Source of the DNA: Thermoanaerobaculia bacterium
GTDB taxonomy: Bacteria > Acidobacteriota > Thermoanaerobaculia > Multivoradales > UBA5704
Length of the DNA stretch: 64,000 nucleotides
Reading direction: 5' to 3'
Assembly (NCBI GenBank): GCA_049284515.1
Contig: JBAPYB010000416.1
Span: 3,582-67,581 of the forward strand
Position 1 is the first letter of the stretch. Every line of letters begins with the position of its first letter. Below the pieces are notes generated by a model that was given only the letters and a program-made list of their open reading frames with translations, was not told the DNA's origin and did no database searches. Position numbers and translations under genes: made by a program. Shown one piece after another: positions 1 through 64,000 of the stretch.

Positions 1-120
1 ACGTTTTCTTCCTCGTCTCTCCCCAGGAGCTCCGGGAGATGTGGTCGCTGCTAGAGGGCCGCCTTGGGAGACAAGAGAGTTTCTGGAGTTGGATTATGGA
101 GTCTCTAGAAGAGCTCGGAC

Positions 121-759
121 TTGCCTGACGCCACTCTCTCTCCGCTTGCCTGCCGAGTGCTGGCGATACTGGCCGAGTCCCAGCCTGGGTGGGCGCTGTC
201 CGGCCGGGCCGCCCTTCGAAGCCTCCCGGAATTGCCGAGCCCGATCAACCAGCTCGACCTCGTCTGGAATGACAGGGCTCGTTTGCGGTCTCTGCCCAGG
301 TTCATTCGGCGAACCTTGAAGGCTGCCGGCTTGGAGGCAGTCCGCCTCAGCGGCACGCCTCGGCGGGTCTGGATCAGGGTCCGTGAGGGAGAGTGCGACT
401 GTTTGCTGAGACTGGTCGCGCATCGCGGTCCGCCGCTGGCGCCTCCCAGGCGAGAGATGCTGGCTGGGATCTGTCTCGAGGTGGAGACTGAGCGCGAAGT
501 CCTCGCGACGACACTTTGCCTCCTCGAGGAGAGGCCGGAGGTCGAAGACTTCAAAAGCCTTCACCTGCTGCTGAGGAGCGGCGGCTCCCTGGATCTGGGC
601 TTCGTGGGTGCGTCGTCGCGGAATCCAGGGTTCTGCACGCTGGACTTTACGTGGAGGCTCGCGAAGCTGCCGATTGAGGATGCGGAATTGGAGGCATTCA
701 AGCGGGATCTGCTCGAAAACGTCCTGTCCCGCGTTAAGTCAGACTCCCGCGCCTCCTGA
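121..759 (+). CDS. Hypothetical protein, weakly nucleotidyltransferase (AbiEii-like)
   Basis: 212-aa ORF with coding-like composition. Resemblance to NTase-fold TA toxins is loose (INQLDLVW segment). No firm motif. Confidence 0.35.
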   Translation: MPDATLSPLACRVLAILAESQPGWALSGRAALRSLPELPSPINQLDLVWNDRARLRSLPRFIRRTLKAAGLEAVRLSGTPRRVWIRVREGECDCLLRLVAHRGPPLAPPRREMLAGICLEVETEREVLATTLCLLEERPEVEDFKSLHLLLRSGGSLDLGFVGASSRNPGFCTLDFTWRLAKLPIEDAELEAFKRDLLENVLSRVKSDSRAS

Positions 760-821
760 GCACCTCGGAGACTACAATCCGGACACCAACCTCACTCCCG
801 CTGGTCTCCGCGAGCTGCGAC

Positions 822-3365
822 TTGAATCCCCTCTCCCCCTTGCCCATCGACGAGGTCCTGCCGCCCCTCCTGGCCGCCCTGCGCGAGGGGCCGGCGGCCG
901 TGCTCGTCGCCCCGACCGGCGCGGGCAAGACGACCCGGGTGCCCCTCGCCCTGCTGGCAGCGGGAATCGCGGCGGGAATCGACGGCGGGCAGATCGTGAT
1001 GCTGGAGCCCCGCCGCATCGCCGCCCGCGCAGCGGCCCGCCGCATGGCCGAGGAGACCGGCACGACGCTGGGCGAGGAGATCGGTTACCAGGTGCGCTTC
1101 GACCGCCGGGCCGGGCCGCACACGAAGATCCTCGTGATCACCGAGGGAATCCTCGTCCAGCGCCTCCAGGCCGATCCGTTCCTCGAAGGCGTGGGCGCCG
1201 TGATCTTCGACGAGCTCCACGAGCGGAGCCTGGCGACGGACCTCTCGCTCGCCATGGCCCGGCGCGTCCAGCGCGAGGTGCGGCCGGACCTGAAGCTCCT
1301 CGCCATGTCCGCGACTCTCGATCCGGGGCCGATCGCGGCCTTCCTGGGGGACGCTCCCACGATCGAAAGCCGGGGGCGTCTCTTCCCGGTGGACATCCTC
1401 TATATGGAGAAACCGGACGACCGGCCCCTGCCCGTCCGGATCGCTGCCGGGGTGCGCCGGGTACTGAATGAGACGGCGGGGGACGTGCTCGTCTTCCTGC
1501 CCGGCGTCGGGGAGATCCAGCGTAGCGCCGAGGCCCTCGCCGGGCTGGCCGCCGAGCAGAGCCTCGCCGTGCTTCCTCTTTATGGCGATCTGCCGCCCGA
1601 GCGCCAGGACGAGGTGCTCCGTCCAATCTCCAGGAGGAAGGTCGTGCTGGCCACCAACGTGGCCGAGACCTCGCTCACCGTCGACGGCGTCACGGCCGTG
1701 GTCGATTCGGGACAGGTCCGCCGGCTGCGCTTCGATCCCGCCACGGGCCTGGACCGGCTGGAGCTGGGGAGGGTCAGCCGCGCCTCGGCGGACCAGCGGG
1801 CGGGGCGCGCCGGGCGGCAGGCGCCGGGGATCTGCCTGCGCCTCTGGCCCGCCTATGAGCATGCCGCCCTCGCCGAGCGGGAGACGCCGGAGATCGCCCG
1901 CGTCGATCTCGCCGGTCCCGCCCTCCAGCTCCTCGCCTGGGGCGAGACGGATCTCGCCTCCTTCGGCTGGTTTGCGGCCCCGTCCCCGGAATCGCTGGCC
2001 GCCGCCGTGCAGCTCCTGCGGCAGCTCGACGCCTTCGACGGTGTCGTCACCGCGCTGGGGAACGCGATGGCCCGCCTGCCCGTCCACCCCCGGCTCGCCC
2101 GCCTGCTCATCGAGGGCCAACGGGCCGGACGGACGCGGGAGGCCGCCCTCCTCGCCGCACTCCTCGCCGAGCGCGATCCGTTCCCTCGCGCCGCCGTCCG
2201 CGGCGCCGGCCCTCGCCGCAGCAGCTCCCGTTCCGACCTCCTCGATCGCCTGGATGCCCTGGAGAGCTTCGAGCGCCGGGACGGCAATGAAGAGTTGAAC
2301 GCCGGCACCGCCCGCTTCGTGCTGCGGGCGCGGGACCAACTCGCCGAGATGGCGCGGCGGGAGCTGGACGAACCTTCGGGTAGGGGCGAAACTGGCGACG
2401 CTCCCCTCCTGCGCGCCCTCCTCGCCGCCTATCCCGACCGGGTGGCCCGCCGGCGAGAGCCGCGGAGCCCGCGGGGCGTGATGGTGGGAGGCCGCGGAGT
2501 CCACCTCGCCGAGGAGAGCTCCGTGCTGGAGGCCGAGCTGTTCCTCTGCGTGGAGCTGGATGTTGGCGGGAGCCGAGGAGGCGAAGCCCTGGTACGCAAG
2601 GCCTCCGCGATAGAGCCCGAGTGGCTCTCCGCCGAGCGCCTGCGCGCCTCGATCGACCTGGAATTCGACGAGTCGAGGGAGCGGGTGGCGGCCTGGAAGC
2701 GGACCCGCTACGACGACCTGGTGATCGCCGAGGCCGAGGTGCCGGCGCCGAAGACCCTGGAGACCGAGCGCGTCCTCGTCCAGGCGGCCATGGACCGCCT
2801 CGACCGTGCCCTTCCTTTAGACGATCCCCAGGTGGCCGGCTTCCTGGCCCGGGTGCGCTCGCTGGCGGACTGGCGGCCCGAGCTCGAGCTCCCCCGCTTC
2901 ACGGAAGGCGAGATCCGCAATCTCCTACCAGCGCTCGCCGCCGGCCGCAAGTCGTTCGCCGAGCTGCGGCGAGCGCCGCTGCTGGAGGTCCTCCAGGGCG
3001 CCCTCTCCTACCCGCAGCTTGAAGCCCTGCGTCGCGAGGCCCCGGAGCGCCTGGAGGTCCCCAGCGGCAGCCATGTCAAGCTTCACTACGAGCCGGGAAA
3101 GCCGCCGGTGCTCGCTGCCCGCATCCAGGAGCTGTTCGGCCTGGCGGAGACTCCCTGCGTCGCCGCCGGCCGGGTCCCCGTCCTGCTGCATCTGCTCGCC
3201 CCCAACGGCCGGCCCCAGCAGGTGACCCACGACCTGCGGAGCTTCTGGACGAACACCTACCCGGAAGTGCGCAAAGAGCTGCAAGGGAGATATCCCCGGC
3301 ACGCCTGGCCCACGGACCCCTGGAACGCCCGGCCGGAACGGCGGCCGGCGCGGAGAAAGACCTAG
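822..3365 (+). CDS. hrpB: ATP-dependent RNA helicase HrpB (DEAH box)
   Basis: 847 aa with a TTG start. Walker A is APTGAGKTT and DEAH-type motif II is FDELHERS. SAT and QRAGRAGR motifs are present, and the C-terminal region is HrpB-like. Confidence 0.9.
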   Translation: MNPLSPLPIDEVLPPLLAALREGPAAVLVAPTGAGKTTRVPLALLAAGIAAGIDGGQIVMLEPRRIAARAAARRMAEETGTTLGEEIGYQVRFDRRAGPHTKILVITEGILVQRLQADPFLEGVGAVIFDELHERSLATDLSLAMARRVQREVRPDLKLLAMSATLDPGPIAAFLGDAPTIESRGRLFPVDILYMEKPDDRPLPVRIAAGVRRVLNETAGDVLVFLPGVGEIQRSAEALAGLAAEQSLAVLPLYGDLPPERQDEVLRPISRRKVVLATNVAETSLTVDGVTAVVDSGQVRRLRFDPATGLDRLELGRVSRASADQRAGRAGRQAPGICLRLWPAYEHAALAERETPEIARVDLAGPALQLLAWGETDLASFGWFAAPSPESLAAAVQLLRQLDAFDGVVTALGNAMARLPVHPRLARLLIEGQRAGRTREAALLAALLAERDPFPRAAVRGAGPRRSSSRSDLLDRLDALESFERRDGNEELNAGTARFVLRARDQLAEMARRELDEPSGRGETGDAPLLRALLAAYPDRVARRREPRSPRGVMVGGRGVHLAEESSVLEAELFLCVELDVGGSRGGEALVRKASAIEPEWLSAERLRASIDLEFDESRERVAAWKRTRYDDLVIAEAEVPAPKTLETERVLVQAAMDRLDRALPLDDPQVAGFLARVRSLADWRPELELPRFTEGEIRNLLPALAAGRKSFAELRRAPLLEVLQGALSYPQLEALRREAPERLEVPSGSHVKLHYEPGKPPVLAARIQELFGLAETPCVAAGRVPVLLHLLAPNGRPQQVTHDLRSFWTNTYPEVRKELQGRYPRHAWPTDPWNARPERRPARRKT

Positions 3366-6300
3366 AAAATCTCCCCCCATACTTCCGCGAGCCGCTGCTC
3401 CACCCAGATCGTCTCCCGCAGCGCCGCCGCGATCCGCCGGAATTCTTCGATCTCCTCAAAGCGCAGCGCCCTCTCCGCCCGCGCCGCGAGCCAGCGGTCC
3501 AGGACCCGATAGCCGCCCACGCGATAGTCCCAGACCTCGGGGCCGATCCCCTCGAAGGATTCCTTTCCTTTCCCTTCGCCCGTGAAGTGGACGGCCGGCT
3601 GGCGCAGCCGCTCCGAGCGCAGGAGGTGGAGGTCCACCAGGATGGAGCCCAGGCCGCTCAGCTCCAGGAAGGCTCCGCGGTCGCGCGGCAGCGGGACGCG
3701 GGGGAAGTCCGTGCGCAGCAGCTCAGCGTACCGGCGCCGGTACGGCGGACTGTAGAGGACGGCGTAGACGTACTCGAAAACCATCTCGGGCGGCGGCTCC
3801 TCGCCGAGCCGGTCGGTGAAAAGGCGGAGGACGTCCGGCGCCAGATTCGCCACCCGCGGCTCAAAAAGCGTGGGCTCGGGGAACAGGAACAAGGGGAACA
3901 GGGTGTCGATGTCGTACGTCGAGACCACCTTGTGGCCGATGATGAGGTCCGTGGCCAGCGCTCCGAAGTCCTCCTTGGATTGGCGGGCGACCACCAGCCC
4001 CAGGTTCGGCCCCGCCAGCATCTGGCGCATCACCGCCCGGCGCGGACGCTCGATCACGTAGACGGCATAGAAGATCGTCCGCCGATCGAAGGGCCGGAAG
4101 AGGATGGGCTTGAACCGGCTTCGCCAGTCTTCGTCTCTCGGAGCCTTCACGAGCGCCCGGGCGGGAGCGCCCAGGACGGGAACGCCTTCCTTCACCTCCC
4201 GCAGGGAGCGAATCCACCGCTTGAGCTTCTCGGGTTCCGTGTCGACGGCGAATTCGTCGCGGCCGGTGACGATTCCCACCGAGCGCTCGGTGAAAAGGTC
4301 GGCGACCGAGATGCCCAGGCGGTAGTCGTCCTCCAGGGCGGCGTCGCGGGGAGCGAAGAGGAAAGCCGGCCCGCGGGGTGCGATCCCTTGCCAGGGCGTC
4401 GTCTCGACGTCCCGCTCCGCAAGCCAGCGGAGCTTGTCGCCGCGGTTGCCCCAGAGATCGGCCCACAGCACCCGCTTCTGAAGCCCGGGCCGCTTCACCA
4501 GGAACATCACCGCCACACCCTGCCAGACGTCCTCGAAGACGTTGGCGTCGGCGGTGTCCGGCGAAGCGTCCGGCGCTCGCTCCTTCTTCTTGCGGTTACC
4601 GTGGAGGTCGAGGAGGTAGATCTCGTCGAAGCTCGCAAGGAGCGAGCTGCGCAGGCCCCGGAACGTGGGGTTGTCGAGGTAGCTGTGGTTGGTGACGAAG
4701 GCCACGATACCCTCGCCGGCCTCGTCGATCTTGCGCTGGGCGAGGCGGAGGAACTTGACGTAGTCGTCTTGCAGCCACTTGGGGTTGCGCTCTCCCAGGG
4801 GTTCACCGCCCACACGGCCATACCCGGCGACTGAGCGGCCATCGGCGCTGGTGTAGGGGTCGTGGATCAGATTTCTGAATTTCTTGTCCTTTTTCTTGTC
4901 TTTCTTGTCCCGGTTCGCGGAATGACCGGACCAAGGCGGATTGCCGAAGACGACCGTAATCCGCCGCTGCCGCTTGACGATGCCGGCCTCCTGCGACTCC
5001 TGGGTGAGAGCCGCCACGAACGGCAGGCTCGACTGCCGGAGCTCCTCCGTATCCTCCAGGGCGTTGGTGAGGTAGAGGGGGAACCGCTCGCCCCGGCGCA
5101 GGGGGTGGCCCATTTCTTCCAGCACCAGGCTCATCTTCAGGTGACCGATGGCGTAGGGGGCCATCATCAGCTCGAAGGCGTGGAAGTCCCGCAGCACGTG
5201 GTCGCGAAGCAGGGCTGGCACGCTGCCGTCTCCCATCTCGGCGCGCGCAGCCTCGACTGCGCAACGGGCGGCCTCGACCACGAAAGTGAGCGTGCCGGCC
5301 GCGGGATCGAGAAGCGTTACGCCAGGGTCCGCAAGGCCATCGCGCCGGCCGAGCCGGGTGACCAGCAGCCGGTGGACCGAACGCACCACGAAAGACACCA
5401 GCTCCTGCGGCGTGTAGTAGACCCCACGCCGCTTACGCAGACGGGGGTCGTAGGCGCGGAGGAAGGTCTGATAGAAATCCAGGACAGGGTCCCGCTCCCT
5501 TCGGTCGAGAGACCGCTCCAGCATAGGACGCACCGGGGCCGCGGCCAGGACGGCCACGATCTCGTCGACGATCCAGGCGATCTCCGGGTGCGGATCGCCC
5601 AGCGAGATGTTGAGGAAGACCTCGCGCAGGATGCCGCTGGAGGCGGGGATGGATCTCGCCGCCGTCTGGCGGTCGAACGTCCCCGTCGCCTGCCAGCGAG
5701 CGGCCAGCAGCCCGTAGGCGAGGGTCTGCGCATAGAGATCCGCGAAATCCCGGGGCGTCAGGGCCGCCACCAGGAACTCCTTGAACGCCTGGTAGAAGCT
5801 CGCGAAATTCGAGATCCCCTCCGGATCCCTCCTCAACAGCTCTTCGATGCCTGTCGCGAGAATGCGCGTCCGCCGGGCGAGGCGCTCCGCCAGGACGGCC
5901 GTCGAAGGGCTCGCGGGTGATTCGAAATCGGCAAAAAAGTCCAGCAGCTCCAGGAACCGCTCCGGACCGTCCGCCAGAGCCCCAGCCTGCGCCCGGAGGA
6001 CCCTCTTGCCGTGCCGGTACAGGCGGAATTCCCGGAAGTTGGTCAGGATGAGGTTGGGGAACGTCTCCTTGTAGCGCTGAAGCTGCTTCGACCCCTCGAC
6101 CGGGTCCAGATTCGTCCCAGGCCGTTTCGCCTCCACGTAGCCGGCGATCCGCTCCCCTCGCCACACCTGGAAGTCGAGGAGACACTCCTGGGTCTTGCGG
6201 GGGATGAGGGTCACCCGGAGATCCGCCAGACCCCGTTCCTCTGCGTGCCACTCCAAGAGGTCGAGGAGATCGGGGTAGAAGCCCTCCTCCCGCGACTCCC

Positions 6301-6418
6301 CGCGCCGCTCCCTGTCGTAGATCCGCTCCTGGTAGAGAAGAAGGACCTCACGAGGGTCGAGCCGGAGGCCCGCCGGTTGCCGGAAAAGGGAACCCGTCGC
6401 CGGAGAGGGAGTCTTCAC
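3362..6418 (-). CDS. Fused type IIG restriction-modification enzyme (PD-(D/E)xK nuclease plus gamma-class N6-adenine methyltransferase)
   Basis: 1018 aa. N-terminus has LLDFQVW...GYVEAKRPG (D...ExK) and LILTNFREFRLY. MTase motif I is LLDPAAGTLTF and motif IV is FGNPPW. The C-terminus WDYRVGGYRVLDRWL resembles the type ISP/IIG C-terminal domain. Confidence 0.75.
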   Translation of the reverse strand: MKTPSPATGSLFRQPAGLRLDPREVLLLYQERIYDRERRGESREEGFYPDLLDLLEWHAEERGLADLRVTLIPRKTQECLLDFQVWRGERIAGYVEAKRPGTNLDPVEGSKQLQRYKETFPNLILTNFREFRLYRHGKRVLRAQAGALADGPERFLELLDFFADFESPASPSTAVLAERLARRTRILATGIEELLRRDPEGISNFASFYQAFKEFLVAALTPRDFADLYAQTLAYGLLAARWQATGTFDRQTAARSIPASSGILREVFLNISLGDPHPEIAWIVDEIVAVLAAAPVRPMLERSLDRRERDPVLDFYQTFLRAYDPRLRKRRGVYYTPQELVSFVVRSVHRLLVTRLGRRDGLADPGVTLLDPAAGTLTFVVEAARCAVEAARAEMGDGSVPALLRDHVLRDFHAFELMMAPYAIGHLKMSLVLEEMGHPLRRGERFPLYLTNALEDTEELRQSSLPFVAALTQESQEAGIVKRQRRITVVFGNPPWSGHSANRDKKDKKKDKKFRNLIHDPYTSADGRSVAGYGRVGGEPLGERNPKWLQDDYVKFLRLAQRKIDEAGEGIVAFVTNHSYLDNPTFRGLRSSLLASFDEIYLLDLHGNRKKKERAPDASPDTADANVFEDVWQGVAVMFLVKRPGLQKRVLWADLWGNRGDKLRWLAERDVETTPWQGIAPRGPAFLFAPRDAALEDDYRLGISVADLFTERSVGIVTGRDEFAVDTEPEKLKRWIRSLREVKEGVPVLGAPARALVKAPRDEDWRSRFKPILFRPFDRRTIFYAVYVIERPRRAVMRQMLAGPNLGLVVARQSKEDFGALATDLIIGHKVVSTYDIDTLFPLFLFPEPTLFEPRVANLAPDVLRLFTDRLGEEPPPEMVFEYVYAVLYSPPYRRRYAELLRTDFPRVPLPRDRGAFLELSGLGSILVDLHLLRSERLRQPAVHFTGEGKGKESFEGIGPEVWDYRVGGYRVLDRWLAARAERALRFEEIEEFRRIAAALRETIWVEQRLAEVWGEIF

Positions 6419-6489
6419 GACTCCAAAGCATATCCTAAGTCAGCGCCAAGATATCCTTCGACGTAATCAATCTAGGATACAAAGAGCGA

Positions 6490-8106
6490 TTATGGAAGCT
6501 GCTCCTCTCCATGTTCCTCGTCGTCGTCCTCCTCCAGGGGATCGAGGACGTCCATCCACTGCAGCAGCTCGAGCCCCCGGTCCGTCTCGCCGAGGCGGTC
6601 CGCCAGGGCGGCAGCCGCGGCGATGAGGGCCAGGGCGGAGCCGTTGGGCTCGGCGTCCTCCGGCAGCCGGACGATCTCGGGATGGGCCGCGAGAGCCTGC
6701 CGGATGAGGGTCAGGGCGCGGTCGAGAACCGGCTTGAGGAGCGGCCGGCCGAGGAACGGGTAGCGCTCCAGCCCCAGCTCGGAGATGGCGTGGGAAAGAT
6801 CCTCCAGGACCTCCAGGCTGTCGAGGGCCGCGGGCTCGCCGGCGAGGTAGGAGAGCCACCGCGCGGCGTCCTCCTCGTTCCAGGCATCGAGCTCGTCGTC
6901 TTCGTCGTCCCAGTCTTCGCCCTCCTCGTCGTCCCAGGTCTCGTCCTCGCCGTCCTCCTCGTCCTCATCGATCTCAGACTCCGGGCCGAAGAACGCCTCG
7001 TCCCAGCCCTCCTCCGCCTCCCGCAACGCCTCCGGGGGCACCAGCCGTCCGGCGCCCGGATGACCCTCCAGGGGCGCGATGCCGTAGGTCGCCGTGGGCG
7101 GCTGCAGCCGGGCCAGCAGCTCCTGCAAGCGGAGGATGCCGTCCTTCACCTCGGTGCCGAGCGAGAACTCGAGCTGCGCCGCCTCGGGATCGCCGGCGAC
7201 CTTGTCGAGGAACTCCAACCCCGCCTCGGTGAGCGCCCCCGGATCGCGGCGGAAGCGTTCGCGGACGACCCGCGCCCGCTCGCCGGCTTCCGCCGTGCGG
7301 CCCTCGGTCATCAGCAGGCTCACCTCCAGGGGACCGAGGGCAGCGCTTCCGGGATCGTCCTTCCGCGCCTTCTCCAGGGCCTCCCAGGCAGCGTCCAGGT
7401 CGCCCTCGACGGCGTGGAAGCGGACCTGGTCCTCCCAGAGCACGGCCCGGAGGGCGGGCTTGAGGGATGTCCCGAGCCGCTTCACGGCCTCTGTCTTCTC
7501 CTCCAGCAGATCCAACTCGCCAAGAGCTTCGAGGTACACGTTCAGGGCCACCTCGTCGCGTTCGTCGAGGCGCTCGGGACGGTCCTCGAACATCGGCTGG
7601 ACCACAGCCAGGGCCCGCTCGGGATCGCCGTCGTCCAGAAAGGAGAGCGCGAGGTCGCCGGCGAGTTGGCGGGGGACTCGGCCGGACTCCCCCAGAGCCT
7701 CGACCTGCTCCAGGGGGAGCGCCTCGGCGATGAGGCGCCAGAGTCCTTCCGCATCCAAGGTCGGGACGTCCGACGCCCACTTGGCGCAGCACTTCTTGTA
7801 CTTGAGCCCCGAGCCGCAAGGGCAGGGATCGTTGCGCTCCGGAACCGGGAGAGGTCGGGGACGGAAGCCGTTGCCCGGCAAAGGCACCGAGTTCCATAGC
7901 ACGCGGCCGAGCTCCGCGACCGCGCTACGCCGGGCCGCCTCGTCGGGAAGCGGGCCATACAGCCGCGTCAAACGGGGCACCGCTTCCTGGTGCATCCAGG
8001 CCATGAAAGGCTCGCTCTCCTCCCGCTCCAGGATCCTGGCGACCGCCTCCCGGAGGAAGGACTCCAGCTCGTTCACGGCTTGGTTATCGAGGATCTCTTC
8101 GGTCAT
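6490..8106 (-). CDS. SEC-C motif domain protein with helical repeats and an acidic tract
   Basis: 538 aa. Contains DPCPCGSGLKYKKCC (SEC-C metal-binding motif) and a long D/E-rich segment. Confidence 0.7.
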   Translation of the reverse strand: MTEEILDNQAVNELESFLREAVARILEREESEPFMAWMHQEAVPRLTRLYGPLPDEAARRSAVAELGRVLWNSVPLPGNGFRPRPLPVPERNDPCPCGSGLKYKKCCAKWASDVPTLDAEGLWRLIAEALPLEQVEALGESGRVPRQLAGDLALSFLDDGDPERALAVVQPMFEDRPERLDERDEVALNVYLEALGELDLLEEKTEAVKRLGTSLKPALRAVLWEDQVRFHAVEGDLDAAWEALEKARKDDPGSAALGPLEVSLLMTEGRTAEAGERARVVRERFRRDPGALTEAGLEFLDKVAGDPEAAQLEFSLGTEVKDGILRLQELLARLQPPTATYGIAPLEGHPGAGRLVPPEALREAEEGWDEAFFGPESEIDEDEEDGEDETWDDEEGEDWDDEDDELDAWNEEDAARWLSYLAGEPAALDSLEVLEDLSHAISELGLERYPFLGRPLLKPVLDRALTLIRQALAAHPEIVRLPEDAEPNGSALALIAAAAALADRLGETDRGLELLQWMDVLDPLEEDDDEEHGEEQLP

Positions 8107-8354
8107 GAGAAATTCCTTTCGGGCAGGAGAACAGGGGAAAGAGCGCCCGTCTTCCCGATAATATCGCTCTCCTGTTACTCAGTTCCGTGCCGGCGGCAGG
8201 CCGCCGGGTGGCCGCAGGTCGCAGCAGGCACTCAAGAGAAGCCTGTCGCGTTATTCCGCCTTTTTGAGCGTGCCGCCGGATCCCCGCTCCTGATACAATT
8301 TACGCCATCACATTCCGCTGCCCGGCTCTTGCCGCCGGTGGGAGGGGAGGGTTT

Positions 8355-9344
8355 GTGGGGCGACAGGATCTCGGCTACCGCTCTCTGTTTGCCCATCGCC
8401 GCATGGTGGAGGAGCTCGTCCGCGGGTTCGTCCAGGAGGCCTGGGTCGACAAGCTCGACTTCAAAACGCTGAAACGGGTCAACGCATCCTTCGTCTCGTC
8501 GGATCTCAAGGGCCGCGAGGGGGACCTTCTCTGGAAGCTCCGTATGCGCGGCGGAACGCCGGTCTACGTCTACCTCTTCATCGAGCACCAGTCGCGGGTC
8601 GACCGCTTCATGGCGGTGCGCCTGATGGCCTACATCGCCCTGCTCTACCAGGCTCTCCTAAAAGAGGGGGAGGTGGCGCCGGACGGACGATTGCCGCTTG
8701 TCATCCCCTTGGTGCTCTACAATGGAGAGGCGCAGTGGTGGGCGCCGCAGGAGTTGGCGGAGCTGATCGAGCACCCCGGCGAGGAGGTCGAAGCCTACGT
8801 GCCGCGATTGCGGTATCAGGTGATCGACGAAGGGTGCTATTCCTTGAAGGATCTGGAGGCCCGGCAGAGCGTCGCGGCGCAGATTTTCTGGCTGGAACAA
8901 AGCCGGGAACGGAAGGCGCTCGACCGTGGGGCTGACCGCCTCGTGCCGCTGCTGAGCGGCCCGGCGGATGGCCCCCTACGGCGGGCGGTGCTGGTTTGGA
9001 TCGATCGCGTCCTGATGCCACGTCGGCGGCGGATCTCGTCGATCCCGCGAGCCTTGGGGCTGGAGGATTTCAGAACCATGTTGGAAAAGAGAGTCGAAGA
9101 GTGGAATCGCGAGCTTCGAGAGGAGGGCCGCCTCCTCGGCTTGAAGGAGGGGCGCCAGAAGGGCGTCCGGGAAGGGCGCCAGGAAGGCGAGGCCCGATTT
9201 CTGCTGCGTCTGCTTGAGCGGAAGTTCGGCCGGATCGATCCGCAGACACGCCGGAGGGTGCGCGGCGCGGATGCGGAGCGGCTGCTCCTCTGGGGCGAAA
9301 GGGTGCTCACCGCGGAGCGGCTGGAAGAAGTATTCGCCAATTAA
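8355..9344 (+). CDS. Rpn-family recombination-promoting nuclease / putative transposase (YhgA-like PD-(D/E)xK)
   Basis: 329 aa. The N-terminus (YRSLFAHRRMVEELVRGF...DLLWKL...VYLFIEHQS) is typical of the Rpn/YhgA family. The C-terminal RFLLRLLERKFG...LLLWGERVL tail is DUF4351-like. Confidence 0.8.
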   Translation: MGRQDLGYRSLFAHRRMVEELVRGFVQEAWVDKLDFKTLKRVNASFVSSDLKGREGDLLWKLRMRGGTPVYVYLFIEHQSRVDRFMAVRLMAYIALLYQALLKEGEVAPDGRLPLVIPLVLYNGEAQWWAPQELAELIEHPGEEVEAYVPRLRYQVIDEGCYSLKDLEARQSVAAQIFWLEQSRERKALDRGADRLVPLLSGPADGPLRRAVLVWIDRVLMPRRRRISSIPRALGLEDFRTMLEKRVEEWNRELREEGRLLGLKEGRQKGVREGRQEGEARFLLRLLERKFGRIDPQTRRRVRGADAERLLLWGERVLTAERLEEVFAN

Positions 9345-9377
9345 CTATTAACGGCGCCCCCTCGTCTTCTTGCTTAT

Positions 9378-9449
9378 CTCCGGGGACGTGCTCACGACGC
9401 CCTTGCTGCCGGGGCTCGAAATCAGGCTGGCCGACCTCTTCGACTGAGG
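9378..9449 (+). pseudogene. 3' remnant of a second Uma2-family endonuclease gene
   Basis: About 70 bp is near-identical to the 3' end of the intact Uma2 gene (10836-10910). It encodes GDVLTTPLLPGLEIRLADLFD-stop and has no 5' part. Confidence 0.6.
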
Positions 9450-9477
9450 AACTCTCTGGCGGCGACCGTAATGGCCG

Positions 9478-9545
9478 TTGTCTTTCTCCCTCTTCTCCCG
9501 GCCGGGGGGAGGGCGATGGGAGAAGAGGGCCGGGGTGATGAGGGG
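9478..9545. repeat. REP-like 68-bp hairpin element, copy 1
   Basis: Repeated at 27019-27086 with 2 mismatches. Contains the inverted repeat ctcttctccc...gggagaagag. Confidence 0.75.
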
Positions 9546-9609
9546 TCTTGGGAGGGTGGCAAGCCCTGGTTCCGTGCTATGGTCCCCTGTCGCTTCCGGA
9601 GGGAACCCG

Positions 9610-9846
9610 ATGAACCGGCAGACGCTGGCTCTCAGCATCGAGCAGGAGCTTTTGGAGGAGGCGCACGCAGTGGCGGTGCGGCGGCATACGTCCGTCAACG
9701 AGATGGTCCGCCAGTTCTTGAAGCAGGTCGTCCGGCAGGAACGCAAGCGCCTCGAGGCCTGGCACGACGTCAAGAAGCTCTTGGAAAAGCCCCAGGTCCG
9801 GCTCGGACCGGCTCTCCGGAGCCGGGAGCGGCTCCATGAAAGGTGA
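9610..9846 (+). CDS. VapB-like antitoxin
   Basis: ATG at 9610, trimmed from ORF 9478..9846 whose N-terminus reads through the REP element. 78 aa. Overlaps the start of the downstream PIN gene. Confidence 0.7.
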   Translation: MNRQTLALSIEQELLEEAHAVAVRRHTSVNEMVRQFLKQVVRQERKRLEAWHDVKKLLEKPQVRLGPALRSRERLHER

Positions 9847-10261
9847 GCTCGCCGCCTTCGTCGACACCAGCGTCCTCGTCTATGCCGTCTGCGCCGACCA
9901 GCCCCACAAGCAGCGGCTGGCCCGCAGCATCGTCGAGCGCGGTTTCGTCGAGGGGTGCTATGCCACCAGCACTCAGGTCCTCGTGGAGCTCTACGACCTC
10001 CTCACCCGTTGCGCCGAGGTGAAGCTCTCCGCCATGGAGGCCGCCGACTTCGTCCGCGCCCTCCGCGAGTGGCACCTCGTCGAGATGGACTCCGACCTCG
10101 TCTCCGCCGCCCTCAGCCTCGCCGAGCGCGAGGAAATGTCCCCCTGGGACGCCGCCATCCTCGAAGCCGCCCGCCGGGCGGACTGCACCCGCGTGCTCTC
10201 CGAGTCGCTACCGGCAGGGCGGACGTACGAGGGGGTACGGGTGGAGAATCCGTTCGCGTAG
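9836..10261 (+). CDS. vapC: PIN-domain toxin VapC
   Basis: 141 aa. N-terminus is AFVDTSVLVYAV (PIN acidic motif). The 11-nt overlap with the antitoxin is typical vapBC architecture. Confidence 0.85.
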   Translation: MKGELAAFVDTSVLVYAVCADQPHKQRLARSIVERGFVEGCYATSTQVLVELYDLLTRCAEVKLSAMEAADFVRALREWHLVEMDSDLVSAALSLAEREEMSPWDAAILEAARRADCTRVLSESLPAGRTYEGVRVENPFA

Positions 10262-10353
10262 GCGGCGAAGTGTGTTACGCCCCCGGTGCAACGGACCGGT
10301 GAAGAACCCAACCCGCCGTGCTAGGATCGTGGTCTCCGGAAGGAGGCGCGGCA

Positions 10354-10908
10354 ATGGCAGTTCACGATCTCCCCCGCAAGCTCACCTACGACGATTACGC
10401 CTCGATCCCTGAGGATGGCCAGCGCCACGAGATCCTCGACGGAGAGCACTACGTGAGCCCAGCGCCTCTCATTCCGCATCAAGAGGTCTCTTCCAACCTG
10501 CACACGGAGCTGGGCCCGTTCATCAAGAAGCACCGGCTGGGCAAGCTGCTGGCCGCTCCCACGGACGTGATCCTCTCTACTCACGACGTCGTCCAGCCGG
10601 ACTTCCTCTTCATCTCGACCCAGCGGTTCGGGATCATCACCCGGGAGAACGTCCAGGGCGCGCCGGACCTGATCATCGAGATCCTCTCTCCAGGGACCCG
10701 CAGCCGGGATGAAGGAATCAAGAGGGAGATCTACGAGCGCTACGGCGTCCCGGAGTACTGGCTGCTCGATCCGGACCGCAAGACCACCCGAGTTTACCGG
10801 CGCCTCGGCAACCGGCTCCGCCTCGTCGCCAAGCTCTCCGCGGGGGACGTGCTCACGACGCCCTTGCTGCCGGGGCTCGAAATCCGGCTGGCCGACGTCT
10901 TCAACTGA
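10354..10908 (+). CDS. Uma2-family (DUF820) putative endonuclease
   Basis: Contains YDDY...GQRHEILDGE...PDF.F......GAPDLIIEILSP...D...K...Y...GVPEYWLLD, the characteristic Uma2 pattern. Probable start is M13 of the ORF. Confidence 0.85.
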   Translation: MAVHDLPRKLTYDDYASIPEDGQRHEILDGEHYVSPAPLIPHQEVSSNLHTELGPFIKKHRLGKLLAAPTDVILSTHDVVQPDFLFISTQRFGIITRENVQGAPDLIIEILSPGTRSRDEGIKREIYERYGVPEYWLLDPDRKTTRVYRRLGNRLRLVAKLSAGDVLTTPLLPGLEIRLADVFN

Positions 10909-11300
10909 GGGCGGGCTGGAGTCTCAATGCCAACCACTACCCACGCCAGCACGGCGCAAGCCACGGCAGCAAACACAACCGATGCAACCACATCCTTCGA
11001 CGACCGATAAACTCTAAGTATTCGGCGTAAATGTTCCCCTTTCGAACCGCGCTCCTCCAGTCTTTGCTCTTCGACGGCCCGCGCTTGAAACCAACCAACA
11101 CAGTCCGCCAAGAATGTCAAGATGACTCCAACCGCTAAAAGGGACAGATACGTCAACCGCACTCCCCCGCGAACCCCATCGCTGGTCATCAAATTGACAG
11201 CGCTTGCCAAAAGTATTACAGCCAAAACATCATAGAACCGCCGGCTCAAACTAAAGACCAGCACTATCAGTGCAAACCAGAATTCTGCTAACATCCTCAC
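10794..11300 (-). CDS. Small integral membrane protein, last gene of the island operon
   Basis: 168 aa with about 4 hydrophobic helices. Its last ~38 codons read antisense through the 3' end of the Uma2 gene, so the native C-terminus is uncertain. Confidence 0.5.
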   Translation of the reverse strand: MRMLAEFWFALIVLVFSLSRRFYDVLAVILLASAVNLMTSDGVRGGVRLTYLSLLAVGVILTFLADCVGWFQARAVEEQRLEERGSKGEHLRRILRVYRSSKDVVASVVFAAVACAVLAWVVVGIETPARPQLKTSASRISSPGSKGVVSTSPAESLATRRSRLPRRR

Positions 11301-11303
11301 ATT

Positions 11304-12641
11304 TCACCGAGCCTTCCTATCCTGTAGCAACTCCACCACTTTCCTCACGCGCAAGTCATTCCCGCCGCTCTCGTCGATATTTCTACAGTCTTCTTGCCAT
11401 TTCTCTAGTCGCCCCCTATCTTGCTCCGCTTCAATAATTGCACCAAACTCTCTACCCTCTTCTGAAACAGGCTGAAGCAGCCTACGGTAAGTGTCACTAT
11501 TCCAAAGGCTACTCCAGATCCGACGCCACAACGCCAAAGTCTCGCCCCGCAAAACGCTAAGTGCTTGTTCTTTAGAGCGCTCTTCTTCTACTTCAAGGTC
11601 GGATAGTCCACCCGTAGCCTTTGGGTGAAATAGCCGAACTAAGAAAGCCAGCCTACTTGCGTCAATGATCAGGCCCGCTGCGCTGAGCTCCGAAACAATC
11701 GCCTCACTTGTCGACTCTTCCTTTTGTCGCTTTCGTACAACGCTCTCTACATACGTCCTCGCATCCTCCGAAAGGTCGCCGCAAATTTCGTCCACACAAC
11801 TCCTAAATGCGAGGGAGTAGCGCTCCGCCACAGCGAGGAGAAAACCCCAAAGCCCTCTTCGGTCACCGGGCAAAGGTACCGCCCTTGGAAGGCTTACGAC
11901 CTGATCTGCGAACCATTTACAAAGCATGGCGATCAGATGCGGATGCCTTCCACAGAAGGCTAAAATATCTTGTTCTACATACCTCAACTGAAAGTCCTCG
12001 CGCTCCTCCTTTCCAATCACCCTTGAAATAACCCCTCGTATAAGCTCCCGGCTTTCCTCTTCACTGAGCCCACGGATCACCATGTCGGGCCTCCCGACAA
12101 TTGGCTTCGGAAATGGTCGCTTGGACCATGCCACTTCTCCAGAATCATTCCTCTCCTCAAATACGATCTTAACCTCTACGTCACCTAGGAGCCCAGAAAA
12201 AATACTATTGACCTGAGCATCGATTTTGCTCGTCCTTCCCGGAACTCGAACTAAGAGCCGCTTTATCCCCATTCGCTTTAATCCATCAGCGATCATATAA
12301 CCCAGCCCCAAGAGGGACCGGCCTCTGGAAAGCTCCGCCGCCTGCTGAGCCCACTCCTTTCCGAGGTTGGACCCAACAAACTCTATGAGACCTTCAAGAG
12401 GCGTCTTATCTATGGGCTCAGGAACAAGCTTAAAGTATGCACCTCCATTGGCGACCACTTCAAAGGCTCTAACGATCATGCACGTCTTGCCGATCCTGTA
12501 CACTCCACGGACTCGTCGCAGATCGGAGCCGGAATCCGCCATGAAGGCCTTTAACTGCTCGAAAGGCCTCAAACGCGTACCTGTCGCCTCTAACCCGACG
12601 AGCACTTCGCCCTCCCCAAGCTTTTCGTTCTTCTCTTCCAT
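11304..12641 (-). CDS. Hypothetical protein in the island operon (~445 aa)
   Basis: Long ORF in low-GC DNA with the start trimmed to MEEKNEKLG. No motif was recognised by eye. Confidence 0.55.
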   Translation of the reverse strand: MEEKNEKLGEGEVLVGLEATGTRLRPFEQLKAFMADSGSDLRRVRGVYRIGKTCMIVRAFEVVANGGAYFKLVPEPIDKTPLEGLIEFVGSNLGKEWAQQAAELSRGRSLLGLGYMIADGLKRMGIKRLLVRVPGRTSKIDAQVNSIFSGLLGDVEVKIVFEERNDSGEVAWSKRPFPKPIVGRPDMVIRGLSEEESRELIRGVISRVIGKEEREDFQLRYVEQDILAFCGRHPHLIAMLCKWFADQVVSLPRAVPLPGDRRGLWGFLLAVAERYSLAFRSCVDEICGDLSEDARTYVESVVRKRQKEESTSEAIVSELSAAGLIIDASRLAFLVRLFHPKATGGLSDLEVEEERSKEQALSVLRGETLALWRRIWSSLWNSDTYRRLLQPVSEEGREFGAIIEAEQDRGRLEKWQEDCRNIDESGGNDLRVRKVVELLQDRKAR

Positions 12642-12661
12642 AGGGGCACTCACAATGGTCG

Positions 12662-14578
12662 TCAGACCCCTTCTACTCTGCTTGCTTGAGCCAGTAGACC
12701 TACCCTCAACCGACAAGTCTTGTTTGCTTCGTCAATATGGATGATCTCTTTCTCAGCCAGAGCCTGGATCAGCGGGCCTTCCGCTGCCACTACCTTCCTC
12801 GTGTAACCATGCTCCGAAAAACGCTCGGCGGTGCCGACCAGCCGTACAAGGAAGGTCCACTCTTCCTCGCTAATGCTTTCGCTCATGTACGCGATATAAT
12901 TGTGCTCCGTCACCAAAACCTCTTTGGCGACGGCTTTCATGATCTTTATGTCAATCGGAAATCTTCCTCCGTGGGCCGCGACGTAATCTACCGCTCTTTG
13001 GAACAAAAGCTGTGCCAACCCAGGCCACCCTCCGCTTGCGCACCAAATGTATTCTACCGCTAAATCGGTAAATTTGATCGATTCGGACACTTCTGCGAGT
13101 CTCTGTAAGTCGGGCAGGCTTAGGAAAGGCACTCTTCTCGGCAGCACTGAAACGCCTCCTGAATCGAAGCGTGTTTTCCAACCCCGGGACGACCAATCAT
13201 GCGTAACAAGCATTCTGTAACCGTTAGCACCACTGGCGAGTTCTTCAAGCAAGTCCAAAACCACGCTGGCATTACCCTTTAAGTTTGAGCGAATGACTGG
13301 TATGTCTAGTTCGTCAATGAAAAAGATAAATCCTTGCCTATCTGTGGCCTGAGATAGAAGCCCCAGAATCTCTCGTAGCCCTTCCGCCGAGAGGCTAAAC
13401 TGCGGACACCTCTGTAACACTCCACTATTCCTGGAGACGCTCTCCGCTATATCCAAATTGCCAACGGCCAAGCTGGAGACATACCTTTGCGCGCTGGCTG
13501 CGAGCTCAAAGCATATGTCACCGGCGCCTAAAACGTCATCTCCGTCCATTCTATTTTCCCACCATCCGAACACGTCAAGGACAAGAGGCATAAACTTCTT
13601 CTCTGCCTCTACCTCCCTCGCAATCCTTCTGAGAACAGTTGTCTTTCCTGTCCGACGGCAGCCACGTAACACAACCACTTTCTCCCCGCCCCAACTCTGC
13701 CCAGACAGTTCAGCTACGAGTGCCTTGTGCCGGCCCTTAACCAGCCGTTCCCACTGTAGCTCCGAAATGAGCGGTAAGTCCGCCACATACGGATTGACGA
13801 CGCTCAATGGCGGCGTGGGCGTGTGAAGGATGACCTCAAGATGGTTTGAGGATAGCATCCTCTCCGATGCCGATGCCGCACCGGACCAGCTTGATTCCGC
13901 CCAGAATTCGAGAACGCAGTCTTGCTCATATCTCACAGTGACAACTCTCCGAAGGCCCGAGTGCCCGGTAATATCTCCTAAACGCACAGTCCACAACCTC
14001 TTTTGCTTATCCCAAACTGAATCTTCAATACTAGGCTTACCATCGCCCAGCGCACGGAGATAAAGGGATGTGGCTCCTGCTCCCAATCGGCCTCTGTTTT
14101 CGATTGAAATCGGCAGGTCGAGAGAGTAAGGTCCACTCGCAGAATGGAGATCCTCTTCTATGACTTCGTGATCGAGTGACACAGCAAGGGACACGAGAAG
14201 AAACGCATTCTCCTCCTCACCGCGCAACCCTCTCAACCAACGGCGGGCTGTTTCGAGCATGATCAATTCTTCTGGAAGCCCCTCATCATCGATAGCCATG
14301 ATTTCTTCAAAAGCTGCGAGCCGGTCAGCCAGAAGATCGGGAGTACCGGAGCTACAAAAAGCCTCAGCTGAGTAGCCGACTAACTCTTTAAGGGGAGTCC
14401 TACCTTGAACGCTGTCTGCTGAAAAGGTGACGTTCTCCTGGAGAGGAGACGCGGTCGCAATTCTTACCAGTTCCGAGTAGACATTAACCCTTTCCTTCGC
14501 TCCTGGAACGCCGATCTCCGCAAGATTCATAAGCTCGTCGCGGTATCGGCCTAGCGCTTCCACCTCACGTAATTTCAT
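12662..14578 (-). CDS. STAND/ORC-like P-loop ATPase
   Basis: 638 aa. Walker A is LRGCRRTGKTTVL and Walker B is FIFFIDELD. A long N-terminal extension of ~300 aa and a helical C-terminus are present. Confidence 0.7.
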   Translation of the reverse strand: MKLREVEALGRYRDELMNLAEIGVPGAKERVNVYSELVRIATASPLQENVTFSADSVQGRTPLKELVGYSAEAFCSSGTPDLLADRLAAFEEIMAIDDEGLPEELIMLETARRWLRGLRGEEENAFLLVSLAVSLDHEVIEEDLHSASGPYSLDLPISIENRGRLGAGATSLYLRALGDGKPSIEDSVWDKQKRLWTVRLGDITGHSGLRRVVTVRYEQDCVLEFWAESSWSGAASASERMLSSNHLEVILHTPTPPLSVVNPYVADLPLISELQWERLVKGRHKALVAELSGQSWGGEKVVVLRGCRRTGKTTVLRRIAREVEAEKKFMPLVLDVFGWWENRMDGDDVLGAGDICFELAASAQRYVSSLAVGNLDIAESVSRNSGVLQRCPQFSLSAEGLREILGLLSQATDRQGFIFFIDELDIPVIRSNLKGNASVVLDLLEELASGANGYRMLVTHDWSSRGWKTRFDSGGVSVLPRRVPFLSLPDLQRLAEVSESIKFTDLAVEYIWCASGGWPGLAQLLFQRAVDYVAAHGGRFPIDIKIMKAVAKEVLVTEHNYIAYMSESISEEEWTFLVRLVGTAERFSEHGYTRKVVAAEGPLIQALAEKEIIHIDEANKTCRLRVGLLAQASRVEGV

Positions 14579-15977
14579 TACCCCCTCCTACCGCCATTCT
14601 CAAATCCCACGCAGCTTTAGATAGGTTCCGTATCCCTCGATAGAGTCCTGCTTCTCCGTCGATGCTGCCGGGTGATTCCTTCATCTCTATGAAACCACGA
14701 AGAAGCTCCACGCCGAGCGGCTGTACTCGAAACGACTCGTACTCTTCCAGCAAAATTTCGGGATGCAAAATCCATCTACGCGCAATCACAGGGGCGAGAC
14801 TCCAGGCGATCTCTCGGGGCTTCTCATTAGAAAGCAAGCCGACAATCCGAAGTCTCTCGTGCTCTAGGTCGGCGCAATGGTTAATCATTGCCGATAGGAT
14901 TTCTCTCAGTTCCTCGCTTATGGTCCCCCCCGACTCTCGCGCCAACGAAACTCCTTCTGTGAGGGCGGCTTCGAGGGCCAAATTTGCTTCATCGCGTTTA
15001 CCAACTTTTTTGCCGAGCTCCACCGCGGCACTTCGCATCCTCTCTACTTTCGCAAGACTTACAGATACTGAGCCTCTTCTCAGTCGCGCTCTCCTCCAGA
15101 GCAAGTAGGACCAGAGCGCTAGAGCACCAAAGCCGATGGGCAACCAAACGCGGACCATCTTCCCTCGGTACCCGCTCCACATATTCTCCGTTGACCCACC
15201 TGAGAGAACTCGAGGTCTCGGTTCCAGCGATATCGGAGCTTCAAGTTTATTCTGGAGAATGCGTCTTGTCTCCAGGAGGAGATTGGTGCCCTCCGACACT
15301 CGGATATACCTTCCATGCCCCAACACCCTCTGCCAGAGAAGCATCTCGCGTTGGCGATCCCCAACTGCTAGAATATTGACCTCTGCACCCCAAGCCTCCA
15401 GACTCCTGATGGCTTGCACAGGTGAAACAGAGTTAGTTGCTGTATACAAATCCTCGCCGCTAAGATAGCTTTTCTCCTCTGGTTCGCTCATTCGCCTCGG
15501 TTGAAGCCAAGGTTCCCCATCTGTAATCATGAAAACCAGACACATGCGATTGACAAAGCAAGGCTTGCCTCTCCGGAAGGCTGATAGAGCGTATTGAAGT
15601 GGAGGCCTGAAGTCCGTGAATGAGATCGGCACTGAGTACGAGAAAGGCGCCTGATCTCCCGACTTGCCATCCATCACTATTTTCGCTCCCAATTTTTCTC
15701 CAAAATCAACCGCTTCTATGTGAACCTCTAAACCGTAGAAATCGACCGCGCCTGCGAATTGCCTTAAAAGGCTCGTGGCTAATTTCGTTACGGCCGGTTC
15801 TCCGTTGTACTTCCTTGCCACCATGCTCGGTGATCTGTCTAGAAGAAGTACGATGTCCAATTTCGGCTCTGCGCTACTCACTTGCCCTAAGACTTCAGCC
15901 GAGACCCCCGTTGTTAACAGAGTCGAGAGTAGGAGAACTTCGAAAAGCACTCTTCCGACTGGTAGGTGTAAGGACAT
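14565..15977 (-). CDS. Membrane-anchored vWA-domain protein
   Basis: 470 aa. N-terminal signal-like segment is LLLSTLLTTGVSA. MIDAS motif is LLLDRSPSM and MITDGEPW follows. An internal TM helix (VWLPIGFGALALWSYLLW) precedes a helical tail. Confidence 0.7.
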   Translation of the reverse strand: MSLHLPVGRVLFEVLLLSTLLTTGVSAEVLGQVSSAEPKLDIVLLLDRSPSMVARKYNGEPAVTKLATSLLRQFAGAVDFYGLEVHIEAVDFGEKLGAKIVMDGKSGDQAPFSYSVPISFTDFRPPLQYALSAFRRGKPCFVNRMCLVFMITDGEPWLQPRRMSEPEEKSYLSGEDLYTATNSVSPVQAIRSLEAWGAEVNILAVGDRQREMLLWQRVLGHGRYIRVSEGTNLLLETRRILQNKLEAPISLEPRPRVLSGGSTENMWSGYRGKMVRVWLPIGFGALALWSYLLWRRARLRRGSVSVSLAKVERMRSAAVELGKKVGKRDEANLALEAALTEGVSLARESGGTISEELREILSAMINHCADLEHERLRIVGLLSNEKPREIAWSLAPVIARRWILHPEILLEEYESFRVQPLGVELLRGFIEMKESPGSIDGEAGLYRGIRNLSKAAWDLRMAVGGGNEIT

Positions 15978-16140
15978 AAGCTAGCCAACGTTAACGTTCT
16001 TGCAGCGCTTCTCGCAGAAGTCCTTTTCACCTTGTAAAACAACACCCTCAGAGGCAGCAATACGGCTTATGAAAGGACTCCAGCAGAGAATGAGCGCTTT
16101 TCTGGGTCTCATGGATGACCACCAAATCTGCGAGGTCGGC

Positions 16141-17646
16141 CTACTTTCTCTCGAAGTTCAAAGACAAGCATCCGCGGTAGCGGCTACGGCCCACGGTCTT
16201 CTGTAAGATGCTAGTCGAGACATCGCGAAGGTAGAGGGTCTTTCCTGAAATTGCTTTCGGGGAGGTGTCATCCTGTGTGCTCCAAGCGCCGAGCCAATTC
16301 TCTGCCCCGATGAAACTCATGTCGACAGAAATTGACAAAGGGATGGCTAGCTTCCATCGATCGCGCGGCTGCGAGACTAGTCGCTCGTAAGGGATCGAGA
16401 GCTCTAAGTACTGAACCATGGAACTATCCTGCACTGGCTGCTGGCGCTTGACCTCGAAGTGAGGGATGCCGCGTGTTAATCTCGCACCGAGATCCAGATT
16501 CCCCTCGGACGCACTCTTCCAAGCCTGCAAAGGTAGGCTTAGCAAAACGTCATCTTGGTTGATAGATAATCGAACCTTCACAGGAAATAGAATCTCCGAG
16601 GATCTTGGTTGCTCGAAGTCTAGCTCAGCTAAGCTCATTGAGGTATCCATCGGGCGATGAGTCCAGCTCCGAACACGAAATATATCGACGAAACCGGGCG
16701 AGGCCTGCTGATCTCCCGGCCCGTGAGAAACCTCTATCTCTTCTGGTTCTTCAACTACGAGTGAAGGCAAAATCCCAGGAAAGAACTCGATGACCTGGCT
16801 CTTGGAATGGCTACCTGCACTCAGACCGCTGTACCTTTCCAAATCTTCATGCAATCTCGCGACGAGTCGGCGCCCCTTCTCCCAATCTCGAGATACAACC
16901 CAACAATAGAAAGGCCTTTCACTCCCTTGCTGCAAGGTTATCCTTTGATTGGTTACAACACCCGCCGGTCCTCGGGTAAGAAGTACACTATAATAGACTC
17001 CATCGAAAGGGCTTTGAACTCCCAGAAGCCAAACCCCGAATCCTTTACCTGCAAGATCTCCCGTTACTGCCCTAACGATACCGGACCGATCAAAGCCAAA
17101 AGCTCTTCGTTCTTTAAAGGTCTCCAAATCTTGGGTGTTGTCCGTGATTACGACACTGAGAGAGGATTCCTTTCCGGAAGCTCGCTCTAGAGCCGCAACA
17201 ATATCCGTGTCGCGCTGGGAATAACTTCCCCTGCTTCTAACGAAATCTTGAAGATGGCTTAAAGGCGAGGGCGATGTAGGAACTTCACTTCCAAACGGAT
17301 AGAATCCTGGCACAACACCAAGGTCGTTCAATTCCTCCAGCAAAAGACTTTGCAAGAGTTGCTGGAGAGGTGACACGGGCATCGCGTGAGTAGCGTCACT
17401 AAGATATCCCTGCATAGACTCGGAGGAGTCCAGGTAGATATCCGCTTGGGTGACTGGCGCTGAAGCAAACTCGGTTGCTTTCTCAGAGTGGCACAATTTC
17501 TCCGCGTCCTCCGTACCCTCAGTGGTCCCTCCGCAAGATGTTCCCAAGAAAAGGGCGACTGTTGCCAACAGAGCAAGCCGGACAGTTAGCCGGTCGTTGA
17601 TTCTGCCCCTCCTCATCGATAGCCTCCTCAAAGCCTCAGACGACAA
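16141..17646 (-). CDS. Secreted or lipoprotein-like vWA-like protein
   Basis: 501 aa. Signal sequence has a lipobox-like FLGTSC. MIDAS-like motif is IYLDSSESM and VVITDNTQD follows. Confidence 0.6.
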   Translation of the reverse strand: MSSEALRRLSMRRGRINDRLTVRLALLATVALFLGTSCGGTTEGTEDAEKLCHSEKATEFASAPVTQADIYLDSSESMQGYLSDATHAMPVSPLQQLLQSLLLEELNDLGVVPGFYPFGSEVPTSPSPLSHLQDFVRSRGSYSQRDTDIVAALERASGKESSLSVVITDNTQDLETFKERRAFGFDRSGIVRAVTGDLAGKGFGVWLLGVQSPFDGVYYSVLLTRGPAGVVTNQRITLQQGSERPFYCWVVSRDWEKGRRLVARLHEDLERYSGLSAGSHSKSQVIEFFPGILPSLVVEEPEEIEVSHGPGDQQASPGFVDIFRVRSWTHRPMDTSMSLAELDFEQPRSSEILFPVKVRLSINQDDVLLSLPLQAWKSASEGNLDLGARLTRGIPHFEVKRQQPVQDSSMVQYLELSIPYERLVSQPRDRWKLAIPLSISVDMSFIGAENWLGAWSTQDDTSPKAISGKTLYLRDVSTSILQKTVGRSRYRGCLSLNFERK

Positions 17647-18454
17647 AGGTGCCCCTCCTCACCACCAAATCCTTCGAAATAAAGCCTTCGAGGGACCCCT
17701 GCGCTTCCAGGAGGGCACAGCGCCGAAGCTCTTTCACGAAGAGATCCACGCTTCCGCTGGCTCCCAGAACCTCAAAGAGATGATCATGCACCAGGGGATC
17801 ATAGCGGCTATAGTTGCGTGGGATGAGAAAGCGCCTGCAGTCCTTCTGGGGATCTCGGTATGCCACTGACAAGAAAAACCAATGATTCGAGCCGCCTCTC
17901 TCCACAGAGGGATAAGGCTCGATAATAGGTTCCGCTAAGCCCTCATTTCGAAAGTAATCGAGAAGTTTTTTCGATGCTTCCTCGAAGGCTCCTTCCATCC
18001 CAGGCCACACCCCCGCCAAGAATCCTGGCGCACTCAATTCACGAGCTAGCAGATTTTCGAGCGCGAGAGAATCCTGCTCCTCGCGTCTGGGGAGTTGCGG
18101 AAGCTGGTCAAGGTGCAGGGATGCAACGGCTTCATCTTCTTGGTTGTCATGCTGAGGAGCCCTTCTTGGTTCCGCCAGTTGCCCAGCCTTCCTGAAATCG
18201 GCTTGGAGCGCCAGAGCGTCGGTCAAGGGTTTGAGATCGAGGCTTTGGGGCTTCTGCGCCAGGATCTGCGTCAAAAGGAGATCGGTCTTACTCTCGACAT
18301 ACTTCTCGAGAGCCCGAAACTCCCGGCGCCAGTCCTCGATCGAAGGCAGGGACTGTCGGTTCTTTGCCTGCCGGCTCTGCAACCACAGCCACACTACGCC
18401 ACTGAGCGACAAGGCTTGGAGGACGACAAGCCAGATTAAGAGGGCCTGCTGCAA
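17636..18454 (-). CDS. N-terminally membrane-anchored protein of unknown function
   Basis: 272 aa. Has a single N-terminal TM helix (LLIWLVVLQALSLSGVVWLWL). Its start abuts the stop of the upstream gene. Confidence 0.55.
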   Translation of the reverse strand: MQQALLIWLVVLQALSLSGVVWLWLQSRQAKNRQSLPSIEDWRREFRALEKYVESKTDLLLTQILAQKPQSLDLKPLTDALALQADFRKAGQLAEPRRAPQHDNQEDEAVASLHLDQLPQLPRREEQDSLALENLLARELSAPGFLAGVWPGMEGAFEEASKKLLDYFRNEGLAEPIIEPYPSVERGGSNHWFFLSVAYRDPQKDCRRFLIPRNYSRYDPLVHDHLFEVLGASGSVDLFVKELRRCALLEAQGSLEGFISKDLVVRRGTFVV

Positions 18455-21400
18455 TCAGAGCCTCCTGGCTCGATAAAGCTGCTTCAGGTAGATCGTCTCG
18501 AGGAATCGCACGAGGATGCTGCGGTTTACCAACGGGCGCTCGATGTTCACGATGTCCTTGTTGCACTCCCTCTCAAGCGCTTGGACTTCGGCGCCTTTCT
18601 CGAACTGGATGAAATCCCAAGCTGGCGGGAGCTTGATCTCTGAAAGGACCGGATGCAAACGAGAGTCCGAGAGCTGATGGGGCACGACCTCATGCCAGGG
18701 CACATCTTCGCGCTTTCCCGAACCGTTGCTGTAGCGGACGTCAAATCCGACAACGGACCGGACGCCATTTACTCCGTTGCCGACATCCTCAATGCTGCGG
18801 TACAAATCTCTCTCTGCCGCTATGATCGTGCCGTAGCCAATCGCCGCCTTCGGTCCGGGCCAAGTAATACCGTTCCCGAGACTAGGCTCCCTTGCAGCCG
18901 TCAGTTTGGTGAAGCCCTCCCTCTCAAGAAGGAAGCGAAACACTTCACGAAAGCCGGCGCGGTAGTTAGAATCCTGGGAGGGTACGACATCGGCCAGAGA
19001 CCAGCCATTTCCTACGAGATAGAAGGTCACCTCTTCCTGACGATAGTCCTTCTGCCGATGGACCGACAATGAGTCGAACAAGCAACGAATAAAATGCGCG
19101 ATGGGAGAGTAGAATCGTATAAGCAGATCGATCATTACCTGCCGGGCATGAGCGTTGCCGCGATATTGCGTCCGCACGACGGTCTCGAATCCTCGCAGGC
19201 GGGTTTCCCGCAGCAACCACAAGAGGCGATGCCGCGCGTCGCGAGTCTCTGTGGGCTTCGGAAACAGGTCCGCTTGGCGATCATCGGCGAGTAGGCGCAG
19301 GAAGGCGTTGCCACCATAGAGCAGACTATCGATGAAGATTGGCTTCAGCTCGCTCTGATCCCATTCGAACATGCCGATGTCGGTAGTACCTCCCCCCATA
19401 TCTACAACCAAGGAGAGACCCTCAGGAACTCTTAGAGAAAACGCCGCCGCTCGCGACTCATCAATGAAGTGTTGAGTATTGGTCGGGAACCCAGTGAGCC
19501 TGTCGAGCGATTTCAAAACACGGTCAAGGCACTGGAGATACGTTTTCAACTTGGCTTGGGAAAAGGCTCGCGGGAATGACGCCCGCACTTTGAGGAATCC
19601 GGTCCTCGGCTCCTCGGCAATGATCGTCGCCAAGGTGAGAACGAGGAACAGCTCGAGGTAGCGAGACACGGCCTGTTCATAGGTGAAACGACCCGCGGCA
19701 TCGCCCTTCTCGTCCAAAGTCTTCAATTCGTAGATGACTTCTCCCTGGGGCTCCGAGACGTAGACGTGCAGAATGCGAAATCCGCCGATCGGCTTGTTCA
19801 GCATCTCCGCCGAGACCGGAGGAGTGACCACTAATTCTGACGGAATGAAGTAATTCATCCTCTCAATGATCTCGATGGGTTCTGGAGCCACGCCGTCCTC
19901 AGTTTGAAGTTCAGAGAAGTAGCGGGATCGAACCGTCTCCTCATCGTCGATGCGGTAAGTCGGCAGCCACTGAGAAGTCCGAATGATACGATCTGATATC
20001 GTTCGGTTTCCAATCAGCGTTTCGGTGAAGTCTCGAAACCGTATGACCTTGGGCGCATCGTCACCGATCCTATACCACACCGAGGAGCTCGACGTTCCAA
20101 AGTCGAGCGATATGGTCACCGGAGTCTGACCACGATGCTGCTCGACGCGAGAGGTCTCATAGATTCCCGACTGAGACTCGATCTTCCCGTCTTTAGAAAA
20201 GACAATCTCGAATGCTTCAAAAGGCTGCGTTAACTGGCCACGCCTGTCCGTTAACAGCGTCGGCTCACCGTGAGTATCCAGGCTTCGCAGGGTAATACCC
20301 GCCTTGTTCATCCCCGGGGTCGATTCAAGGAGGTAGTAGTATACGTTCCACCCCCTTAGGTTGAATCGCGGCCAGGAAAGGAGGATCGCTTCCTCCTTCT
20401 GGATCTCCTTGGGTGAGTACCGCAGAGTAATGGTGGTGCTCTTCCAGCCTTCGACGTTCACCTTTAGTGGTACGATGTAGTCACCCGACAGACGATCCAT
20501 TACAGCGCGCCTGTCATCCGCAATGGACACCAGTCCGTAGTACTCGCCCCGCACCGGCAAACTCGGCTCATACTGATGGCTGTTGTCCTGAGGGTCCTGA
20601 AAGAAGATCAGCCGAGTGCATTTGAGGGCGTCTTCCGTCAGGATGAGCCCGCGTATCTTGAGAGAGAATTTCCCCGTCTGGAGGACAATCCCATCTTGTT
20701 CGTAGGACACGTACTTGGAATAGGGGAGACGGCGCACGGGACTATCGGCAAAAGCATAAATGAGATAACGGTTTCGCCCCTCGTCAAATTTGATCCATGT
20801 CGCGTACTCCTCCAGCCAATTCTGCCTCGCGCCGCAGTGCGGGCAGCGACATTCATCAGGATGAGCGATGTCGACCTGACCTGTTTCTGTTGTGATGTCG
20901 AACCCGCAATTCTCGCAAACAATGGGCGTACCGATATAGAGAGGGATCTGGGGCTGTGAAACTTCTGCGGCCAAGCCAGCCTCCCCCAGGCGCAGAACCG
21001 GTCCAACTCCGAAGAGCCGCGCAGGCTCCCGCGGCAGCGAGCCCGATGCATCGGGATTCCACACCGCCGCCAACCTGTAGACCAAGGTGTAGAAGGGCAG
21101 ACGCCCCTGGTCTTGCTCATCGAAGGTGCGAACCCAACCGACGAAATACTCGGACGCCTTTTCCACATCCTTCGCCTGGACCGCCTCCTTCAAAGACGCG
21201 AGGGTCTCAGGTCTCAAGCGGGAAGCAGGAGCGAAACCGATACCTGGATACGTGAAGCCAATAACGCTACCAGAATACGTCAGGAATTGAAACCGAAATC
21301 CGGATTCGAACGATTCGAACTCTCGGTGGAGGATCAGCCCCAATTCTTTTAAATCCTCCAGCTTGACGTCTCGCGGTGTGATTAAGCCGAGATAGATTCC

Positions 21401-21667
21401 CTTGAGTATCAGGCTCCAGAGCTCGAAGCTCTCGCTGAAGCGAAGCCTGGAGCCCTTACCCTGGAGATCTAGCAGGTATTGGTCGAGACGATTTGCAAAG
21501 ACGAGCGCGTTCGCCAGCGGCGAAGGGGTTCCGAAGTCGCTGGCATCGAAGTAGTTCTCGCATAGATTGCGCTGATAATCCAGATCGGAGACCCCGTGGA
21601 GGCCAACCTCGGCTTGGTGGGGCCAATCCTGCACTTTCGGCTTGGGCAGCAGGGGAACGGTCGCCAT
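18455..21667 (-). CDS. Giant Hsp70/actin-fold ATPase with an N-terminal region containing a zinc ribbon
   Basis: 1070 aa. Zinc ribbon is CENCG...18 aa...CPHCG (aa 251-279). Phosphate-1 is SLDFGTSSSSV (aa ~519). Phosphate-2 is VVDMGGGTTDIG (aa ~753). An adenosine-like motif FYLVGNGWS is present. Confidence 0.75.
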   Translation of the reverse strand: MATVPLLPKPKVQDWPHQAEVGLHGVSDLDYQRNLCENYFDASDFGTPSPLANALVFANRLDQYLLDLQGKGSRLRFSESFELWSLILKGIYLGLITPRDVKLEDLKELGLILHREFESFESGFRFQFLTYSGSVIGFTYPGIGFAPASRLRPETLASLKEAVQAKDVEKASEYFVGWVRTFDEQDQGRLPFYTLVYRLAAVWNPDASGSLPREPARLFGVGPVLRLGEAGLAAEVSQPQIPLYIGTPIVCENCGFDITTETGQVDIAHPDECRCPHCGARQNWLEEYATWIKFDEGRNRYLIYAFADSPVRRLPYSKYVSYEQDGIVLQTGKFSLKIRGLILTEDALKCTRLIFFQDPQDNSHQYEPSLPVRGEYYGLVSIADDRRAVMDRLSGDYIVPLKVNVEGWKSTTITLRYSPKEIQKEEAILLSWPRFNLRGWNVYYYLLESTPGMNKAGITLRSLDTHGEPTLLTDRRGQLTQPFEAFEIVFSKDGKIESQSGIYETSRVEQHRGQTPVTISLDFGTSSSSVWYRIGDDAPKVIRFRDFTETLIGNRTISDRIIRTSQWLPTYRIDDEETVRSRYFSELQTEDGVAPEPIEIIERMNYFIPSELVVTPPVSAEMLNKPIGGFRILHVYVSEPQGEVIYELKTLDEKGDAAGRFTYEQAVSRYLELFLVLTLATIIAEEPRTGFLKVRASFPRAFSQAKLKTYLQCLDRVLKSLDRLTGFPTNTQHFIDESRAAAFSLRVPEGLSLVVDMGGGTTDIGMFEWDQSELKPIFIDSLLYGGNAFLRLLADDRQADLFPKPTETRDARHRLLWLLRETRLRGFETVVRTQYRGNAHARQVMIDLLIRFYSPIAHFIRCLFDSLSVHRQKDYRQEEVTFYLVGNGWSLADVVPSQDSNYRAGFREVFRFLLEREGFTKLTAAREPSLGNGITWPGPKAAIGYGTIIAAERDLYRSIEDVGNGVNGVRSVVGFDVRYSNGSGKREDVPWHEVVPHQLSDSRLHPVLSEIKLPPAWDFIQFEKGAEVQALERECNKDIVNIERPLVNRSILVRFLETIYLKQLYRARRL

Positions 21668-21683
21668 CGCTTACCTCCAGACT

Positions 21684-23099
21684 CTACAGACTAAAAACTT
21701 GCGCCAGATGCGACAGGAAGAGGTTCGAGAATCTTTCCGCGAAGGCTTCGGGAGTGCGTAGGTCCCTCTTCGGAAACTGTGCCACGACGTGCCGATCGTC
21801 ACACCAATCCTGGATCGCGGCGAGCGGCTCGGCGACTGTCTGATCGTAGCGCTCCGCCAAGACTCTTTCGGCTCCCTCTGGGAATGGGAAAAAGTGGGGA
21901 TGGTTCATTTTCTTGATCCAATCAACATTGGCGGTTGACTGGCCCTGGAGTTTTCCGAGGTAATCGGCAACGGCAGCAGTCACCTGATTGTCCGTCAGCG
22001 TGGAGCCTTTCAGCATGTTGATCGCCGTCTGGATCAAGATAGGCTGATGTGAGCCCGGAAGTCGCGGGAACTTTCGGAAAAACTTGCTGAGGATGCCTAG
22101 CCAGTGGCCGCGAACGTACGACCGGTGGATCACCTTGATCAGGCTGAGGGGGTCGGCGTTCGCCTCGCGATTCACCAACAGGTTACTGGCATTGAGTCCG
22201 CTTTCATCGTCGTACCAATATCCAGCTATTCCCTGAGGTGGGGAGAGAGCACCGGCGAAATGATTCTGGACCAGCAGAGCTGCCAGGAGATTGAGGATAT
22301 GAGGGACCTCATCCTGCGACGACTCGCTGCTGGTCCGGTCCACCTGGCCGGGATCAGGAACACCCAGGAGAAATACCGTGTTCACAAATTGACGCAGCCG
22401 CTCCCGGAAGTAGTAGATGCCGGCGGCCGCATTAGGCTCGAAATTCGCATTGAGATAGTCGTGTAGCTTCGCCTGGGAGGCCTTCACTCCACCTTCTGGT
22501 GGGATGAGACGGAACCACGGTAAGAAGATCATGGCGTCCACCTGAAGGTTGTAGCCAGGCTGGCCATTCAAGCGGGAAAGCTCAGAGGCGAGCATCGGCA
22601 CCCCGCCGGACCCGGTGCCTCCAAAGCAGGAACCGACGAGAATGACGTGCTTCTCTCCTCCTCTCAAGGCGTTCTTCAGGTCCTTCATATCCTCGTCGTC
22701 CTGCTGGATCTTGTACTGGATGCAGGTGGCCCCGATCGCGGGCCGGCCATACATGCCGGTACGGATCGGCGTATGCTCCGCTTCTTCGGAGAAGAGGCAA
22801 TTGAAGAGCTCCCGGCGGTCCCCCGCCAGGTTTCCGAACAAACTGCCAAACGTCTTTCGGTCGGCATCGGCGATCGGAAAGGGGTCGATCATCCAGCGGA
22901 GAGGGGGCTCCTTTCCACCTACCACTTCTTTGACCCTTCCCTTGAGCGTTGCGAGCACGCGGCCCAACGGGCCTTCGGTGTCTGAATCCACGACGTAGAA
23001 CGTCGCCGGAGTAAAGCCGGCCATCTCCGCAAGCCGCAGGTAGGCAGCGAGGACCATCTGCCCAGTACCGCCAACTCCGATGAGAACAGGGATCTTCAT
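21684..23099 (-). CDS. Tubulin/FtsZ-superfamily GTPase (Tubulin_2/FtsZl1-like)
   Basis: 471 aa. T1-like loop is VLIGVGGTGQ. T3-like loop is GMYGRPAIGA. The tubulin signature is GSCFGGTGSGGVP (nt ~22602-22622). Confidence 0.75.
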   Translation of the reverse strand: MKIPVLIGVGGTGQMVLAAYLRLAEMAGFTPATFYVVDSDTEGPLGRVLATLKGRVKEVVGGKEPPLRWMIDPFPIADADRKTFGSLFGNLAGDRRELFNCLFSEEAEHTPIRTGMYGRPAIGATCIQYKIQQDDEDMKDLKNALRGGEKHVILVGSCFGGTGSGGVPMLASELSRLNGQPGYNLQVDAMIFLPWFRLIPPEGGVKASQAKLHDYLNANFEPNAAAGIYYFRERLRQFVNTVFLLGVPDPGQVDRTSSESSQDEVPHILNLLAALLVQNHFAGALSPPQGIAGYWYDDESGLNASNLLVNREANADPLSLIKVIHRSYVRGHWLGILSKFFRKFPRLPGSHQPILIQTAINMLKGSTLTDNQVTAAVADYLGKLQGQSTANVDWIKKMNHPHFFPFPEGAERVLAERYDQTVAEPLAAIQDWCDDRHVVAQFPKRDLRTPEAFAERFSNLFLSHLAQVFSL

Positions 23100-23113
23100 G
23101 TCAACTCCTTGCC

Positions 23114-23746
23114 TCAGCCATTCTCCATGATGCGCTGAAATTTCTTTGCTGTCACGGACCTTGGAAGCGTCACTCCTACCCAGAAGAAGAGAAACGCCGC
23201 CAGGAGAGAAGTCAATAGAATGAAAAGGCCGAGAACGAGGCCGCCAAGCCAGCTTCGCAAGGCCCAGGCGGCAGGAAGGAACTGCTTGGCGAGCTCGACC
23301 TCATTGGTCGGCTGAAAGATAGCCCTGGGCAGGCCGATGCCTGAAAGGATGCACGCGACGGCGAACAGCAGGAACAACGCATTGAACCAGGACTTCGATT
23401 CTCGGTCGGCGGCAATGGCACGCGCGTTCATGGCTGAGGTCCAGCGATACCAACCCGCGAGCCCCATACCCATGAAGAGACTGATCAGAGCCCACACAGA
23501 GAGAAATAGCCATTTCTGGCTGGCTACGAACTCAGGGCGGATCAAGCCGCTTGAGCTCGTGTCGATCGGGCCGAGAAAGCGCCCCGTTATCGCGTTGACC
23601 TGGTTTGGCAACAAAGTCGTGTAGATGCTGAACATAACCGACAAGATCGTTGCGATTGAGGCTGCCACGTTGAAAACGGCGTCGAGCTTGCGCTGGTTGG
23701 CCACAGAAATCTCCTCACGCGTAAGCGCGGAACAAAATCGAGACAA
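23114..23746 (-). CDS. Integral membrane protein, first gene of the island operon
   Basis: 210 aa with about 4 TM helices. TTG start; an alternative GTG start lies at 23704. Confidence 0.6.
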   Translation of the reverse strand: MSRFCSALTREEISVANQRKLDAVFNVAASIATILSVMFSIYTTLLPNQVNAITGRFLGPIDTSSSGLIRPEFVASQKWLFLSVWALISLFMGMGLAGWYRWTSAMNARAIAADRESKSWFNALFLLFAVACILSGIGLPRAIFQPTNEVELAKQFLPAAWALRSWLGGLVLGLFILLTSLLAAFLFFWVGVTLPRSVTAKKFQRIMENG

Positions 23747-23815
23747 CAGCCCTCAAGAGAGGACGGGATCCCAGGCCTCTACATGTTCATTTAGGCACAG
23801 AGCACTCGTAGCCCT

Positions 23816-23844
23816 AGTATTCCACGCAGCGACGGGCTGGTCAA
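23816..23844 (-). promoter_or_regulatory. Candidate sigma-70 promoter of the island operon
   Basis: The minus strand reads TTGACC-17 nt-AATACT about 70 nt upstream of the first gene. The match is weak. Confidence 0.25.
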
Positions 23845-24072
23845 GGCTTCAAGGTCAGGCTAAAAATAGTTACGCATCGAAATATTGCAATGCTAGGCTA
23901 CGACGCTGGCCGCCCCTCTGTTCTAACCCCTGAAGACACCAGCCAAGTGGCTTTGGTTAGACGGATTGGACGCCGCAGGTGCTCGTGCTCCCGGCCCCTC
24001 CCGGCCCCTCCTTTACCTGTAAGCAACCCCGGTTCCGTGCTATGGTCCCCTGTCGCTTCCGGAGGGAACCCG

Positions 24073-24279
24073 ATGAACCGGCAGACGCTGGCTCTCAGCA
24101 TCGAGCAGGAGCTTTTGGAGGAGGCGCATGCGGTGGCGGTGCGGCGGCATACGTCGGTCAACGAGATGGTCCGCGCAAGCGCCTCGAAGCCTGGCACGAC
24201 GTCAGGAAGCTCCTGGAGAAGCCCCAGGTCTGGCTCGGGCCGGCTCTCCGGAGCCGGGAGCGGCTCCATGAAAGGTGAG
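24073..24279 (+). pseudogene. Degenerate second copy of vapB plus the first 4 codons of vapC
   Basis: 24031-24279 matches 9568-9847 apart from a few substitutions and a 31-bp internal deletion that shifts the frame. Similarity ends after ATGAAAGGTGAG. Confidence 0.75.
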
Positions 24280-24413
24280 TTGGGGGTGTCTCGAAAGATG
24301 GCGTCTGCGCCTCCGATGGCGCCCGGGGCTGAAGACCCGGGCGGTCAGGCGGAGATCAACACTTTCGAGACACCATCTTAAGGGAGCTACCAGGGGGCGG
24401 TGGGCCGAGACCG

Positions 24414-24725
24414 CTAGCCAATGCGGCGGTTCAGATCCCCGTAAGACAGGTGGAGCAGAGTCTTCACCTCCCCGATCTCTTTCCTGAGCTCCGATCGGTG
24501 AGCAACGAGCTTCTCGTCGAAAGTGCCCATCTTCTCCGCGAGCAACTGAACGTCCCCACGCAGACCCTCTACCATGACCTGGGTATGCCGGACACCTTCC
24601 TCCACGCGCTCAATGCGGCCGTTGGTCTCTTCGAACCTGCCGTTGGTCTCTTCGCGGAAGCTTGCAAGCTGCTGAGCGCTTTCGCGGAAGCGTTCGTCGA
24701 GATAGGTGATCAAGTCTTTGTCCAT
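24414..24725 (-). CDS. Small coiled-coil protein, hypothetical
   Basis: 103 aa starting at MDKDLITYL. Heptad-rich sequence; trimmed from the 148-aa ORF. Confidence 0.5.
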   Translation of the reverse strand: MDKDLITYLDERFRESAQQLASFREETNGRFEETNGRIERVEEGVRHTQVMVEGLRGDVQLLAEKMGTFDEKLVAHRSELRKEIGEVKTLLHLSYGDLNRRIG

Positions 24726-24947
24726 GGCACCCTGAGCCCCGAGGTTGGTAGCAGCAAGAAACGGTAGGCTACCGCAGGTCGCACCAGGCACACAAGAGAA
24801 AACCGCCCCCGCCGGAATACCTCCCACCCCTCCTCTTGTTCTCCTCGAACAGACGTTCAAAGGGGCTAAAATGCCGGGTCATCTATATGACGGAGCGCCA
24901 TTTGACAGGGTTGACCGGGGCCGAGTAGAGTGCTACGCGTGTGGGAG

Positions 24948-26879
24948 ATGCCTAGAATGCGGGCCCTTCGCCAGAGCTTGCCGCTGATCGTCGCAGTCAC
25001 CCTTCTCGGTCAGGCCGGCTCGGCGTTTGCCGAAGGCCGTCAGGTGGGCGTCGCCGGCCGGGTGGTCGGCGAGACGTCGCCTCTCGCGGCGGCCCAGATC
25101 TATGCTTATCAGCTCGTCGACCTCTCCCTCCACAAGGTGTTGACGGACACGCAGGGCAACTTCCTCTTCCAGAACCTCCCGGTCGGAAACTACCAGATCA
25201 TCGCCCACAAGGCCGGCTTCCTTCCCGTCGTGGTGATGCTCACCCGTACGACGGCTCAGGCCTATCAGTTCCTCGAGCTGCAGCTCGCCCAGCGCCAAGC
25301 GGGGCAGCCGGCTTCGGAGGACGATTTCTGGGCCGTTCGCGCCCGGGTGCCGGCCGACGTCCTGCGCGACATCGAGACCGCCGCCCAGACGGAGGACACC
25401 CGGATCGCCCTGTTCAATGGCACCGCCGAGACCATCGCCAGCAGCTTCAGGGCCGAGATCCAGGGCCTGACCGGCGTCGATCAGATCGCCGGCGGCCAGG
25501 TCTCCGGCGGCGGCGTGGGCCTCAAGGGCTACGTCGGCGACACCCAGGTGGACCTCAAGGGCCAGTTCAGGCAACTGAGCGCGGATCCCTTCCAGGGCAC
25601 GGCAGGCGGCGGCTTCGGCACGGGAACGGGACAGGCCAGCAGCCTCTCGCTCGATCTCGATCGCGATCACGGCAGCAGCCGGATCAACATCACCTCGCTC
25701 AACAACCGGATGATGACGCGAAGCGAGTCGGGAGCCCCGGTGTCGCCCGTGGACTTCGAGCACTACCAGGTGAATTGGTCGCAGGCAGTGGGCGACAGCG
25801 GCCATTCGGAGGTCTCCGCCCACTACACCGCCGAGAACAACTTCCACCGCCAGGCCCCGATCGACCCGCTGGGCATCCCCGAGACGTCCCGGTCGTGGCG
25901 CATCGAGGGCGCCTATACAGAGGCCTTCAGCGACACCAACACGCTGCAGGCCGGCCTGCGGTACCGCGAGCGCGAGTTCGGGCTCGGCGACGACCCAAGC
26001 CGGCAGGGCAAGGCCGCCGAGCGGCAGGCCCTCTCCAGCGTCGACCTGTTCAGCCGCGGCGGCGTCCGCGTCGAGCCGGCCGTGCTCATGGAGTATGGGC
26101 TCTACAGCACGCTCTCCGACGGCAGCCTGGCGCTCACCCCGCAGGGAGGCGTGGTCTTCCAACTCGGCTCCGCCTGGCAGCTCGAGACCACCGCCGCCCA
26201 CCGGGTCTACACCGCCGCCCAGGCCACTCCCGATTTCCTCCCCACCCTCTTCGAGCAGCGCGACCTCTGTGAGCAGGGCAGCCAGGCCTGCTACCAGATG
26301 AACCTGTCGCGCAAGGACGGGGACGACGACACCTTCACTTTCGGCGCCGTCCACCGCACGGTGGGCGACACGTTGCGGCTCTACTTCAGCGAGGACTTCT
26401 TCGATCGCCTGGAGAGCCTCTACCTGGTGCGGGGCGACAAGCTTCCCGAGATTCATGTCGGGATGCGTCACAAGATCTCGCCGAAAATTGTCACCAAGCT
26501 GGAGTCCAGCCTCGCCTCGGGCGGCGGCGGCAAGTTCTTCGCCGCTGACGGCCGCCCCTATGAGAACCAGGTGCGCTATCTGGTGGCCTCGCTCGACACC
26601 CAGTTCCTGGGCACCTCGACCGGGGTCTTCATCGCCTTTCATCGCCTGGCGCAGCAGCTCGACCCCGCCCTCGGCATCGCCGGCCCTCCGACCACCCTGG
26701 AGTACCAGCGCCTGCAGCTCAGGCTGAGCCAGAATCTCAACGTCCTGGCCAACCTCGTCTCCGATTGGGCCGTACAGCTCAACATGGAGCTCAGCCGCGG
26801 CGCCACGCTCACCGGCGATCCCACCAGCGGCGACGCCATTCGCCGGCGCATCCTCGGCGGCATCGCCGTCAAGTTCTAG
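24948..26879 (+). CDS. Outer-membrane beta-barrel protein with a carboxypeptidase-regulatory-like domain
   Basis: Signal peptide is LPLIVAVTLLGQAGSAFA. GRVVG...GNFLFQNLPVGNYQIIAHKAGF is CarbopepD_reg-like. The C-terminus ends in GGIAVKF, with a terminal aromatic residue. Confidence 0.7.
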   Translation: MPRMRALRQSLPLIVAVTLLGQAGSAFAEGRQVGVAGRVVGETSPLAAAQIYAYQLVDLSLHKVLTDTQGNFLFQNLPVGNYQIIAHKAGFLPVVVMLTRTTAQAYQFLELQLAQRQAGQPASEDDFWAVRARVPADVLRDIETAAQTEDTRIALFNGTAETIASSFRAEIQGLTGVDQIAGGQVSGGGVGLKGYVGDTQVDLKGQFRQLSADPFQGTAGGGFGTGTGQASSLSLDLDRDHGSSRINITSLNNRMMTRSESGAPVSPVDFEHYQVNWSQAVGDSGHSEVSAHYTAENNFHRQAPIDPLGIPETSRSWRIEGAYTEAFSDTNTLQAGLRYREREFGLGDDPSRQGKAAERQALSSVDLFSRGGVRVEPAVLMEYGLYSTLSDGSLALTPQGGVVFQLGSAWQLETTAAHRVYTAAQATPDFLPTLFEQRDLCEQGSQACYQMNLSRKDGDDDTFTFGAVHRTVGDTLRLYFSEDFFDRLESLYLVRGDKLPEIHVGMRHKISPKIVTKLESSLASGGGGKFFAADGRPYENQVRYLVASLDTQFLGTSTGVFIAFHRLAQQLDPALGIAGPPTTLEYQRLQLRLSQNLNVLANLVSDWAVQLNMELSRGATLTGDPTSGDAIRRRILGGIAVKF

Positions 26880-27018
26880 GGTTCTTCAGCCCGCGGAAGG
26901 TTCGGGACGGCTTGGGCGATATCTCCGCCCCGAGCCCTCACTCCCCCAACCCCCTCTCTCCCACCGCACTCCCACCCGACCGGGAGAGAGGGGGCTAAAA
27001 CAAAAATCCTGAACCCTA

Positions 27019-27086
27019 TTGTCTTTCTCCCTCTTCTCCCGGTTGGGGGGAGGGCGATGGGAGAAGAGGGCCGGGGTGATGAGGGG
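27019..27086. repeat. REP-like 68-bp hairpin element, copy 2
   Basis: Matches 9478-9545 at 66 of 68 positions. A second hairpin (ccccctctctccc...gggagagaggggg) lies at ~26960-27000. Confidence 0.75.
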
Positions 27087-27244
27087 CTCCCCAACCGCTT
27101 GAATCCAAAAAACCGGATCGTCTCCGTTTTTCTGGACGAACTGTCCGAAAAGTGTGAGAAAATCAGGGTTTAGGACGGATTCAAAATGTCGTTGGCGTGG
27201 CATAGAAAGTGCTTTATCCGCTCGTGGATCAGAGTCCTTTCTCC

Positions 27245-30057
27245 ATGACGCGGCTTCGCAATCTTCGACTGGCGCTCTCCCTTGCGCTCGCCATGGCAGT
27301 GGTGGCCTTGGGCGGCTTGAGCGTCGCCCGGAAGGTCCATAGCTTCCAGGCGCTGGGATTCGAGGTCACTCCCCAGGCCGGCGGCGTCGTGGTGAGCTCG
27401 GTGCAGATCCCCAAGACGGGACTGCGGCCGGGGGACGAGATCCTCACCGTCAACGGTCACGAAGTGCCGACCCGGGACCAGCTCGTGGAGGGGTTGCGCG
27501 AACGGCCGGCCAGCGAGCTCGGTTTCACCCGCGGCGACCAGTTCCTCCGCCTCCAGTACCACCGGCCGCCGCTCCAGATCGACTTCCCCTACCTGATCTT
27601 CTGCCTGATCTCCGTCGTCTACCTGGGGATCGGGCTCTATACCCTGCTGCGCCAGAAGGACGGCCAGGGATTTCTCTTCTACCTCTGGTGCCTGACCTCG
27701 GCGGCGCTCTACCTGTTCACTCTGGCGCCGCCGCCCGGCGCGGCCCGCACTCTGATCTACCTCGGCGACGAGCTCGCGCGACTGCTGCTGCCGGTGCTGA
27801 CGCTCCATCTGTTCCTGGTTTTCCCGACGCCGTTGGCCTCTGCGGCTACTGCGGCTACGCCGGAGACCAGAACCGCGGGCTGGATTCGCCGGCTGACTCC
27901 GTTCTTCTACCTGCCGGCGGCGGCGATGATGGCCCTGCAGCTCGACATGGTGCTCAACCACGGGCACATGGTGTTCGGCAAGGTCACGCCGGCGCGGCTC
28001 GCGGCCCTCGACCGCATCGAGCTGCTCTACTTCGCCGTCCTGCTGCTGGCGGCGGTCGGCGTCCTCTTCTGGCGCCTCCGCCGCGGCGCGGCCTGGGAGC
28101 AGCACCGCCAGATGCAATGGATGGCGTGGGGCGTCGCCTGCGGCTACCTACCGTTCCTGGCCCTGTACTTTGCCCCGCTCGCCCTGCACCTTCAGCCGTC
28201 GCAGCTCCTGACCTCGGCCGCCGTGCTCCCCCTGGGGCTGGTGCCGCTGACCTTCGCCTACGCCGTCCTGCGCTACAAGCTGTGGGACATCGAGGTCATC
28301 GTCCGCGACACGATCTCGCTGACGCTGACGCTGCTCCTCGGGATCATCGGCTTCTCGCTGGTCGACCTGGCGATCAACCACGGCATCTCCAAGGAGCTTT
28401 CCCTCGCCCGCAACCTGCTGTCGTTCCTCTCGGGCCTGGGCATCGCCGGCCTGCTGGTGCCCACCCGCGGCGCCATCTCCTCGGCGTTGGAGCGCATCCA
28501 CTACCGCGACACCTTCGGCAAGCGCAAGGCGCTGACGGGCCTCGGCCGCGAGTTGCTCCAGGAGCGCGATCTCGGACGCCTGTGCTCGGCCCTCCTCGAC
28601 CGCATTCAGGAAGCGGTGGACGTCGAGGCCACGAACCTCTATCTGCTCCAGGGGGAGGCTCTGGCGGTCATCCGGCCGGAGCCGGGTCTGCCCGGCCGGG
28701 TGCCGCTCGACGTCCTGGGCCTGGATCTCTGGACCCGGGACTTCGAGCGTCTCTCCGGCGTCGGCGTCTCCATGCCGGCCGAGTATCCCCTGCCCGGACG
28801 GTTGTTCGCGGCCGGCTACCGCTACGCCTTCCCGCTGACCGTGCGCGGCCGCGGCATCGGCATCGCCCTCGCCGGCTTCAAGCGCGACCACATGCCGCTC
28901 AACAGCGAGGACACGGACCTCATCCGCCACCTGCTCAACCAGGCGGCGCTCGCCATCGAGAACGCCCAGCTCGTGGGCCAGCTCCAGCTCCAACTGGAAG
29001 AGGTCCGCCAGCTCCAGAGCTACACCGAGGGGATCTTCGAGTCTTCCCCGGCCGGCATCGCGGTGCTGGACGGCGAGCGCCGGTTGCAGTCGGCCAACAG
29101 CGCTTTCGCCGGCATCGTGGGCCGCAGCCGCGACGAGGTCTCGGGCCTCAGCCTGGAAACCGTGCTGCCCGTGCAGCCGCTACCCGCTCCCGGCGAGGGG
29201 CCGGTCGAGGCGCGCTGGAGCGACGCCCAGGGGCGCGAGCGCCATCTCCAGCTCTCGCTCGCCTCCTTCGAGCACGGCTGGCGCCAGGGGCTCTACGTGC
29301 TGGTGGTGCACGACGTCTCGGAGCGGGTGGCGATGGAAAACGCACTGCACGAGAAGGATCGCCTGGCGGCCCTCGGCATGCTGGCAGCCGGCGTCGCCCA
29401 CGAGGTCAACACGCCGATCACCGGCATCTCCAGCTACGCCCAGATGCTGCTCCAGGAGACGGCGCCGTCGGATCCGCACTACGACATCCTGAAAAAGGTG
29501 GAGCGGCAGACGTTCCGCGCCTCGCGCATCGTCAACAACCTGCTCGACCACGCCCGCAGCCGCCAGAAGGAGCGGTCGCCGGTGGTCGTGGCGCCTCTGG
29601 TTTCCGAGTGTCTGGACCTCCTCGCCGAGCGGCTGAGCCAGAGCCACATCTCTCTACAGTGGACGCCATCTTCTGTTGACAGCAGCCGGCAGATCCAGGT
29701 GCTGGGCTGTGACGGCGAGCTCCAGCAGGTGTTCACCAACCTGATCGTCAACGCGGTGGACGCCATGCATGATACCGGCGGCCGGCTGACGGTCGAGCTG
29801 ACGGCGAATGACATGCTGGTAACTCTGCGGGTGAAGGACACCGGTCCAGGCGTGCCGGCCGACAAGCTCGAAATGATCTTCCAGCCCTTCTACTCGACCA
29901 AGCTCAGCCGCGGCGGTACCGGCCTGGGCCTGTCGATCAGCACCGAGATCGTCCAGCGCCACGGCGGCACCCTGCGGGTGGTGAGCCCGCCGGGAGAGGG
30001 GGCCTGCTTCCTGGTGGAGCTGCCCCGCTTCCAGGCTCCTCCTGGCAAAGTCACGGC

Positions 30058-30061
<4 letters not shown>
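27245..30061 (+). CDS. Sensor histidine kinase (PDZ, multi-TM, GAF/PAS, HisKA, HATPase)
   Basis: PDZ-like segment is GLRPGDEILTVNG. Many TM helices are present. H-box is AAGVAHEVNTPITGI. G-boxes are DTGPGVP and GTGLGLS. Confidence 0.85.
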
Positions 30062-31440
<1,379 letters not shown>

Positions 31441-31474
31441 TGACTCAGGAATCAGAAGAATTGGTGGAGTCCCA

Positions 31475-34192
31475 ATGGTCCGTAAGACGTCGTTCCTGAC
31501 GCTCGCTCTCGTCTTCACGGCGGTGTTCGCCTCGACTCGCGCCGGGATCGCCGGCGCCGAGGTCCCGGCCGGCCCGGCGCGCCCCGGAGTCATCGCGCCG
31601 CTTTCGCACGGCGAGACGCTCGATCTGCCCACCCTCGACGAGCGGCTCCCCCGCCCCGACGCCGTGCTGGGCTATCCCCTGGGCTCCCGTTTCACCTCCT
31701 GGGACCGCATCGTCGCCTACCTCGAAGCCCTGGATACGGCCTCGGCGAAAGTGAAGATGTGGGAGTACGGCCATACCTACGAGGGCCGGCCCCTGAAGCT
31801 GGTGGCGATCTCCAGCCCGGAGAACATCGAGCGGCTGGACGAGATCCGCGCCAACCTCCAGCGTCTGGCCGATCCGGCGGGCCTCACGGCAAGCGAGCGC
31901 GAGCGCCTGTTGCGCCATACGCCGGCCGTCGTCTGGCTGGCCTACGGCGTCCACGGCAACGAGGCCTCCTCGGCCGAGGCGGCGATGGGCACGGCCTACG
32001 TCCTCGCCGCCGCCCAGGGCGAGATGGCGCAGATGCTGGAGAGCCTGGTGGTGCTCGTCGATCCCTTGCAGAACCCCGACGGCCGGGAGCGCTACGTCAA
32101 CGGCTTCCGGCAGCGCCGGGGCGACGACGCGAATCCCCGCCGCGCCTCCGCCGAGCATTTCGAGGCCTGGCCCGGCGGCCGGCAGAACCACTACGTGATC
32201 GACCTCAACCGCGACTGGGCCTGGGCCAGCCAGCAGGAGACCCGGCAGCGCATCGCCGCCTACAGCTCCTGGGAGCCGCAGGTCTACGTCGACTTCCACG
32301 AGATGGGCACCGAGTCCTCCTACTTCTTCCCGCCCGCGGCCGAGCCGATCAATCCGTTGATCGATCGCCGCATCCTCGGCTGGCTCGACAAGTTCGGCCG
32401 CACCAACGCCGCCGCCTTCGACCACCAGGGCTGGATCTACTTCAAAGAGGAGAACTACGACCTCTTCTACCCTGGCTACGGCGACTCTTACCCGAGCCTG
32501 CGGGGCGCCGTGGGCATGACCTACGAGATGGCCGGCGGCGGCCGGGCGGGGACCGCGATGGCCCTCCAGGACGGCACCGTGCTGACCCTCGCCGACCGCG
32601 TAGCGCGCCACCTCACCACCTCGCTCGCCACGGTGCGCACGGCGGCCAGGAACAGCCACAAGCTGCTGGAGGATTTCACCGCCGGCAGGGCCAAGGCAGG
32701 CGGCGAGCCCGCGCGCACCTTCCTCTGGCCGGCGGACCAGCAGGAGGCCCGCGCCCTCGCCGACCTCCTGACCCTGCACGGCGTGCGGGTGAGCCAGCTC
32801 AAGCAGCCGGTGGAGGTCCCGGTCAAGCCCCTGAGCCGCGGCGCGGGCGAGCCGCAGCCGCGCAAGTTCGCGGCCGGCACCTACGCCGTCTCCACCGTGC
32901 AGCCGCTGGGCAACCTCGTCGCGGCACTGATGGAGCTCGAATCGCCTATGAACAAGGGCTTCCTCGACCGCCAGCGCCAGCGCCTGGAGCAGAACCTCGA
33001 CGCCGAGTTCTACGACATCACCGCCTGGTCGCTCCCCCTGGCCTACAACGTCCGCACCTGGATCGCCCAGGGCGACGTTACCAGCGGCAACGGCGGGAAC
33101 GGCAAGGCGGCCCTCGAGCCGGCGGCCGGCGGCATCCGCGGCGAGGGCGACCTCGGCTGGCTGGTGCCGCCGCAGGGGATCGCCTCCTATCGCCTGGCGG
33201 CGGCCCTCCAGAAACGGCAGGTGCGTTACCGCGTGGCGCTCGCCGCCTTCACCGGCGGCGGCGCCAGCTATCCGGCCGGCACCCTCTTCATCCCCCGCCG
33301 GGCCAATCCGGACAACCTGCGGGAGACGCTTCACGCCCTGCTTCAGGAGGACCGCCTGACCGCCCAGGCCGTGGCCTCGTCCTGGGACTTCAAGGGCTCG
33401 CTGGGCTCGCACGACATGGCGGCGGTGCGGCCCGCGCGGGTAGGGCTGATCAGCGGCGACGGCGTCGACTCCACCTCCTTCGGCTTCCTCTGGTACCTGC
33501 TCGACCGTCAGATCGGCGTGGACCATGACCGCATCGATCTCGCCCAGATCCGGCAGATCCCGCTCTCCGACTTCGACGTCCTCGTCTTCCCCAGCGGCGG
33601 CTATGACGACCGCGTGAGCGACAAGGTCAAGGAGGCGCTCGACGCCTGGGTGAAAGCCGGCGGCGTGCTGGTGGCCATCGGCGACGCCGTGAGCTGGCTC
33701 CAGGACAAGGAGCTGACCTCCATCAAGCGCTGGATGCCGCCGAAGAAGCCGGACACCGAGGACTCCAAGGAAACCGAGGACCCGGAGGTCGGCGAGACGC
33801 CGCTCGAAAAGCAGCTCGCCTCGAAACCCATCTTCACCCCCGGCGCCGTGCTGGCCACCAGGATGCAGTCGCAGCACGAGCTGACCCTGGGGCTCACCAC
33901 GCCGCCGGATGTCCTCTATGAGGGCTCGCTGGTGCTGAAGACCACGAACGATCCGCGGCAGGACGTGCTGACGGCCCTGGACGACCGGCCCGTGGTGGCC
34001 GGCTTCGCCTGGCCCGAGGCCGAGCGGCGGCTGGCGGGCTCGCTGCTGGTGGGCACCGAAGCGCGCGGCCGCGGCAGCGTCGTGCTCTTCGCCGAGGACC
34101 CCGCCTACCGTCTCTTCTGGCGCGGCACGACGCCCATCCTCCTCAACGCCCTGCTCTATGGTCCGAGCACGGGCCTGGGGCGGAGGTTCTAG
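31475..34192 (+). CDS. M14-family zinc carboxypeptidase-like protein
   Basis: 905 aa with a signal peptide. Contains HGNEASS (the HxxE zinc motif context) and DLNRDW. Confidence 0.8.
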   Translation: MVRKTSFLTLALVFTAVFASTRAGIAGAEVPAGPARPGVIAPLSHGETLDLPTLDERLPRPDAVLGYPLGSRFTSWDRIVAYLEALDTASAKVKMWEYGHTYEGRPLKLVAISSPENIERLDEIRANLQRLADPAGLTASERERLLRHTPAVVWLAYGVHGNEASSAEAAMGTAYVLAAAQGEMAQMLESLVVLVDPLQNPDGRERYVNGFRQRRGDDANPRRASAEHFEAWPGGRQNHYVIDLNRDWAWASQQETRQRIAAYSSWEPQVYVDFHEMGTESSYFFPPAAEPINPLIDRRILGWLDKFGRTNAAAFDHQGWIYFKEENYDLFYPGYGDSYPSLRGAVGMTYEMAGGGRAGTAMALQDGTVLTLADRVARHLTTSLATVRTAARNSHKLLEDFTAGRAKAGGEPARTFLWPADQQEARALADLLTLHGVRVSQLKQPVEVPVKPLSRGAGEPQPRKFAAGTYAVSTVQPLGNLVAALMELESPMNKGFLDRQRQRLEQNLDAEFYDITAWSLPLAYNVRTWIAQGDVTSGNGGNGKAALEPAAGGIRGEGDLGWLVPPQGIASYRLAAALQKRQVRYRVALAAFTGGGASYPAGTLFIPRRANPDNLRETLHALLQEDRLTAQAVASSWDFKGSLGSHDMAAVRPARVGLISGDGVDSTSFGFLWYLLDRQIGVDHDRIDLAQIRQIPLSDFDVLVFPSGGYDDRVSDKVKEALDAWVKAGGVLVAIGDAVSWLQDKELTSIKRWMPPKKPDTEDSKETEDPEVGETPLEKQLASKPIFTPGAVLATRMQSQHELTLGLTTPPDVLYEGSLVLKTTNDPRQDVLTALDDRPVVAGFAWPEAERRLAGSLLVGTEARGRGSVVLFAEDPAYRLFWRGTTPILLNALLYGPSTGLGRRF

Positions 34193-34297
34193 AGCCTCTC
34201 ACCGCGGGCCCCTCCTGCGCCTATGCCCGTGCGACCCGCCGATGCGAGCCCACATCGTGACGCTGGACGCGGCACTTTAGCCGTTGGACCTGTAAAT

Positions 34298-34425
34298 CGC
34301 GCCGATGGACGTGTCCATCGAGCCAATGTGCGTGTCCATCGAGCCGAGGTGCGTGTCCATCGAGCCGAGGTGCGTGTCCATCACGGAAAAGTGCGTGTCC
34401 ATCGAGCCGATGTGTGCGTCCATCG
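34298..34425. repeat. 21-bp tandem repeat array A (about 6 units)
   Basis: The unit cgagccgaggtgcgtgtccat is repeated head to tail. It shares the gtgcgtg core with arrays B and C. Confidence 0.85.
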
Positions 34426-34546
34426 TCTGGAGTGGCGGGGAACCCGAAGAGGGTGTTTGATGGTCGGCGGCTTCAACCTGTCCACCAACCGGAACATTCC
34501 GCAGTACAGCTTGACCTCTCCGCTGAGGAGACGATACAACGCCTCC

Positions 34547-34840
34547 ATGAAGACTCTCACCTTCACCGAGGCAAGGAAGAACCTGAGTCACTGGCTGGCG
34601 GCCGCCGCCGGTGGCGATGACGTCGGCATCATCTTGGGAGCCAACGTCATCGCCCTCCGCAAGGTGGAAGTGGAATCTACGGACTTTGCACAGCGTGAAT
34701 ACGGCGCGACGCCAGAGCAGGTCGCCGCTTTGCAGGAGGCCGTGGACGACCGCTATCGCCGGCTCAGGCGCTCGGGGAAACTCAAGACGGTCCCGGTGGA
34801 CGAGCTGAGAGGGCTGCTTGAAGAAGCCTCTCTCCCTTGA
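34547..34840 (+). CDS. Phd/YefM-like antitoxin with no adjacent toxin
   Basis: 97 aa starting MKTLTFTEARKNLSHWL, a typical Phd/YefM N-terminus. Trimmed from ORF 34223..34840, whose N-terminus is a translation of array A. Confidence 0.6.
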   Translation: MKTLTFTEARKNLSHWLAAAAGGDDVGIILGANVIALRKVEVESTDFAQREYGATPEQVAALQEAVDDRYRRLRRSGKLKTVPVDELRGLLEEASLP

Positions 34841-34881
34841 CCGGGACCGGGGAACGCAGATCGAATCGTTCTAGAGAAGCC

Positions 34882-35313
34882 ATGAGCGCCCACGAGAGAG
34901 CCCACCACGTCGAGCCCATCACCGTCCGCTGGGGCGACATGGACTCGATGGGCCACGTCAACAACGCCAAGTACTTCACCTACAGCGAGTCGGCCCGCAT
35001 GAGCTACTTCGCGGCGGTGCGCATGAAGGAGCTCAGCGAGGCCCCGCAGCACGGGCCGGCCCTGGCCGCGGCCAGCCTCAACTTCCGCGCCCAGGTGCGC
35101 TACCCCGCCGAGCTCGAAGTCGCCACCCGCGTCACCGAAATCGGCCGCAGCAGCTTCAAGATGGAGTACGAGATCCTCTACCGCGACACCGACGACCGCG
35201 TCGCCGACGGCACCGGCGTCATCGTCTGGGTCGACTATGGAACGGGCAAGCCGATCCCGCTCCCCGAGAGCCTCAAGGAGGAGATCCGGCGATTCGAGGG
35301 GATGGCGTCGTAA
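34882..35313 (+). CDS. Acyl-CoA thioesterase (4HBT/YbgC-like hotdog fold)
   Basis: Contains VRWGDMDSMGHVNNAKYFTY, the characteristic thioesterase motif. 143 aa. Confidence 0.8.
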   Translation: MSAHERAHHVEPITVRWGDMDSMGHVNNAKYFTYSESARMSYFAAVRMKELSEAPQHGPALAAASLNFRAQVRYPAELEVATRVTEIGRSSFKMEYEILYRDTDDRVADGTGVIVWVDYGTGKPIPLPESLKEEIRRFEGMAS

Positions 35314-35354
35314 CGCCGACCGCTCAACTCGTCTCGCCGAGCGCGCTACTCGCG

Positions 35355-35720
35355 ACAAAGTGCACTGTATTTCAGTCGTTGGACGTGCACGTCGGAATAA
35401 TGAGCACGCACTTTGTCTCGAGAAGCATGCTCCTCGTGACAAAGAGCACGCTTCTCGTGATGAAGAGCACGCTTCTCGTGACGAAGAGCATGCTCTTTTC
35501 AAAAAAGAGCGTGCTCCTCGGGACGAAGTGCGTGCTCCTCGGAGAAAAGAGTGTGCTCTTCGGACCGCAGAGCATGCTCCTTTCAAAAAAGAGCGTGCTC
35601 CGCGGGACAAAGAGCATGCTCCGCGGAGAAAAGAGCGTGCTCCGCGGACCGAAGAGCGTGCTCATTTCAAAAAAGTGCGTGCTCCTCGGAGAAAAGAGCA
35701 TGCTCTTCGTCACAAGGAGC
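35355..35720. repeat. 21-bp tandem repeat array B (about 15-17 units, core GAGCRYGCTC)
   Basis: Units such as gagcacgcttctcgtgacgaa and gagcatgctccgcggagaaaa are repeated head to tail. All six frames are open across the array. Confidence 0.9.
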
Positions 35721-35889
35721 GGTACTGTCCTAGTTTGATTTTCCCCCGGGAATTCGCCCCGTTTCCGCCCTGTTTGCGGTACCTTCCTCCGTAGGGGGAG
35801 GGGCCATCCTTCTCCCGCCCAAACCAGACGGCCCGGCGGTGTGCGCGAACACGTCCGCCGAGCCTGAGCCCAGCAGGAGGACTAACCCC

Positions 35890-36336
35890 ATGCCGGACCT
35901 AGCACGGAAGTCTATCGCGTCCAGTCCGCCCCCATCCCCACCGCCTGAAAAGGCCGTCTCTCCGCCCATCATCGACCCGGAGCACTTCGAGGACTTCATG
36001 GTGTTCCGCGAGACCTTCATGGTCTTCTTTCCGGACCGCAGGGCCAACGGCGAAATGAGGGGTTTCGCTCGTCTGCTTTTCGAGATGGTTATCGAGACGT
36101 GGGGCGGATGGCCGGATCACCCGGAGGGCATCTTTCCCGCCGAGCTGCGCGCTGCCGTGGCAGACATGCGGCACCTACAGGGCGCCATGTCGAATTGGTG
36201 CGGCCCGGCCTTCACGGCATCGGGCGAGTACGAAACCCGCCTTGCAGGAGTCGGCGCCAGCATCGCGCTCGCCGTGGGCGAGCTGGCAGACCGCTTGGAA
36301 GTGGAGCTGGACTCCTGGCAGGGCAAGCCGTCATGA
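35890..36336 (+). CDS. Hypothetical protein (transposon passenger)
   Basis: ORF 35839..36336 with probable start at MPDLARK. ATGA overlap with the next gene. Confidence 0.45.
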   Translation: MPDLARKSIASSPPPSPPPEKAVSPPIIDPEHFEDFMVFRETFMVFFPDRRANGEMRGFARLLFEMVIETWGGWPDHPEGIFPAELRAAVADMRHLQGAMSNWCGPAFTASGEYETRLAGVGASIALAVGELADRLEVELDSWQGKPS

Positions 36337-36725
36337 GTTGGAATCCCGCCGCCGACCGCAAGCGCCTTGCCCCCTTCGGGACCTACGATCCCGAGCGGTA
36401 CCGCGTCACCGTTCACGACACCTTCCAGCAATACAAGCTCCGCATGGCGGCGACTCAGATTCGGAGCGGCATGTCCGTGCCCGAGTTCCTACTCTTCGCG
36501 GCGGAGTACACCATTGCCCACCATCGCGAGCTGCGCCACTTCGCGGCAGTCTTCCGCAAGGGCGCCCGGGAGATCGCCGTAGCTGGCGCCAAGCCTGTGA
36601 ATCCCTCTCAGTACGTCTCCACCCCGGAATCGGAGCGGGAACGCAATCGCTACTCCGCCCTCTGTCACTTCTGCGCGTGGGCGGGAGAGAAGCTCATCCG
36701 CCGGGGAAAGGAGGAACAAGGGTGA
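36333..36725 (+). CDS. Hypothetical protein (transposon passenger)
   Basis: 130 aa starting at MSWNPAADRK. Coupled to its neighbours by ATGA upstream and GTGA downstream. Confidence 0.5.
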   Translation: MSWNPAADRKRLAPFGTYDPERYRVTVHDTFQQYKLRMAATQIRSGMSVPEFLLFAAEYTIAHHRELRHFAAVFRKGAREIAVAGAKPVNPSQYVSTPESERERNRYSALCHFCAWAGEKLIRRGKEEQG

Positions 36726-37165
36726 AGACGGCGAGCTTTACCGTGCATGCCGATGTCCGGCAGTCCGCGAGATGGAAGCAGGCGGCAGAGGGGGAAGGCT
36801 ATCCCTCAGTCGGCGGATGGCTCGCCGTGGCAGCGGACCGCCACCTGCAAGCCGTGGCACGTAGCGGACGGCCCGTCCCTCTGGCTTGGCGTCTGGGGAG
36901 CTTCAACGTCCGCCTGGAGGGCGGCGAGCTGGCGCGGGTCCGGGGCCACGTCTCGCCGCCGTTCGGTTCCTTCGCAGGGACGGATAAAGGCCCGGCAAGG
37001 TACGCCGGACGCGGGCGGCATCCGCTGGTGTTCCTGCCAGACTGCCGCATCATCGCCACCCTTCGCAGCTACCGCGAGTGCAAGACGTTGGCGGCAGAGA
37101 TCGCCCCCGCCCTGATTCGCGGCGAGCTTCCGGACCCTGCCGCCATCCTCAAGCATCACCTATAA
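36722..37165 (+). CDS. Hypothetical protein (transposon passenger)
   Basis: 147 aa from a GTG start (VKTASFTVHADV). Translationally coupled to the upstream gene. Confidence 0.5.
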   Translation: MKTASFTVHADVRQSARWKQAAEGEGYPSVGGWLAVAADRHLQAVARSGRPVPLAWRLGSFNVRLEGGELARVRGHVSPPFGSFAGTDKGPARYAGRGRHPLVFLPDCRIIATLRSYRECKTLAAEIAPALIRGELPDPAAILKHHL

Positions 37166-37217
37166 ACCACCACTGCGAGCCAGTCCTTCGGGGCTGGCTC
37201 GTGCTACTTTAGGAGCC

Positions 37218-37454
37218 ATGCCCATGCGCCCGAAACGTTCCGCCGATCCCGTCAAGGCTGCTCACCAGCTATACCTAGAGATCATCGGGGAAGCCCCCGT
37301 CCAGCCCATGCCGGAGAACACTCCGGCCGCCGTCGCCGTGCGCCGTGGCGCGGCTGAGGGGGGCCAGAAGCGAGCGGCCAAGCTCACCCCCGAGCGACGG
37401 CGAGAGATCGCCCAGAAGGCCGCCGCGAAGCGCTGGAAAAAGCCCTCCCCGTAG
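37218..37454 (+). CDS. Small basic protein, possible DNA-binding protein
   Basis: 78 aa. The C-terminus GGQKRAAKLTPERRREIAQKAAAKRWKK is a pattern common in phage and plasmid small proteins. Confidence 0.5.
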   Translation: MPMRPKRSADPVKAAHQLYLEIIGEAPVQPMPENTPAAVAVRRGAAEGGQKRAAKLTPERRREIAQKAAAKRWKKPSP

Positions 37455-37622
37455 TCCCCCGCCCCTGGTAGAATCCCCTCCGGCGTGGCTAGGTTTGGCC
37501 ACCGAACGCCGGTTCCCCACAGCCGGCCCGCCGCGCCTTTCTTCCCTTCTCCCTTCTGTGGGCGGCGCCTGTGGGGGTGCTTCATCGCCAAGTGGCCCGG
37601 AGATCCGGCAGCGATTCAGTGC

Positions 37623-38159
37623 ATGGTCAACATGCTCGCGGGTGAGTCTCCGCCTAGCATACGGGACGCCGCCGCCCGGTGTTGTCGTGGAATGTCCGGA
37701 GATCCGAAGAAGCATATTGAACGACTTCGCAGACGATACCGCACGCTTGCCAAGCGCGGTAAGCTTCCCCTGCCAGAAACTCCCGCCTCCCGCTTGCAAG
37801 CCAAGGTCGCCGAACTCAGGGCGATGTACGAACATACCGATGCCAGGATCGAGGTCGCCCGGCGGGATCTCGTTTTGGCTGAAGACGAAGCCAAAGCACT
37901 TGGGCTCGACATCGAAGGTCCAAAACTCCAGCCTGTTCTCGCGGCGCTAGATCTAACAAAGGACCGCCTGGAATCCCTCACTATTTACCCTACCGAGATC
38001 GCCTATTCGCATTACAGGAACCAAGGACTAACTGTAGATCAGGCAGAAGAGCGGCTCATTCAAGAAACCGCGAAACTACAGTTAGTGAAAGAGCAAATCG
38101 AAATCACTCGGAAGGTCCGCGACCTCCGGGCCATCGCAGGGATTCCCTACCACGAGTAG
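37623..38159 (+). CDS. Coiled-coil protein, hypothetical
   Basis: 178 aa from MVNMLAGE. The start is uncertain (the ORF opens at 37485). Confidence 0.45.
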   Translation: MVNMLAGESPPSIRDAAARCCRGMSGDPKKHIERLRRRYRTLAKRGKLPLPETPASRLQAKVAELRAMYEHTDARIEVARRDLVLAEDEAKALGLDIEGPKLQPVLAALDLTKDRLESLTIYPTEIAYSHYRNQGLTVDQAEERLIQETAKLQLVKEQIEITRKVRDLRAIAGIPYHE

Positions 38160-38173
38160 TTCTTCCCCAGGCG

Positions 38174-38263
38174 TGGGGAAAACTATCCAAGAGCCTGGGG
38201 AAAACCTGTCTTTGGCTGGGGAAAATTGCCTGCTAAGCTGGGGAAAAGTTGCATCTTTTCCCC
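38174..38263 (+). promoter_or_regulatory. Iteron-like array: 4 direct TGGGGAAAA repeats plus 1 inverted copy
   Basis: Direct copies lie at 38174, 38196, 38217 and 38239 (spacing 22/21/22 bp). The inverted copy ttttcccc lies at 38256-38263. Confidence 0.7.
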
Positions 38264-38558
38264 GCTAAAATCAATGTTTGCAACGGTTTGAGTCTTACGG
38301 TAGGGTGGGGGAGTTGAGGGCCGACGGATTCAGGCCGCCGACCCTCAAGAGAAACCAGACGTAGCGGTCCGGAGTTCTCCGCAAGGGCAGTATACCTCCG
38401 GACCGCCGCGCCTCGAAAGGAGGACGCGGTGATTTACCCCAACTGCAAGCGCTGGAAGCTCATGTGGTCCCACCTTCCCCGGAAGGCGTAGCTACGCCCC
38501 GAGCGGGCCGGGGAGGGACTAGCGCCGCATTTTTCTTGAACTTACTTCGTTCTACCTA

Positions 38559-38587
38559 TTGACTTTCCCGACAAGGGCAAGCATAAT
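38559..38587 (+). promoter_or_regulatory. Sigma-70-like promoter of the transposase, possibly giving a leaderless mRNA
   Basis: TTGACT (38559-38564), a 17-nt spacer, then CATAAT (38582-38587). The transposase ATG at 38595 is 7 nt downstream of the -10 element. Confidence 0.45.
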
Positions 38588-38594
38588 GACGATT

Positions 38595-39437
38595 ATGGCA
38601 AACGTACTCAGCACCGCGAAGCGCTCCCAGATCGTCGCCGCCCTAATCGAGGGGATGGGCGTGAGGGCAACTGCCCGGATGGTCGATGTCTCGAAGGACA
38701 CCGTCTCGAAGCTCTCGCTTGAACTCGGGGAAGCCTGCATCCGGTACATGGACGAAACGCTGGTCAACCTGCCCTGCAAGCGGCTTCAGGTGGATGAGAT
38801 CTGGGGCTTCTGCTACGCGAAGCAGAAGAACGTCCCGGCCGCAAAACAGGGCACCTTCGGCTATGGCGATCTCTGGGCGTTCACGGGCGTTTGCGCCGAT
38901 ACGAAGATCATCCCCACCTTCCTGGTAGGCTCGCGGGACGCGGGGAGCGCCACGGCCTTCATGCAGGATCTCGCGGGCCGGCTGACGAACCGGATTCAGC
39001 TCACCACGGACGGGCACAAGATGTACCTGTCCGCGGTGGAGGACGCTTTCGGCGGCGGCGTTGACTACGCGATGCTGGTGAAGGTCTACGGGGACATCCC
39101 GCAGGGTGAGCACCGCTACAGCCAGCCGGACTGCATCGGCGCCCAGAAGCACGCCGTCTCGGGTTGCCCCGATGCCAAGCACGTGAGCACGAGTTTTATT
39201 GAAAGGCACAACCTGACCCTGAGGATGGGCATGAGACGCTATACCAGACTCACGAACGCCCATTCCAAGAAGCTCAGGAACCACACCGCCGCCCTGGGGC
39301 TGTTCCTCTGCTTCTACAACTTCTGCAAGATTCACACGACCTTGCGCGTCACGCCCTGCATGGCGGCCGGCGTTACGTCCCGCGTGTGGGAAATCGCGGA
39401 CCTAGTCAAGCTCCTGGACCGGCCGGCCGCGGCCTAA
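38595..39437 (+). CDS. IS1-family DDE transposase (single-ORF type)
   Basis: N-terminal HTH is RSQIVAALIEGMGVRATARMVDVSKDTV. Also present: QVDEIWGFCYAKQKN, LTTDGHKMY, and ERHNLTLRMGMRRYTRLTNAHSKKLRNH...YNFCKIHTTLRVTPCMAAG. Confidence 0.8.
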   Translation: MANVLSTAKRSQIVAALIEGMGVRATARMVDVSKDTVSKLSLELGEACIRYMDETLVNLPCKRLQVDEIWGFCYAKQKNVPAAKQGTFGYGDLWAFTGVCADTKIIPTFLVGSRDAGSATAFMQDLAGRLTNRIQLTTDGHKMYLSAVEDAFGGGVDYAMLVKVYGDIPQGEHRYSQPDCIGAQKHAVSGCPDAKHVSTSFIERHNLTLRMGMRRYTRLTNAHSKKLRNHTAALGLFLCFYNFCKIHTTLRVTPCMAAGVTSRVWEIADLVKLLDRPAAA

Positions 39438-39588
39438 CCAAGCCCAGCCGCGGCACGGTCTCAGGGGGTTGCCTTCAGGCCAGAACGGAGTATACATACA
39501 ATCAAACCGGAGTCCGGTCCCGTGCTACAATCCCCCTTACCCCCCGAGCGCAGTGCTCAGGGGTGTCTCCTTATGGGCGGAGGAAGCC

Positions 39589-39930
39589 ATGCTAAACTTA
39601 GAACTCGATGCTATCCTGTTCGAGAGAACGCCCGGGTGCTGGGTGGGGCAGTGCCTCCAATACGATATCGGGGCACAGGCAGAGTCGCTGCCGGATCTCG
39701 CCTACCAGCTCGGACGCGCCATAGCCGGCTACGCGGTTATCTGTGAAGAGACCGGGGTAGAGCCGTTCACAGCTCTGGGGTCCGCCCCCAGGGAGTACTG
39801 GGATCTCTGGCGCCGGGCGACACTCACCGTAGTATCACAACAAGAGCCGCGATTCCGGCTACCTAAGGCCGTGTCCGTGCCCGAAACACGCATGAAGGTG
39901 GCAGAGAGCGAGAAGAAGAAGGCGGCTTGA
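39589..39930 (+). CDS. Hypothetical protein, possibly HicB-like antitoxin fold
   Basis: 113 aa from MLNLELDAILFERTPGCWVGQC. The stop lies next to the start of the following ORF. Confidence 0.4.
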   Translation: MLNLELDAILFERTPGCWVGQCLQYDIGAQAESLPDLAYQLGRAIAGYAVICEETGVEPFTALGSAPREYWDLWRRATLTVVSQQEPRFRLPKAVSVPETRMKVAESEKKKAA

Positions 39931-39931
39931 G

Positions 39932-40210
39932 ATGACCTATCCTATGGCGCCGGCCTTGACTCTCCGGCAGTTCATAGACAAGACAGTCCCGCACGGAGTC
40001 GTTGAACGTTCCGTACCTGGGGGTATGGTCGGACCGCGAGGGGATATGAAGATTAGCTATCTCGAAATCGCCCGCCCCGGCGCGATTCGCGTGACTGAGC
40101 CTCTTCCAGAGAATGAGGAATCTCTGCTCGCCTGGGACACAGTAAGGCGTCTTTGCCGCCAGCTAGAGATTCAGCCCCGCGACTTGGACATCGGCCTTCC
40201 ACTCGATTGA
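39932..40210 (+). CDS. Hypothetical protein
   Basis: 92-aa ORF immediately after the previous gene (TGAGATG junction). Confidence 0.4.
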   Translation: MTYPMAPALTLRQFIDKTVPHGVVERSVPGGMVGPRGDMKISYLEIARPGAIRVTEPLPENEESLLAWDTVRRLCRQLEIQPRDLDIGLPLD

Positions 40211-40274
40211 GCCCCGACCCACATCCCCCGGGGCGGCCCCTACCGCCGCCCCGGATTCAAACTAGGACAGTACC

Positions 40275-40575
40275 CAAGGAGCATGCTCTTCGTCACGAAA
40301 AGCGTGCTCTTCATCACGAGAAGCGTGCTCTTTATCGCGAGGAGCATGCTCTTTATTGCGAGTAGCGTGCTCTTTGTCACGATGAGCATGCTCATCATCA
40401 CGAGAAGAGTGCTCATCATCACGAGAAGCGTGCTCATCGTCGCGAGGAGAGCTCTCCTCAAAACGACGAGCGTGCCTCTTGTTCGAAACAGCGCGCTCCT
40501 CGAGACGATGGGAGGGCTCCACGAGGCGTGGAGCGGGCGTACCGAGCCGAGAGGCACGCTCATCGAAGGAAACCT
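40275..40575. repeat. 21-bp tandem repeat array C (about 13-14 units), inverted relative to most of array B
   Basis: Example units are gagcatgctcttcgtcacgaa and aagcgtgctcttcatcacgag. The reverse complement of ~35420-35482 matches 40279-40341 with a few mismatches. Confidence 0.9.
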
Positions 40576-40599
40576 GGCATCCTGAGCCCGGCGGCAGAC

Positions 40600-40735
40600 T
40601 TGTGGGCCCGGCTGGGGCCAAGGGCGCCCTTGGCAGGGCGGATTGAATGGACCGAATGACGCCTACCCAGGGCTTCCGCCGGCTGTCGCCGGCTCCGCCC
40701 TGGGCTACAAATCTGCCGCCCTCCGGGCTCGCGGT
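40600..40735. repeat. REP/MITE-like intergenic element, family 2
   Basis: Shares ccaagggcgcccttggcagggcgga and tgggctac..tctgccgccctccgggctcg with 45845-46155. Confidence 0.55.
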
Positions 40736-40779
40736 ATTGCAAACTGGAACGGTCTCGACTCGCCGAACGTAAACGGAGA

Positions 40780-41829
40780 GTGAAGCCTTTCTTTCGTAGC
40801 TCCCTCCGCGTCCTCGCCGTCACTGTCGTGACTCTCGCCGGCCTCCTGGGGCTGACCGCAGCCGCGATCACCCAGCCGACGTTCAGCATCACACGGCGGC
40901 CGGACGGCCCTCGCGCCGATCCTGAGCGTCTGCGGCGGCACGTGGAGCTGCTCACCCGGGAGGTATGGCCGCGGGACAGCGACCATCCGGAGAACCTCGA
41001 CCGTGCAGCGGTCTATCTGCGAGATCAATTTGCGGCCAGTCGCGTGCGGGTGACAACACCGGACTTCCATGTCCACGGCCGGACCTATCGCAACGTCGTC
41101 GCGTCCTTCGGCCCGGAGGCGGGGCCGATTCTGATCGTCGGCGCCCACTACGACTCTTTCGGCGGCTTCGGTGCCAACCCGGGAGCGGACGACAACGCCA
41201 GCGGCACGGCCGGCCTCCTCGAGCTGGCTCGTCTTCTGGCCGGTCACCGCCTGGAGCAGCGGGTGGATCTCGTGGCATTCGCCAACGAGGAGCCGCCATA
41301 CTTCGGCTCGGCCCAGATGGGAAGCGCCGTTCACGCTCGGTCGCTGGCGGGGCGGGAGGTCCGGGGAATGATCTGCCTGGAGATGATCGGCTACTTCACG
41401 CCACGCCAGCCCTCACCGAACTGGTTATTCCGGTTCCTCTACCCGAACCGGGGCGACTTCATCGCCGTCGCCGGCCGCTGGGCCGACCGCGAGCTCACCC
41501 GCCAAGTCAAACGCGCCATGCGCGGCGGCAGCGACCTCCCTGTCGTGAGCTTCACCGCTCCCCGGTCCGCAGGTCTGGACGGCTCCGACCAGATCAACTA
41601 TTGGGACCGCGGCATTCCTGCCGTGATGGTGACCGATACCGCCGACATCCGGAATCCTCACTATCACAGCCCTTTGGACACGGCGGAGACGCTGGACTAC
41701 CCCCGGATGGCTCGGGTGGTGGATGGCGTGACGAACGCGGTGCTGGCGATTTGTGGAAAGACCGCTCAGCATGCTGCCAGCATGCTACACTCTGAACATG
41801 GCGAATCTCCAGGTCAAGAACCTTCCTGA
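40780..41829 (+). CDS. M28-family aminopeptidase
   Basis: Signal/TM segment at the N-terminus. Contains GAHYDSFGG...GADDNASGTAGLLELARLL and NEEPPYFGS, which are M28 zinc-ligand contexts. Confidence 0.85.
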   Translation: MKPFFRSSLRVLAVTVVTLAGLLGLTAAAITQPTFSITRRPDGPRADPERLRRHVELLTREVWPRDSDHPENLDRAAVYLRDQFAASRVRVTTPDFHVHGRTYRNVVASFGPEAGPILIVGAHYDSFGGFGANPGADDNASGTAGLLELARLLAGHRLEQRVDLVAFANEEPPYFGSAQMGSAVHARSLAGREVRGMICLEMIGYFTPRQPSPNWLFRFLYPNRGDFIAVAGRWADRELTRQVKRAMRGGSDLPVVSFTAPRSAGLDGSDQINYWDRGIPAVMVTDTADIRNPHYHSPLDTAETLDYPRMARVVDGVTNAVLAICGKTAQHAASMLHSEHGESPGQEPS

Positions 41830-42031
41830 GCCCCTTCATACGCGCCTTCGGCGCTATGCGCGGCGGCATCACCGGACGCTCAGCGACGTTGCGCTAGCCG
41901 CTCTTGAGAGAGAGATGAACCGCTGCGAATGGTATGAGCGCTTGGCCCGGCGCCCGCCTACCGACCTCGGGGTCTCGGCGGCCTCGCTGCTTGAGGAAGA
42001 GCGGGGGCAGCGGCAGCGAGATCTCGATTGA
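41798..42031 (+). CDS. VapB/FitA-like antitoxin
   Basis: 77 aa starting MANLQVKNLPEPLHTRLRRYARRHHRTLSD, a typical FitA/VapB N-terminus. 4-nt overlap with the PIN gene. Confidence 0.7.
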   Translation: MANLQVKNLPEPLHTRLRRYARRHHRTLSDVALAALEREMNRCEWYERLARRPPTDLGVSAASLLEEERGQRQRDLD

Positions 42032-42429
42032 GCCGTTTTGTCATCGATGCCTCTGCGGCCGTGGAGTACCTTCTCCGCACTCCTCTCGGCCTCAGGCTCC
42101 AAGACCTCGTCGACGGCTCCTTCTTGATGGCGCCCGCTCTCTTGGATGTTGAAGTGCTCTCCGTATTGAGGCGTGCCGTTCTACACAGAGGACTCTCGGA
42201 AGCCAGGGCGGGATTGGCTCTCGAAGATCTCAGCGAATGGCCCATGGACCGTATACCGCACACAACCCTCATTAAAGAAGCCTGGCGGCATCGGCACAAC
42301 GTCAGTGCCTACGATGCATTCTATGTCGCCGTGGCCCGCCTCTACGAAGCGCCTCTCCTCACTACGGACGGTCCTCTTTCCCGCGCACCAGACCTCGGTA
42401 TCGACATACGCAATCTACGGATGGAGTAA
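42028..42429 (+). CDS. vapC: PIN-domain toxin VapC
   Basis: 133 aa. Has the FVIDASAAVEYLL N-terminus and AYDAFYVAVA...LLTTD motifs. Confidence 0.85.
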   Translation: MSRFVIDASAAVEYLLRTPLGLRLQDLVDGSFLMAPALLDVEVLSVLRRAVLHRGLSEARAGLALEDLSEWPMDRIPHTTLIKEAWRHRHNVSAYDAFYVAVARLYEAPLLTTDGPLSRAPDLGIDIRNLRME

Positions 42430-42607
42430 CAAGCAATCCGACGTTCGGCCCGAAACAGCATTGTCGCGGTCCGACTGCAATCGGGAGTCCATCCACGCCT
42501 GCCGCGCCCCTCCCCCTTTCCCTATCCTCCAGCTCGTGATTTCTATACAATGCGTAAGCTAGAGGGCGATCAAGTCTCACCCACCCGAGGCTTAGAGAGG
42601 TAGAGCT

Positions 42608-45346
42608 ATGGAAATAGGCGACCATCACCTTTTGCTGACTTTCCCTGAAGGGTGGTCGGCTGAGCAGAAGGGCGATTTTTTTGAGAGATTTGTCTCAGAG
42701 ATACTCAAGCCGATGCGATATTCGGTTGTCCAGCGCCTCAGGGTAACGGGAATGGAAATCGATCTTCTCGCAAGGAATGAGGATCAACCTACTACGATCT
42801 TGATAGAATGCAAGGCTCATAGAGATCCCATTTCCGCGGAAGTTATCTCCAAGCTCTTGGGAAATGTTACGCTCAGAAGGGCAGACAGCGGCTGGCTCTT
42901 TACTGCTAGCGACCTGACGAAGGATGCGAGAGGTCAGTGGGAGGAGATCCAAGCTGATCCTGAGCTGCGACGAAGGTTCACGTGGTTCTCACCACATCGG
43001 ACGCTTGATGTCTTAATTAGCCAGAAATCTGTTGTCGACCCACGAGATTTTGAGAGCGCGCTAAATGGCCGCGTAGTCGGCGATTGGACCCTAATCCTCT
43101 CCCCATCTGGCAAATCATGGCTTGCACAAATTGTGGAAGATGGACTTCCGGCTAGATTCAGTGTTTTTGATGCCAGCTCGGGTTTTCCGCTTTCAGCTAA
43201 AGCAGCCCAGGAAGTGGCTAATTCGTCGGCACGCTTTAGCTCCCTAAGCTTTCTCGACGTGGGGGCCGATGACCCTAAACGATACGCGACGCTACCGCCT
43301 CGTGCACCTGTCGCAAGAGTCATCTCTGGGGATGCTTGGGATGATCTACGGCCTTCACGACCACAAGACTTTGTGGGCCGCGACGATCTTATAGGCGATA
43401 TTTTCACATTCTTTGACGAAGTGCGTCAGAGCCGAACCTCGACTCGGATTTTTGCAGTGCAAGGCCCAAGCGGTTGGGGTAAGAGTTCTTTGCTTTTGAA
43501 ACTTGGCGATGTAGCACGGAAAAAGTCTAGATCATATTCACTGACAGCTATAGATACGCGATCAGCCACCAACTCAGCCTTCGTGAGTGAGGCTGTTAGT
43601 ATCGCTTTTGAAGAAGCGCGAGGGAAGGAACTACTGCCTGGAGCTACTAAACTTGAGGTTAACAGTCTTCGCGACCCACTCGATTCAAGTGGATTAGTGG
43701 CCGCGCTCAAAGTTCTCGCCGCTAATCGGACATGCATCGTTTTGGTATTTGACCAATTTGAGGAGCTTTTCGCAAAAGAAGAACTCTTCGAGACGTTTAA
43801 TGCTGTCCGAGATTTAAGCTTTGATATTGACGCGCGACAGGTTCCTATGATTTTGGGCTTCGCTTGGAAGACAGACGTATCGCTGCCACAACAACATCCC
43901 GCTTATCACTTGTGGCATCAGCTCACCGATAGAAGAAGGACCTTCAAGATTAGGGAATTCGGAAAGGGTGATGTAGGAAGATTGATAACCAAAGCTGAAA
44001 GGGCCTCAGGCAAGACGCTTAGCCGCGCCCTAAGGGCTCGCCTAATGGAACAATGCCAGGGATTGCCATGGCTATTGAAGAAACTTTTGGTACATGTCTT
44101 CCATCGAGTATCAGAGGTGCAATCGCAGTACGCACTACTGGAGAGAGAACTGGACGTAGAACTTCTCTTCAAGGAGGATCTGTCAGTGCTCAAGGAAGAG
44201 CAGATCAGATGTCTGAAGTTCGTCGCCAACCGCGCCCCAGTTCCGGTTGCAGAGGTGGAGGAAAACTTTTCGAGAGATACCACAAACCTCTTGATTAACG
44301 ACCATCTGCTTGTACGGAGCGGAATGAACTATGTTGTATATTGGGATATTTTCCGTGATTATTTGGTGGATGAAAAAGTGCCACAAATTCCGTGGGCAAA
44401 GACCTTTCAGCGCGATCCTCAAATGGCTGTAAGGGCCCTCCAAAAGCTGGCCGAGATCGGACCTTCGGCGTCATCTGCTTTGGCCGTTGCCCTTGGTCTC
44501 CGAGAGAAGCCGATTTTCAATATCGTAGGAGACCTTCTTGCATTACAGTTAATAGAACCCGATTCAGATGGGCTTTACACTCCAGCTTCTCATTTGCCTG
44601 ACCTTAGACCCGTAACAATCGCCCGCCACGTGCAAGGGCAACTTTCAAGGCATGTTGTGACGCGCGAATTGTTCTCAAGATGGGAGAGAGGACGGTTAAT
44701 CGATAGTCAGACATGGTATTCGTTCTTCAAAGATGCCCAGCCTCGGACTTCCACATTTTCGCAAAACACCGTTCATCAATATGCAAGCAACTTCCGCAGA
44801 TGGTTGTTGTTCGCCGGGCTTCTCGAACAGGATAGCCGTTGGCTAAGTCGACCTATGGGAAGTGGCTCACTAATGGGGAGTTTGGCTTCACAGAAAACGG
44901 CAGCAGGAGTCTTCTTGGGAACTGCTTCTCCTCCCTCTCTTGAGAGATTATTCATAGTTCTGAAGGAAAGCCGTGGAGTACTTGGAAGATCAGAGATTGC
45001 ACGGCAAGGGCTTCGAAATACTGCAACGGATGCTCTCGCCCTGGGGCTGGTATCAAATAGTCGCGATGGCCTGGTGCGGCTAATAGAGGAGGACTTATCC
45101 GTTGGTGAGTTGACAGCTAGAGCCAAGAGTGCGGTGCTTCGGCAACCGGCGATTCAGGCGGCTGCGCGAGCGAAGAATAGTGACCCTGCCGGCCAGGACA
45201 CGACCGCCATTGGGAGAGAGGTCGAAGAAGAGATGGGAGCGAGTTGGAAACCAAGTTCAGCAAAGCGCTATGGCAGTGGCCTACTGAGATATCTTGCTTG
45301 GGCATCGGCATCGGTTTCGCGCAAGGACGACGGGATGGTTGGCTAG
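42608..45346 (+). CDS. Mrr-like restriction endonuclease domain fused to a STAND-like P-loop NTPase
   Basis: 912 aa in low-GC DNA (sample line 43% G+C). N-terminus is FERFVSEIL...GMEIDLLA...ILIECKAH (D...ExK). Walker A is VQGPSGWGKSSLLLK and Walker B is IVLVFDQFEELF. The C-terminus is long and helical or wHTH-like. Confidence 0.7.
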   Translation: MEIGDHHLLLTFPEGWSAEQKGDFFERFVSEILKPMRYSVVQRLRVTGMEIDLLARNEDQPTTILIECKAHRDPISAEVISKLLGNVTLRRADSGWLFTASDLTKDARGQWEEIQADPELRRRFTWFSPHRTLDVLISQKSVVDPRDFESALNGRVVGDWTLILSPSGKSWLAQIVEDGLPARFSVFDASSGFPLSAKAAQEVANSSARFSSLSFLDVGADDPKRYATLPPRAPVARVISGDAWDDLRPSRPQDFVGRDDLIGDIFTFFDEVRQSRTSTRIFAVQGPSGWGKSSLLLKLGDVARKKSRSYSLTAIDTRSATNSAFVSEAVSIAFEEARGKELLPGATKLEVNSLRDPLDSSGLVAALKVLAANRTCIVLVFDQFEELFAKEELFETFNAVRDLSFDIDARQVPMILGFAWKTDVSLPQQHPAYHLWHQLTDRRRTFKIREFGKGDVGRLITKAERASGKTLSRALRARLMEQCQGLPWLLKKLLVHVFHRVSEVQSQYALLERELDVELLFKEDLSVLKEEQIRCLKFVANRAPVPVAEVEENFSRDTTNLLINDHLLVRSGMNYVVYWDIFRDYLVDEKVPQIPWAKTFQRDPQMAVRALQKLAEIGPSASSALAVALGLREKPIFNIVGDLLALQLIEPDSDGLYTPASHLPDLRPVTIARHVQGQLSRHVVTRELFSRWERGRLIDSQTWYSFFKDAQPRTSTFSQNTVHQYASNFRRWLLFAGLLEQDSRWLSRPMGSGSLMGSLASQKTAAGVFLGTASPPSLERLFIVLKESRGVLGRSEIARQGLRNTATDALALGLVSNSRDGLVRLIEEDLSVGELTARAKSAVLRQPAIQAAARAKNSDPAGQDTTAIGREVEEEMGASWKPSSAKRYGSGLLRYLAWASASVSRKDDGMVG

Positions 45347-45547
45347 TCATGACGAGTTGGGTGGTGTCGTCAGAGTATCCGGTCCAAATTGGTAGCCCTT
45401 CAAAAATCCCTGCAACACCTCCGCATTGGAAGAGGTCGCGTGCCCCTCGCCGCCGACAATCCGGTCGAGGAACCGCCGGCAGGGCAGCCTCTGGAGGCTC
45501 TCCTTGCCAGCGGCGTACATAAAGATATTCGTGTCGATCAGGATCAC
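45347..45547 (-). pseudogene. Truncated PIN-domain (vapC) gene
   Basis: Only ~50 PIN-like residues remain (ILIDTNIFMYAAGKE...). The homology ends where the low-GC insert begins. Confidence 0.65.
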
Positions 45548-45788
45548 GAGTAGCGCCTGGCGACGGACTCTTCAATCATTTCTTCGACAGGCCCCACAGG
45601 AGCGTTGAGCGACTTGAGTAGGGCCAAGGCTTCGCGGGGGCTCAGGTTGCTCCTCCGAGAGTCTCGTCGGCCTTCTCACGTAGTTGACGCCTTGCCCACT
45701 CTGCAAGCGGCAGGCGCGATCGGCGCGCAGCGGCCTGAAAGCTCGAATATTCCTGCTCACTGACGGGGATCTGAATGCGTTTGGTCAT
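45544..45788 (-). pseudogene. Frameshifted RHH-type antitoxin
   Basis: My translation gives MTKRIQIPVSEQEYSSFQAAARRSRLPLAEWARRQLREKADETLGGAT-stop. The expected C-terminus SPREALALLKSLNAPVGPVEEMIEESVARRYS continues in another frame. The 245-nt span is not a multiple of 3. Confidence 0.55.
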
Positions 45789-45844
45789 ACTCTTAGTTAG
45801 GCATGAGTATGACCGCCGGCCTACGGAGCGTCAAGGCAACTGAG

Positions 45845-46155
45845 AGGGTTACTGGCAGCGCTTGCAATCCGCACTTGGCAGGGCGGAGATAGGGTTGGTC
45901 GATCGGGGTTCCCAGGACTCGCGTTTTGGGCTACCAGCCCGGAGGGCGGCAGACTTGTAGCCCAGTGCGCAAGCGCTGGGAAACCGCGCAATATGAATCC
46001 CGAATCCCGCCCTGCCAAGGGCGCCCTTGGCAGGGCGGAGGATGGCGTTGGTCGACCCGGTCCCAGGACTCGCGTCCTGGGCTACGAGTCTGCCGCCCTC
46101 CGGGCTCGTCTCCGGGTCCACCGGGAGAGGTTTACAGGCAGCGCTTGCAATCCGA
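45845..46155. repeat. Cluster of REP/MITE-like elements, family 2
   Basis: ggcagcgcttgcaatccg occurs at both ends. Two copies of cttggcagggcgga...tcccaggactcgcgt..tgggctac are present, with the ctgccgccctccggg core in opposite orientations. Confidence 0.55.
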
Positions 46156-46381
46156 GGGCGTCGTGGTGGGGCAGAGGCTGTCGTCGGACCAGCCTTTGCC
46201 CGCAGCGTGCCGCAGATCCGGCGCGCTCAGTTGCAGAACGGTCTCTCTCGAAAGGTTGAGCTTTTTCAGGGTTTCGGTCTTCTTCATGAGCCGTCTCCTC
46301 TTGTCAGCCGCCCACACCCAGGCTCGGCGGTTTGGTATCAAGAGGTATACGGAGCACGGGATCGACTTGTTGCGGCCCGCT

Positions 46382-47482
46382 TCAGACCCGCCCACGCCGT
46401 CCCGCCATGTCCACTGCCACGGCGGCGACGAGGATGCCGCCTTTGAGGATGGGCTGCCAGAAGGCTTCGGTGTTGAGGAGGCTCATGCCGTTGTCGAGCG
46501 AGGCCATGACCAGGGCGCCCAGGAGGGCTCCCCAGACGGTTCCCTGACCGCCGAGCAGGGAGGTGCCGCCGATCACGGCGGCGGCGATGGCGTCGAGCTC
46601 CATGAGCTGGCCGGCGTTGGGGGTCGCGGCTCCCACCCTGGCGGTGAGGACCACGCCGGCCGCTCCCGCCAGCAGGCCCATGAGGGTGAAGACCCCGACG
46701 AGATGGCGCTCGATGGCGATGCCGGAGTAGAAGGCCGCCTCACGGTTGCCGCCGATCGCATAGAGGTGACGACCGAACGGAGTGTGGTGGGCGACGGTGG
46801 AAAGGACGGTCGCGAGGGCCAGGACCACCAGGACCGGCACCGGGACGCCCGCGTAGGCGTTCATCAACGCTACGGCGCCGATCGCCAGGGCGGCGAGGCC
46901 CAGGCGCCCGAGACGCCGGCGGCCCCATCGGCGGTCATCGATGCGCCAGGCGGTGAGCGCCAGGGCCACGGCGACGACTCCGGCCACGAGCCAGCCCGCG
47001 AGCGGCGGCAGGTAGGCCTGGCCCAGGAAGAGGAACGGCCGCGGCGGCGAGGTCGAGACGCCGCCGGTAACGCCGAGGAGCGTGCCCTGGAAGACGAGCA
47101 TGCCGCCCAGGGTGACGATGAAGGGGGGAATCCGCAGCCAGGCCACGAGGCTCCCTTCGAGGGCGCCCAGCACCGCGCCCACGGCGAGCGCCAGCAGGAT
47201 GGCGGGGCACAGCGGCCAGCTGAGCCGCGTGTAGGCGAGGGCCGCGAGGGCGCCGGTCAGGCCGGCCAGGGCGCCGACCGAGAGGTCGATCTGGCCGGCG
47301 ACGATCACCAGCACCATGCCGACTGCCAGGATGGAGGTCACCGCCATCTGGCGGGCCAGCAGGGAGAGGTTGCGCGGCAGCAGGAAGGTGCCGCCGGTGG
47401 CCACCGAGAAGACCAGCCAGATGGCGAGCAGCGCTCCCACCATGGTGAGCGCGCGCCAGTCGACGGGCAGGCGTTTCAGCAT
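46382..47482 (-). CDS. xylH: Xylose ABC transporter permease
   Basis: 366 aa with many TM helices. Sugar-type permease in an operon with xylF and xylG. Confidence 0.8.
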   Translation of the reverse strand: MLKRLPVDWRALTMVGALLAIWLVFSVATGGTFLLPRNLSLLARQMAVTSILAVGMVLVIVAGQIDLSVGALAGLTGALAALAYTRLSWPLCPAILLALAVGAVLGALEGSLVAWLRIPPFIVTLGGMLVFQGTLLGVTGGVSTSPPRPFLFLGQAYLPPLAGWLVAGVVAVALALTAWRIDDRRWGRRRLGRLGLAALAIGAVALMNAYAGVPVPVLVVLALATVLSTVAHHTPFGRHLYAIGGNREAAFYSGIAIERHLVGVFTLMGLLAGAAGVVLTARVGAATPNAGQLMELDAIAAAVIGGTSLLGGQGTVWGALLGALVMASLDNGMSLLNTEAFWQPILKGGILVAAVAVDMAGRRGRV

Positions 47483-47483
47483 C

Positions 47484-49031
<1,548 letters not shown>

Positions 49032-49102
49032 GGCGGCAGTCTACTGCGTCAGCGGAGCTCCGGGCGGCGGTCCCGGCAGGCCGCCGCCCGGTTGAGAACA
49101 AT

Positions 49103-50026
49103 TCAGTGGCCTGGAGTGCCGGAGGTGCAGGTGACGCAGACCCAGATGCAGTGCAGATGGTCGCATCCGTCGCTGGACTGATTGGGATCGGTGCTGTTCA
49201 GATCGCAGTGGCAGGTCTGGCGGGGGCACTGCCCCGCCGGACAACTGGGCGTCGGCGAGGGGGAGGGGCTCGTCGACGCGAGGGTGGGACGCGTCGGCTC
49301 CCCCTTGAGCACTGCCGGGGAGACGCCGGCGACGAAGTTCGAGGAGGCCGGCAGCACGGTGTCCGGCCGGCCGTCGCCGTCGGTGTCGATCTTGACGCCG
49401 GCCGGATACTGCGGCGCCTTGACGTAGGCCCAGACGGAGCGGCTGCCGGGCCCAAGATCGATACGGCGGGTGACTTCGCGCCGGCCGCTGCGGTCGCCGT
49501 CGACGGGCGTGAACACGGCCTTGACGCGCAAGGCCAGCGGCGCCGAGTAGGTCCCGCCGAGCGCCTCGGTCCGGAAGATGCGCATCGTCGTGACCGGCTG
49601 CTCGCCAGACAGGCTGACGGCGACGACGTACTGGCCGCAACTCGTCTCGATCGGCTTGACGCTCACCAGCGACAACGCCAGCAACTGGATGCGGGTCGTG
49701 GCCTCGCCCTGGGCATTGAAGGTCGCGTCGTCGAGCCGGCGCACGGCGGTGTCGATGCCGCCGAGGCTGCCGGCGGGCGATGCCGCGAGCGGCGCGCCCT
49801 TGAACACGATCTTGCCGGTGAAGGGCTGCGAGCCGGTGCAGAAGAAGTCCGCCGGGATCGGCTCGCTGGCGAAGCTCGTCTGCGCGAAACCTGCGACGGT
49901 GATCCACAGGTCGACGCCCGAGTGGATGGAATTTCCCGCTCCCGCGAAGGCGAGCGGGCCGCCGATGAGGGCAAGGAGCAAGGCTCCCGGAATGGCTGAA
50001 CGGATCCAAGGCCTCGTGATCTTCAT
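49103..50026 (-). CDS. Secreted protein of unknown function with a Cys/His-rich C-terminal tail
   Basis: Probable start is MKITRPW, with signal peptide ALLLALIGGPLAFAGAG. The tail reads CPAGQCPRQTCHCD...CDHLHCIWVCVTCTSG. Confidence 0.5.
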   Translation of the reverse strand: MKITRPWIRSAIPGALLLALIGGPLAFAGAGNSIHSGVDLWITVAGFAQTSFASEPIPADFFCTGSQPFTGKIVFKGAPLAASPAGSLGGIDTAVRRLDDATFNAQGEATTRIQLLALSLVSVKPIETSCGQYVVAVSLSGEQPVTTMRIFRTEALGGTYSAPLALRVKAVFTPVDGDRSGRREVTRRIDLGPGSRSVWAYVKAPQYPAGVKIDTDGDGRPDTVLPASSNFVAGVSPAVLKGEPTRPTLASTSPSPSPTPSCPAGQCPRQTCHCDLNSTDPNQSSDGCDHLHCIWVCVTCTSGTPGH

Positions 50027-50156
50027 TTCTCCGCTCCTTTCGGTCATTGTGGACTGTGGTGGGCTCTGGCCCGGGGCGGCCTGCGAGCCCCTTCTACAAG
50101 AACAGTGCACCGGAGCCCGGTCCGTGATACTCACCGGCGGGCCGCTGTTCCCAGGA

Positions 50157-51158
50157 CTATTTGCCGTATACCTGCTCGCGGCTATGGAAACCGTCGGCGA
50201 TCACGGTGGAGCCCAGGTTCGCCTTGTCCACGGCGATCGGATCCAACAGCACGCTCGGCACGTCCTTGAAGCCGTTGTTGAGCCGCCGGGTCGGCTTTTC
50301 GTACGGCTGCTTCTTCGCCATGGCCACCGCGATCTCCGCCGCCTTCGTGGCGAGGCCCTTGATGGGCTTGTAGACCGTCATGCTCTGGGTGCCGGCGACG
50401 ATCCGCTGGCAGGCGGTGAGCTCCGCGTCCTGGCCGGTGACCACGACCTTGCCCGCGAGCTGCTGCTCGGCCAACGCCTGGATCGCTCCGCCCGCCAGGC
50501 CGTCGTTGGCCGCCACCACCGCGTCGATGCGGTTGTTCTGCCGCGTCAGGGCGTTCTCCATGATCTTCAGCGCCTCGACGGGCTGCCAGTCGGCGGCGTA
50601 CTGGTCGGTGATGATGTCGATCTCGTGCCGGTCGACGTAGGGCTTCAGGACCTTCATCTGCCCCTGGTGGTAGAGGACGGCGTTGTTGTCGGCCGGCGAG
50701 CCGCCGATCACCACGTAATGCCCCTTGGGCGCTCGCTGCACCGCGTAGCCGGCCTGCAGCTCGCCCACCCGCTCGTTGTCGAACGAGAGATAGAGGTCGA
50801 CGTCCGCGTCGTTGATCAGCCGGTCGTAGGCGATGACCGGCACGCCCGCCCGGTGTGCCGCTTCGACGATCGTCGCCGCGGTCTTGCTGTTGTGCGGCGC
50901 CACCACCAGCACGTCCACGCCCTGGGTGAGGAGGTTCTCGGCCTGGGAGTTCTGCACCGCCTCGTCGTTGTTGGCCGCCTGCACGAGGACGCGGGCGTCC
51001 AGCTCGCCGCAGCGCTTGACGAACAGGTCGCGGTCGCGCTGCCAGCGCTCCTCGCGAAGGGTGTCGAGCGAGAGGCCGATGGTGAGCTGCCGGCCGCCGC
51101 GGCGGCAGCCGGCCGCGAAAGCCACGGCGAGCAGCAGGATCAGGACCTTCCATCGCAT
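50157..51158 (-). CDS. xylF: D-xylose ABC transporter substrate-binding protein
   Basis: Long collinear similarity to E. coli XylF as I recall it (RWQ.DRD.FVK, GVDVLV, YDR.INDAD.D.Y.SFDNE.VGELQA, GQMKVLKPYVD, KIMENALT..NN.IDAVVA.ND..AGGAIQAL, GTQ.MTVYKPI). Lipoprotein signal is AFAAGC. Confidence 0.85.
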   Translation of the reverse strand: MRWKVLILLLAVAFAAGCRRGGRQLTIGLSLDTLREERWQRDRDLFVKRCGELDARVLVQAANNDEAVQNSQAENLLTQGVDVLVVAPHNSKTAATIVEAAHRAGVPVIAYDRLINDADVDLYLSFDNERVGELQAGYAVQRAPKGHYVVIGGSPADNNAVLYHQGQMKVLKPYVDRHEIDIITDQYAADWQPVEALKIMENALTRQNNRIDAVVAANDGLAGGAIQALAEQQLAGKVVVTGQDAELTACQRIVAGTQSMTVYKPIKGLATKAAEIAVAMAKKQPYEKPTRRLNNGFKDVPSVLLDPIAVDKANLGSTVIADGFHSREQVYGK

Positions 51159-51248
51159 GGTGCGGGCCTCCCGAAGAGGGTTCCAGACGGTGGCGAGAGC
51201 CTACGGCCCGAGAGGAGGGGGCGTCAACGACTACACGGCTGCCGAGGC

Positions 51249-52367
51249 TCAAGGCCCCGCGGCCACCTCTCCCTGATTCATGAAGACCTCGGCCGTGTCG
51301 AAAGCCAGGGACTCGGTGTTGGTGTCCGAGCTGTTGGAGAGGACCATCACGGAAAGGCTCTCCTCGGGATAGTGGAGATAGTAGGCGGTGTACCCCATCC
51401 AGAGGCCCGAATGGCCGTAGTAAAGCTCGCCGGTGTCGGCCGAAACATCCACGAACCAGCCGAAGGCGTACGAGGAGGTCTCGCTGGGCGTCACCATCTC
51501 CCTCAGCAGGCCGGGCCTCAGCAAGGCGCCGCCGAAGAGCGCCCGGTCGTAACGGGCCAGGTCGGCGACGGTCGAGTAGACCTCCCCCGAGCCGTAGAGG
51601 AAGTTGAGAGAGTCGGAGTCGTCGACAACCCACTCGCCGAGTTGGCGGTCATACCCCAGGGCCCGCTTGGCCTGGCTCAACCGCGCGTCGTCGAAGATGA
51701 AGGTGTTGGTCATCCCCGACGGGCCGAAGACCCTTTCCTGCATGAACTGGGGAAAGGGCTCCTTGGCGACCCTCTCCACGATCAGCCCCAGAAGGTCGAA
51801 ACCCGTGTCGCTGTAGGCGTATTGGGTGCCGGGCCGGAAATCGAGGCGGCGCCACCTCGCCAGGAGCCGGAGGGAATCGTCGACCGTGGGCCTTCTGGGC
51901 CATTGCTCCAGGGTACTGTAGGGGTCCGGAACCCCGCTCGCGTTCTGCAGCAGGTTGCGGATCCTGACCTTGTCGCCCCAGCCGCGCATCTCCGGCAGAT
52001 AGCGGACCGCGCGATCGTCGAGCCGGAGCTTCCCGTCCTGGACGAGGAGGAGGATCGCCACCGCCGTCATCTCCTTGCCGCAGGAGGCGAGATGGAAGGC
52101 GGTGTCTTTGTCCACCGGCGTCTTCTTGCGCAGGTCGGCGGAGCCGTAGCCTCCCTGGAAGACCACCTGCCCCTTGTGGACCACACCGACGGCGGCCCCG
52201 GGCGTATCGCCGTCGAATCCCGCGAACAGCTCGTCCACCCGCTCCCGCACCGTCTGGCCGGGCCGCGGCCGGCGGCCCACCCAGGTGACCGACACCGCCT
52301 CCAGCGACAGACAGGCGCAGACGGCGACCGCCAGCACCGAGATGTAAATCAAGCGTCTCCAGAGCAT
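51249..52367 (-). CDS. Serine hydrolase (beta-lactamase/PBP4-like family)
   Basis: SxxK motif is ASCGKEMTA. A YSDTG-type Y.x.N-equivalent region is present, with an N-terminal TM/signal segment. Confidence 0.8.
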   Translation of the reverse strand: MLWRRLIYISVLAVAVCACLSLEAVSVTWVGRRPRPGQTVRERVDELFAGFDGDTPGAAVGVVHKGQVVFQGGYGSADLRKKTPVDKDTAFHLASCGKEMTAVAILLLVQDGKLRLDDRAVRYLPEMRGWGDKVRIRNLLQNASGVPDPYSTLEQWPRRPTVDDSLRLLARWRRLDFRPGTQYAYSDTGFDLLGLIVERVAKEPFPQFMQERVFGPSGMTNTFIFDDARLSQAKRALGYDRQLGEWVVDDSDSLNFLYGSGEVYSTVADLARYDRALFGGALLRPGLLREMVTPSETSSYAFGWFVDVSADTGELYYGHSGLWMGYTAYYLHYPEESLSVMVLSNSSDTNTESLAFDTAEVFMNQGEVAAGP

Positions 52368-52422
52368 CGTCGCGTCCTCGCCCCCAGACCCGAAGGGATG
52401 CAAGAACCAGGACCACGATAAC

Positions 52423-53187
52423 TCAAGGGGCGGGCGGACATGCCAGGGCGGGGAAGGATCTCTGCCTCCGCCTCTCTTTCAGCTCCAGGTACTTCCGCTT
52501 GCGCTGGCGCGCCATCCAGATCTGCGGCGCCACGGTGAGCACGATGAGGAGGGCGACCACCGCCGCGAACTGGACGTAGATCTTGTTGCGCTCGGGACCT
52601 GCGAGGTGAACCAGGGAGGATGCGAAGTAGGCATAGAGGAGATTGGCGGGAATCAGCCCGAGCGCGGTCGTGAGCATGAAAAGGCCCGGCGGGATTCCTG
52701 CCAGCGCGGCGCAGTAGTTGACCAGCGGATAGGGGATCGGCAAGAGGCGCACGGCGACGAGGCTCCAGAACCCCCGTCGTGCAATGGCGCGTTCCACCTT
52801 CTTCAAGTGGTTCCCCGCCAGGTGGAGCACGAAGTCGCGTCCCAGGATGCGCCCCAGGAAATAGGTCACGACGCCCCCCAGCCAGAGCCCCACCATGTTG
52901 TAGAGGAAGCCCCGAAGGAACCCGAAGACGATTCCCCCGGCGAGCATGAGGGGAGACGCCGGCACGGGCAGCGGGCAGAGCACGACGTAGGCCGCGATCA
53001 GCGCCAGGGGCGCCCACCAGCTCGCCCGCAGCCGGTCGAAGAGGGCGGAGATCTTTTCGACCGTCAGATAGTTATGCAGAGGGGTGAAACGCAGAACGGC
53101 GGCGCCGGTGACCACCAGGACCACCAGGGCCACGAAGCGGAGCACGAGGTGCCGTGGCACCCGTCGTTGATGAGATTGGGATGTCAT
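52423..53187 (-). CDS. TVP38/TMEM64 (DedA-related) family membrane protein
   Basis: Multi-TM protein. Contains PLPVPASPLMLAGGIVFG and RLLPIPYPLVNYCAALAGI, which are family-typical segments. Confidence 0.75.
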   Translation of the reverse strand: MTSQSHQRRVPRHLVLRFVALVVLVVTGAAVLRFTPLHNYLTVEKISALFDRLRASWWAPLALIAAYVVLCPLPVPASPLMLAGGIVFGFLRGFLYNMVGLWLGGVVTYFLGRILGRDFVLHLAGNHLKKVERAIARRGFWSLVAVRLLPIPYPLVNYCAALAGIPPGLFMLTTALGLIPANLLYAYFASSLVHLAGPERNKIYVQFAAVVALLIVLTVAPQIWMARQRKRKYLELKERRRQRSFPALACPPAP

Positions 53188-53249
53188 TGGCAGGAAAGTG
53201 TCCGAGTCAAGCGGACGATATGCGATGCATGGCTCGGCGGCAAGCCAGC

Positions 53250-53543
53250 TCAACTCCGCTGTTTCCAGTGTTTCGGATTGCGAGCGTTGTGCAGGATCGC
53301 AGTCACTCGGACCGTGTCTCCATCGATCCGGTAGAAGATTCCGTAGGGAAAGCGACCTGTGGCGGCTGCTCTTCGGACCGCCGGATCCACCCGAGGGTAG
53401 ATCCGCGGATTCTCGCGGATGGATGAAAGAGTCGCTTCAATCGCGGCGAGGAACGAACTCCCAAGACCTGGTTGTCTTGTTTCGTACCAGTCTGTCGCTT
53501 CCCGAAGATCGGCCTTTGCTTGCAGGCGAAGAATCAGCCTCAT
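53250..53543 (-). CDS. RelE/ParE-family toxin
   Basis: 97 aa with A.ADL.EA..WY...PGLG..F and YGIFYRIDGDTVRVTAILH, which are ParE/RelE hallmarks. Confidence 0.8.
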   Translation of the reverse strand: MRLILRLQAKADLREATDWYETRQPGLGSSFLAAIEATLSSIRENPRIYPRVDPAVRRAAATGRFPYGIFYRIDGDTVRVTAILHNARNPKHWKQRS

Positions 53544-53767
53544 GTCTTGGGCTGGAGCTCTGCTTTGACCTCTTCCCAGGTTTGCTCGGCGGCGGGGTTG
53601 CGCTCGATGTCCGCCGAGCGCTCCTCAAGGATCTGCCTCTGCCAATCAGGGATGGCGAGGAACCGAGCCTCATCTCCAGGATCAACGCTCTCCCAAAGAA
53701 TCTGGGCAAGCTCCATACGCTCGTCTAGAGGCAGCTCCAGCAGCTTTCGGATCTCGGCGGTCTTCAT
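53540..53767 (-). CDS. Addiction-module antitoxin
   Basis: 75 aa. Contains LPLDERMELAQILWESV, a putative addiction-module component pattern. 4-nt overlap with the toxin gene. Confidence 0.7.
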   Translation of the reverse strand: MKTAEIRKLLELPLDERMELAQILWESVDPGDEARFLAIPDWQRQILEERSADIERNPAAEQTWEEVKAELQPKT

Positions 53768-53798
53768 GACTCAAAGTCTACAGGAAATGGAGCCGGCC

Positions 53799-54083
53799 CT
53801 ACTTGAGCTGCGTCAGCGGAGATCCCTCGCCGGGCTTTGCTTCGGCGGGAAACAGGAACTCCTTCATATGCTTCGTCAGGGTCTCCTGCGCCACGGGGTC
53901 CATGAAGTTGAGGCGCAGCTCGTTGATGACCATGACTTCCATCTTCTGCCATTCGTTCCAGCAGTCGAGGCAGACCCGCTCGCGGACCTCGGCGCCGAGC
54001 CTTCCGGGAAGGGGCTGACGGGGCAGGGCGGGCGCCTCGAGGCGGCCGCAACGGGCACAGTGGAGGGTTGCCGGGTCCGCCAT
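53799..54083 (-). CDS. yggX: Fe(II)-trafficking / oxidative-damage protection protein YggX
   Basis: Contains C.RCG......P.PG.LG......VC..CW.EW...E.MVINELRLN. 94 aa. Confidence 0.8.
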   Translation of the reverse strand: MADPATLHCARCGRLEAPALPRQPLPGRLGAEVRERVCLDCWNEWQKMEVMVINELRLNFMDPVAQETLTKHMKEFLFPAEAKPGEGSPLTQLK

Positions 54084-54350
54084 CTAACGCACCTCGCCAG
54101 GTAGGACGATGAGACTGTCGGCGCGCTCCAGGACTTCCTTCGGCACGCGCACCAGCAGCAGCAGATCGCGCTCCTCGCGCCGTCCCTTGAGGCTCTTCAC
54201 CACTTCGTCGGGAACGGAGAGGGTGACGTAGGCCGGCCGCTTGGCGTTCTGGCGGGCGCTGTCCGTCACCAGCTCCTCGACGTGCACCATCTCCACCCGC
54301 TGCGGGTACTTTTCGAGGGCGTAGCTCAGGGCCTTCAGGGGATCTTGCAT
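54084..54350 (-). CDS. Hypothetical small protein
   Basis: 88-aa ORF whose stop abuts the yggX start. No motif was recognised. Confidence 0.4.
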   Translation of the reverse strand: MQDPLKALSYALEKYPQRVEMVHVEELVTDSARQNAKRPAYVTLSVPDEVVKSLKGRREERDLLLLVRVPKEVLERADSLIVLPGEVR

Positions 54351-54359
54351 GGCTCGATT

Positions 54360-55316
54360 CTACACGCGGGGAGCGCTCTGGCCGGCGAGGACGCCGCGGA
54401 AGTAGGCGATGGTGCTCTCCAGCCCCTTGGCCAGCGGCACCTTGGGCTCCCAGCCCAGCCGCGTGCGGGCGAGAGTGATGTCCGGCTGACGGGTCTGCGG
54501 ATCGTCCACCGGCAGCGGGTTGAAGATGATGGGGCTCGAGCTGCCGACGGCGGCGCGAATGGTCTCGGCGAACTCCAGGATGGTCATCTCGTGAGGATTG
54601 CCGATGTTGCACGGCTCTTCGAGATCGCTCATCAGCAGCCGCCAGATCCCCTCGATGAGGTCGTCCACGTAGCAGAAGGAGCGGGTCTGCTGGCCGGAGC
54701 CGAAGACGGTCATGGGCTCGCCGCTGAGGGCCTGCTGCACGAAGGCCGGCACCACCCGGCCGTCGCGCACCCGCATGCGCGGCCCGTAGGTGTTGAAGAT
54801 ACGCACGATGCGCACCTCCAGGCCGTGATAGCGGTGATAGGCCATGGCCATCGCCTCGGCGAAGCGCTTGGCCTCGTCGTAGACGCCGCGGGGACCGATG
54901 GGGTTGACGTTGCCCCAGTAGGTCTCCTTCTGCGGGTGCTCCTTGGGGTCGCCGTAGACCTCGGAGGTGGAGGCGAGGAGGAAGCGCGCCCGCTTCGCCT
55001 TGGCCAGGCCGAGGCTGTTGTGGGTGCCGAGCGAGCCGACCTTCAACGTCTGGATGGGCAGCTCCAGGTAGTCGATGGGCGAGGCGGGCGAGGCGAAGTG
55101 GAGGATGTAGTCGACCGGCCCCTCCACCTCGTAGGGCTTCGAGACGTCGTGCTCCAGGTACTCGAACTCTTCCCTGCCGCCGAGATGGGCGATGTTCTCC
55201 TTCCGTCCGGTCAGGAGGTTGTCGACGCAGACTACCCGGTGGCCCTCGGCGAGCGCCCTTTCGCAAAGGTGGGAGCCGAGGAAGCCGGCACCGCCCGTGA
55301 TGACCACCCGGCTCAT
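54360..55316 (-). CDS. uxs: UDP-glucuronate decarboxylase (UDP-xylose synthase)
   Basis: Start is [17 protein letters not shown]. Contains [12 protein letters not shown] and YDEAKR (catalytic YxxxK). ATGA overlap with ugd. Confidence 0.85.
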
Positions 55317-56665
55317 GAGCGTCCCCCAGCCGTCACCACGGCGGGGCGAGCCTCGGGGACTCCCTCGGGGCGGCCGATCGAGACGTAGCGGAAGCCGGCG
55401 GCGGCCATCTTCTCGGGATCGTAGAGGTTGCGCAGGTCGATCACCAGCGGCTCCCGCAGCAGCTCCAGCAGGCGGTCGAGCTCCAGCTTGCGGAACTGGT
55501 TCCACTCGGTGACGATGACCAGGGCGTCCGCCCCTGCCGCCGTCTCGTAGGCGTGCTCACAATAGGTCACGGTGGGAAAGAGGGGCTTGCACCCCTCCAT
55601 CGCCTCGGGATCGAAAGCCCGCACCACGGCGCCGCGTGCGAGCAGCCCCGCGAGGATGGGCAGGGCCGGCGACTCGCGCATGTCATCCGTGTTCGGCTTG
55701 AAGGAGAGGCCGAGGACGGCGATCGTCTTGCCGGCGATCTCGCCGAGGGCGTTCTCGATCTTGGCGATCATCCGCTTCTGGGTGGCCTCGTTGACTTCGA
55801 GGACGGCCTCGATGATGCGGAACTTCAGCCCCTGGTCGCGGGCGATCTGGGCCACGGCGCGCGTGTCCTTGGGGAAGCAGGAGCCGCCATAGCCGGGGCC
55901 GGCGGAGAGGAATTTCGGGCCGATCCGGTTGTCGAGCCCCATGCCCTTGGACACCACCTCGACGTTGGCGCCCCAGGCCTCGCAGATCTGGGCCACCTCG
56001 TTGATGAACGAGATCTTGGTGGCGAGGAAGCCGTTGGAGGCGTACTTGATGAGCTCGGCCGTCTCGACGTCGGTGACGATGAACGGCACGTCGGCGGCGG
56101 CGAGCGGCGAGTAGACGTCCTTCATCAGCTCTGCGGCCCGCGGGTCCTTGGTGCCGATGACCACCCGGTCGGGTTGCATGAAGTCCTCGATGGCCGAGCC
56201 CTCGCGCAGGAACTCGGGGTTGCTCACCACGGCGAACTTGTGGCGGCTCCCCGCTCCCTCGCGGACGATGGCCTCGATCATCTGGCCGGTGCCGATGGGC
56301 ACCGTGCTCTTGGTGACGATGATCTTGTAGCCGTTCAGGTGCTGGGCGATGGAGGCGGCGACCTCGCGGATGAAGGTGAGATCGGCCGAGCCGTCGGACT
56401 TCGGCGGCGTGCCCACGGCGATGAACACCGCCTGGGCCTCCTCGATGGCGGGGCCGAGGTCGGTGGTGAACCGCAGCCTCCCCTCTTCCATGTTCTTCTG
56501 CACCAGGGTCTCGAGGCCGGGCTCGTAGATGGGGACCTTGCCGCGCGACAGGGCCGCGACCTTGGCCACGTCCTTGTCCACCCCCACCACGTGCATCCCG
56601 AAGTCCGCCAGGCAGACGCCCGTCACCAGACCGACGTAACCGCTACCGACGACGCAGATGTTCAT
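55313..56665 (-). CDS. ugd: UDP-glucose 6-dehydrogenase
   Basis: 450 aa. N-terminus is [16 protein letters not shown], and GGSCFPKD carries the catalytic Cys motif. Confidence 0.9.
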
Positions 56666-56681
56666 ATTGAATCAGGCTCGC

Positions 56682-57662
56682 TCAAGAAATGTTTGAGGTT
56701 TTGAGACGTTCGGCGCGCTCACGATACCAGGAGACGAAACGGCGCAGGCCTTCCCGGATGGGTACCTTCGGGGAGTAACCCAGGATTCGTGCCGCCTTGG
56801 AGACGTCGGCGTAGGTGATCGGAACGTCGCCGGGTTGGGCAGGAAGATAGTCGATCCTGGGCTCGACGGCAAGCTCCGCGGCGATCCAGGCCACCAGGTC
56901 GCGCAGGGAGGTGGTGTCCGCGCCGCCCAGGTTGAGGATCTCGAACCCCGGCGCGAGGTCGAGCGACGCCAGGAGGCCGTCGACGATGTCGTCGACGTAG
57001 GTGTAGTCCCGCCGGCTCGCGCCGTCGCCGAACATGGGCACCGGCAGGCCCCGGTAGAGGAGATCCGTGAACTTGTGGATCGCCATCTCCGGGCGCTGTC
57101 CGGGGCCGAAGACCGTGAAGAAGCGCAGGCAGGCCACCCGGAAGCCGTGGAGGTGATGGTAGTTGTAGCAGAGCAGCTCGCCCGCGCGCTTGGTGGTGGC
57201 GTAGGGGCTGATGGGCTGATTCACCTCGTCGGCCTCGCAGAAGGGCACCTTCTCGTTGATGCCGTAGACCGACGAGGAAGAGCCGAAAATGAAGGTCTTC
57301 GGCCCGTGCCGCCGTGCCGCTTCCAGCAGCCGCAGGGTGCCGATGCAGTTGACGTCCTCATAGAGGACGGGCTCCGCGAGGCTCGGGCGCACCCCGGCGC
57401 GCGCCGCGAGGTGCACGACGGCGTCGAATTGCCCTCCGGCATACAGGCGGTCGACCAGCAGCTCGTCGCGGATGTCCCCCTCGACCAGCCGGTAGGCGGG
57501 GTCCGGCAGGAACGAGGCGACGTTCTCCCGCTTGCGGGCGGGATCGTAGAAGTCGTTGAAGTCGTCCAGCACGGTCACCCGGTCACCGCGGGCGAGCAGC
57601 CGCCGGGTGAGGTGCGAGCCAATGAAACCCGCGCCGCCGGTCACCAGGATGTGGGATGCCAT
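56682..57662 (-). CDS. NAD-dependent sugar-nucleotide epimerase (UDP-glucuronate 4-epimerase-like)
   Basis: Start is MASHILVTGGAGFIGSHL. Contains YATTKRAGE (YxxxK). Confidence 0.8.
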   Translation of the reverse strand: MASHILVTGGAGFIGSHLTRRLLARGDRVTVLDDFNDFYDPARKRENVASFLPDPAYRLVEGDIRDELLVDRLYAGGQFDAVVHLAARAGVRPSLAEPVLYEDVNCIGTLRLLEAARRHGPKTFIFGSSSSVYGINEKVPFCEADEVNQPISPYATTKRAGELLCYNYHHLHGFRVACLRFFTVFGPGQRPEMAIHKFTDLLYRGLPVPMFGDGASRRDYTYVDDIVDGLLASLDLAPGFEILNLGGADTTSLRDLVAWIAAELAVEPRIDYLPAQPGDVPITYADVSKAARILGYSPKVPIREGLRRFVSWYRERAERLKTSNIS

Positions 57663-57696
57663 GGCTCTCTTCGTCGTCTCCCAGGAGGTTGCGGCC

Positions 57697-58944
57697 TCAT
57701 TCCGGCGGCTTGGGGGGCGGGGTCTCCTCCGCCCCCGTATCTGCTCCCGTATCAAGGGGCTCCACCGTGCCGCCCGACTGCTCGATCGCCTTCTTCGCCG
57801 CGTCGTACCGCGTCTCGATCCCCTTCTTCTGCCGGTTGCGGATCAGCCAGCGCAGAAACCGGGACTCGTTGACCCCGACGACGACGTCCTTGACGGCGTC
57901 GTAGACCTGGGGGTCGTTGATGAGCTTTGCCGCCGAGCCGTTGCCCTGCGAGAGCTTACGCGAGACCTCGTTGAGGTTCTCGACCGTCTGCCGGAGCTGC
58001 TCGGTGACCTCGCGGCCGTACGCCTCGTCCTTGACCAGGCGGGGAACGAGGGCGTTGCTCTTCTCCAGGTTCGCCGTGAAGCTCTGCAGATTCTGTGTCA
58101 CCTGGTGCAGCGAGGCGAGGGTGTCGTTGAGCTGGGTCTTGGCGTTCGGGTCGTTGAGCAGGCTGGGGAGCAGCCCTTCACCGCTCTCGGCCTTGGTCAG
58201 CAGGGCCTGAAGACGGTCCATGGACTGGCCGAGCTGGTCGGCCAGGGCGCGGTCGTTGAGCAGCCGCGGCAGGGGGCCCTGGCCGGTGTCGATCTTGTTC
58301 GCGACCCGCTGCAAGGCCTCCGAGGTGCCGAGGAGCGAGGCCCTGAGGCTGCGGCTGGACTCGGAGTCCGAGGTCAGCTCGCCCAGCAGACCCTCGCCGC
58401 GCTCGATGCGGGCGAGGACTTTGTTGAGCGAGCTCGAGATCGCCACCACGTTGCCCATCACGTCCTCGCCCGAGGCCAGCAGGGCGTCGACGTTGGTGGC
58501 CTGCGCCGCCGGGATGGGTGCGCCATCGGGGATGACCTCGTAGCCCGGCGAGCCGGAGGAGAGGTCGATGAACTTGTCGCCCAGCAGCCCCAGGGTCTTG
58601 ATGCGGGCCACGGAGGGGGTCTGGCCGGGCACCAGCGCCTGCATGCCCTGGGGACCCCGGATGCGCGAGCCGTAGCGGCTCTCCACCCGAATCCACACCC
58701 GGATCATGCCCCGCCAGGGGTTGACCGGCAGCTCCACCCGCTCGACCGTGCCGACGTCGACGCCGTTGAGCTGCACCGGGTTGCCCGGTTTCAGGCCGCT
58801 TACCGAGCTCAGCTCGACGTAGTAGTGGTTCTTGCTCGAAAACAGGCTGTTCTTCTGGCCGAGCAGGAAGATGGCGACGGCGAGCACGGCGAGGGCCGCC
58901 AGGATCAGCAGGCCGACGCGGACTTCGCGGGCTCTAGGCGGCAT
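57697..58944 (-). CDS. mlaD: MlaD/MCE-domain protein
   Basis: N-terminal TM helix followed by the MCE domain GLKPGNPVQLNGVDVGTVERVEL, with a long helical C-terminus. Confidence 0.8.
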   Translation of the reverse strand: MPPRAREVRVGLLILAALAVLAVAIFLLGQKNSLFSSKNHYYVELSSVSGLKPGNPVQLNGVDVGTVERVELPVNPWRGMIRVWIRVESRYGSRIRGPQGMQALVPGQTPSVARIKTLGLLGDKFIDLSSGSPGYEVIPDGAPIPAAQATNVDALLASGEDVMGNVVAISSSLNKVLARIERGEGLLGELTSDSESSRSLRASLLGTSEALQRVANKIDTGQGPLPRLLNDRALADQLGQSMDRLQALLTKAESGEGLLPSLLNDPNAKTQLNDTLASLHQVTQNLQSFTANLEKSNALVPRLVKDEAYGREVTEQLRQTVENLNEVSRKLSQGNGSAAKLINDPQVYDAVKDVVVGVNESRFLRWLIRNRQKKGIETRYDAAKKAIEQSGGTVEPLDTGADTGAEETPPPKPPE

Positions 58945-59704
58945 TCTCTTCGTCCTCCTCCCGGCCGGCCAGGAAGTCGGCGACCTGGGGATCCTGAGAG
59001 CTGTCGGCCTCCTGCCAGGTGCCGAGGAAGCAGAAGCGTCCGTCGACGAGCAGGGCGAGGCGGTCGCCCACCCGCCGGGCGAGCGGGATGTCGTGCGTCA
59101 CCACCACCGCGGTGACGCCGAGCTCCTTCTGGATCGAGTTGATGAGCTTGCCGATCGTCGCGGAGGTGACGGGATCGAGCCCGGTGGTGGGCTCGTCGAA
59201 CAGCACCACCTCGGGGTCGAGGGCCAGGGAGCGGGCGAGGGACACCCGTTTCTTCATTCCTCCGGAGAGGTCCGACGGCATCTTCTGCTCGACGTCCTTC
59301 AGGCGCACCATGGCGAGCTTCTCGCGCACCGTCCCGGCGATCTTCGCCGCATCGAGGTCGGTGTGCTCCCGCAGCGGGAAGGCGATGTTGTCGAAGACGT
59401 TCATCGAGTCGAACAGGGCCCCGCCCTGGAACAGCATGGCGATCCGGCGACGGTAGGGATAGAGCTCGCGCTCCTCGAGCTGCGTCAGGTCGACGCCGTC
59501 GAACACCACGCTTCCCGCATCCGGCTGTTCGAGGCCGTTGAGCTGCCGCAGCATCACGCTCTTGCCCATCCCCGACCGGCCGAGGACGACGAAACACTCG
59601 CCACGCAGGATGTCGAAATCCAGATCGTCGAGGATCACCCGGCTGCCGTACCGCTTGGTCATGCCGCGAATCTCGAAGAGCGCTTCGGCCACGTCGGCTT
59701 TCAT
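58934..59704 (-). CDS. mlaF: ABC transporter ATP-binding protein MlaF-like
   Basis: Probable start is MKADVAEALFEIRG. Walker A is GRSGMGKS and the signature is LSGGMKKR. Confidence 0.85.
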   Translation of the reverse strand: MKADVAEALFEIRGMTKRYGSRVILDDLDFDILRGECFVVLGRSGMGKSVMLRQLNGLEQPDAGSVVFDGVDLTQLEERELYPYRRRIAMLFQGGALFDSMNVFDNIAFPLREHTDLDAAKIAGTVREKLAMVRLKDVEQKMPSDLSGGMKKRVSLARSLALDPEVVLFDEPTTGLDPVTSATIGKLINSIQKELGVTAVVVTHDIPLARRVGDRLALLVDGRFCFLGTWQEADSSQDPQVADFLAGREEDEENAA

Positions 59705-59705
59705 C

Positions 59706-60464
59706 TCAGGGCAACAGGAAGAAAAGCTTGGTGAGGAAGAAGTCCGAAACCAGGACGAGGATGGAGGCGAGCACCACCGTGTTGGTGGTGGCCCGGCCGA
59801 CGCCGTCGGCGCCGCCGGTGGTGTTGAGGCCATTGTAGCAGCCGATGATGGTGATGAAGTAGGCGAAGAAAAACGACTTGGCGACGCCGCTGAACAGGTC
59901 CCCGAACTTCAGGGTGTGGAGCACGTCGTTGACGTAGAGCCCATGAGCGAGGTCGAGGGTGAGGGTGGCGACGATCAGGCCGCCGAGGATGCCGAGGGCG
60001 TCGCCCAGAAGGGTCAGGGCCGGCAGCATCACCAGGGTCGCCACCAGCTTGGGCACCACCAGCTTCTTCACCGGGTCGGCGGCCATGGCGCGCAGGGCGT
60101 CGATCTGCTCGGTGACCTTCATGGTGCCGATCTCGGCTGTCATTCCTGAGCCGATGCGCCCCCCGACGATGAGGGCGGTGAGCACCGGCCCGAGCTCGCG
60201 CACCAGGGATTTGGAGACCACGGAGCCGATGTAGTACTTCACCCCCAGGGCCGGCAGCGAGAGGGCGGTCTGCAGGGCGAGGACCATGCCGGTGAAGAGG
60301 GTGGTGATCGCCGCCACTCCCAGCGAGCGGACGCCGATCTGGTCCATCTGGCGCACCCATTGTCCGATTTCGTAAGGAGGCGCGATCATGGCGAGGAACG
60401 CCCGTCCGGTGAGGATTCCCAGGGCTCCGGTCTGCGCCGCGATCTCCTCGAGACGGGCTTTCAC
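59706..60464 (-). CDS. mlaE: ABC transporter permease MlaE-like
   Basis: GTG start at 60464 forms a GTGA overlap with the upstream gene. 252 aa, multi-TM, with a typical MlaE C-terminal region. Confidence 0.8.
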   Translation of the reverse strand: MKARLEEIAAQTGALGILTGRAFLAMIAPPYEIGQWVRQMDQIGVRSLGVAAITTLFTGMVLALQTALSLPALGVKYYIGSVVSKSLVRELGPVLTALIVGGRIGSGMTAEIGTMKVTEQIDALRAMAADPVKKLVVPKLVATLVMLPALTLLGDALGILGGLIVATLTLDLAHGLYVNDVLHTLKFGDLFSGVAKSFFFAYFITIIGCYNGLNTTGGADGVGRATTNTVVLASILVLVSDFFLTKLFFLLP

Positions 60465-60877
60465 GAGCGGATGGGCCACCAGGAGCCGGCGTGAAGGACG
60501 CTGAACGCGAGGTCCACCGCCGCCAGGGGCACGAGTCCGCCGAGGCCGGAGCCGGTGAGCGCCAGGACGACGAAGGTCGCCGCCCCCAGGGCCCGGCCGG
60601 CGATGGCGACGGTGATGATCAGGCTGTAGCGGCGCGGATCGTAGGCTGCGGCGAGGTAGAGCGCGGCGAGCATCAGCAGCAGGACGGCCAGGATCCACAA
60701 GTAGAATCTCCCCTCCGGCAGAGGCGGAAGCGGAAGGTTCAAGATCCGTGCCGGAATCCGCGGCGCCGCCACCATCAGGACGGCGAAGGCGAAGTCGTAG
60801 AGCGCTCCCGCCACCAGGCTGCCGCGCAACAGGCTGAGAAGCCTGAAGCGCCGGACGAATGGGCTGGTCATGGCCAT
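60461..60877 (-). CDS. Small membrane protein, hypothetical
   Basis: 138 aa with 4 hydrophobic helices. Translationally coupled to mlaE. Confidence 0.5.
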   Translation of the reverse strand: MAMTSPFVRRFRLLSLLRGSLVAGALYDFAFAVLMVAAPRIPARILNLPLPPLPEGRFYLWILAVLLLMLAALYLAAAYDPRRYSLIITVAIAGRALGAATFVVLALTGSGLGGLVPLAAVDLAFSVLHAGSWWPIRS

Positions 60878-60912
60878 GGCGTGGATTCTAGCAGGCTGAA
60901 CGCCGCCGGCCG

Positions 60913-61338
60913 CGGGAGGACATTGCCCTGCTGGTGGATTTCTTCCTGCAAAAGTACAGCAAGCAGATGGAGATGCCGTTGCGGCAGATCTCGATCGAGG
61001 CGATGCAGATCCTGGAGAGCTACGACTGGCCGGGCAACGTCCGCGAGCTCGAAAACCTGATCGAGAGAGTTCTGGCCCTCTCCCACTCCGAAACCATCAC
61101 CACCCGCGACCTGCCCGTCCACCTCCTCACCAACCGGCGGACCCACCCCGACCTCGTCCAGCTCCCCGAAGAGGGCCTGGACCTCGAGGCCTACCTCGAA
61201 TCCATCCGCACCCAGCTCATGATCCAGGCCCTGGAGCGCACCAACGGCGTCCAGACCCAGGCCGCCGAGCTGCTGGGGATGAGCTTCCGGTCCTTCCGGT
61301 ACTACGCGAAGAAGGCGGGGTTGAAGGGCGGGGATTGA
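60913..61338 (+). pseudogene. 3' fragment of a sigma-54-dependent activator
   Basis: Only REDIALLVDFFLQKY...WPGNVRELENLIER plus the Fis-type HTH (QAAELLGMSFRSFRYYAKK) remain. There is no receiver domain or AAA+ core, and an in-frame stop lies at 60889. Confidence 0.7.
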
Positions 61339-61379
61339 GGGGGCGGCGACTACCTTCTGGACGGAAAATGCGGTAAAAT

Positions 61380-61607
61380 TTGCGCATGGAGCCGATACGC
61401 GACCCTGACCTGATCGCTCGAGTACAGACGACCTTTGACCTCTACGAGGCGGCCGAAGCCATGATGCGCCAGAACCTGCGCCGCCGCTTCCCGCAGGAGA
61501 GCCCGGAGCAGCTAGAGACCCGGCTGCTCGCCTGGCTCCACGACCGGCCGGGGGCGGAGATCGGCGACGCCGCGGGACCGTTCCAGGTGCGACGCATCTT
61601 TCAGTGA
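61380..61607 (+). CDS. Small protein, possible antitoxin/regulator of the downstream NTase
   Basis: 75 aa. GTGA overlap with the next gene. Confidence 0.45.
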   Translation: MRMEPIRDPDLIARVQTTFDLYEAAEAMMRQNLRRRFPQESPEQLETRLLAWLHDRPGAEIGDAAGPFQVRRIFQ

Positions 61608-62194
61608 ATCGCCTCCAGAGCGCCTTCGCCCGGCTCGTCGCCGACCTAAGAACGCTCAAGCTCGATTGGGCGCTGGTCGGGGGAATGGCCGTCACAGTCA
61701 GAGCCCGGCCACGAACAACCGAAGATCTCGACGTTGTAATCGCAGTTGCAAGCGACCGCGAAGCTGAAAGAGTCGCTTTCTCATTCCGCAACCTGGGATA
61801 TCGCTACCTGCCACAGCACGCTCTCGAACAGAAGGATGTTGGCCGGTTGGCGACCGTGCGCTTCTATGCCCCGGGCGAGGAAGAGGGCCGCGTCATTGCA
61901 GACCTTCTCTTCGCTTCGTCGGGGATTGAGTCCGAAGTCGTGGCTGCAGCAGTGCCCGAAGAGATCCTGCCTGGCCTGGTGGTCCCAGTTGCCCTGACAG
62001 GCCACCTCGTGGCCCTGAAAGTACTCGCCGGCCGGGAGCTCGACGCGCGGGACGTACGCTGGCTCTGGGAGGTCGCGGACGAGGGAGAGAAACAGCTTGC
62101 TCGCGATTCGCTCATTCTGATCACACAGCGTCGTTTCAATCGAGGCAAGGACCTCTTCTCCGAGCTTGCCAGACTCCTGGCAGGGGAGTCCTGA
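61604..62194 (+). CDS. Nucleotidyltransferase-fold protein
   Basis: 196 aa. WALVGGMAVTVRARPRTTEDLDVVI is a GG...[DE]hD minimal NTase pattern. Confidence 0.55.
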   Translation: MNRLQSAFARLVADLRTLKLDWALVGGMAVTVRARPRTTEDLDVVIAVASDREAERVAFSFRNLGYRYLPQHALEQKDVGRLATVRFYAPGEEEGRVIADLLFASSGIESEVVAAAVPEEILPGLVVPVALTGHLVALKVLAGRELDARDVRWLWEVADEGEKQLARDSLILITQRRFNRGKDLFSELARLLAGES

Positions 62195-64000
62195 TGGACT
62201 CCCTCCATCAGCAAATCCTCCAGCGCCTCGCTGGGGAGCTGGATCCGAAGGTCTTCGAGGACTGCGCCTGCGACCTCCTGCGCGACGTCTATCCGAGCCT
62301 CGTTCCGGTACGAGGTGGTCATGATGCGGGAATGGATGGGGCCATCGCCGATGGTGAAGGCGAGGCGTTTCCCCTGATCTGCACGACAGACGAGGACTTC
62401 CGGCGAAATCTCGTCAAGAGCCTCGATTCCTACTTGGCGCACGGAAGGCGGCGCCGCAGAGCGGTCTTCGCCACATCCCGGGAGATCACTCCCACAAAAC
62501 GTCGCCTTCTGGAGGACGAAGCGCACAAGCGAGGCTTTACCTTGATACAAATCGTCGATCGGCAAGGAATCGCGCAGCGCTTGTACTGGAACCCGCGGTG
62601 GCTCCTGGCACTCGGCCTCTCGACAAGACCATCTGCTCTCTCGGCCATTCCGCAGTCCCGGCGTCCGTTGCTCGATCTCGAGCCGATCGGCCGCGAGGAG
62701 GATCTGAGCTGGATTCGATCGACGCCGGGGGACCTCGTGCTCGCCGGCGAGCCTGGCTCGGGAAAAACATTTCTTTTCGTGCATCTGATACGGCAGGGCT
62801 GGAACGGCCTGTTTCTCGTCGACCTAGACCGGAGGGAGGTCAAGAAGGCTCTCCTCGAACAACGGCCGGCCGTCGTGATCGTTGACGACGCGCATGTACG
62901 GCCGGAGGTCTTGGGGATGCTCACGCACCTGCGGGCAGAAATGGGAGCTGAATTCTCCCTGGTAGCGACCACGTGGACTTGGAAGCAGGATCTCGACGAA
63001 GTTGTTGCAGCGCTGCCCGGCGCGCAGACGCGCGAGTTGCGTCTGCTGCCCCGCCATCAGATTCTAGAGATCTTTCAGCAAGCTGGTGTACAGGGATCGA
63101 ATGAGCTCCTGCGGGAGCTTGTCGACCAGGCTGCGAACAAACCGGGCCTCGCCGCGACCATTGCCCATCTCTGGAAAAGGGGAACCTGGCAAGAGATTCT
63201 GGAAGGCAAGACTCTCCATCGGGAAGTCCTTACGGCCTTCGGCACTGCTGGAGAGGCCGTGGAGGACCTCTTGGCTGCATTTAGTTTGGGGGGCAACCGC
63301 GGGATGGGGCTTGAGTCGGTCCGCCGATTTCTCAATCTCGACCGGCCCGAGATCCGCAGGCAGACGGCGGCCCTCGCGGCAGGCGGAGTACTCGGGGAAG
63401 AGAGAGAGGACGCCCTGTCCGTCTGGCCCCGGCGGCTTCGGACGTCGCTGCTGCGCACGGTCTTTTTCTCCAGCCCGGCACAAGGACATGCTTATCGCGA
63501 GTTGCTGGAAAAAGCGCCGAGCTTCGCAGAGGCGGTAAGGGAAATCGCCGTGGTCCGCCAAGTGGGGGCCCGGGTACCGGAGATCCATGAACTCGTCCTC
63601 CAGGCAGGCTGTAAGGAGGAGAGCGCCAAGTTGGCTTGGCGCTTGCTCGCCGGAACCAATGAGGAGGAAGCTCGCTGGGTCTTGCAGAACTATCCCGATG
63701 ATCTGCTCGACGTCGCATATGCCCTCCTCGAGCAGATCCCTAGTGAGGTGATTCCGCGCCTCCTGGATCGGGCAGATGAAGATTCACGGTCCCGGCAGCG
63801 GGAAAATCGGGCGATGAGTCTTCTGTCTTCCTGGGCCCAGAAATCTTATTCGAACCCCCGGGAAGACCCTGTCCGCAGGCGAGAGTTGATCGCTCTGGCA
63901 GCGAAACGATTCCTTGCAAAAGGCGGAGATTTGGGGACCGGAGTCCAAGGCATCTGCCTTGCCCTCAAACCCAATCTGGAAGGGAGTAGCTGGGACCCTG
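62194..64000 (+). CDS. Mrr-like N-terminal domain plus P-loop ATPase, 3'-partial
   Basis: Absent from the ORF track because it has no stop in the window. I translated it by hand from the ATG at 62194 (TGATG overlap) and found no stop through 64000 in the lines checked. Contains RGGHDAGMDGAI, Walker A GEPGSGKT and Walker B VVIVDDAH. Confidence 0.65.
   Translation, partial: MDSLHQQILQRLAGELDPKVFEDCACDLLRDVYPSLVPVRGGHDAGMDGAIADGEGEAFPLICTTDEDFRRNLVKSLDSYLAHGRRRRRAVFATSREITPTKRRLLEDEAHKRGFTLIQIVDRQGIAQRLYWNPRWLLALGLSTRPSALSAIPQSRRPLLDLEPIGREEDLSWIRSTPGDLVLAGEPGSGKTFLFVHLIRQGWNGLFLVDLDRREVKKALLEQRPAVVIVDDAHVRPEVLGMLTHLRAEMGAEFSLVATTWTWKQDLDEVVAALPGAQTRELRLLPRHQILEIFQQAGVQGSNELLRELVDQAANKPGLAATIAHLWKRGTWQEILEGKTLHREVLTAFGTAGEAVEDLLAAFSLGGNRGMGLESVRRFLNLDRPEIRRQTAALAAGGVLGEEREDALSVWPRRLRTSLLRTVFFSSPAQGHAYRELLEKAPSFAEAVREIAVVRQVGARVPEIHELVLQAGCKEESAKLAWRLLAGTNEEEARWVLQNYPDDLLDVAYALLEQIPSEVIPRLLDRADEDSRSRQRENRAMSLLSSWAQKSYSNPREDPVRRRELIALAAKRFLAKGGDLGTGVQGICLALKPNLEGSSWDP

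What the first reader, a model, noticed from the sequence alone, without database searches (positions are those of the whole stretch)
42430..45346. Low-GC single-gene insert: Mrr-like nuclease fused to a STAND-like NTPase, wedged between TA loci
The 912-aa ORF sits in DNA of clearly lower G+C (a sample line counts 43%). Its domains are:
- an N-terminal Mrr-cat-type PD-(D/E)xK pattern (GMEIDLLA...ILIECKAH);
- a P-loop NTPase with Walker A GPSGWGKSS and Walker B VLVFDQFEELF;
- a ~550-aa helical C-terminal region.
A nuclease effector plus a STAND NTPase plus a large sensor-like domain is the architecture of Avs-type antiviral STAND proteins. The insert begins right after the stop of an intact vapC (42429) and ends exactly where a PIN gene on the other strand is truncated (45347). 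It therefore appears to have landed in a TA locus.
Basis: partly seen in the sequence, partly recalled or inferred. Interest (0 to 1): 0.66.

Follow-up and report, generated by a model that had tools for sequence, protein, structure and literature searches.

The report
Acquired nuclease–STAND immune-receptor-like gene
A foreign-looking single gene encoding a DNA-cutting domain fused to an NLR-type molecular switch and an unusual winged-helix "sensor" has displaced half of a toxin gene; it is most likely an untested kind of bacterial antiviral receptor, and a relative sits in a known E. coli defence hotspot.

Summary
ORF 42608..45346 (+, 912 aa) is the lowest-GC stretch of the window (0.507, against a window mean of 0.633). 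It encodes Mrr_cat (Pfam E 9e-13) followed by an nSTAND1 STAND NTPase (E 3e-11). The D-ExK, Walker A and Walker B residues are invariant across 108 homologues, down to 23% identity.

The C-terminus is not a 550-aa helical or TPR sensor. It consists of the STAND HD1 and WHD subdomains, followed by a basic array of about 320 aa of tandem winged helices. That array has no significant PDB match.

No PADLOC Avs or PD-lambda-4 model matches the protein.

The gene is always solitary. It is 12-16 GC points below its flanks in unrelated high-GC hosts, and it occurs on conjugative elements. An E. coli homologue (WP_000113630.1, 29% identity, colinear) lies in the psu-int defence hotspot of P4-like satellites.

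In the window, the gene abuts a PIN toxin gene cut after codon 53, and that toxin's antitoxin is frameshifted. The whole stretch 41.8-51.2 kb is absent between the same flanking genes in the nearest relatives.

Verdict: this is a real, horizontally acquired, Avs-like nuclease-STAND gene from an uncharacterised family. Its function is inferred, not shown.

The parts
42430..42607 (+). 178-nt leader between the vapC stop and the ATG. It presumably holds the gene's own promoter and RBS (GAGAGG 8-13 nt upstream of the ATG). The left junction of the acquired DNA lies somewhere in this interval.
   Evidence: Sequence read. GC is 0.584, intermediate between the gene and its flanks. The sigma-70 consensus scan found no + strand promoter here, so the promoter is inferred only.
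42608..45346 (+). 912-aa ORF encoding the nuclease-STAND-winged-helix protein (identical to MFY9824266.1, annotated 'restriction endonuclease', Thermoanaerobaculia MAG).
   Evidence: GC 0.507 and GC3 0.485.
42608..42976 (+). Residues 1-123: Mrr_cat-type PD-(D/E)xK nuclease (the effector). Catalytic candidates are E50, D52 (42761-42763), E67 (42806-42808) and K69 (42812-42814).
   Evidence: Pfam PF04471, E 9.3e-13. These residues are invariant in alignment A1 (54 sequences). In A3 (55 sequences at 23-56% identity) they are invariant except E67, which is Q in 3. Translation checked.
42977..43354 (+). Residues 124-249: a linker domain with a three-stranded beta meander plus helices, then a conserved pre-NTPase segment (V238, G241, W244, D246, R248, P249). 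Its role is unknown, and it is the least conserved N-terminal part.
   Evidence: AF2 secondary structure. Mean pairwise identity 0.39 (A1) and 0.20 (A3). No Pfam hit.
43355..43882 (+). Residues 250-425: the nucleotide-binding domain of the STAND NTPase, with Walker A GPSGWGKSS (43463-43489) and Walker B VLVFDQFEE (43739-43765).
   Evidence: Pfam nSTAND1, E 3e-11, and AAA_16. Invariant G289, G291, K292, S293, S294 and D382, Q383, F384, E385. Translation checked.
43883..44377 (+). Residues 426-590: helical domain HD1, carrying QCQGLPWLLKKL (a GxP-type motif, 44051-44098), and the STAND winged-helix domain, ending in YVVYWDIFRDYL (at the position of the NB-ARC MHD motif, 44330-44368).
   Evidence: AF2 model. 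Invariant P487, W488, K491, Y578, D580, F582; W579 in 54/55. Translation checked. The correspondence to the NB-ARC GLPL and MHD motifs is my inference from established knowledge of NB-ARC domains.
44378..45307 (+). Residues 591-900: the putative sensor. It consists of winged-helix-like units at about 604-659, 700-748 and 775-825, plus a four-helix tail at 832-900. It is basic and more variable than the rest of the protein.
   Evidence: AF2 pLDDT about 88 in both the full-length and the isolated model. Foldseek against PDB gave no significant hit; the best weak matches are tandem winged-helix proteins RPC62, UFL1, SelB-C and IdeR. Median pI 9.8 and net charge +9. Mean pairwise identity 0.29-0.42, against 0.56-0.65 for the nuclease and NTPase. 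No Pfam hit.
41753..42429 (+). Intact vapB (41753-42031, FitA-like RHH) and vapC (42028-42429, PIN) module immediately upstream. It is a neighbour, not a partner of the gene.
   Evidence: None of the homologue loci examined has a conserved neighbour.
45347..45547 (-). Truncated PIN toxin gene of 66 codons. Only codons 1-53 (45389-45547) are PIN-like. The right junction of the acquired DNA lies within 45347-45389.
   Evidence: 70% identity to P0268/L111 PIN (PF01850) over residues 1-53. DNA homology to L111 ends near 45411. No C-terminal remnant is present.
45547..45791 (-). Cognate antitoxin gene, now frameshifted near 45645-45648. Residues 2-49 and 50-82 of the 82-aa L111 antitoxin align in two different frames, so this second TA module is decayed.
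41830..51248 (.). The larger variable stretch containing the finding. In the two nearest relatives the M28 peptidase gene is followed directly by the homologue of the beta-lactamase-family gene at 51249-52403 (-).
   Evidence: tblastn synteny map for L008 and L020. M28 is 82% and 80% identical, ending at locus position 10981 and 10978 respectively. The next gene is 90% and 85% identical to window 51252-52478 and starts at 10984.

Best explanation
The gene encodes a stand-alone, horizontally mobile, NLR-like immune receptor of the nSTAND1 clade, built like an antiviral STAND (Avs) protein.

Proposed mechanism:
1. In the resting state the protein is a nucleotide-bound, auto-inhibited monomer.
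2. An infection-associated ligand is bound by the C-terminal basic array of winged-helix domains.
3. Ligand binding allows the NBD-HD1-WHD switch to bind or exchange NTP and oligomerise.
4. Oligomerisation brings the N-terminal Mrr-type PD-(D/E)xK domains together into active nuclease assemblies.
5. These cut DNA without much sequence selectivity, which stops phage replication at the cost of the infected cell (abortive infection).

In this genome the gene arrived by horizontal transfer into a variable region rich in toxin-antitoxin modules. The event deleted the 3' half of a PIN toxin gene, and that toxin's antitoxin has since decayed.

Shown: domain composition, residue conservation, predicted fold, solitary and mobile genomic behaviour, the truncated neighbour, and the defence-hotspot location of an E. 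coli relative.

Inferred: every functional step, namely the ligand, oligomerisation, DNA cleavage and abortive infection.
For: Architecture: Mrr_cat followed by nSTAND1, both above Pfam gathering scores.

Conservation:
- The nuclease D-ExK residues and Walker A/B are invariant in 54 close homologues. They are essentially invariant in 55 distant ones at 23-56% identity.
- STAND hallmark motifs are present: GLPWLL in HD1 and YWDIFRD after the WHD wing.
- There is a receptor-like conservation gradient. Effector and switch average 0.56-0.65 pairwise identity, while the C-terminal part averages 0.29-0.42.

Structure: the AF2 model is confident (pLDDT 87.9). Foldseek hits to its NTPase module include the ZAR1 NLR resistosome, PAB2304 and ORC/Cdc6.

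Link to conflict systems: homologue P0020 carries an N-terminal EAD7 adaptor (E 4.9e-19) together with a degenerate nuclease. This is the effector-swapping typical of the conflict systems in which nSTAND1 was defined (PMC8195603).

Genomic behaviour:
- The gene is solitary, with no conserved neighbour, at all 11 loci examined.
- In all seven high-GC hosts and metagenome loci examined, gene GC is 0.44-0.54 against flanks of 0.51-0.69.
- It occurs on an ICE-like element (L090), on the conjugative megaplasmid pBVIE01 and in 16 IMG/VR viral contigs.

Defence-hotspot location: E. coli WP_000113630.1 is 29% identical (E 4e-115), colinear over residues 5-899, and has the same Pfam domains. It lies between psu and int of a P4-like satellite at ssrA in 54 of 5426 complete genomes. 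That position is the anti-phage hotspot described in PMC9122126, which also notes untested Mrr_cat-STAND proteins there.
Against: - No experiment on any member of this family was found.
- No PADLOC model of a known Avs, AVAST or PD-lambda-4 protein matches the protein or six relatives. Only weak nuclease-domain hits to the candidate PDC-S02 were seen.
- No known defence gene is detectable next to the gene in this window, and most homologue neighbourhoods are not classical defence islands.
- The sensor is short and built of winged helices rather than the TPR-like repeats of most characterised Avs sensors. Protein-fold recognition as in Avs1-4 therefore cannot be assumed.
- The GenBank phage collection contains no homologue.
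Confidence: 0.62

Rival explanations
1. The protein is an NTP-dependent restriction-type enzyme that senses nucleic acid directly. The basic tandem winged-helix array would bind foreign DNA (modified, unmodified or structured) or RNA, as the winged-helix domains of Mrr, ORC/Cdc6 or SelB bind nucleic acid. The P-loop module would then load or oligomerise on that nucleic acid and license the Mrr nuclease to cut it. This would give direct immunity rather than abortive infection triggered by a phage protein.
For: - The C-terminal 310 aa are basic: median pI 9.8 and net charge +9, with the central segment 666-770 at pI 10.3-11.5.
- The only, weak, structural neighbours of the sensor are tandem winged-helix nucleic-acid or polymerase-associated proteins, and a MarR-like winged helix. 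Some homologues hit Pfam MarR_2 in this region.
- The NTPase module resembles ORC/Cdc6 and RuvB about as well as it resembles NLRs in Foldseek.
- Databases name the family 'restriction endonuclease'.
Against: - The Pfam assignment is to a STAND clade. The GxP and MHD-like motifs fit a STAND switch rather than a translocating or clamp-loading AAA+ protein.
- NCBIfam orc1/cdc6 scores 17.5 bits against a cut-off of 181.
- No cognate methyltransferase or other self-protection gene accompanies the gene at any locus.
- Winged-helix domains also mediate protein-protein contacts.
- The charge argument is only suggestive.
Confidence: 0.22
2. The protein is not a defence function but a cellular NTPase-nuclease involved in DNA repair, replication control or transcription regulation. 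The Mrr-like domain would be a DNA-binding or processing module and the winged helices would bind promoters.
For: Some STAND NTPases are regulators (AfsR was the best, non-significant, PDB sequence match at E 0.04). Winged-helix arrays are common in regulators. [quoted passage not shown]
Against: - The distribution is sporadic and cross-phylum at 50-63% identity.
- The gene has foreign GC in every high-GC host examined.
- It is carried by satellites, ICEs and plasmids.
- It is present in only 1% of complete E. coli genomes.
- It is absent from the nearest relatives at this locus.
- The nuclease catalytic residues are intact and invariant.
- No NCBIfam housekeeping family matches.
Confidence: 0.05
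3. The gene works together with the neighbouring toxin-antitoxin modules as one system. Either the vapBC module or the truncated PIN module would regulate it, or it would be their effector.
For: The gene is physically wedged between two TA modules. TA-like genes (TacA-like, Fic/DOC, PIN_8) are seen near some homologues.
Against: - No neighbour is conserved among the homologue loci examined.
- The downstream module is destroyed: the toxin is truncated and the antitoxin frameshifted.
- The vapBC GC (0.607) differs from that of the gene (0.507), which indicates separate origins.
- A 178-nt leader separates the gene from vapC.
Confidence: 0.03

Closest known systems
Avs proteins with Mrr-type nuclease effectors, such as Avs8A/PD-lambda-4 (Mrr nuclease plus P-loop NTPase, major-capsid sensor; PMC12236752, PMC13581612). 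From my own knowledge of Gao et al. 2022, Avs4 and Avs2 representatives also belong here.
   Same: A single polypeptide ordered as N-terminal PD-(D/E)xK (Mrr-like) nuclease, central STAND NTPase and C-terminal sensor. It is accessory and horizontally mobile and is found in satellite and prophage hotspots. The expected logic is ligand-induced oligomerisation that activates a DNase.
   Different: - No sequence-profile similarity to any PADLOC Avs/AVAST or PD-lambda-4 model at E<=1.
- The NTPase belongs to the nSTAND1 clade.
- The sensor is a basic tandem winged-helix array of about 320 aa rather than TPR-like repeats.
- There is no partner gene, whereas Avs8 has Avs8B.
- No trigger or phenotype is known.
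- No solved Avs structure appears among the top 50 Foldseek matches.
nSTAND1-clade conflict systems (Kaur, Burroughs, Iyer, Aravind 2021, eLife; Pfam PF20703)
   Same: The Pfam nSTAND1 hit is above the gathering score. One family member (P0020) carries an EAD7 adaptor, like the systems in which the clade was defined. UniRef already names relatives 'nSTAND1 domain-containing NTPase'.
   Different: The paper describes nSTAND1 mainly in multi-component systems built around EAD or Death-like adaptors. Here the effector is fused directly and the gene is solitary. Only profile positions 14-226 of 379 are matched.
TIR-NLR and other STAND proteins of the P4 psu-int hotspot (Rousset et al. 2022, PMC9122126)
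   Same: The E. coli relative occupies the same hotspot. That paper explicitly mentions hotspot STAND proteins whose TIR domain is replaced by Mrr_cat.
   Different: Those proteins are described as having C-terminal repeats (TPR). The Mrr_cat versions were not tested, and I could not verify that they are this family (supplementary tables are not held).
Mrr type IV restriction endonuclease
   Same: It shares the catalytic-domain family (PF04471) and combines that domain with winged-helix modules.
   Different: From my own knowledge of Mrr: Mrr has an N-terminal winged-helix DNA-binding domain, no NTPase, and a C-terminal catalytic domain. Here the order is reversed and a STAND switch is inserted.
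ORC/Cdc6-type AAA+ initiators
   Same: An NTPase followed by winged-helix domain(s). They are among the Foldseek matches (E about 1e-5) and give the best, though weak, NCBIfam hit.
   Different: The NCBIfam score is far below the family cut-off (17.5 against 181 bits). ORC/Cdc6 proteins have no nuclease and are housekeeping and vertically inherited, which this gene is not.

Membership tests
STAND NTPases, nSTAND1 clade (Pfam PF20703) | Profile match above Pfam's gathering score | tested here: met
   44.0 bits against a cut-off of 27.1, E 3e-11, residues 253-490. The same holds for the E. coli relative at 32 bits. Only profile positions 14-226 of 379 are covered.
STAND NTPases (general) | NBD-HD1-WHD tripartite core with Walker A, Walker B, a GxP motif in HD1 and a conserved motif after the WHD wing | tested here: met
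   AF2 secondary structure and domain order. GPSGWGKSS, VLVFDQFEE, QGLPWLL and YWDIFRDY are all invariant or nearly so. Foldseek matches include ZAR1 (6j5t), E 1.3e-6. The equivalence to the NB-ARC motifs is my inference.
Mrr_cat PD-(D/E)xK nucleases (Pfam PF04471) | Profile match above the gathering score, with catalytic D...(D/E)xK residues present | tested here: met
   48.8 bits against a cut-off of 21. D52, E67 and K69 are present. D52 and K69 are invariant in 109 sequences, and E67 is present in 106 of 109.
Avs / AVAST types I-V and PD-lambda-4 (Avs8), as modelled in PADLOC-DB v2.0.0 | Match to the family HMMs | tested here: not met
   No Avs/AVAST or PD-lambda-4 model appears at E<=1. 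Only the nuclease domain hits the candidate PDC-S02 at 1e-5. Six other family members give the same result.
Avs (antiviral STAND) in the broad, functional sense | N-terminal effector, STAND NTPase and C-terminal sensor in one protein | tested here: met
Avs (antiviral STAND) in the broad, functional sense | Large TPR-like or other repeat sensor (at least 400 aa in the census of PMC13581612) | tested here: not met
   The region after the WHD is about 320 aa. It consists of winged-helix-like units plus a helical tail, with no TPR hit in Pfam and no repeat-protein match in Foldseek. If it is measured from the end of the NBD instead, the C-terminal region is about 490 aa.
Avs (antiviral STAND) in the broad, functional sense | Demonstrated anti-phage activity and activation by a phage-encoded trigger | not testable with these tools
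   No experimental report was found for this family.
Avs7-24 / defence-associated STAND clades of Lee et al. 2026 (PMC13581612) | Assignment to one of the 589 clades or 684 sensor structural clusters in the supplementary tables | not tested
   The supplementary tables are not held. By the paper's stated criterion (at least 50% of members with an annotated effector domain), a clade made up of this family would count as defence-associated.
Genes of the P4-satellite psu-int defence hotspot | Located between psu and int of a P4-like element | tested here: met
   This is met for the E. coli relative WP_000113630.1, not for the window gene. The gene order there is primase ... ogr/Delta, Psu, small ORF, the gene, integrase, ssrA.
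ORC/Cdc6 initiators (NCBIfam TIGR02928) | Score above the family cut-off | tested here: not met
   17.5 bits against a cut-off of 181.3.
VapBC toxin-antitoxin modules (flanking genes) | RHH antitoxin followed by an overlapping PIN toxin | tested here: met
   Upstream module: FitA-like RHH (E 1.6e-7) and PIN (E 1.1e-11) with a 4-nt overlap. Downstream module: the PIN gene is truncated at codon 53 and the antitoxin is frameshifted.

The most novel reading that the evidence does not exclude
The family is a bacterial NLR-like receptor whose sensor is a tandem winged-helix array that recognises nucleic acid rather than a phage protein fold. The ligand could be a phage DNA or RNA feature, a replication intermediate or a modification. 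This would be a nucleic-acid-sensing STAND nuclease, mechanistically between Avs proteins and NTP-dependent restriction enzymes, and spread across at least five phyla by horizontal transfer.
Probability: 0.22. Interest if true: 0.72.

Novelty: new variant of a known kind. Interest (0 to 1): 0.45.

Why it matters
Antiviral STAND proteins are the bacterial counterparts of animal and plant NLRs. Each characterised family has revealed a different way of recognising infection.

This family is large: 767 clusters at 50% identity. It is found in Acidobacteriota, Gamma- and Betaproteobacteria, Myxococcota, Deinococcota and Cyanobacteria, and it is carried by satellites, ICEs and plasmids. Existing defence-annotation models that I could run do not detect it, and databases mislabel it 'restriction endonuclease'.

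Its compact, basic winged-helix sensor differs from the TPR sensors studied so far, so the family may recognise a different class of ligand.

Because an E. coli member sits in the P4 hotspot, the family can be tested directly with standard coliphage panels.

The window also preserves a snapshot of island turnover: an incoming defence-type gene overwrote a toxin gene, and the orphaned antitoxin then decayed.

Tried and rejected
1. Housekeeping assignment. NCBIfam gave only sub-threshold hits (orc1/cdc6 at 17.5 against 181 bits; RuvB, guanylate kinase). Rejected.
2. Membership in a named defence family. PADLOC gave no Avs, PD-lambda-4, bNACHT or other full-length match for the query or six relatives.
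3. A solved structural relative. Sequence search of the PDB found nothing below E 0.04. Foldseek of the whole model matched only the generic NTPase module. Foldseek of the C-terminal model had no hit at E<=0.001. BFVD gave only generic ATPases and one phage NLR-like protein.
4. Empty-site comparison. The nearest genomes found through the M28 peptidase lack vapBC, the gene, the decayed TA module and the ABC operon altogether. They show a larger variable region but not the precise pre-insertion TA locus.
5. Exact-sequence look-ups. The vapC protein is not on record, and the gene itself occurs elsewhere only on a 3.9-kb contig. The left junction therefore stays unresolved.
6. Flanking repeats or a recombinase as the insertion mechanism. 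There are no direct or inverted repeats at 42430/45347 and no integrase. The 140-nt dispersed repeats at 40.6 and 45.9 kb do not bracket the gene specifically. There is no tRNA in the window.
7. Promoter and terminator scans found nothing above shuffle expectation.
8. Neighbouring ORFs in 35.3-40.2 kb have no Pfam or PADLOC hits, so a 'defence island' context is not established in the window.
9. Literature. No paper mentions WP_000113630. The recently named P4-hotspot systems (Crouga, Bandua, Aernus, Toga, Reve, Hailong) do not fit this architecture. The supplementary tables of the 2026 STAND census are not held.
10. GenBank phage genomes contain no homologue.

Full report
OBSERVATION

The 912-aa ORF is at 42608..45346 on the + strand. 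The finding's start, 42430, is the first base after the vapC stop, so 42430-42607 is a 178-nt leader.

The ORF has GC 0.507 and GC3 0.485. The window mean is 0.633, and neighbouring backbone genes have GC3 of 0.78-0.91. The lowest-GC 2.7-kb stretch of the whole window starts at 42401.

The three quoted motifs translate as stated: GMEIDLL...ILIECKAH, GPSGWGKSS and VLVFDQFEE.

The ORF is not a chance reading frame. It is identical to MFY9824266.1 from a Thermoanaerobaculia MAG and has hundreds of colinear homologues of about 900 aa.

ANATOMY

Pfam assigns residues 21-113 to Mrr_cat (E 9.3e-13) and residues 253-490 to nSTAND1 (E 3e-11). Both are above the gathering scores.

An AlphaFold2 model built on 54 sequences is confident (pLDDT 87.9, pTM 0.74). 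It divides the protein as follows:
- Residues 1-123: nuclease.
- Residues 124-249: a small beta-rich linker domain.
- Residues 250-425: nucleotide-binding domain.
- Residues 426-528: helical domain carrying QCQGLPWLLKKL.
- Residues 529-590: a winged-helix domain ending in YVVYWDIFRDYL.
- Residues 591-900: three further winged-helix-like units and a four-helix tail.

From what is established about NB-ARC/STAND domains, I read GLPWLL as the GxP (GLPL) motif and YWD..RD as the counterpart of the MHD motif. That reading is an inference.

The first part is the HD1 and WHD subdomains of the STAND switch. The second is a sensor-like region of about 320 aa that is alpha/beta, not a helical repeat.

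CONSERVATION

In 54 full-length homologues at 33-62% identity, the following are invariant:
- E50, D52, E67, C68 and K69 (nuclease).
- The Walker A residues.
- D382-E386 (Walker B).
- The HD1 and WHD motifs.

In 55 representatives at 23-56% identity, E50, D52, C68, K69, Walker A, D382-E385, Y578, D580 and F582 remain invariant. E67 is E in 52 and Q in 3.

Mean pairwise identity is 0.56-0.65 for the nuclease, NBD, HD1 and WHD. It is 0.29-0.42 for the C-terminal units. A conserved effector and switch with a faster-evolving sensor is the gradient expected of an immune receptor.

The exhaustive representative search found 767 clusters (50% identity) at E<=1e-3 and 326 at E<=1e-30, most of them colinear over the full length.

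THE SENSOR

The isolated C-terminal model (residues 590-912, pLDDT 88) has no PDB match at E<=0.001. Its weak best matches are proteins made of several winged helices: Pol III RPC62, UFL1, the SelB C-terminus, IdeR/DtxR and a MarR-like protein. The profile search of PDB sequences also touched that MarR-like protein at residues 608-658.

The region is basic, with median pI 9.8 and net charge +9. The N-terminal half of the protein is acidic to neutral.

This leaves open whether the ligand is a protein or a nucleic acid.

WHAT IT IS NOT

- NCBIfam offers no housekeeping family.
- PADLOC v2 has no Avs/AVAST, PD-lambda-4 or other full-length match for this protein or for six relatives, including the E. 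coli and Acinetobacter ones. Only the nuclease domain weakly resembles the candidate PDC-S02.
- Whole-model Foldseek finds only the NTPase module (PAB2304, ZAR1 resistosome, RuvB, ORC/Cdc6). No solved Avs structure appears among the top 50.

LOCAL CONTEXT

Upstream lies an intact vapB-vapC pair.

Downstream, on the other strand, the 66-codon ORF 45347-45547 had no Pfam hit of its own. Its first 53 residues are 70% identical to a PIN protein (P0268/L111, PF01850). Protein homology ends at 45389 and DNA homology ends near 45411. No remnant of the missing C-terminal part is detectable anywhere in 42-46 kb.

The cognate antitoxin, 82 aa in L111, aligns in two frames that switch near 45645-45648, so it is frameshifted. 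The second TA module is therefore dead, as expected once its toxin was cut.

The right junction of the acquired DNA lies in 45347-45389, directly after the stop codon. The left junction lies somewhere in 42430-42607. No terminal repeats, recombinase gene or tRNA accompany the insert.

WIDER CONTEXT

In the nearest genomes (M28 peptidase 82% and 80% identical), the M28 gene is followed after 2-5 nt by the homologue of window gene 51249-52403, a beta-lactamase-family protein.

The 9.4 kb between those two genes in the window has no counterpart at that position in the relatives. It contains vapBC, this gene, the decayed TA module, a cluster of 140-nt repeats and a sugar ABC-transporter operon.

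In L020 the 5.3 kb upstream of M28 (35.3-40.7 kb), which contains an IS1-like transposase ORF, is also missing.

The gene therefore sits in a mosaic variable region whose pieces differ in GC: 0.51 for the gene, about 0.60 for the TA modules and 0.72 for the ABC genes.

BEHAVIOUR ELSEWHERE

The gene is solitary, with a leader of roughly 230-770 nt and no conserved neighbour, at these loci:
- Two Lysobacter genomes.
- Burkholderia.
- Corallococcus.
- A Smithellaceae MAG.
- Two metagenomic lineages.
- The B. vietnamiensis megaplasmid.

Neighbours include Fic, RhuM, TacA-like, PIN_8, a transposase fragment, a caspase-like protease, an ICE-like block (TraT, SSB, ParB, ArdC, RES) and conjugative plasmid genes.

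In high-GC hosts the gene is 12-16 GC points below its flanks, for example 0.49-0.51 against 0.65 in Lysobacter and 0.53 against 0.69 in Corallococcus. This points to repeated recent transfer from a pool of about 45-50% GC.

One homologue (P0020) has gained an EAD7 adaptor and lost the ExK residues (GVDLL...VGYRSH). This ties the family to the adaptor-based conflict systems in which nSTAND1 was defined (PMC8195603).

Sixteen IMG/VR viral contigs encode full-length relatives. In five of them the gene lies between Psu and an integrase, next to a P4-type primase and repressor.

The same gene is found at >=99% identity in 54 of 5426 complete E. coli genomes. There it is annotated WP_000113630.1 'restriction endonuclease' and lies between psu and int of a P4-like satellite at ssrA. 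It is 29% identical to the window protein over residues 5-899 (E 4e-115) and has the same Pfam domains and motifs.

That position is the anti-phage hotspot described by Rousset et al. (PMC9122126). They remark that hotspot STAND proteins can carry Mrr_cat instead of TIR but did not test them.

MECHANISM

The best-supported reading is an Avs-like receptor. A ligand is bound by the winged-helix array, the STAND module oligomerises in an NTP-dependent way, and the N-terminal Mrr nucleases are activated by proximity. The outcome is DNA destruction and abortive infection.

This rests on the mechanism established for nuclease-bearing Avs proteins (PMC13581612, PMC12236752, and my own knowledge of Gao et al. 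2022), transferred by architecture. None of it has been shown for this family.

The main rival is direct nucleic-acid sensing, that is, a restriction-like enzyme. The basic winged-helix array and the ORC/Cdc6-like hits argue for it. The STAND-specific motifs and the absence of any self-protection partner argue against it.

A housekeeping or regulatory role, and functional coupling to the TA neighbours, are unlikely for the reasons listed under the rival explanations.

NOVELTY

The design of nuclease, STAND switch and sensor is known. The nSTAND1 clade is described. The 2026 census of STAND NTPases used Mrr-bearing seeds and shows nSTAND clades, so this family has probably been catalogued there. 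I could not check, because the supplementary tables are not held.

I found no experimental work on the family and no named system matching it. It also fails every test I could run for membership in a named Avs family.

I therefore rate it a new variant of a known kind, of moderate interest. Its value lies in the unusual sensor, the breadth of its spread, and the tractable E. coli representative.

Noticed in passing
window 11304-23746 (- strand): Eight co-directional, tightly packed or overlapping ORFs (470, 638, 470, 501, 272, 1070, 471 and 210 aa) form a second low-GC block (0.52-0.58 over about 10-24 kb). None has a Pfam hit at E<=1e-5 or a PADLOC hit better than 1e-3. The two ORFs tested have no PDB sequence match. 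This is a large, probably acquired operon of entirely unknown function.
   Followed up: partly
window 45547-45791 (- strand): The antitoxin of the truncated PIN module is itself frameshifted near 45645-45648. Residues 2-49 and 50-82 of its 82-aa homologue align in different frames. This is either decay of an orphaned antitoxin or an assembly error.
   Followed up: yes
window 40590-40730 and 45842-46154: A GC-rich dispersed repeat of about 140 nt, containing the palindrome GCCAAGGGCGCCCTTGGC. It occurs once upstream of the M28 gene and as an inverted pair after the decayed TA module. It is found nowhere else in the 64 kb and not in the related loci. It resembles a REP/MITE-like element and may mark recombination sites.
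   Followed up: partly
window 40277-40538: A 21-nt tandem repeat (consensus AGCGTGCTCTTCATCACGAGA, 8 copies at 82% match, plus degenerate copies) lies in the intergenic stretch upstream of M28. It creates spurious repetitive ORFs on both strands.
   Followed up: no
window 35311-40659: A 5.3-kb stretch is absent from relative L020 between the thioesterase and M28 genes. It holds an IS1-family-like transposase ORF (38559-39437, weak DDE_Tnp_IS1 and HTH hits) and several ORFs with no Pfam or PADLOC hit. This is a second variable region flanking M28.
   Followed up: partly
P0020 (homologue, 1015 aa): A family member has an added N-terminal EAD7 adaptor domain (E 4.9e-19) and a nuclease domain that has lost the ExK residues (VLVGYRSH). 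This looks like a switch from a fused effector to a recruited one.
   Followed up: partly
P0086 (homologue, 1592 aa): This is called as one ORF that fuses a phage tape-measure-like N-terminus (PhageMin_Tail, E 3.6e-8) to a complete family member. Most likely it is a prophage-borne copy directly downstream of the tape-measure gene, or a gene-calling read-through.
   Followed up: no
L110 8750-8959 (E. coli P4-like satellite): A 69-aa hypothetical ORF with no Pfam hit sits between psu and the STAND gene in the E. coli hotspot. Whether it is a partner, a regulator or a remnant is unknown, and the window has no counterpart.
   Followed up: no
Plasmid hits H12-H15 (Enterobacter and Salmonella plasmids): Proteins on enterobacterial plasmids match only residues ~444-742 of the query (HD1, WHD and the first winged helices) at 25-27% identity. 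This suggests that the module also occurs in other architectures.
   Followed up: no
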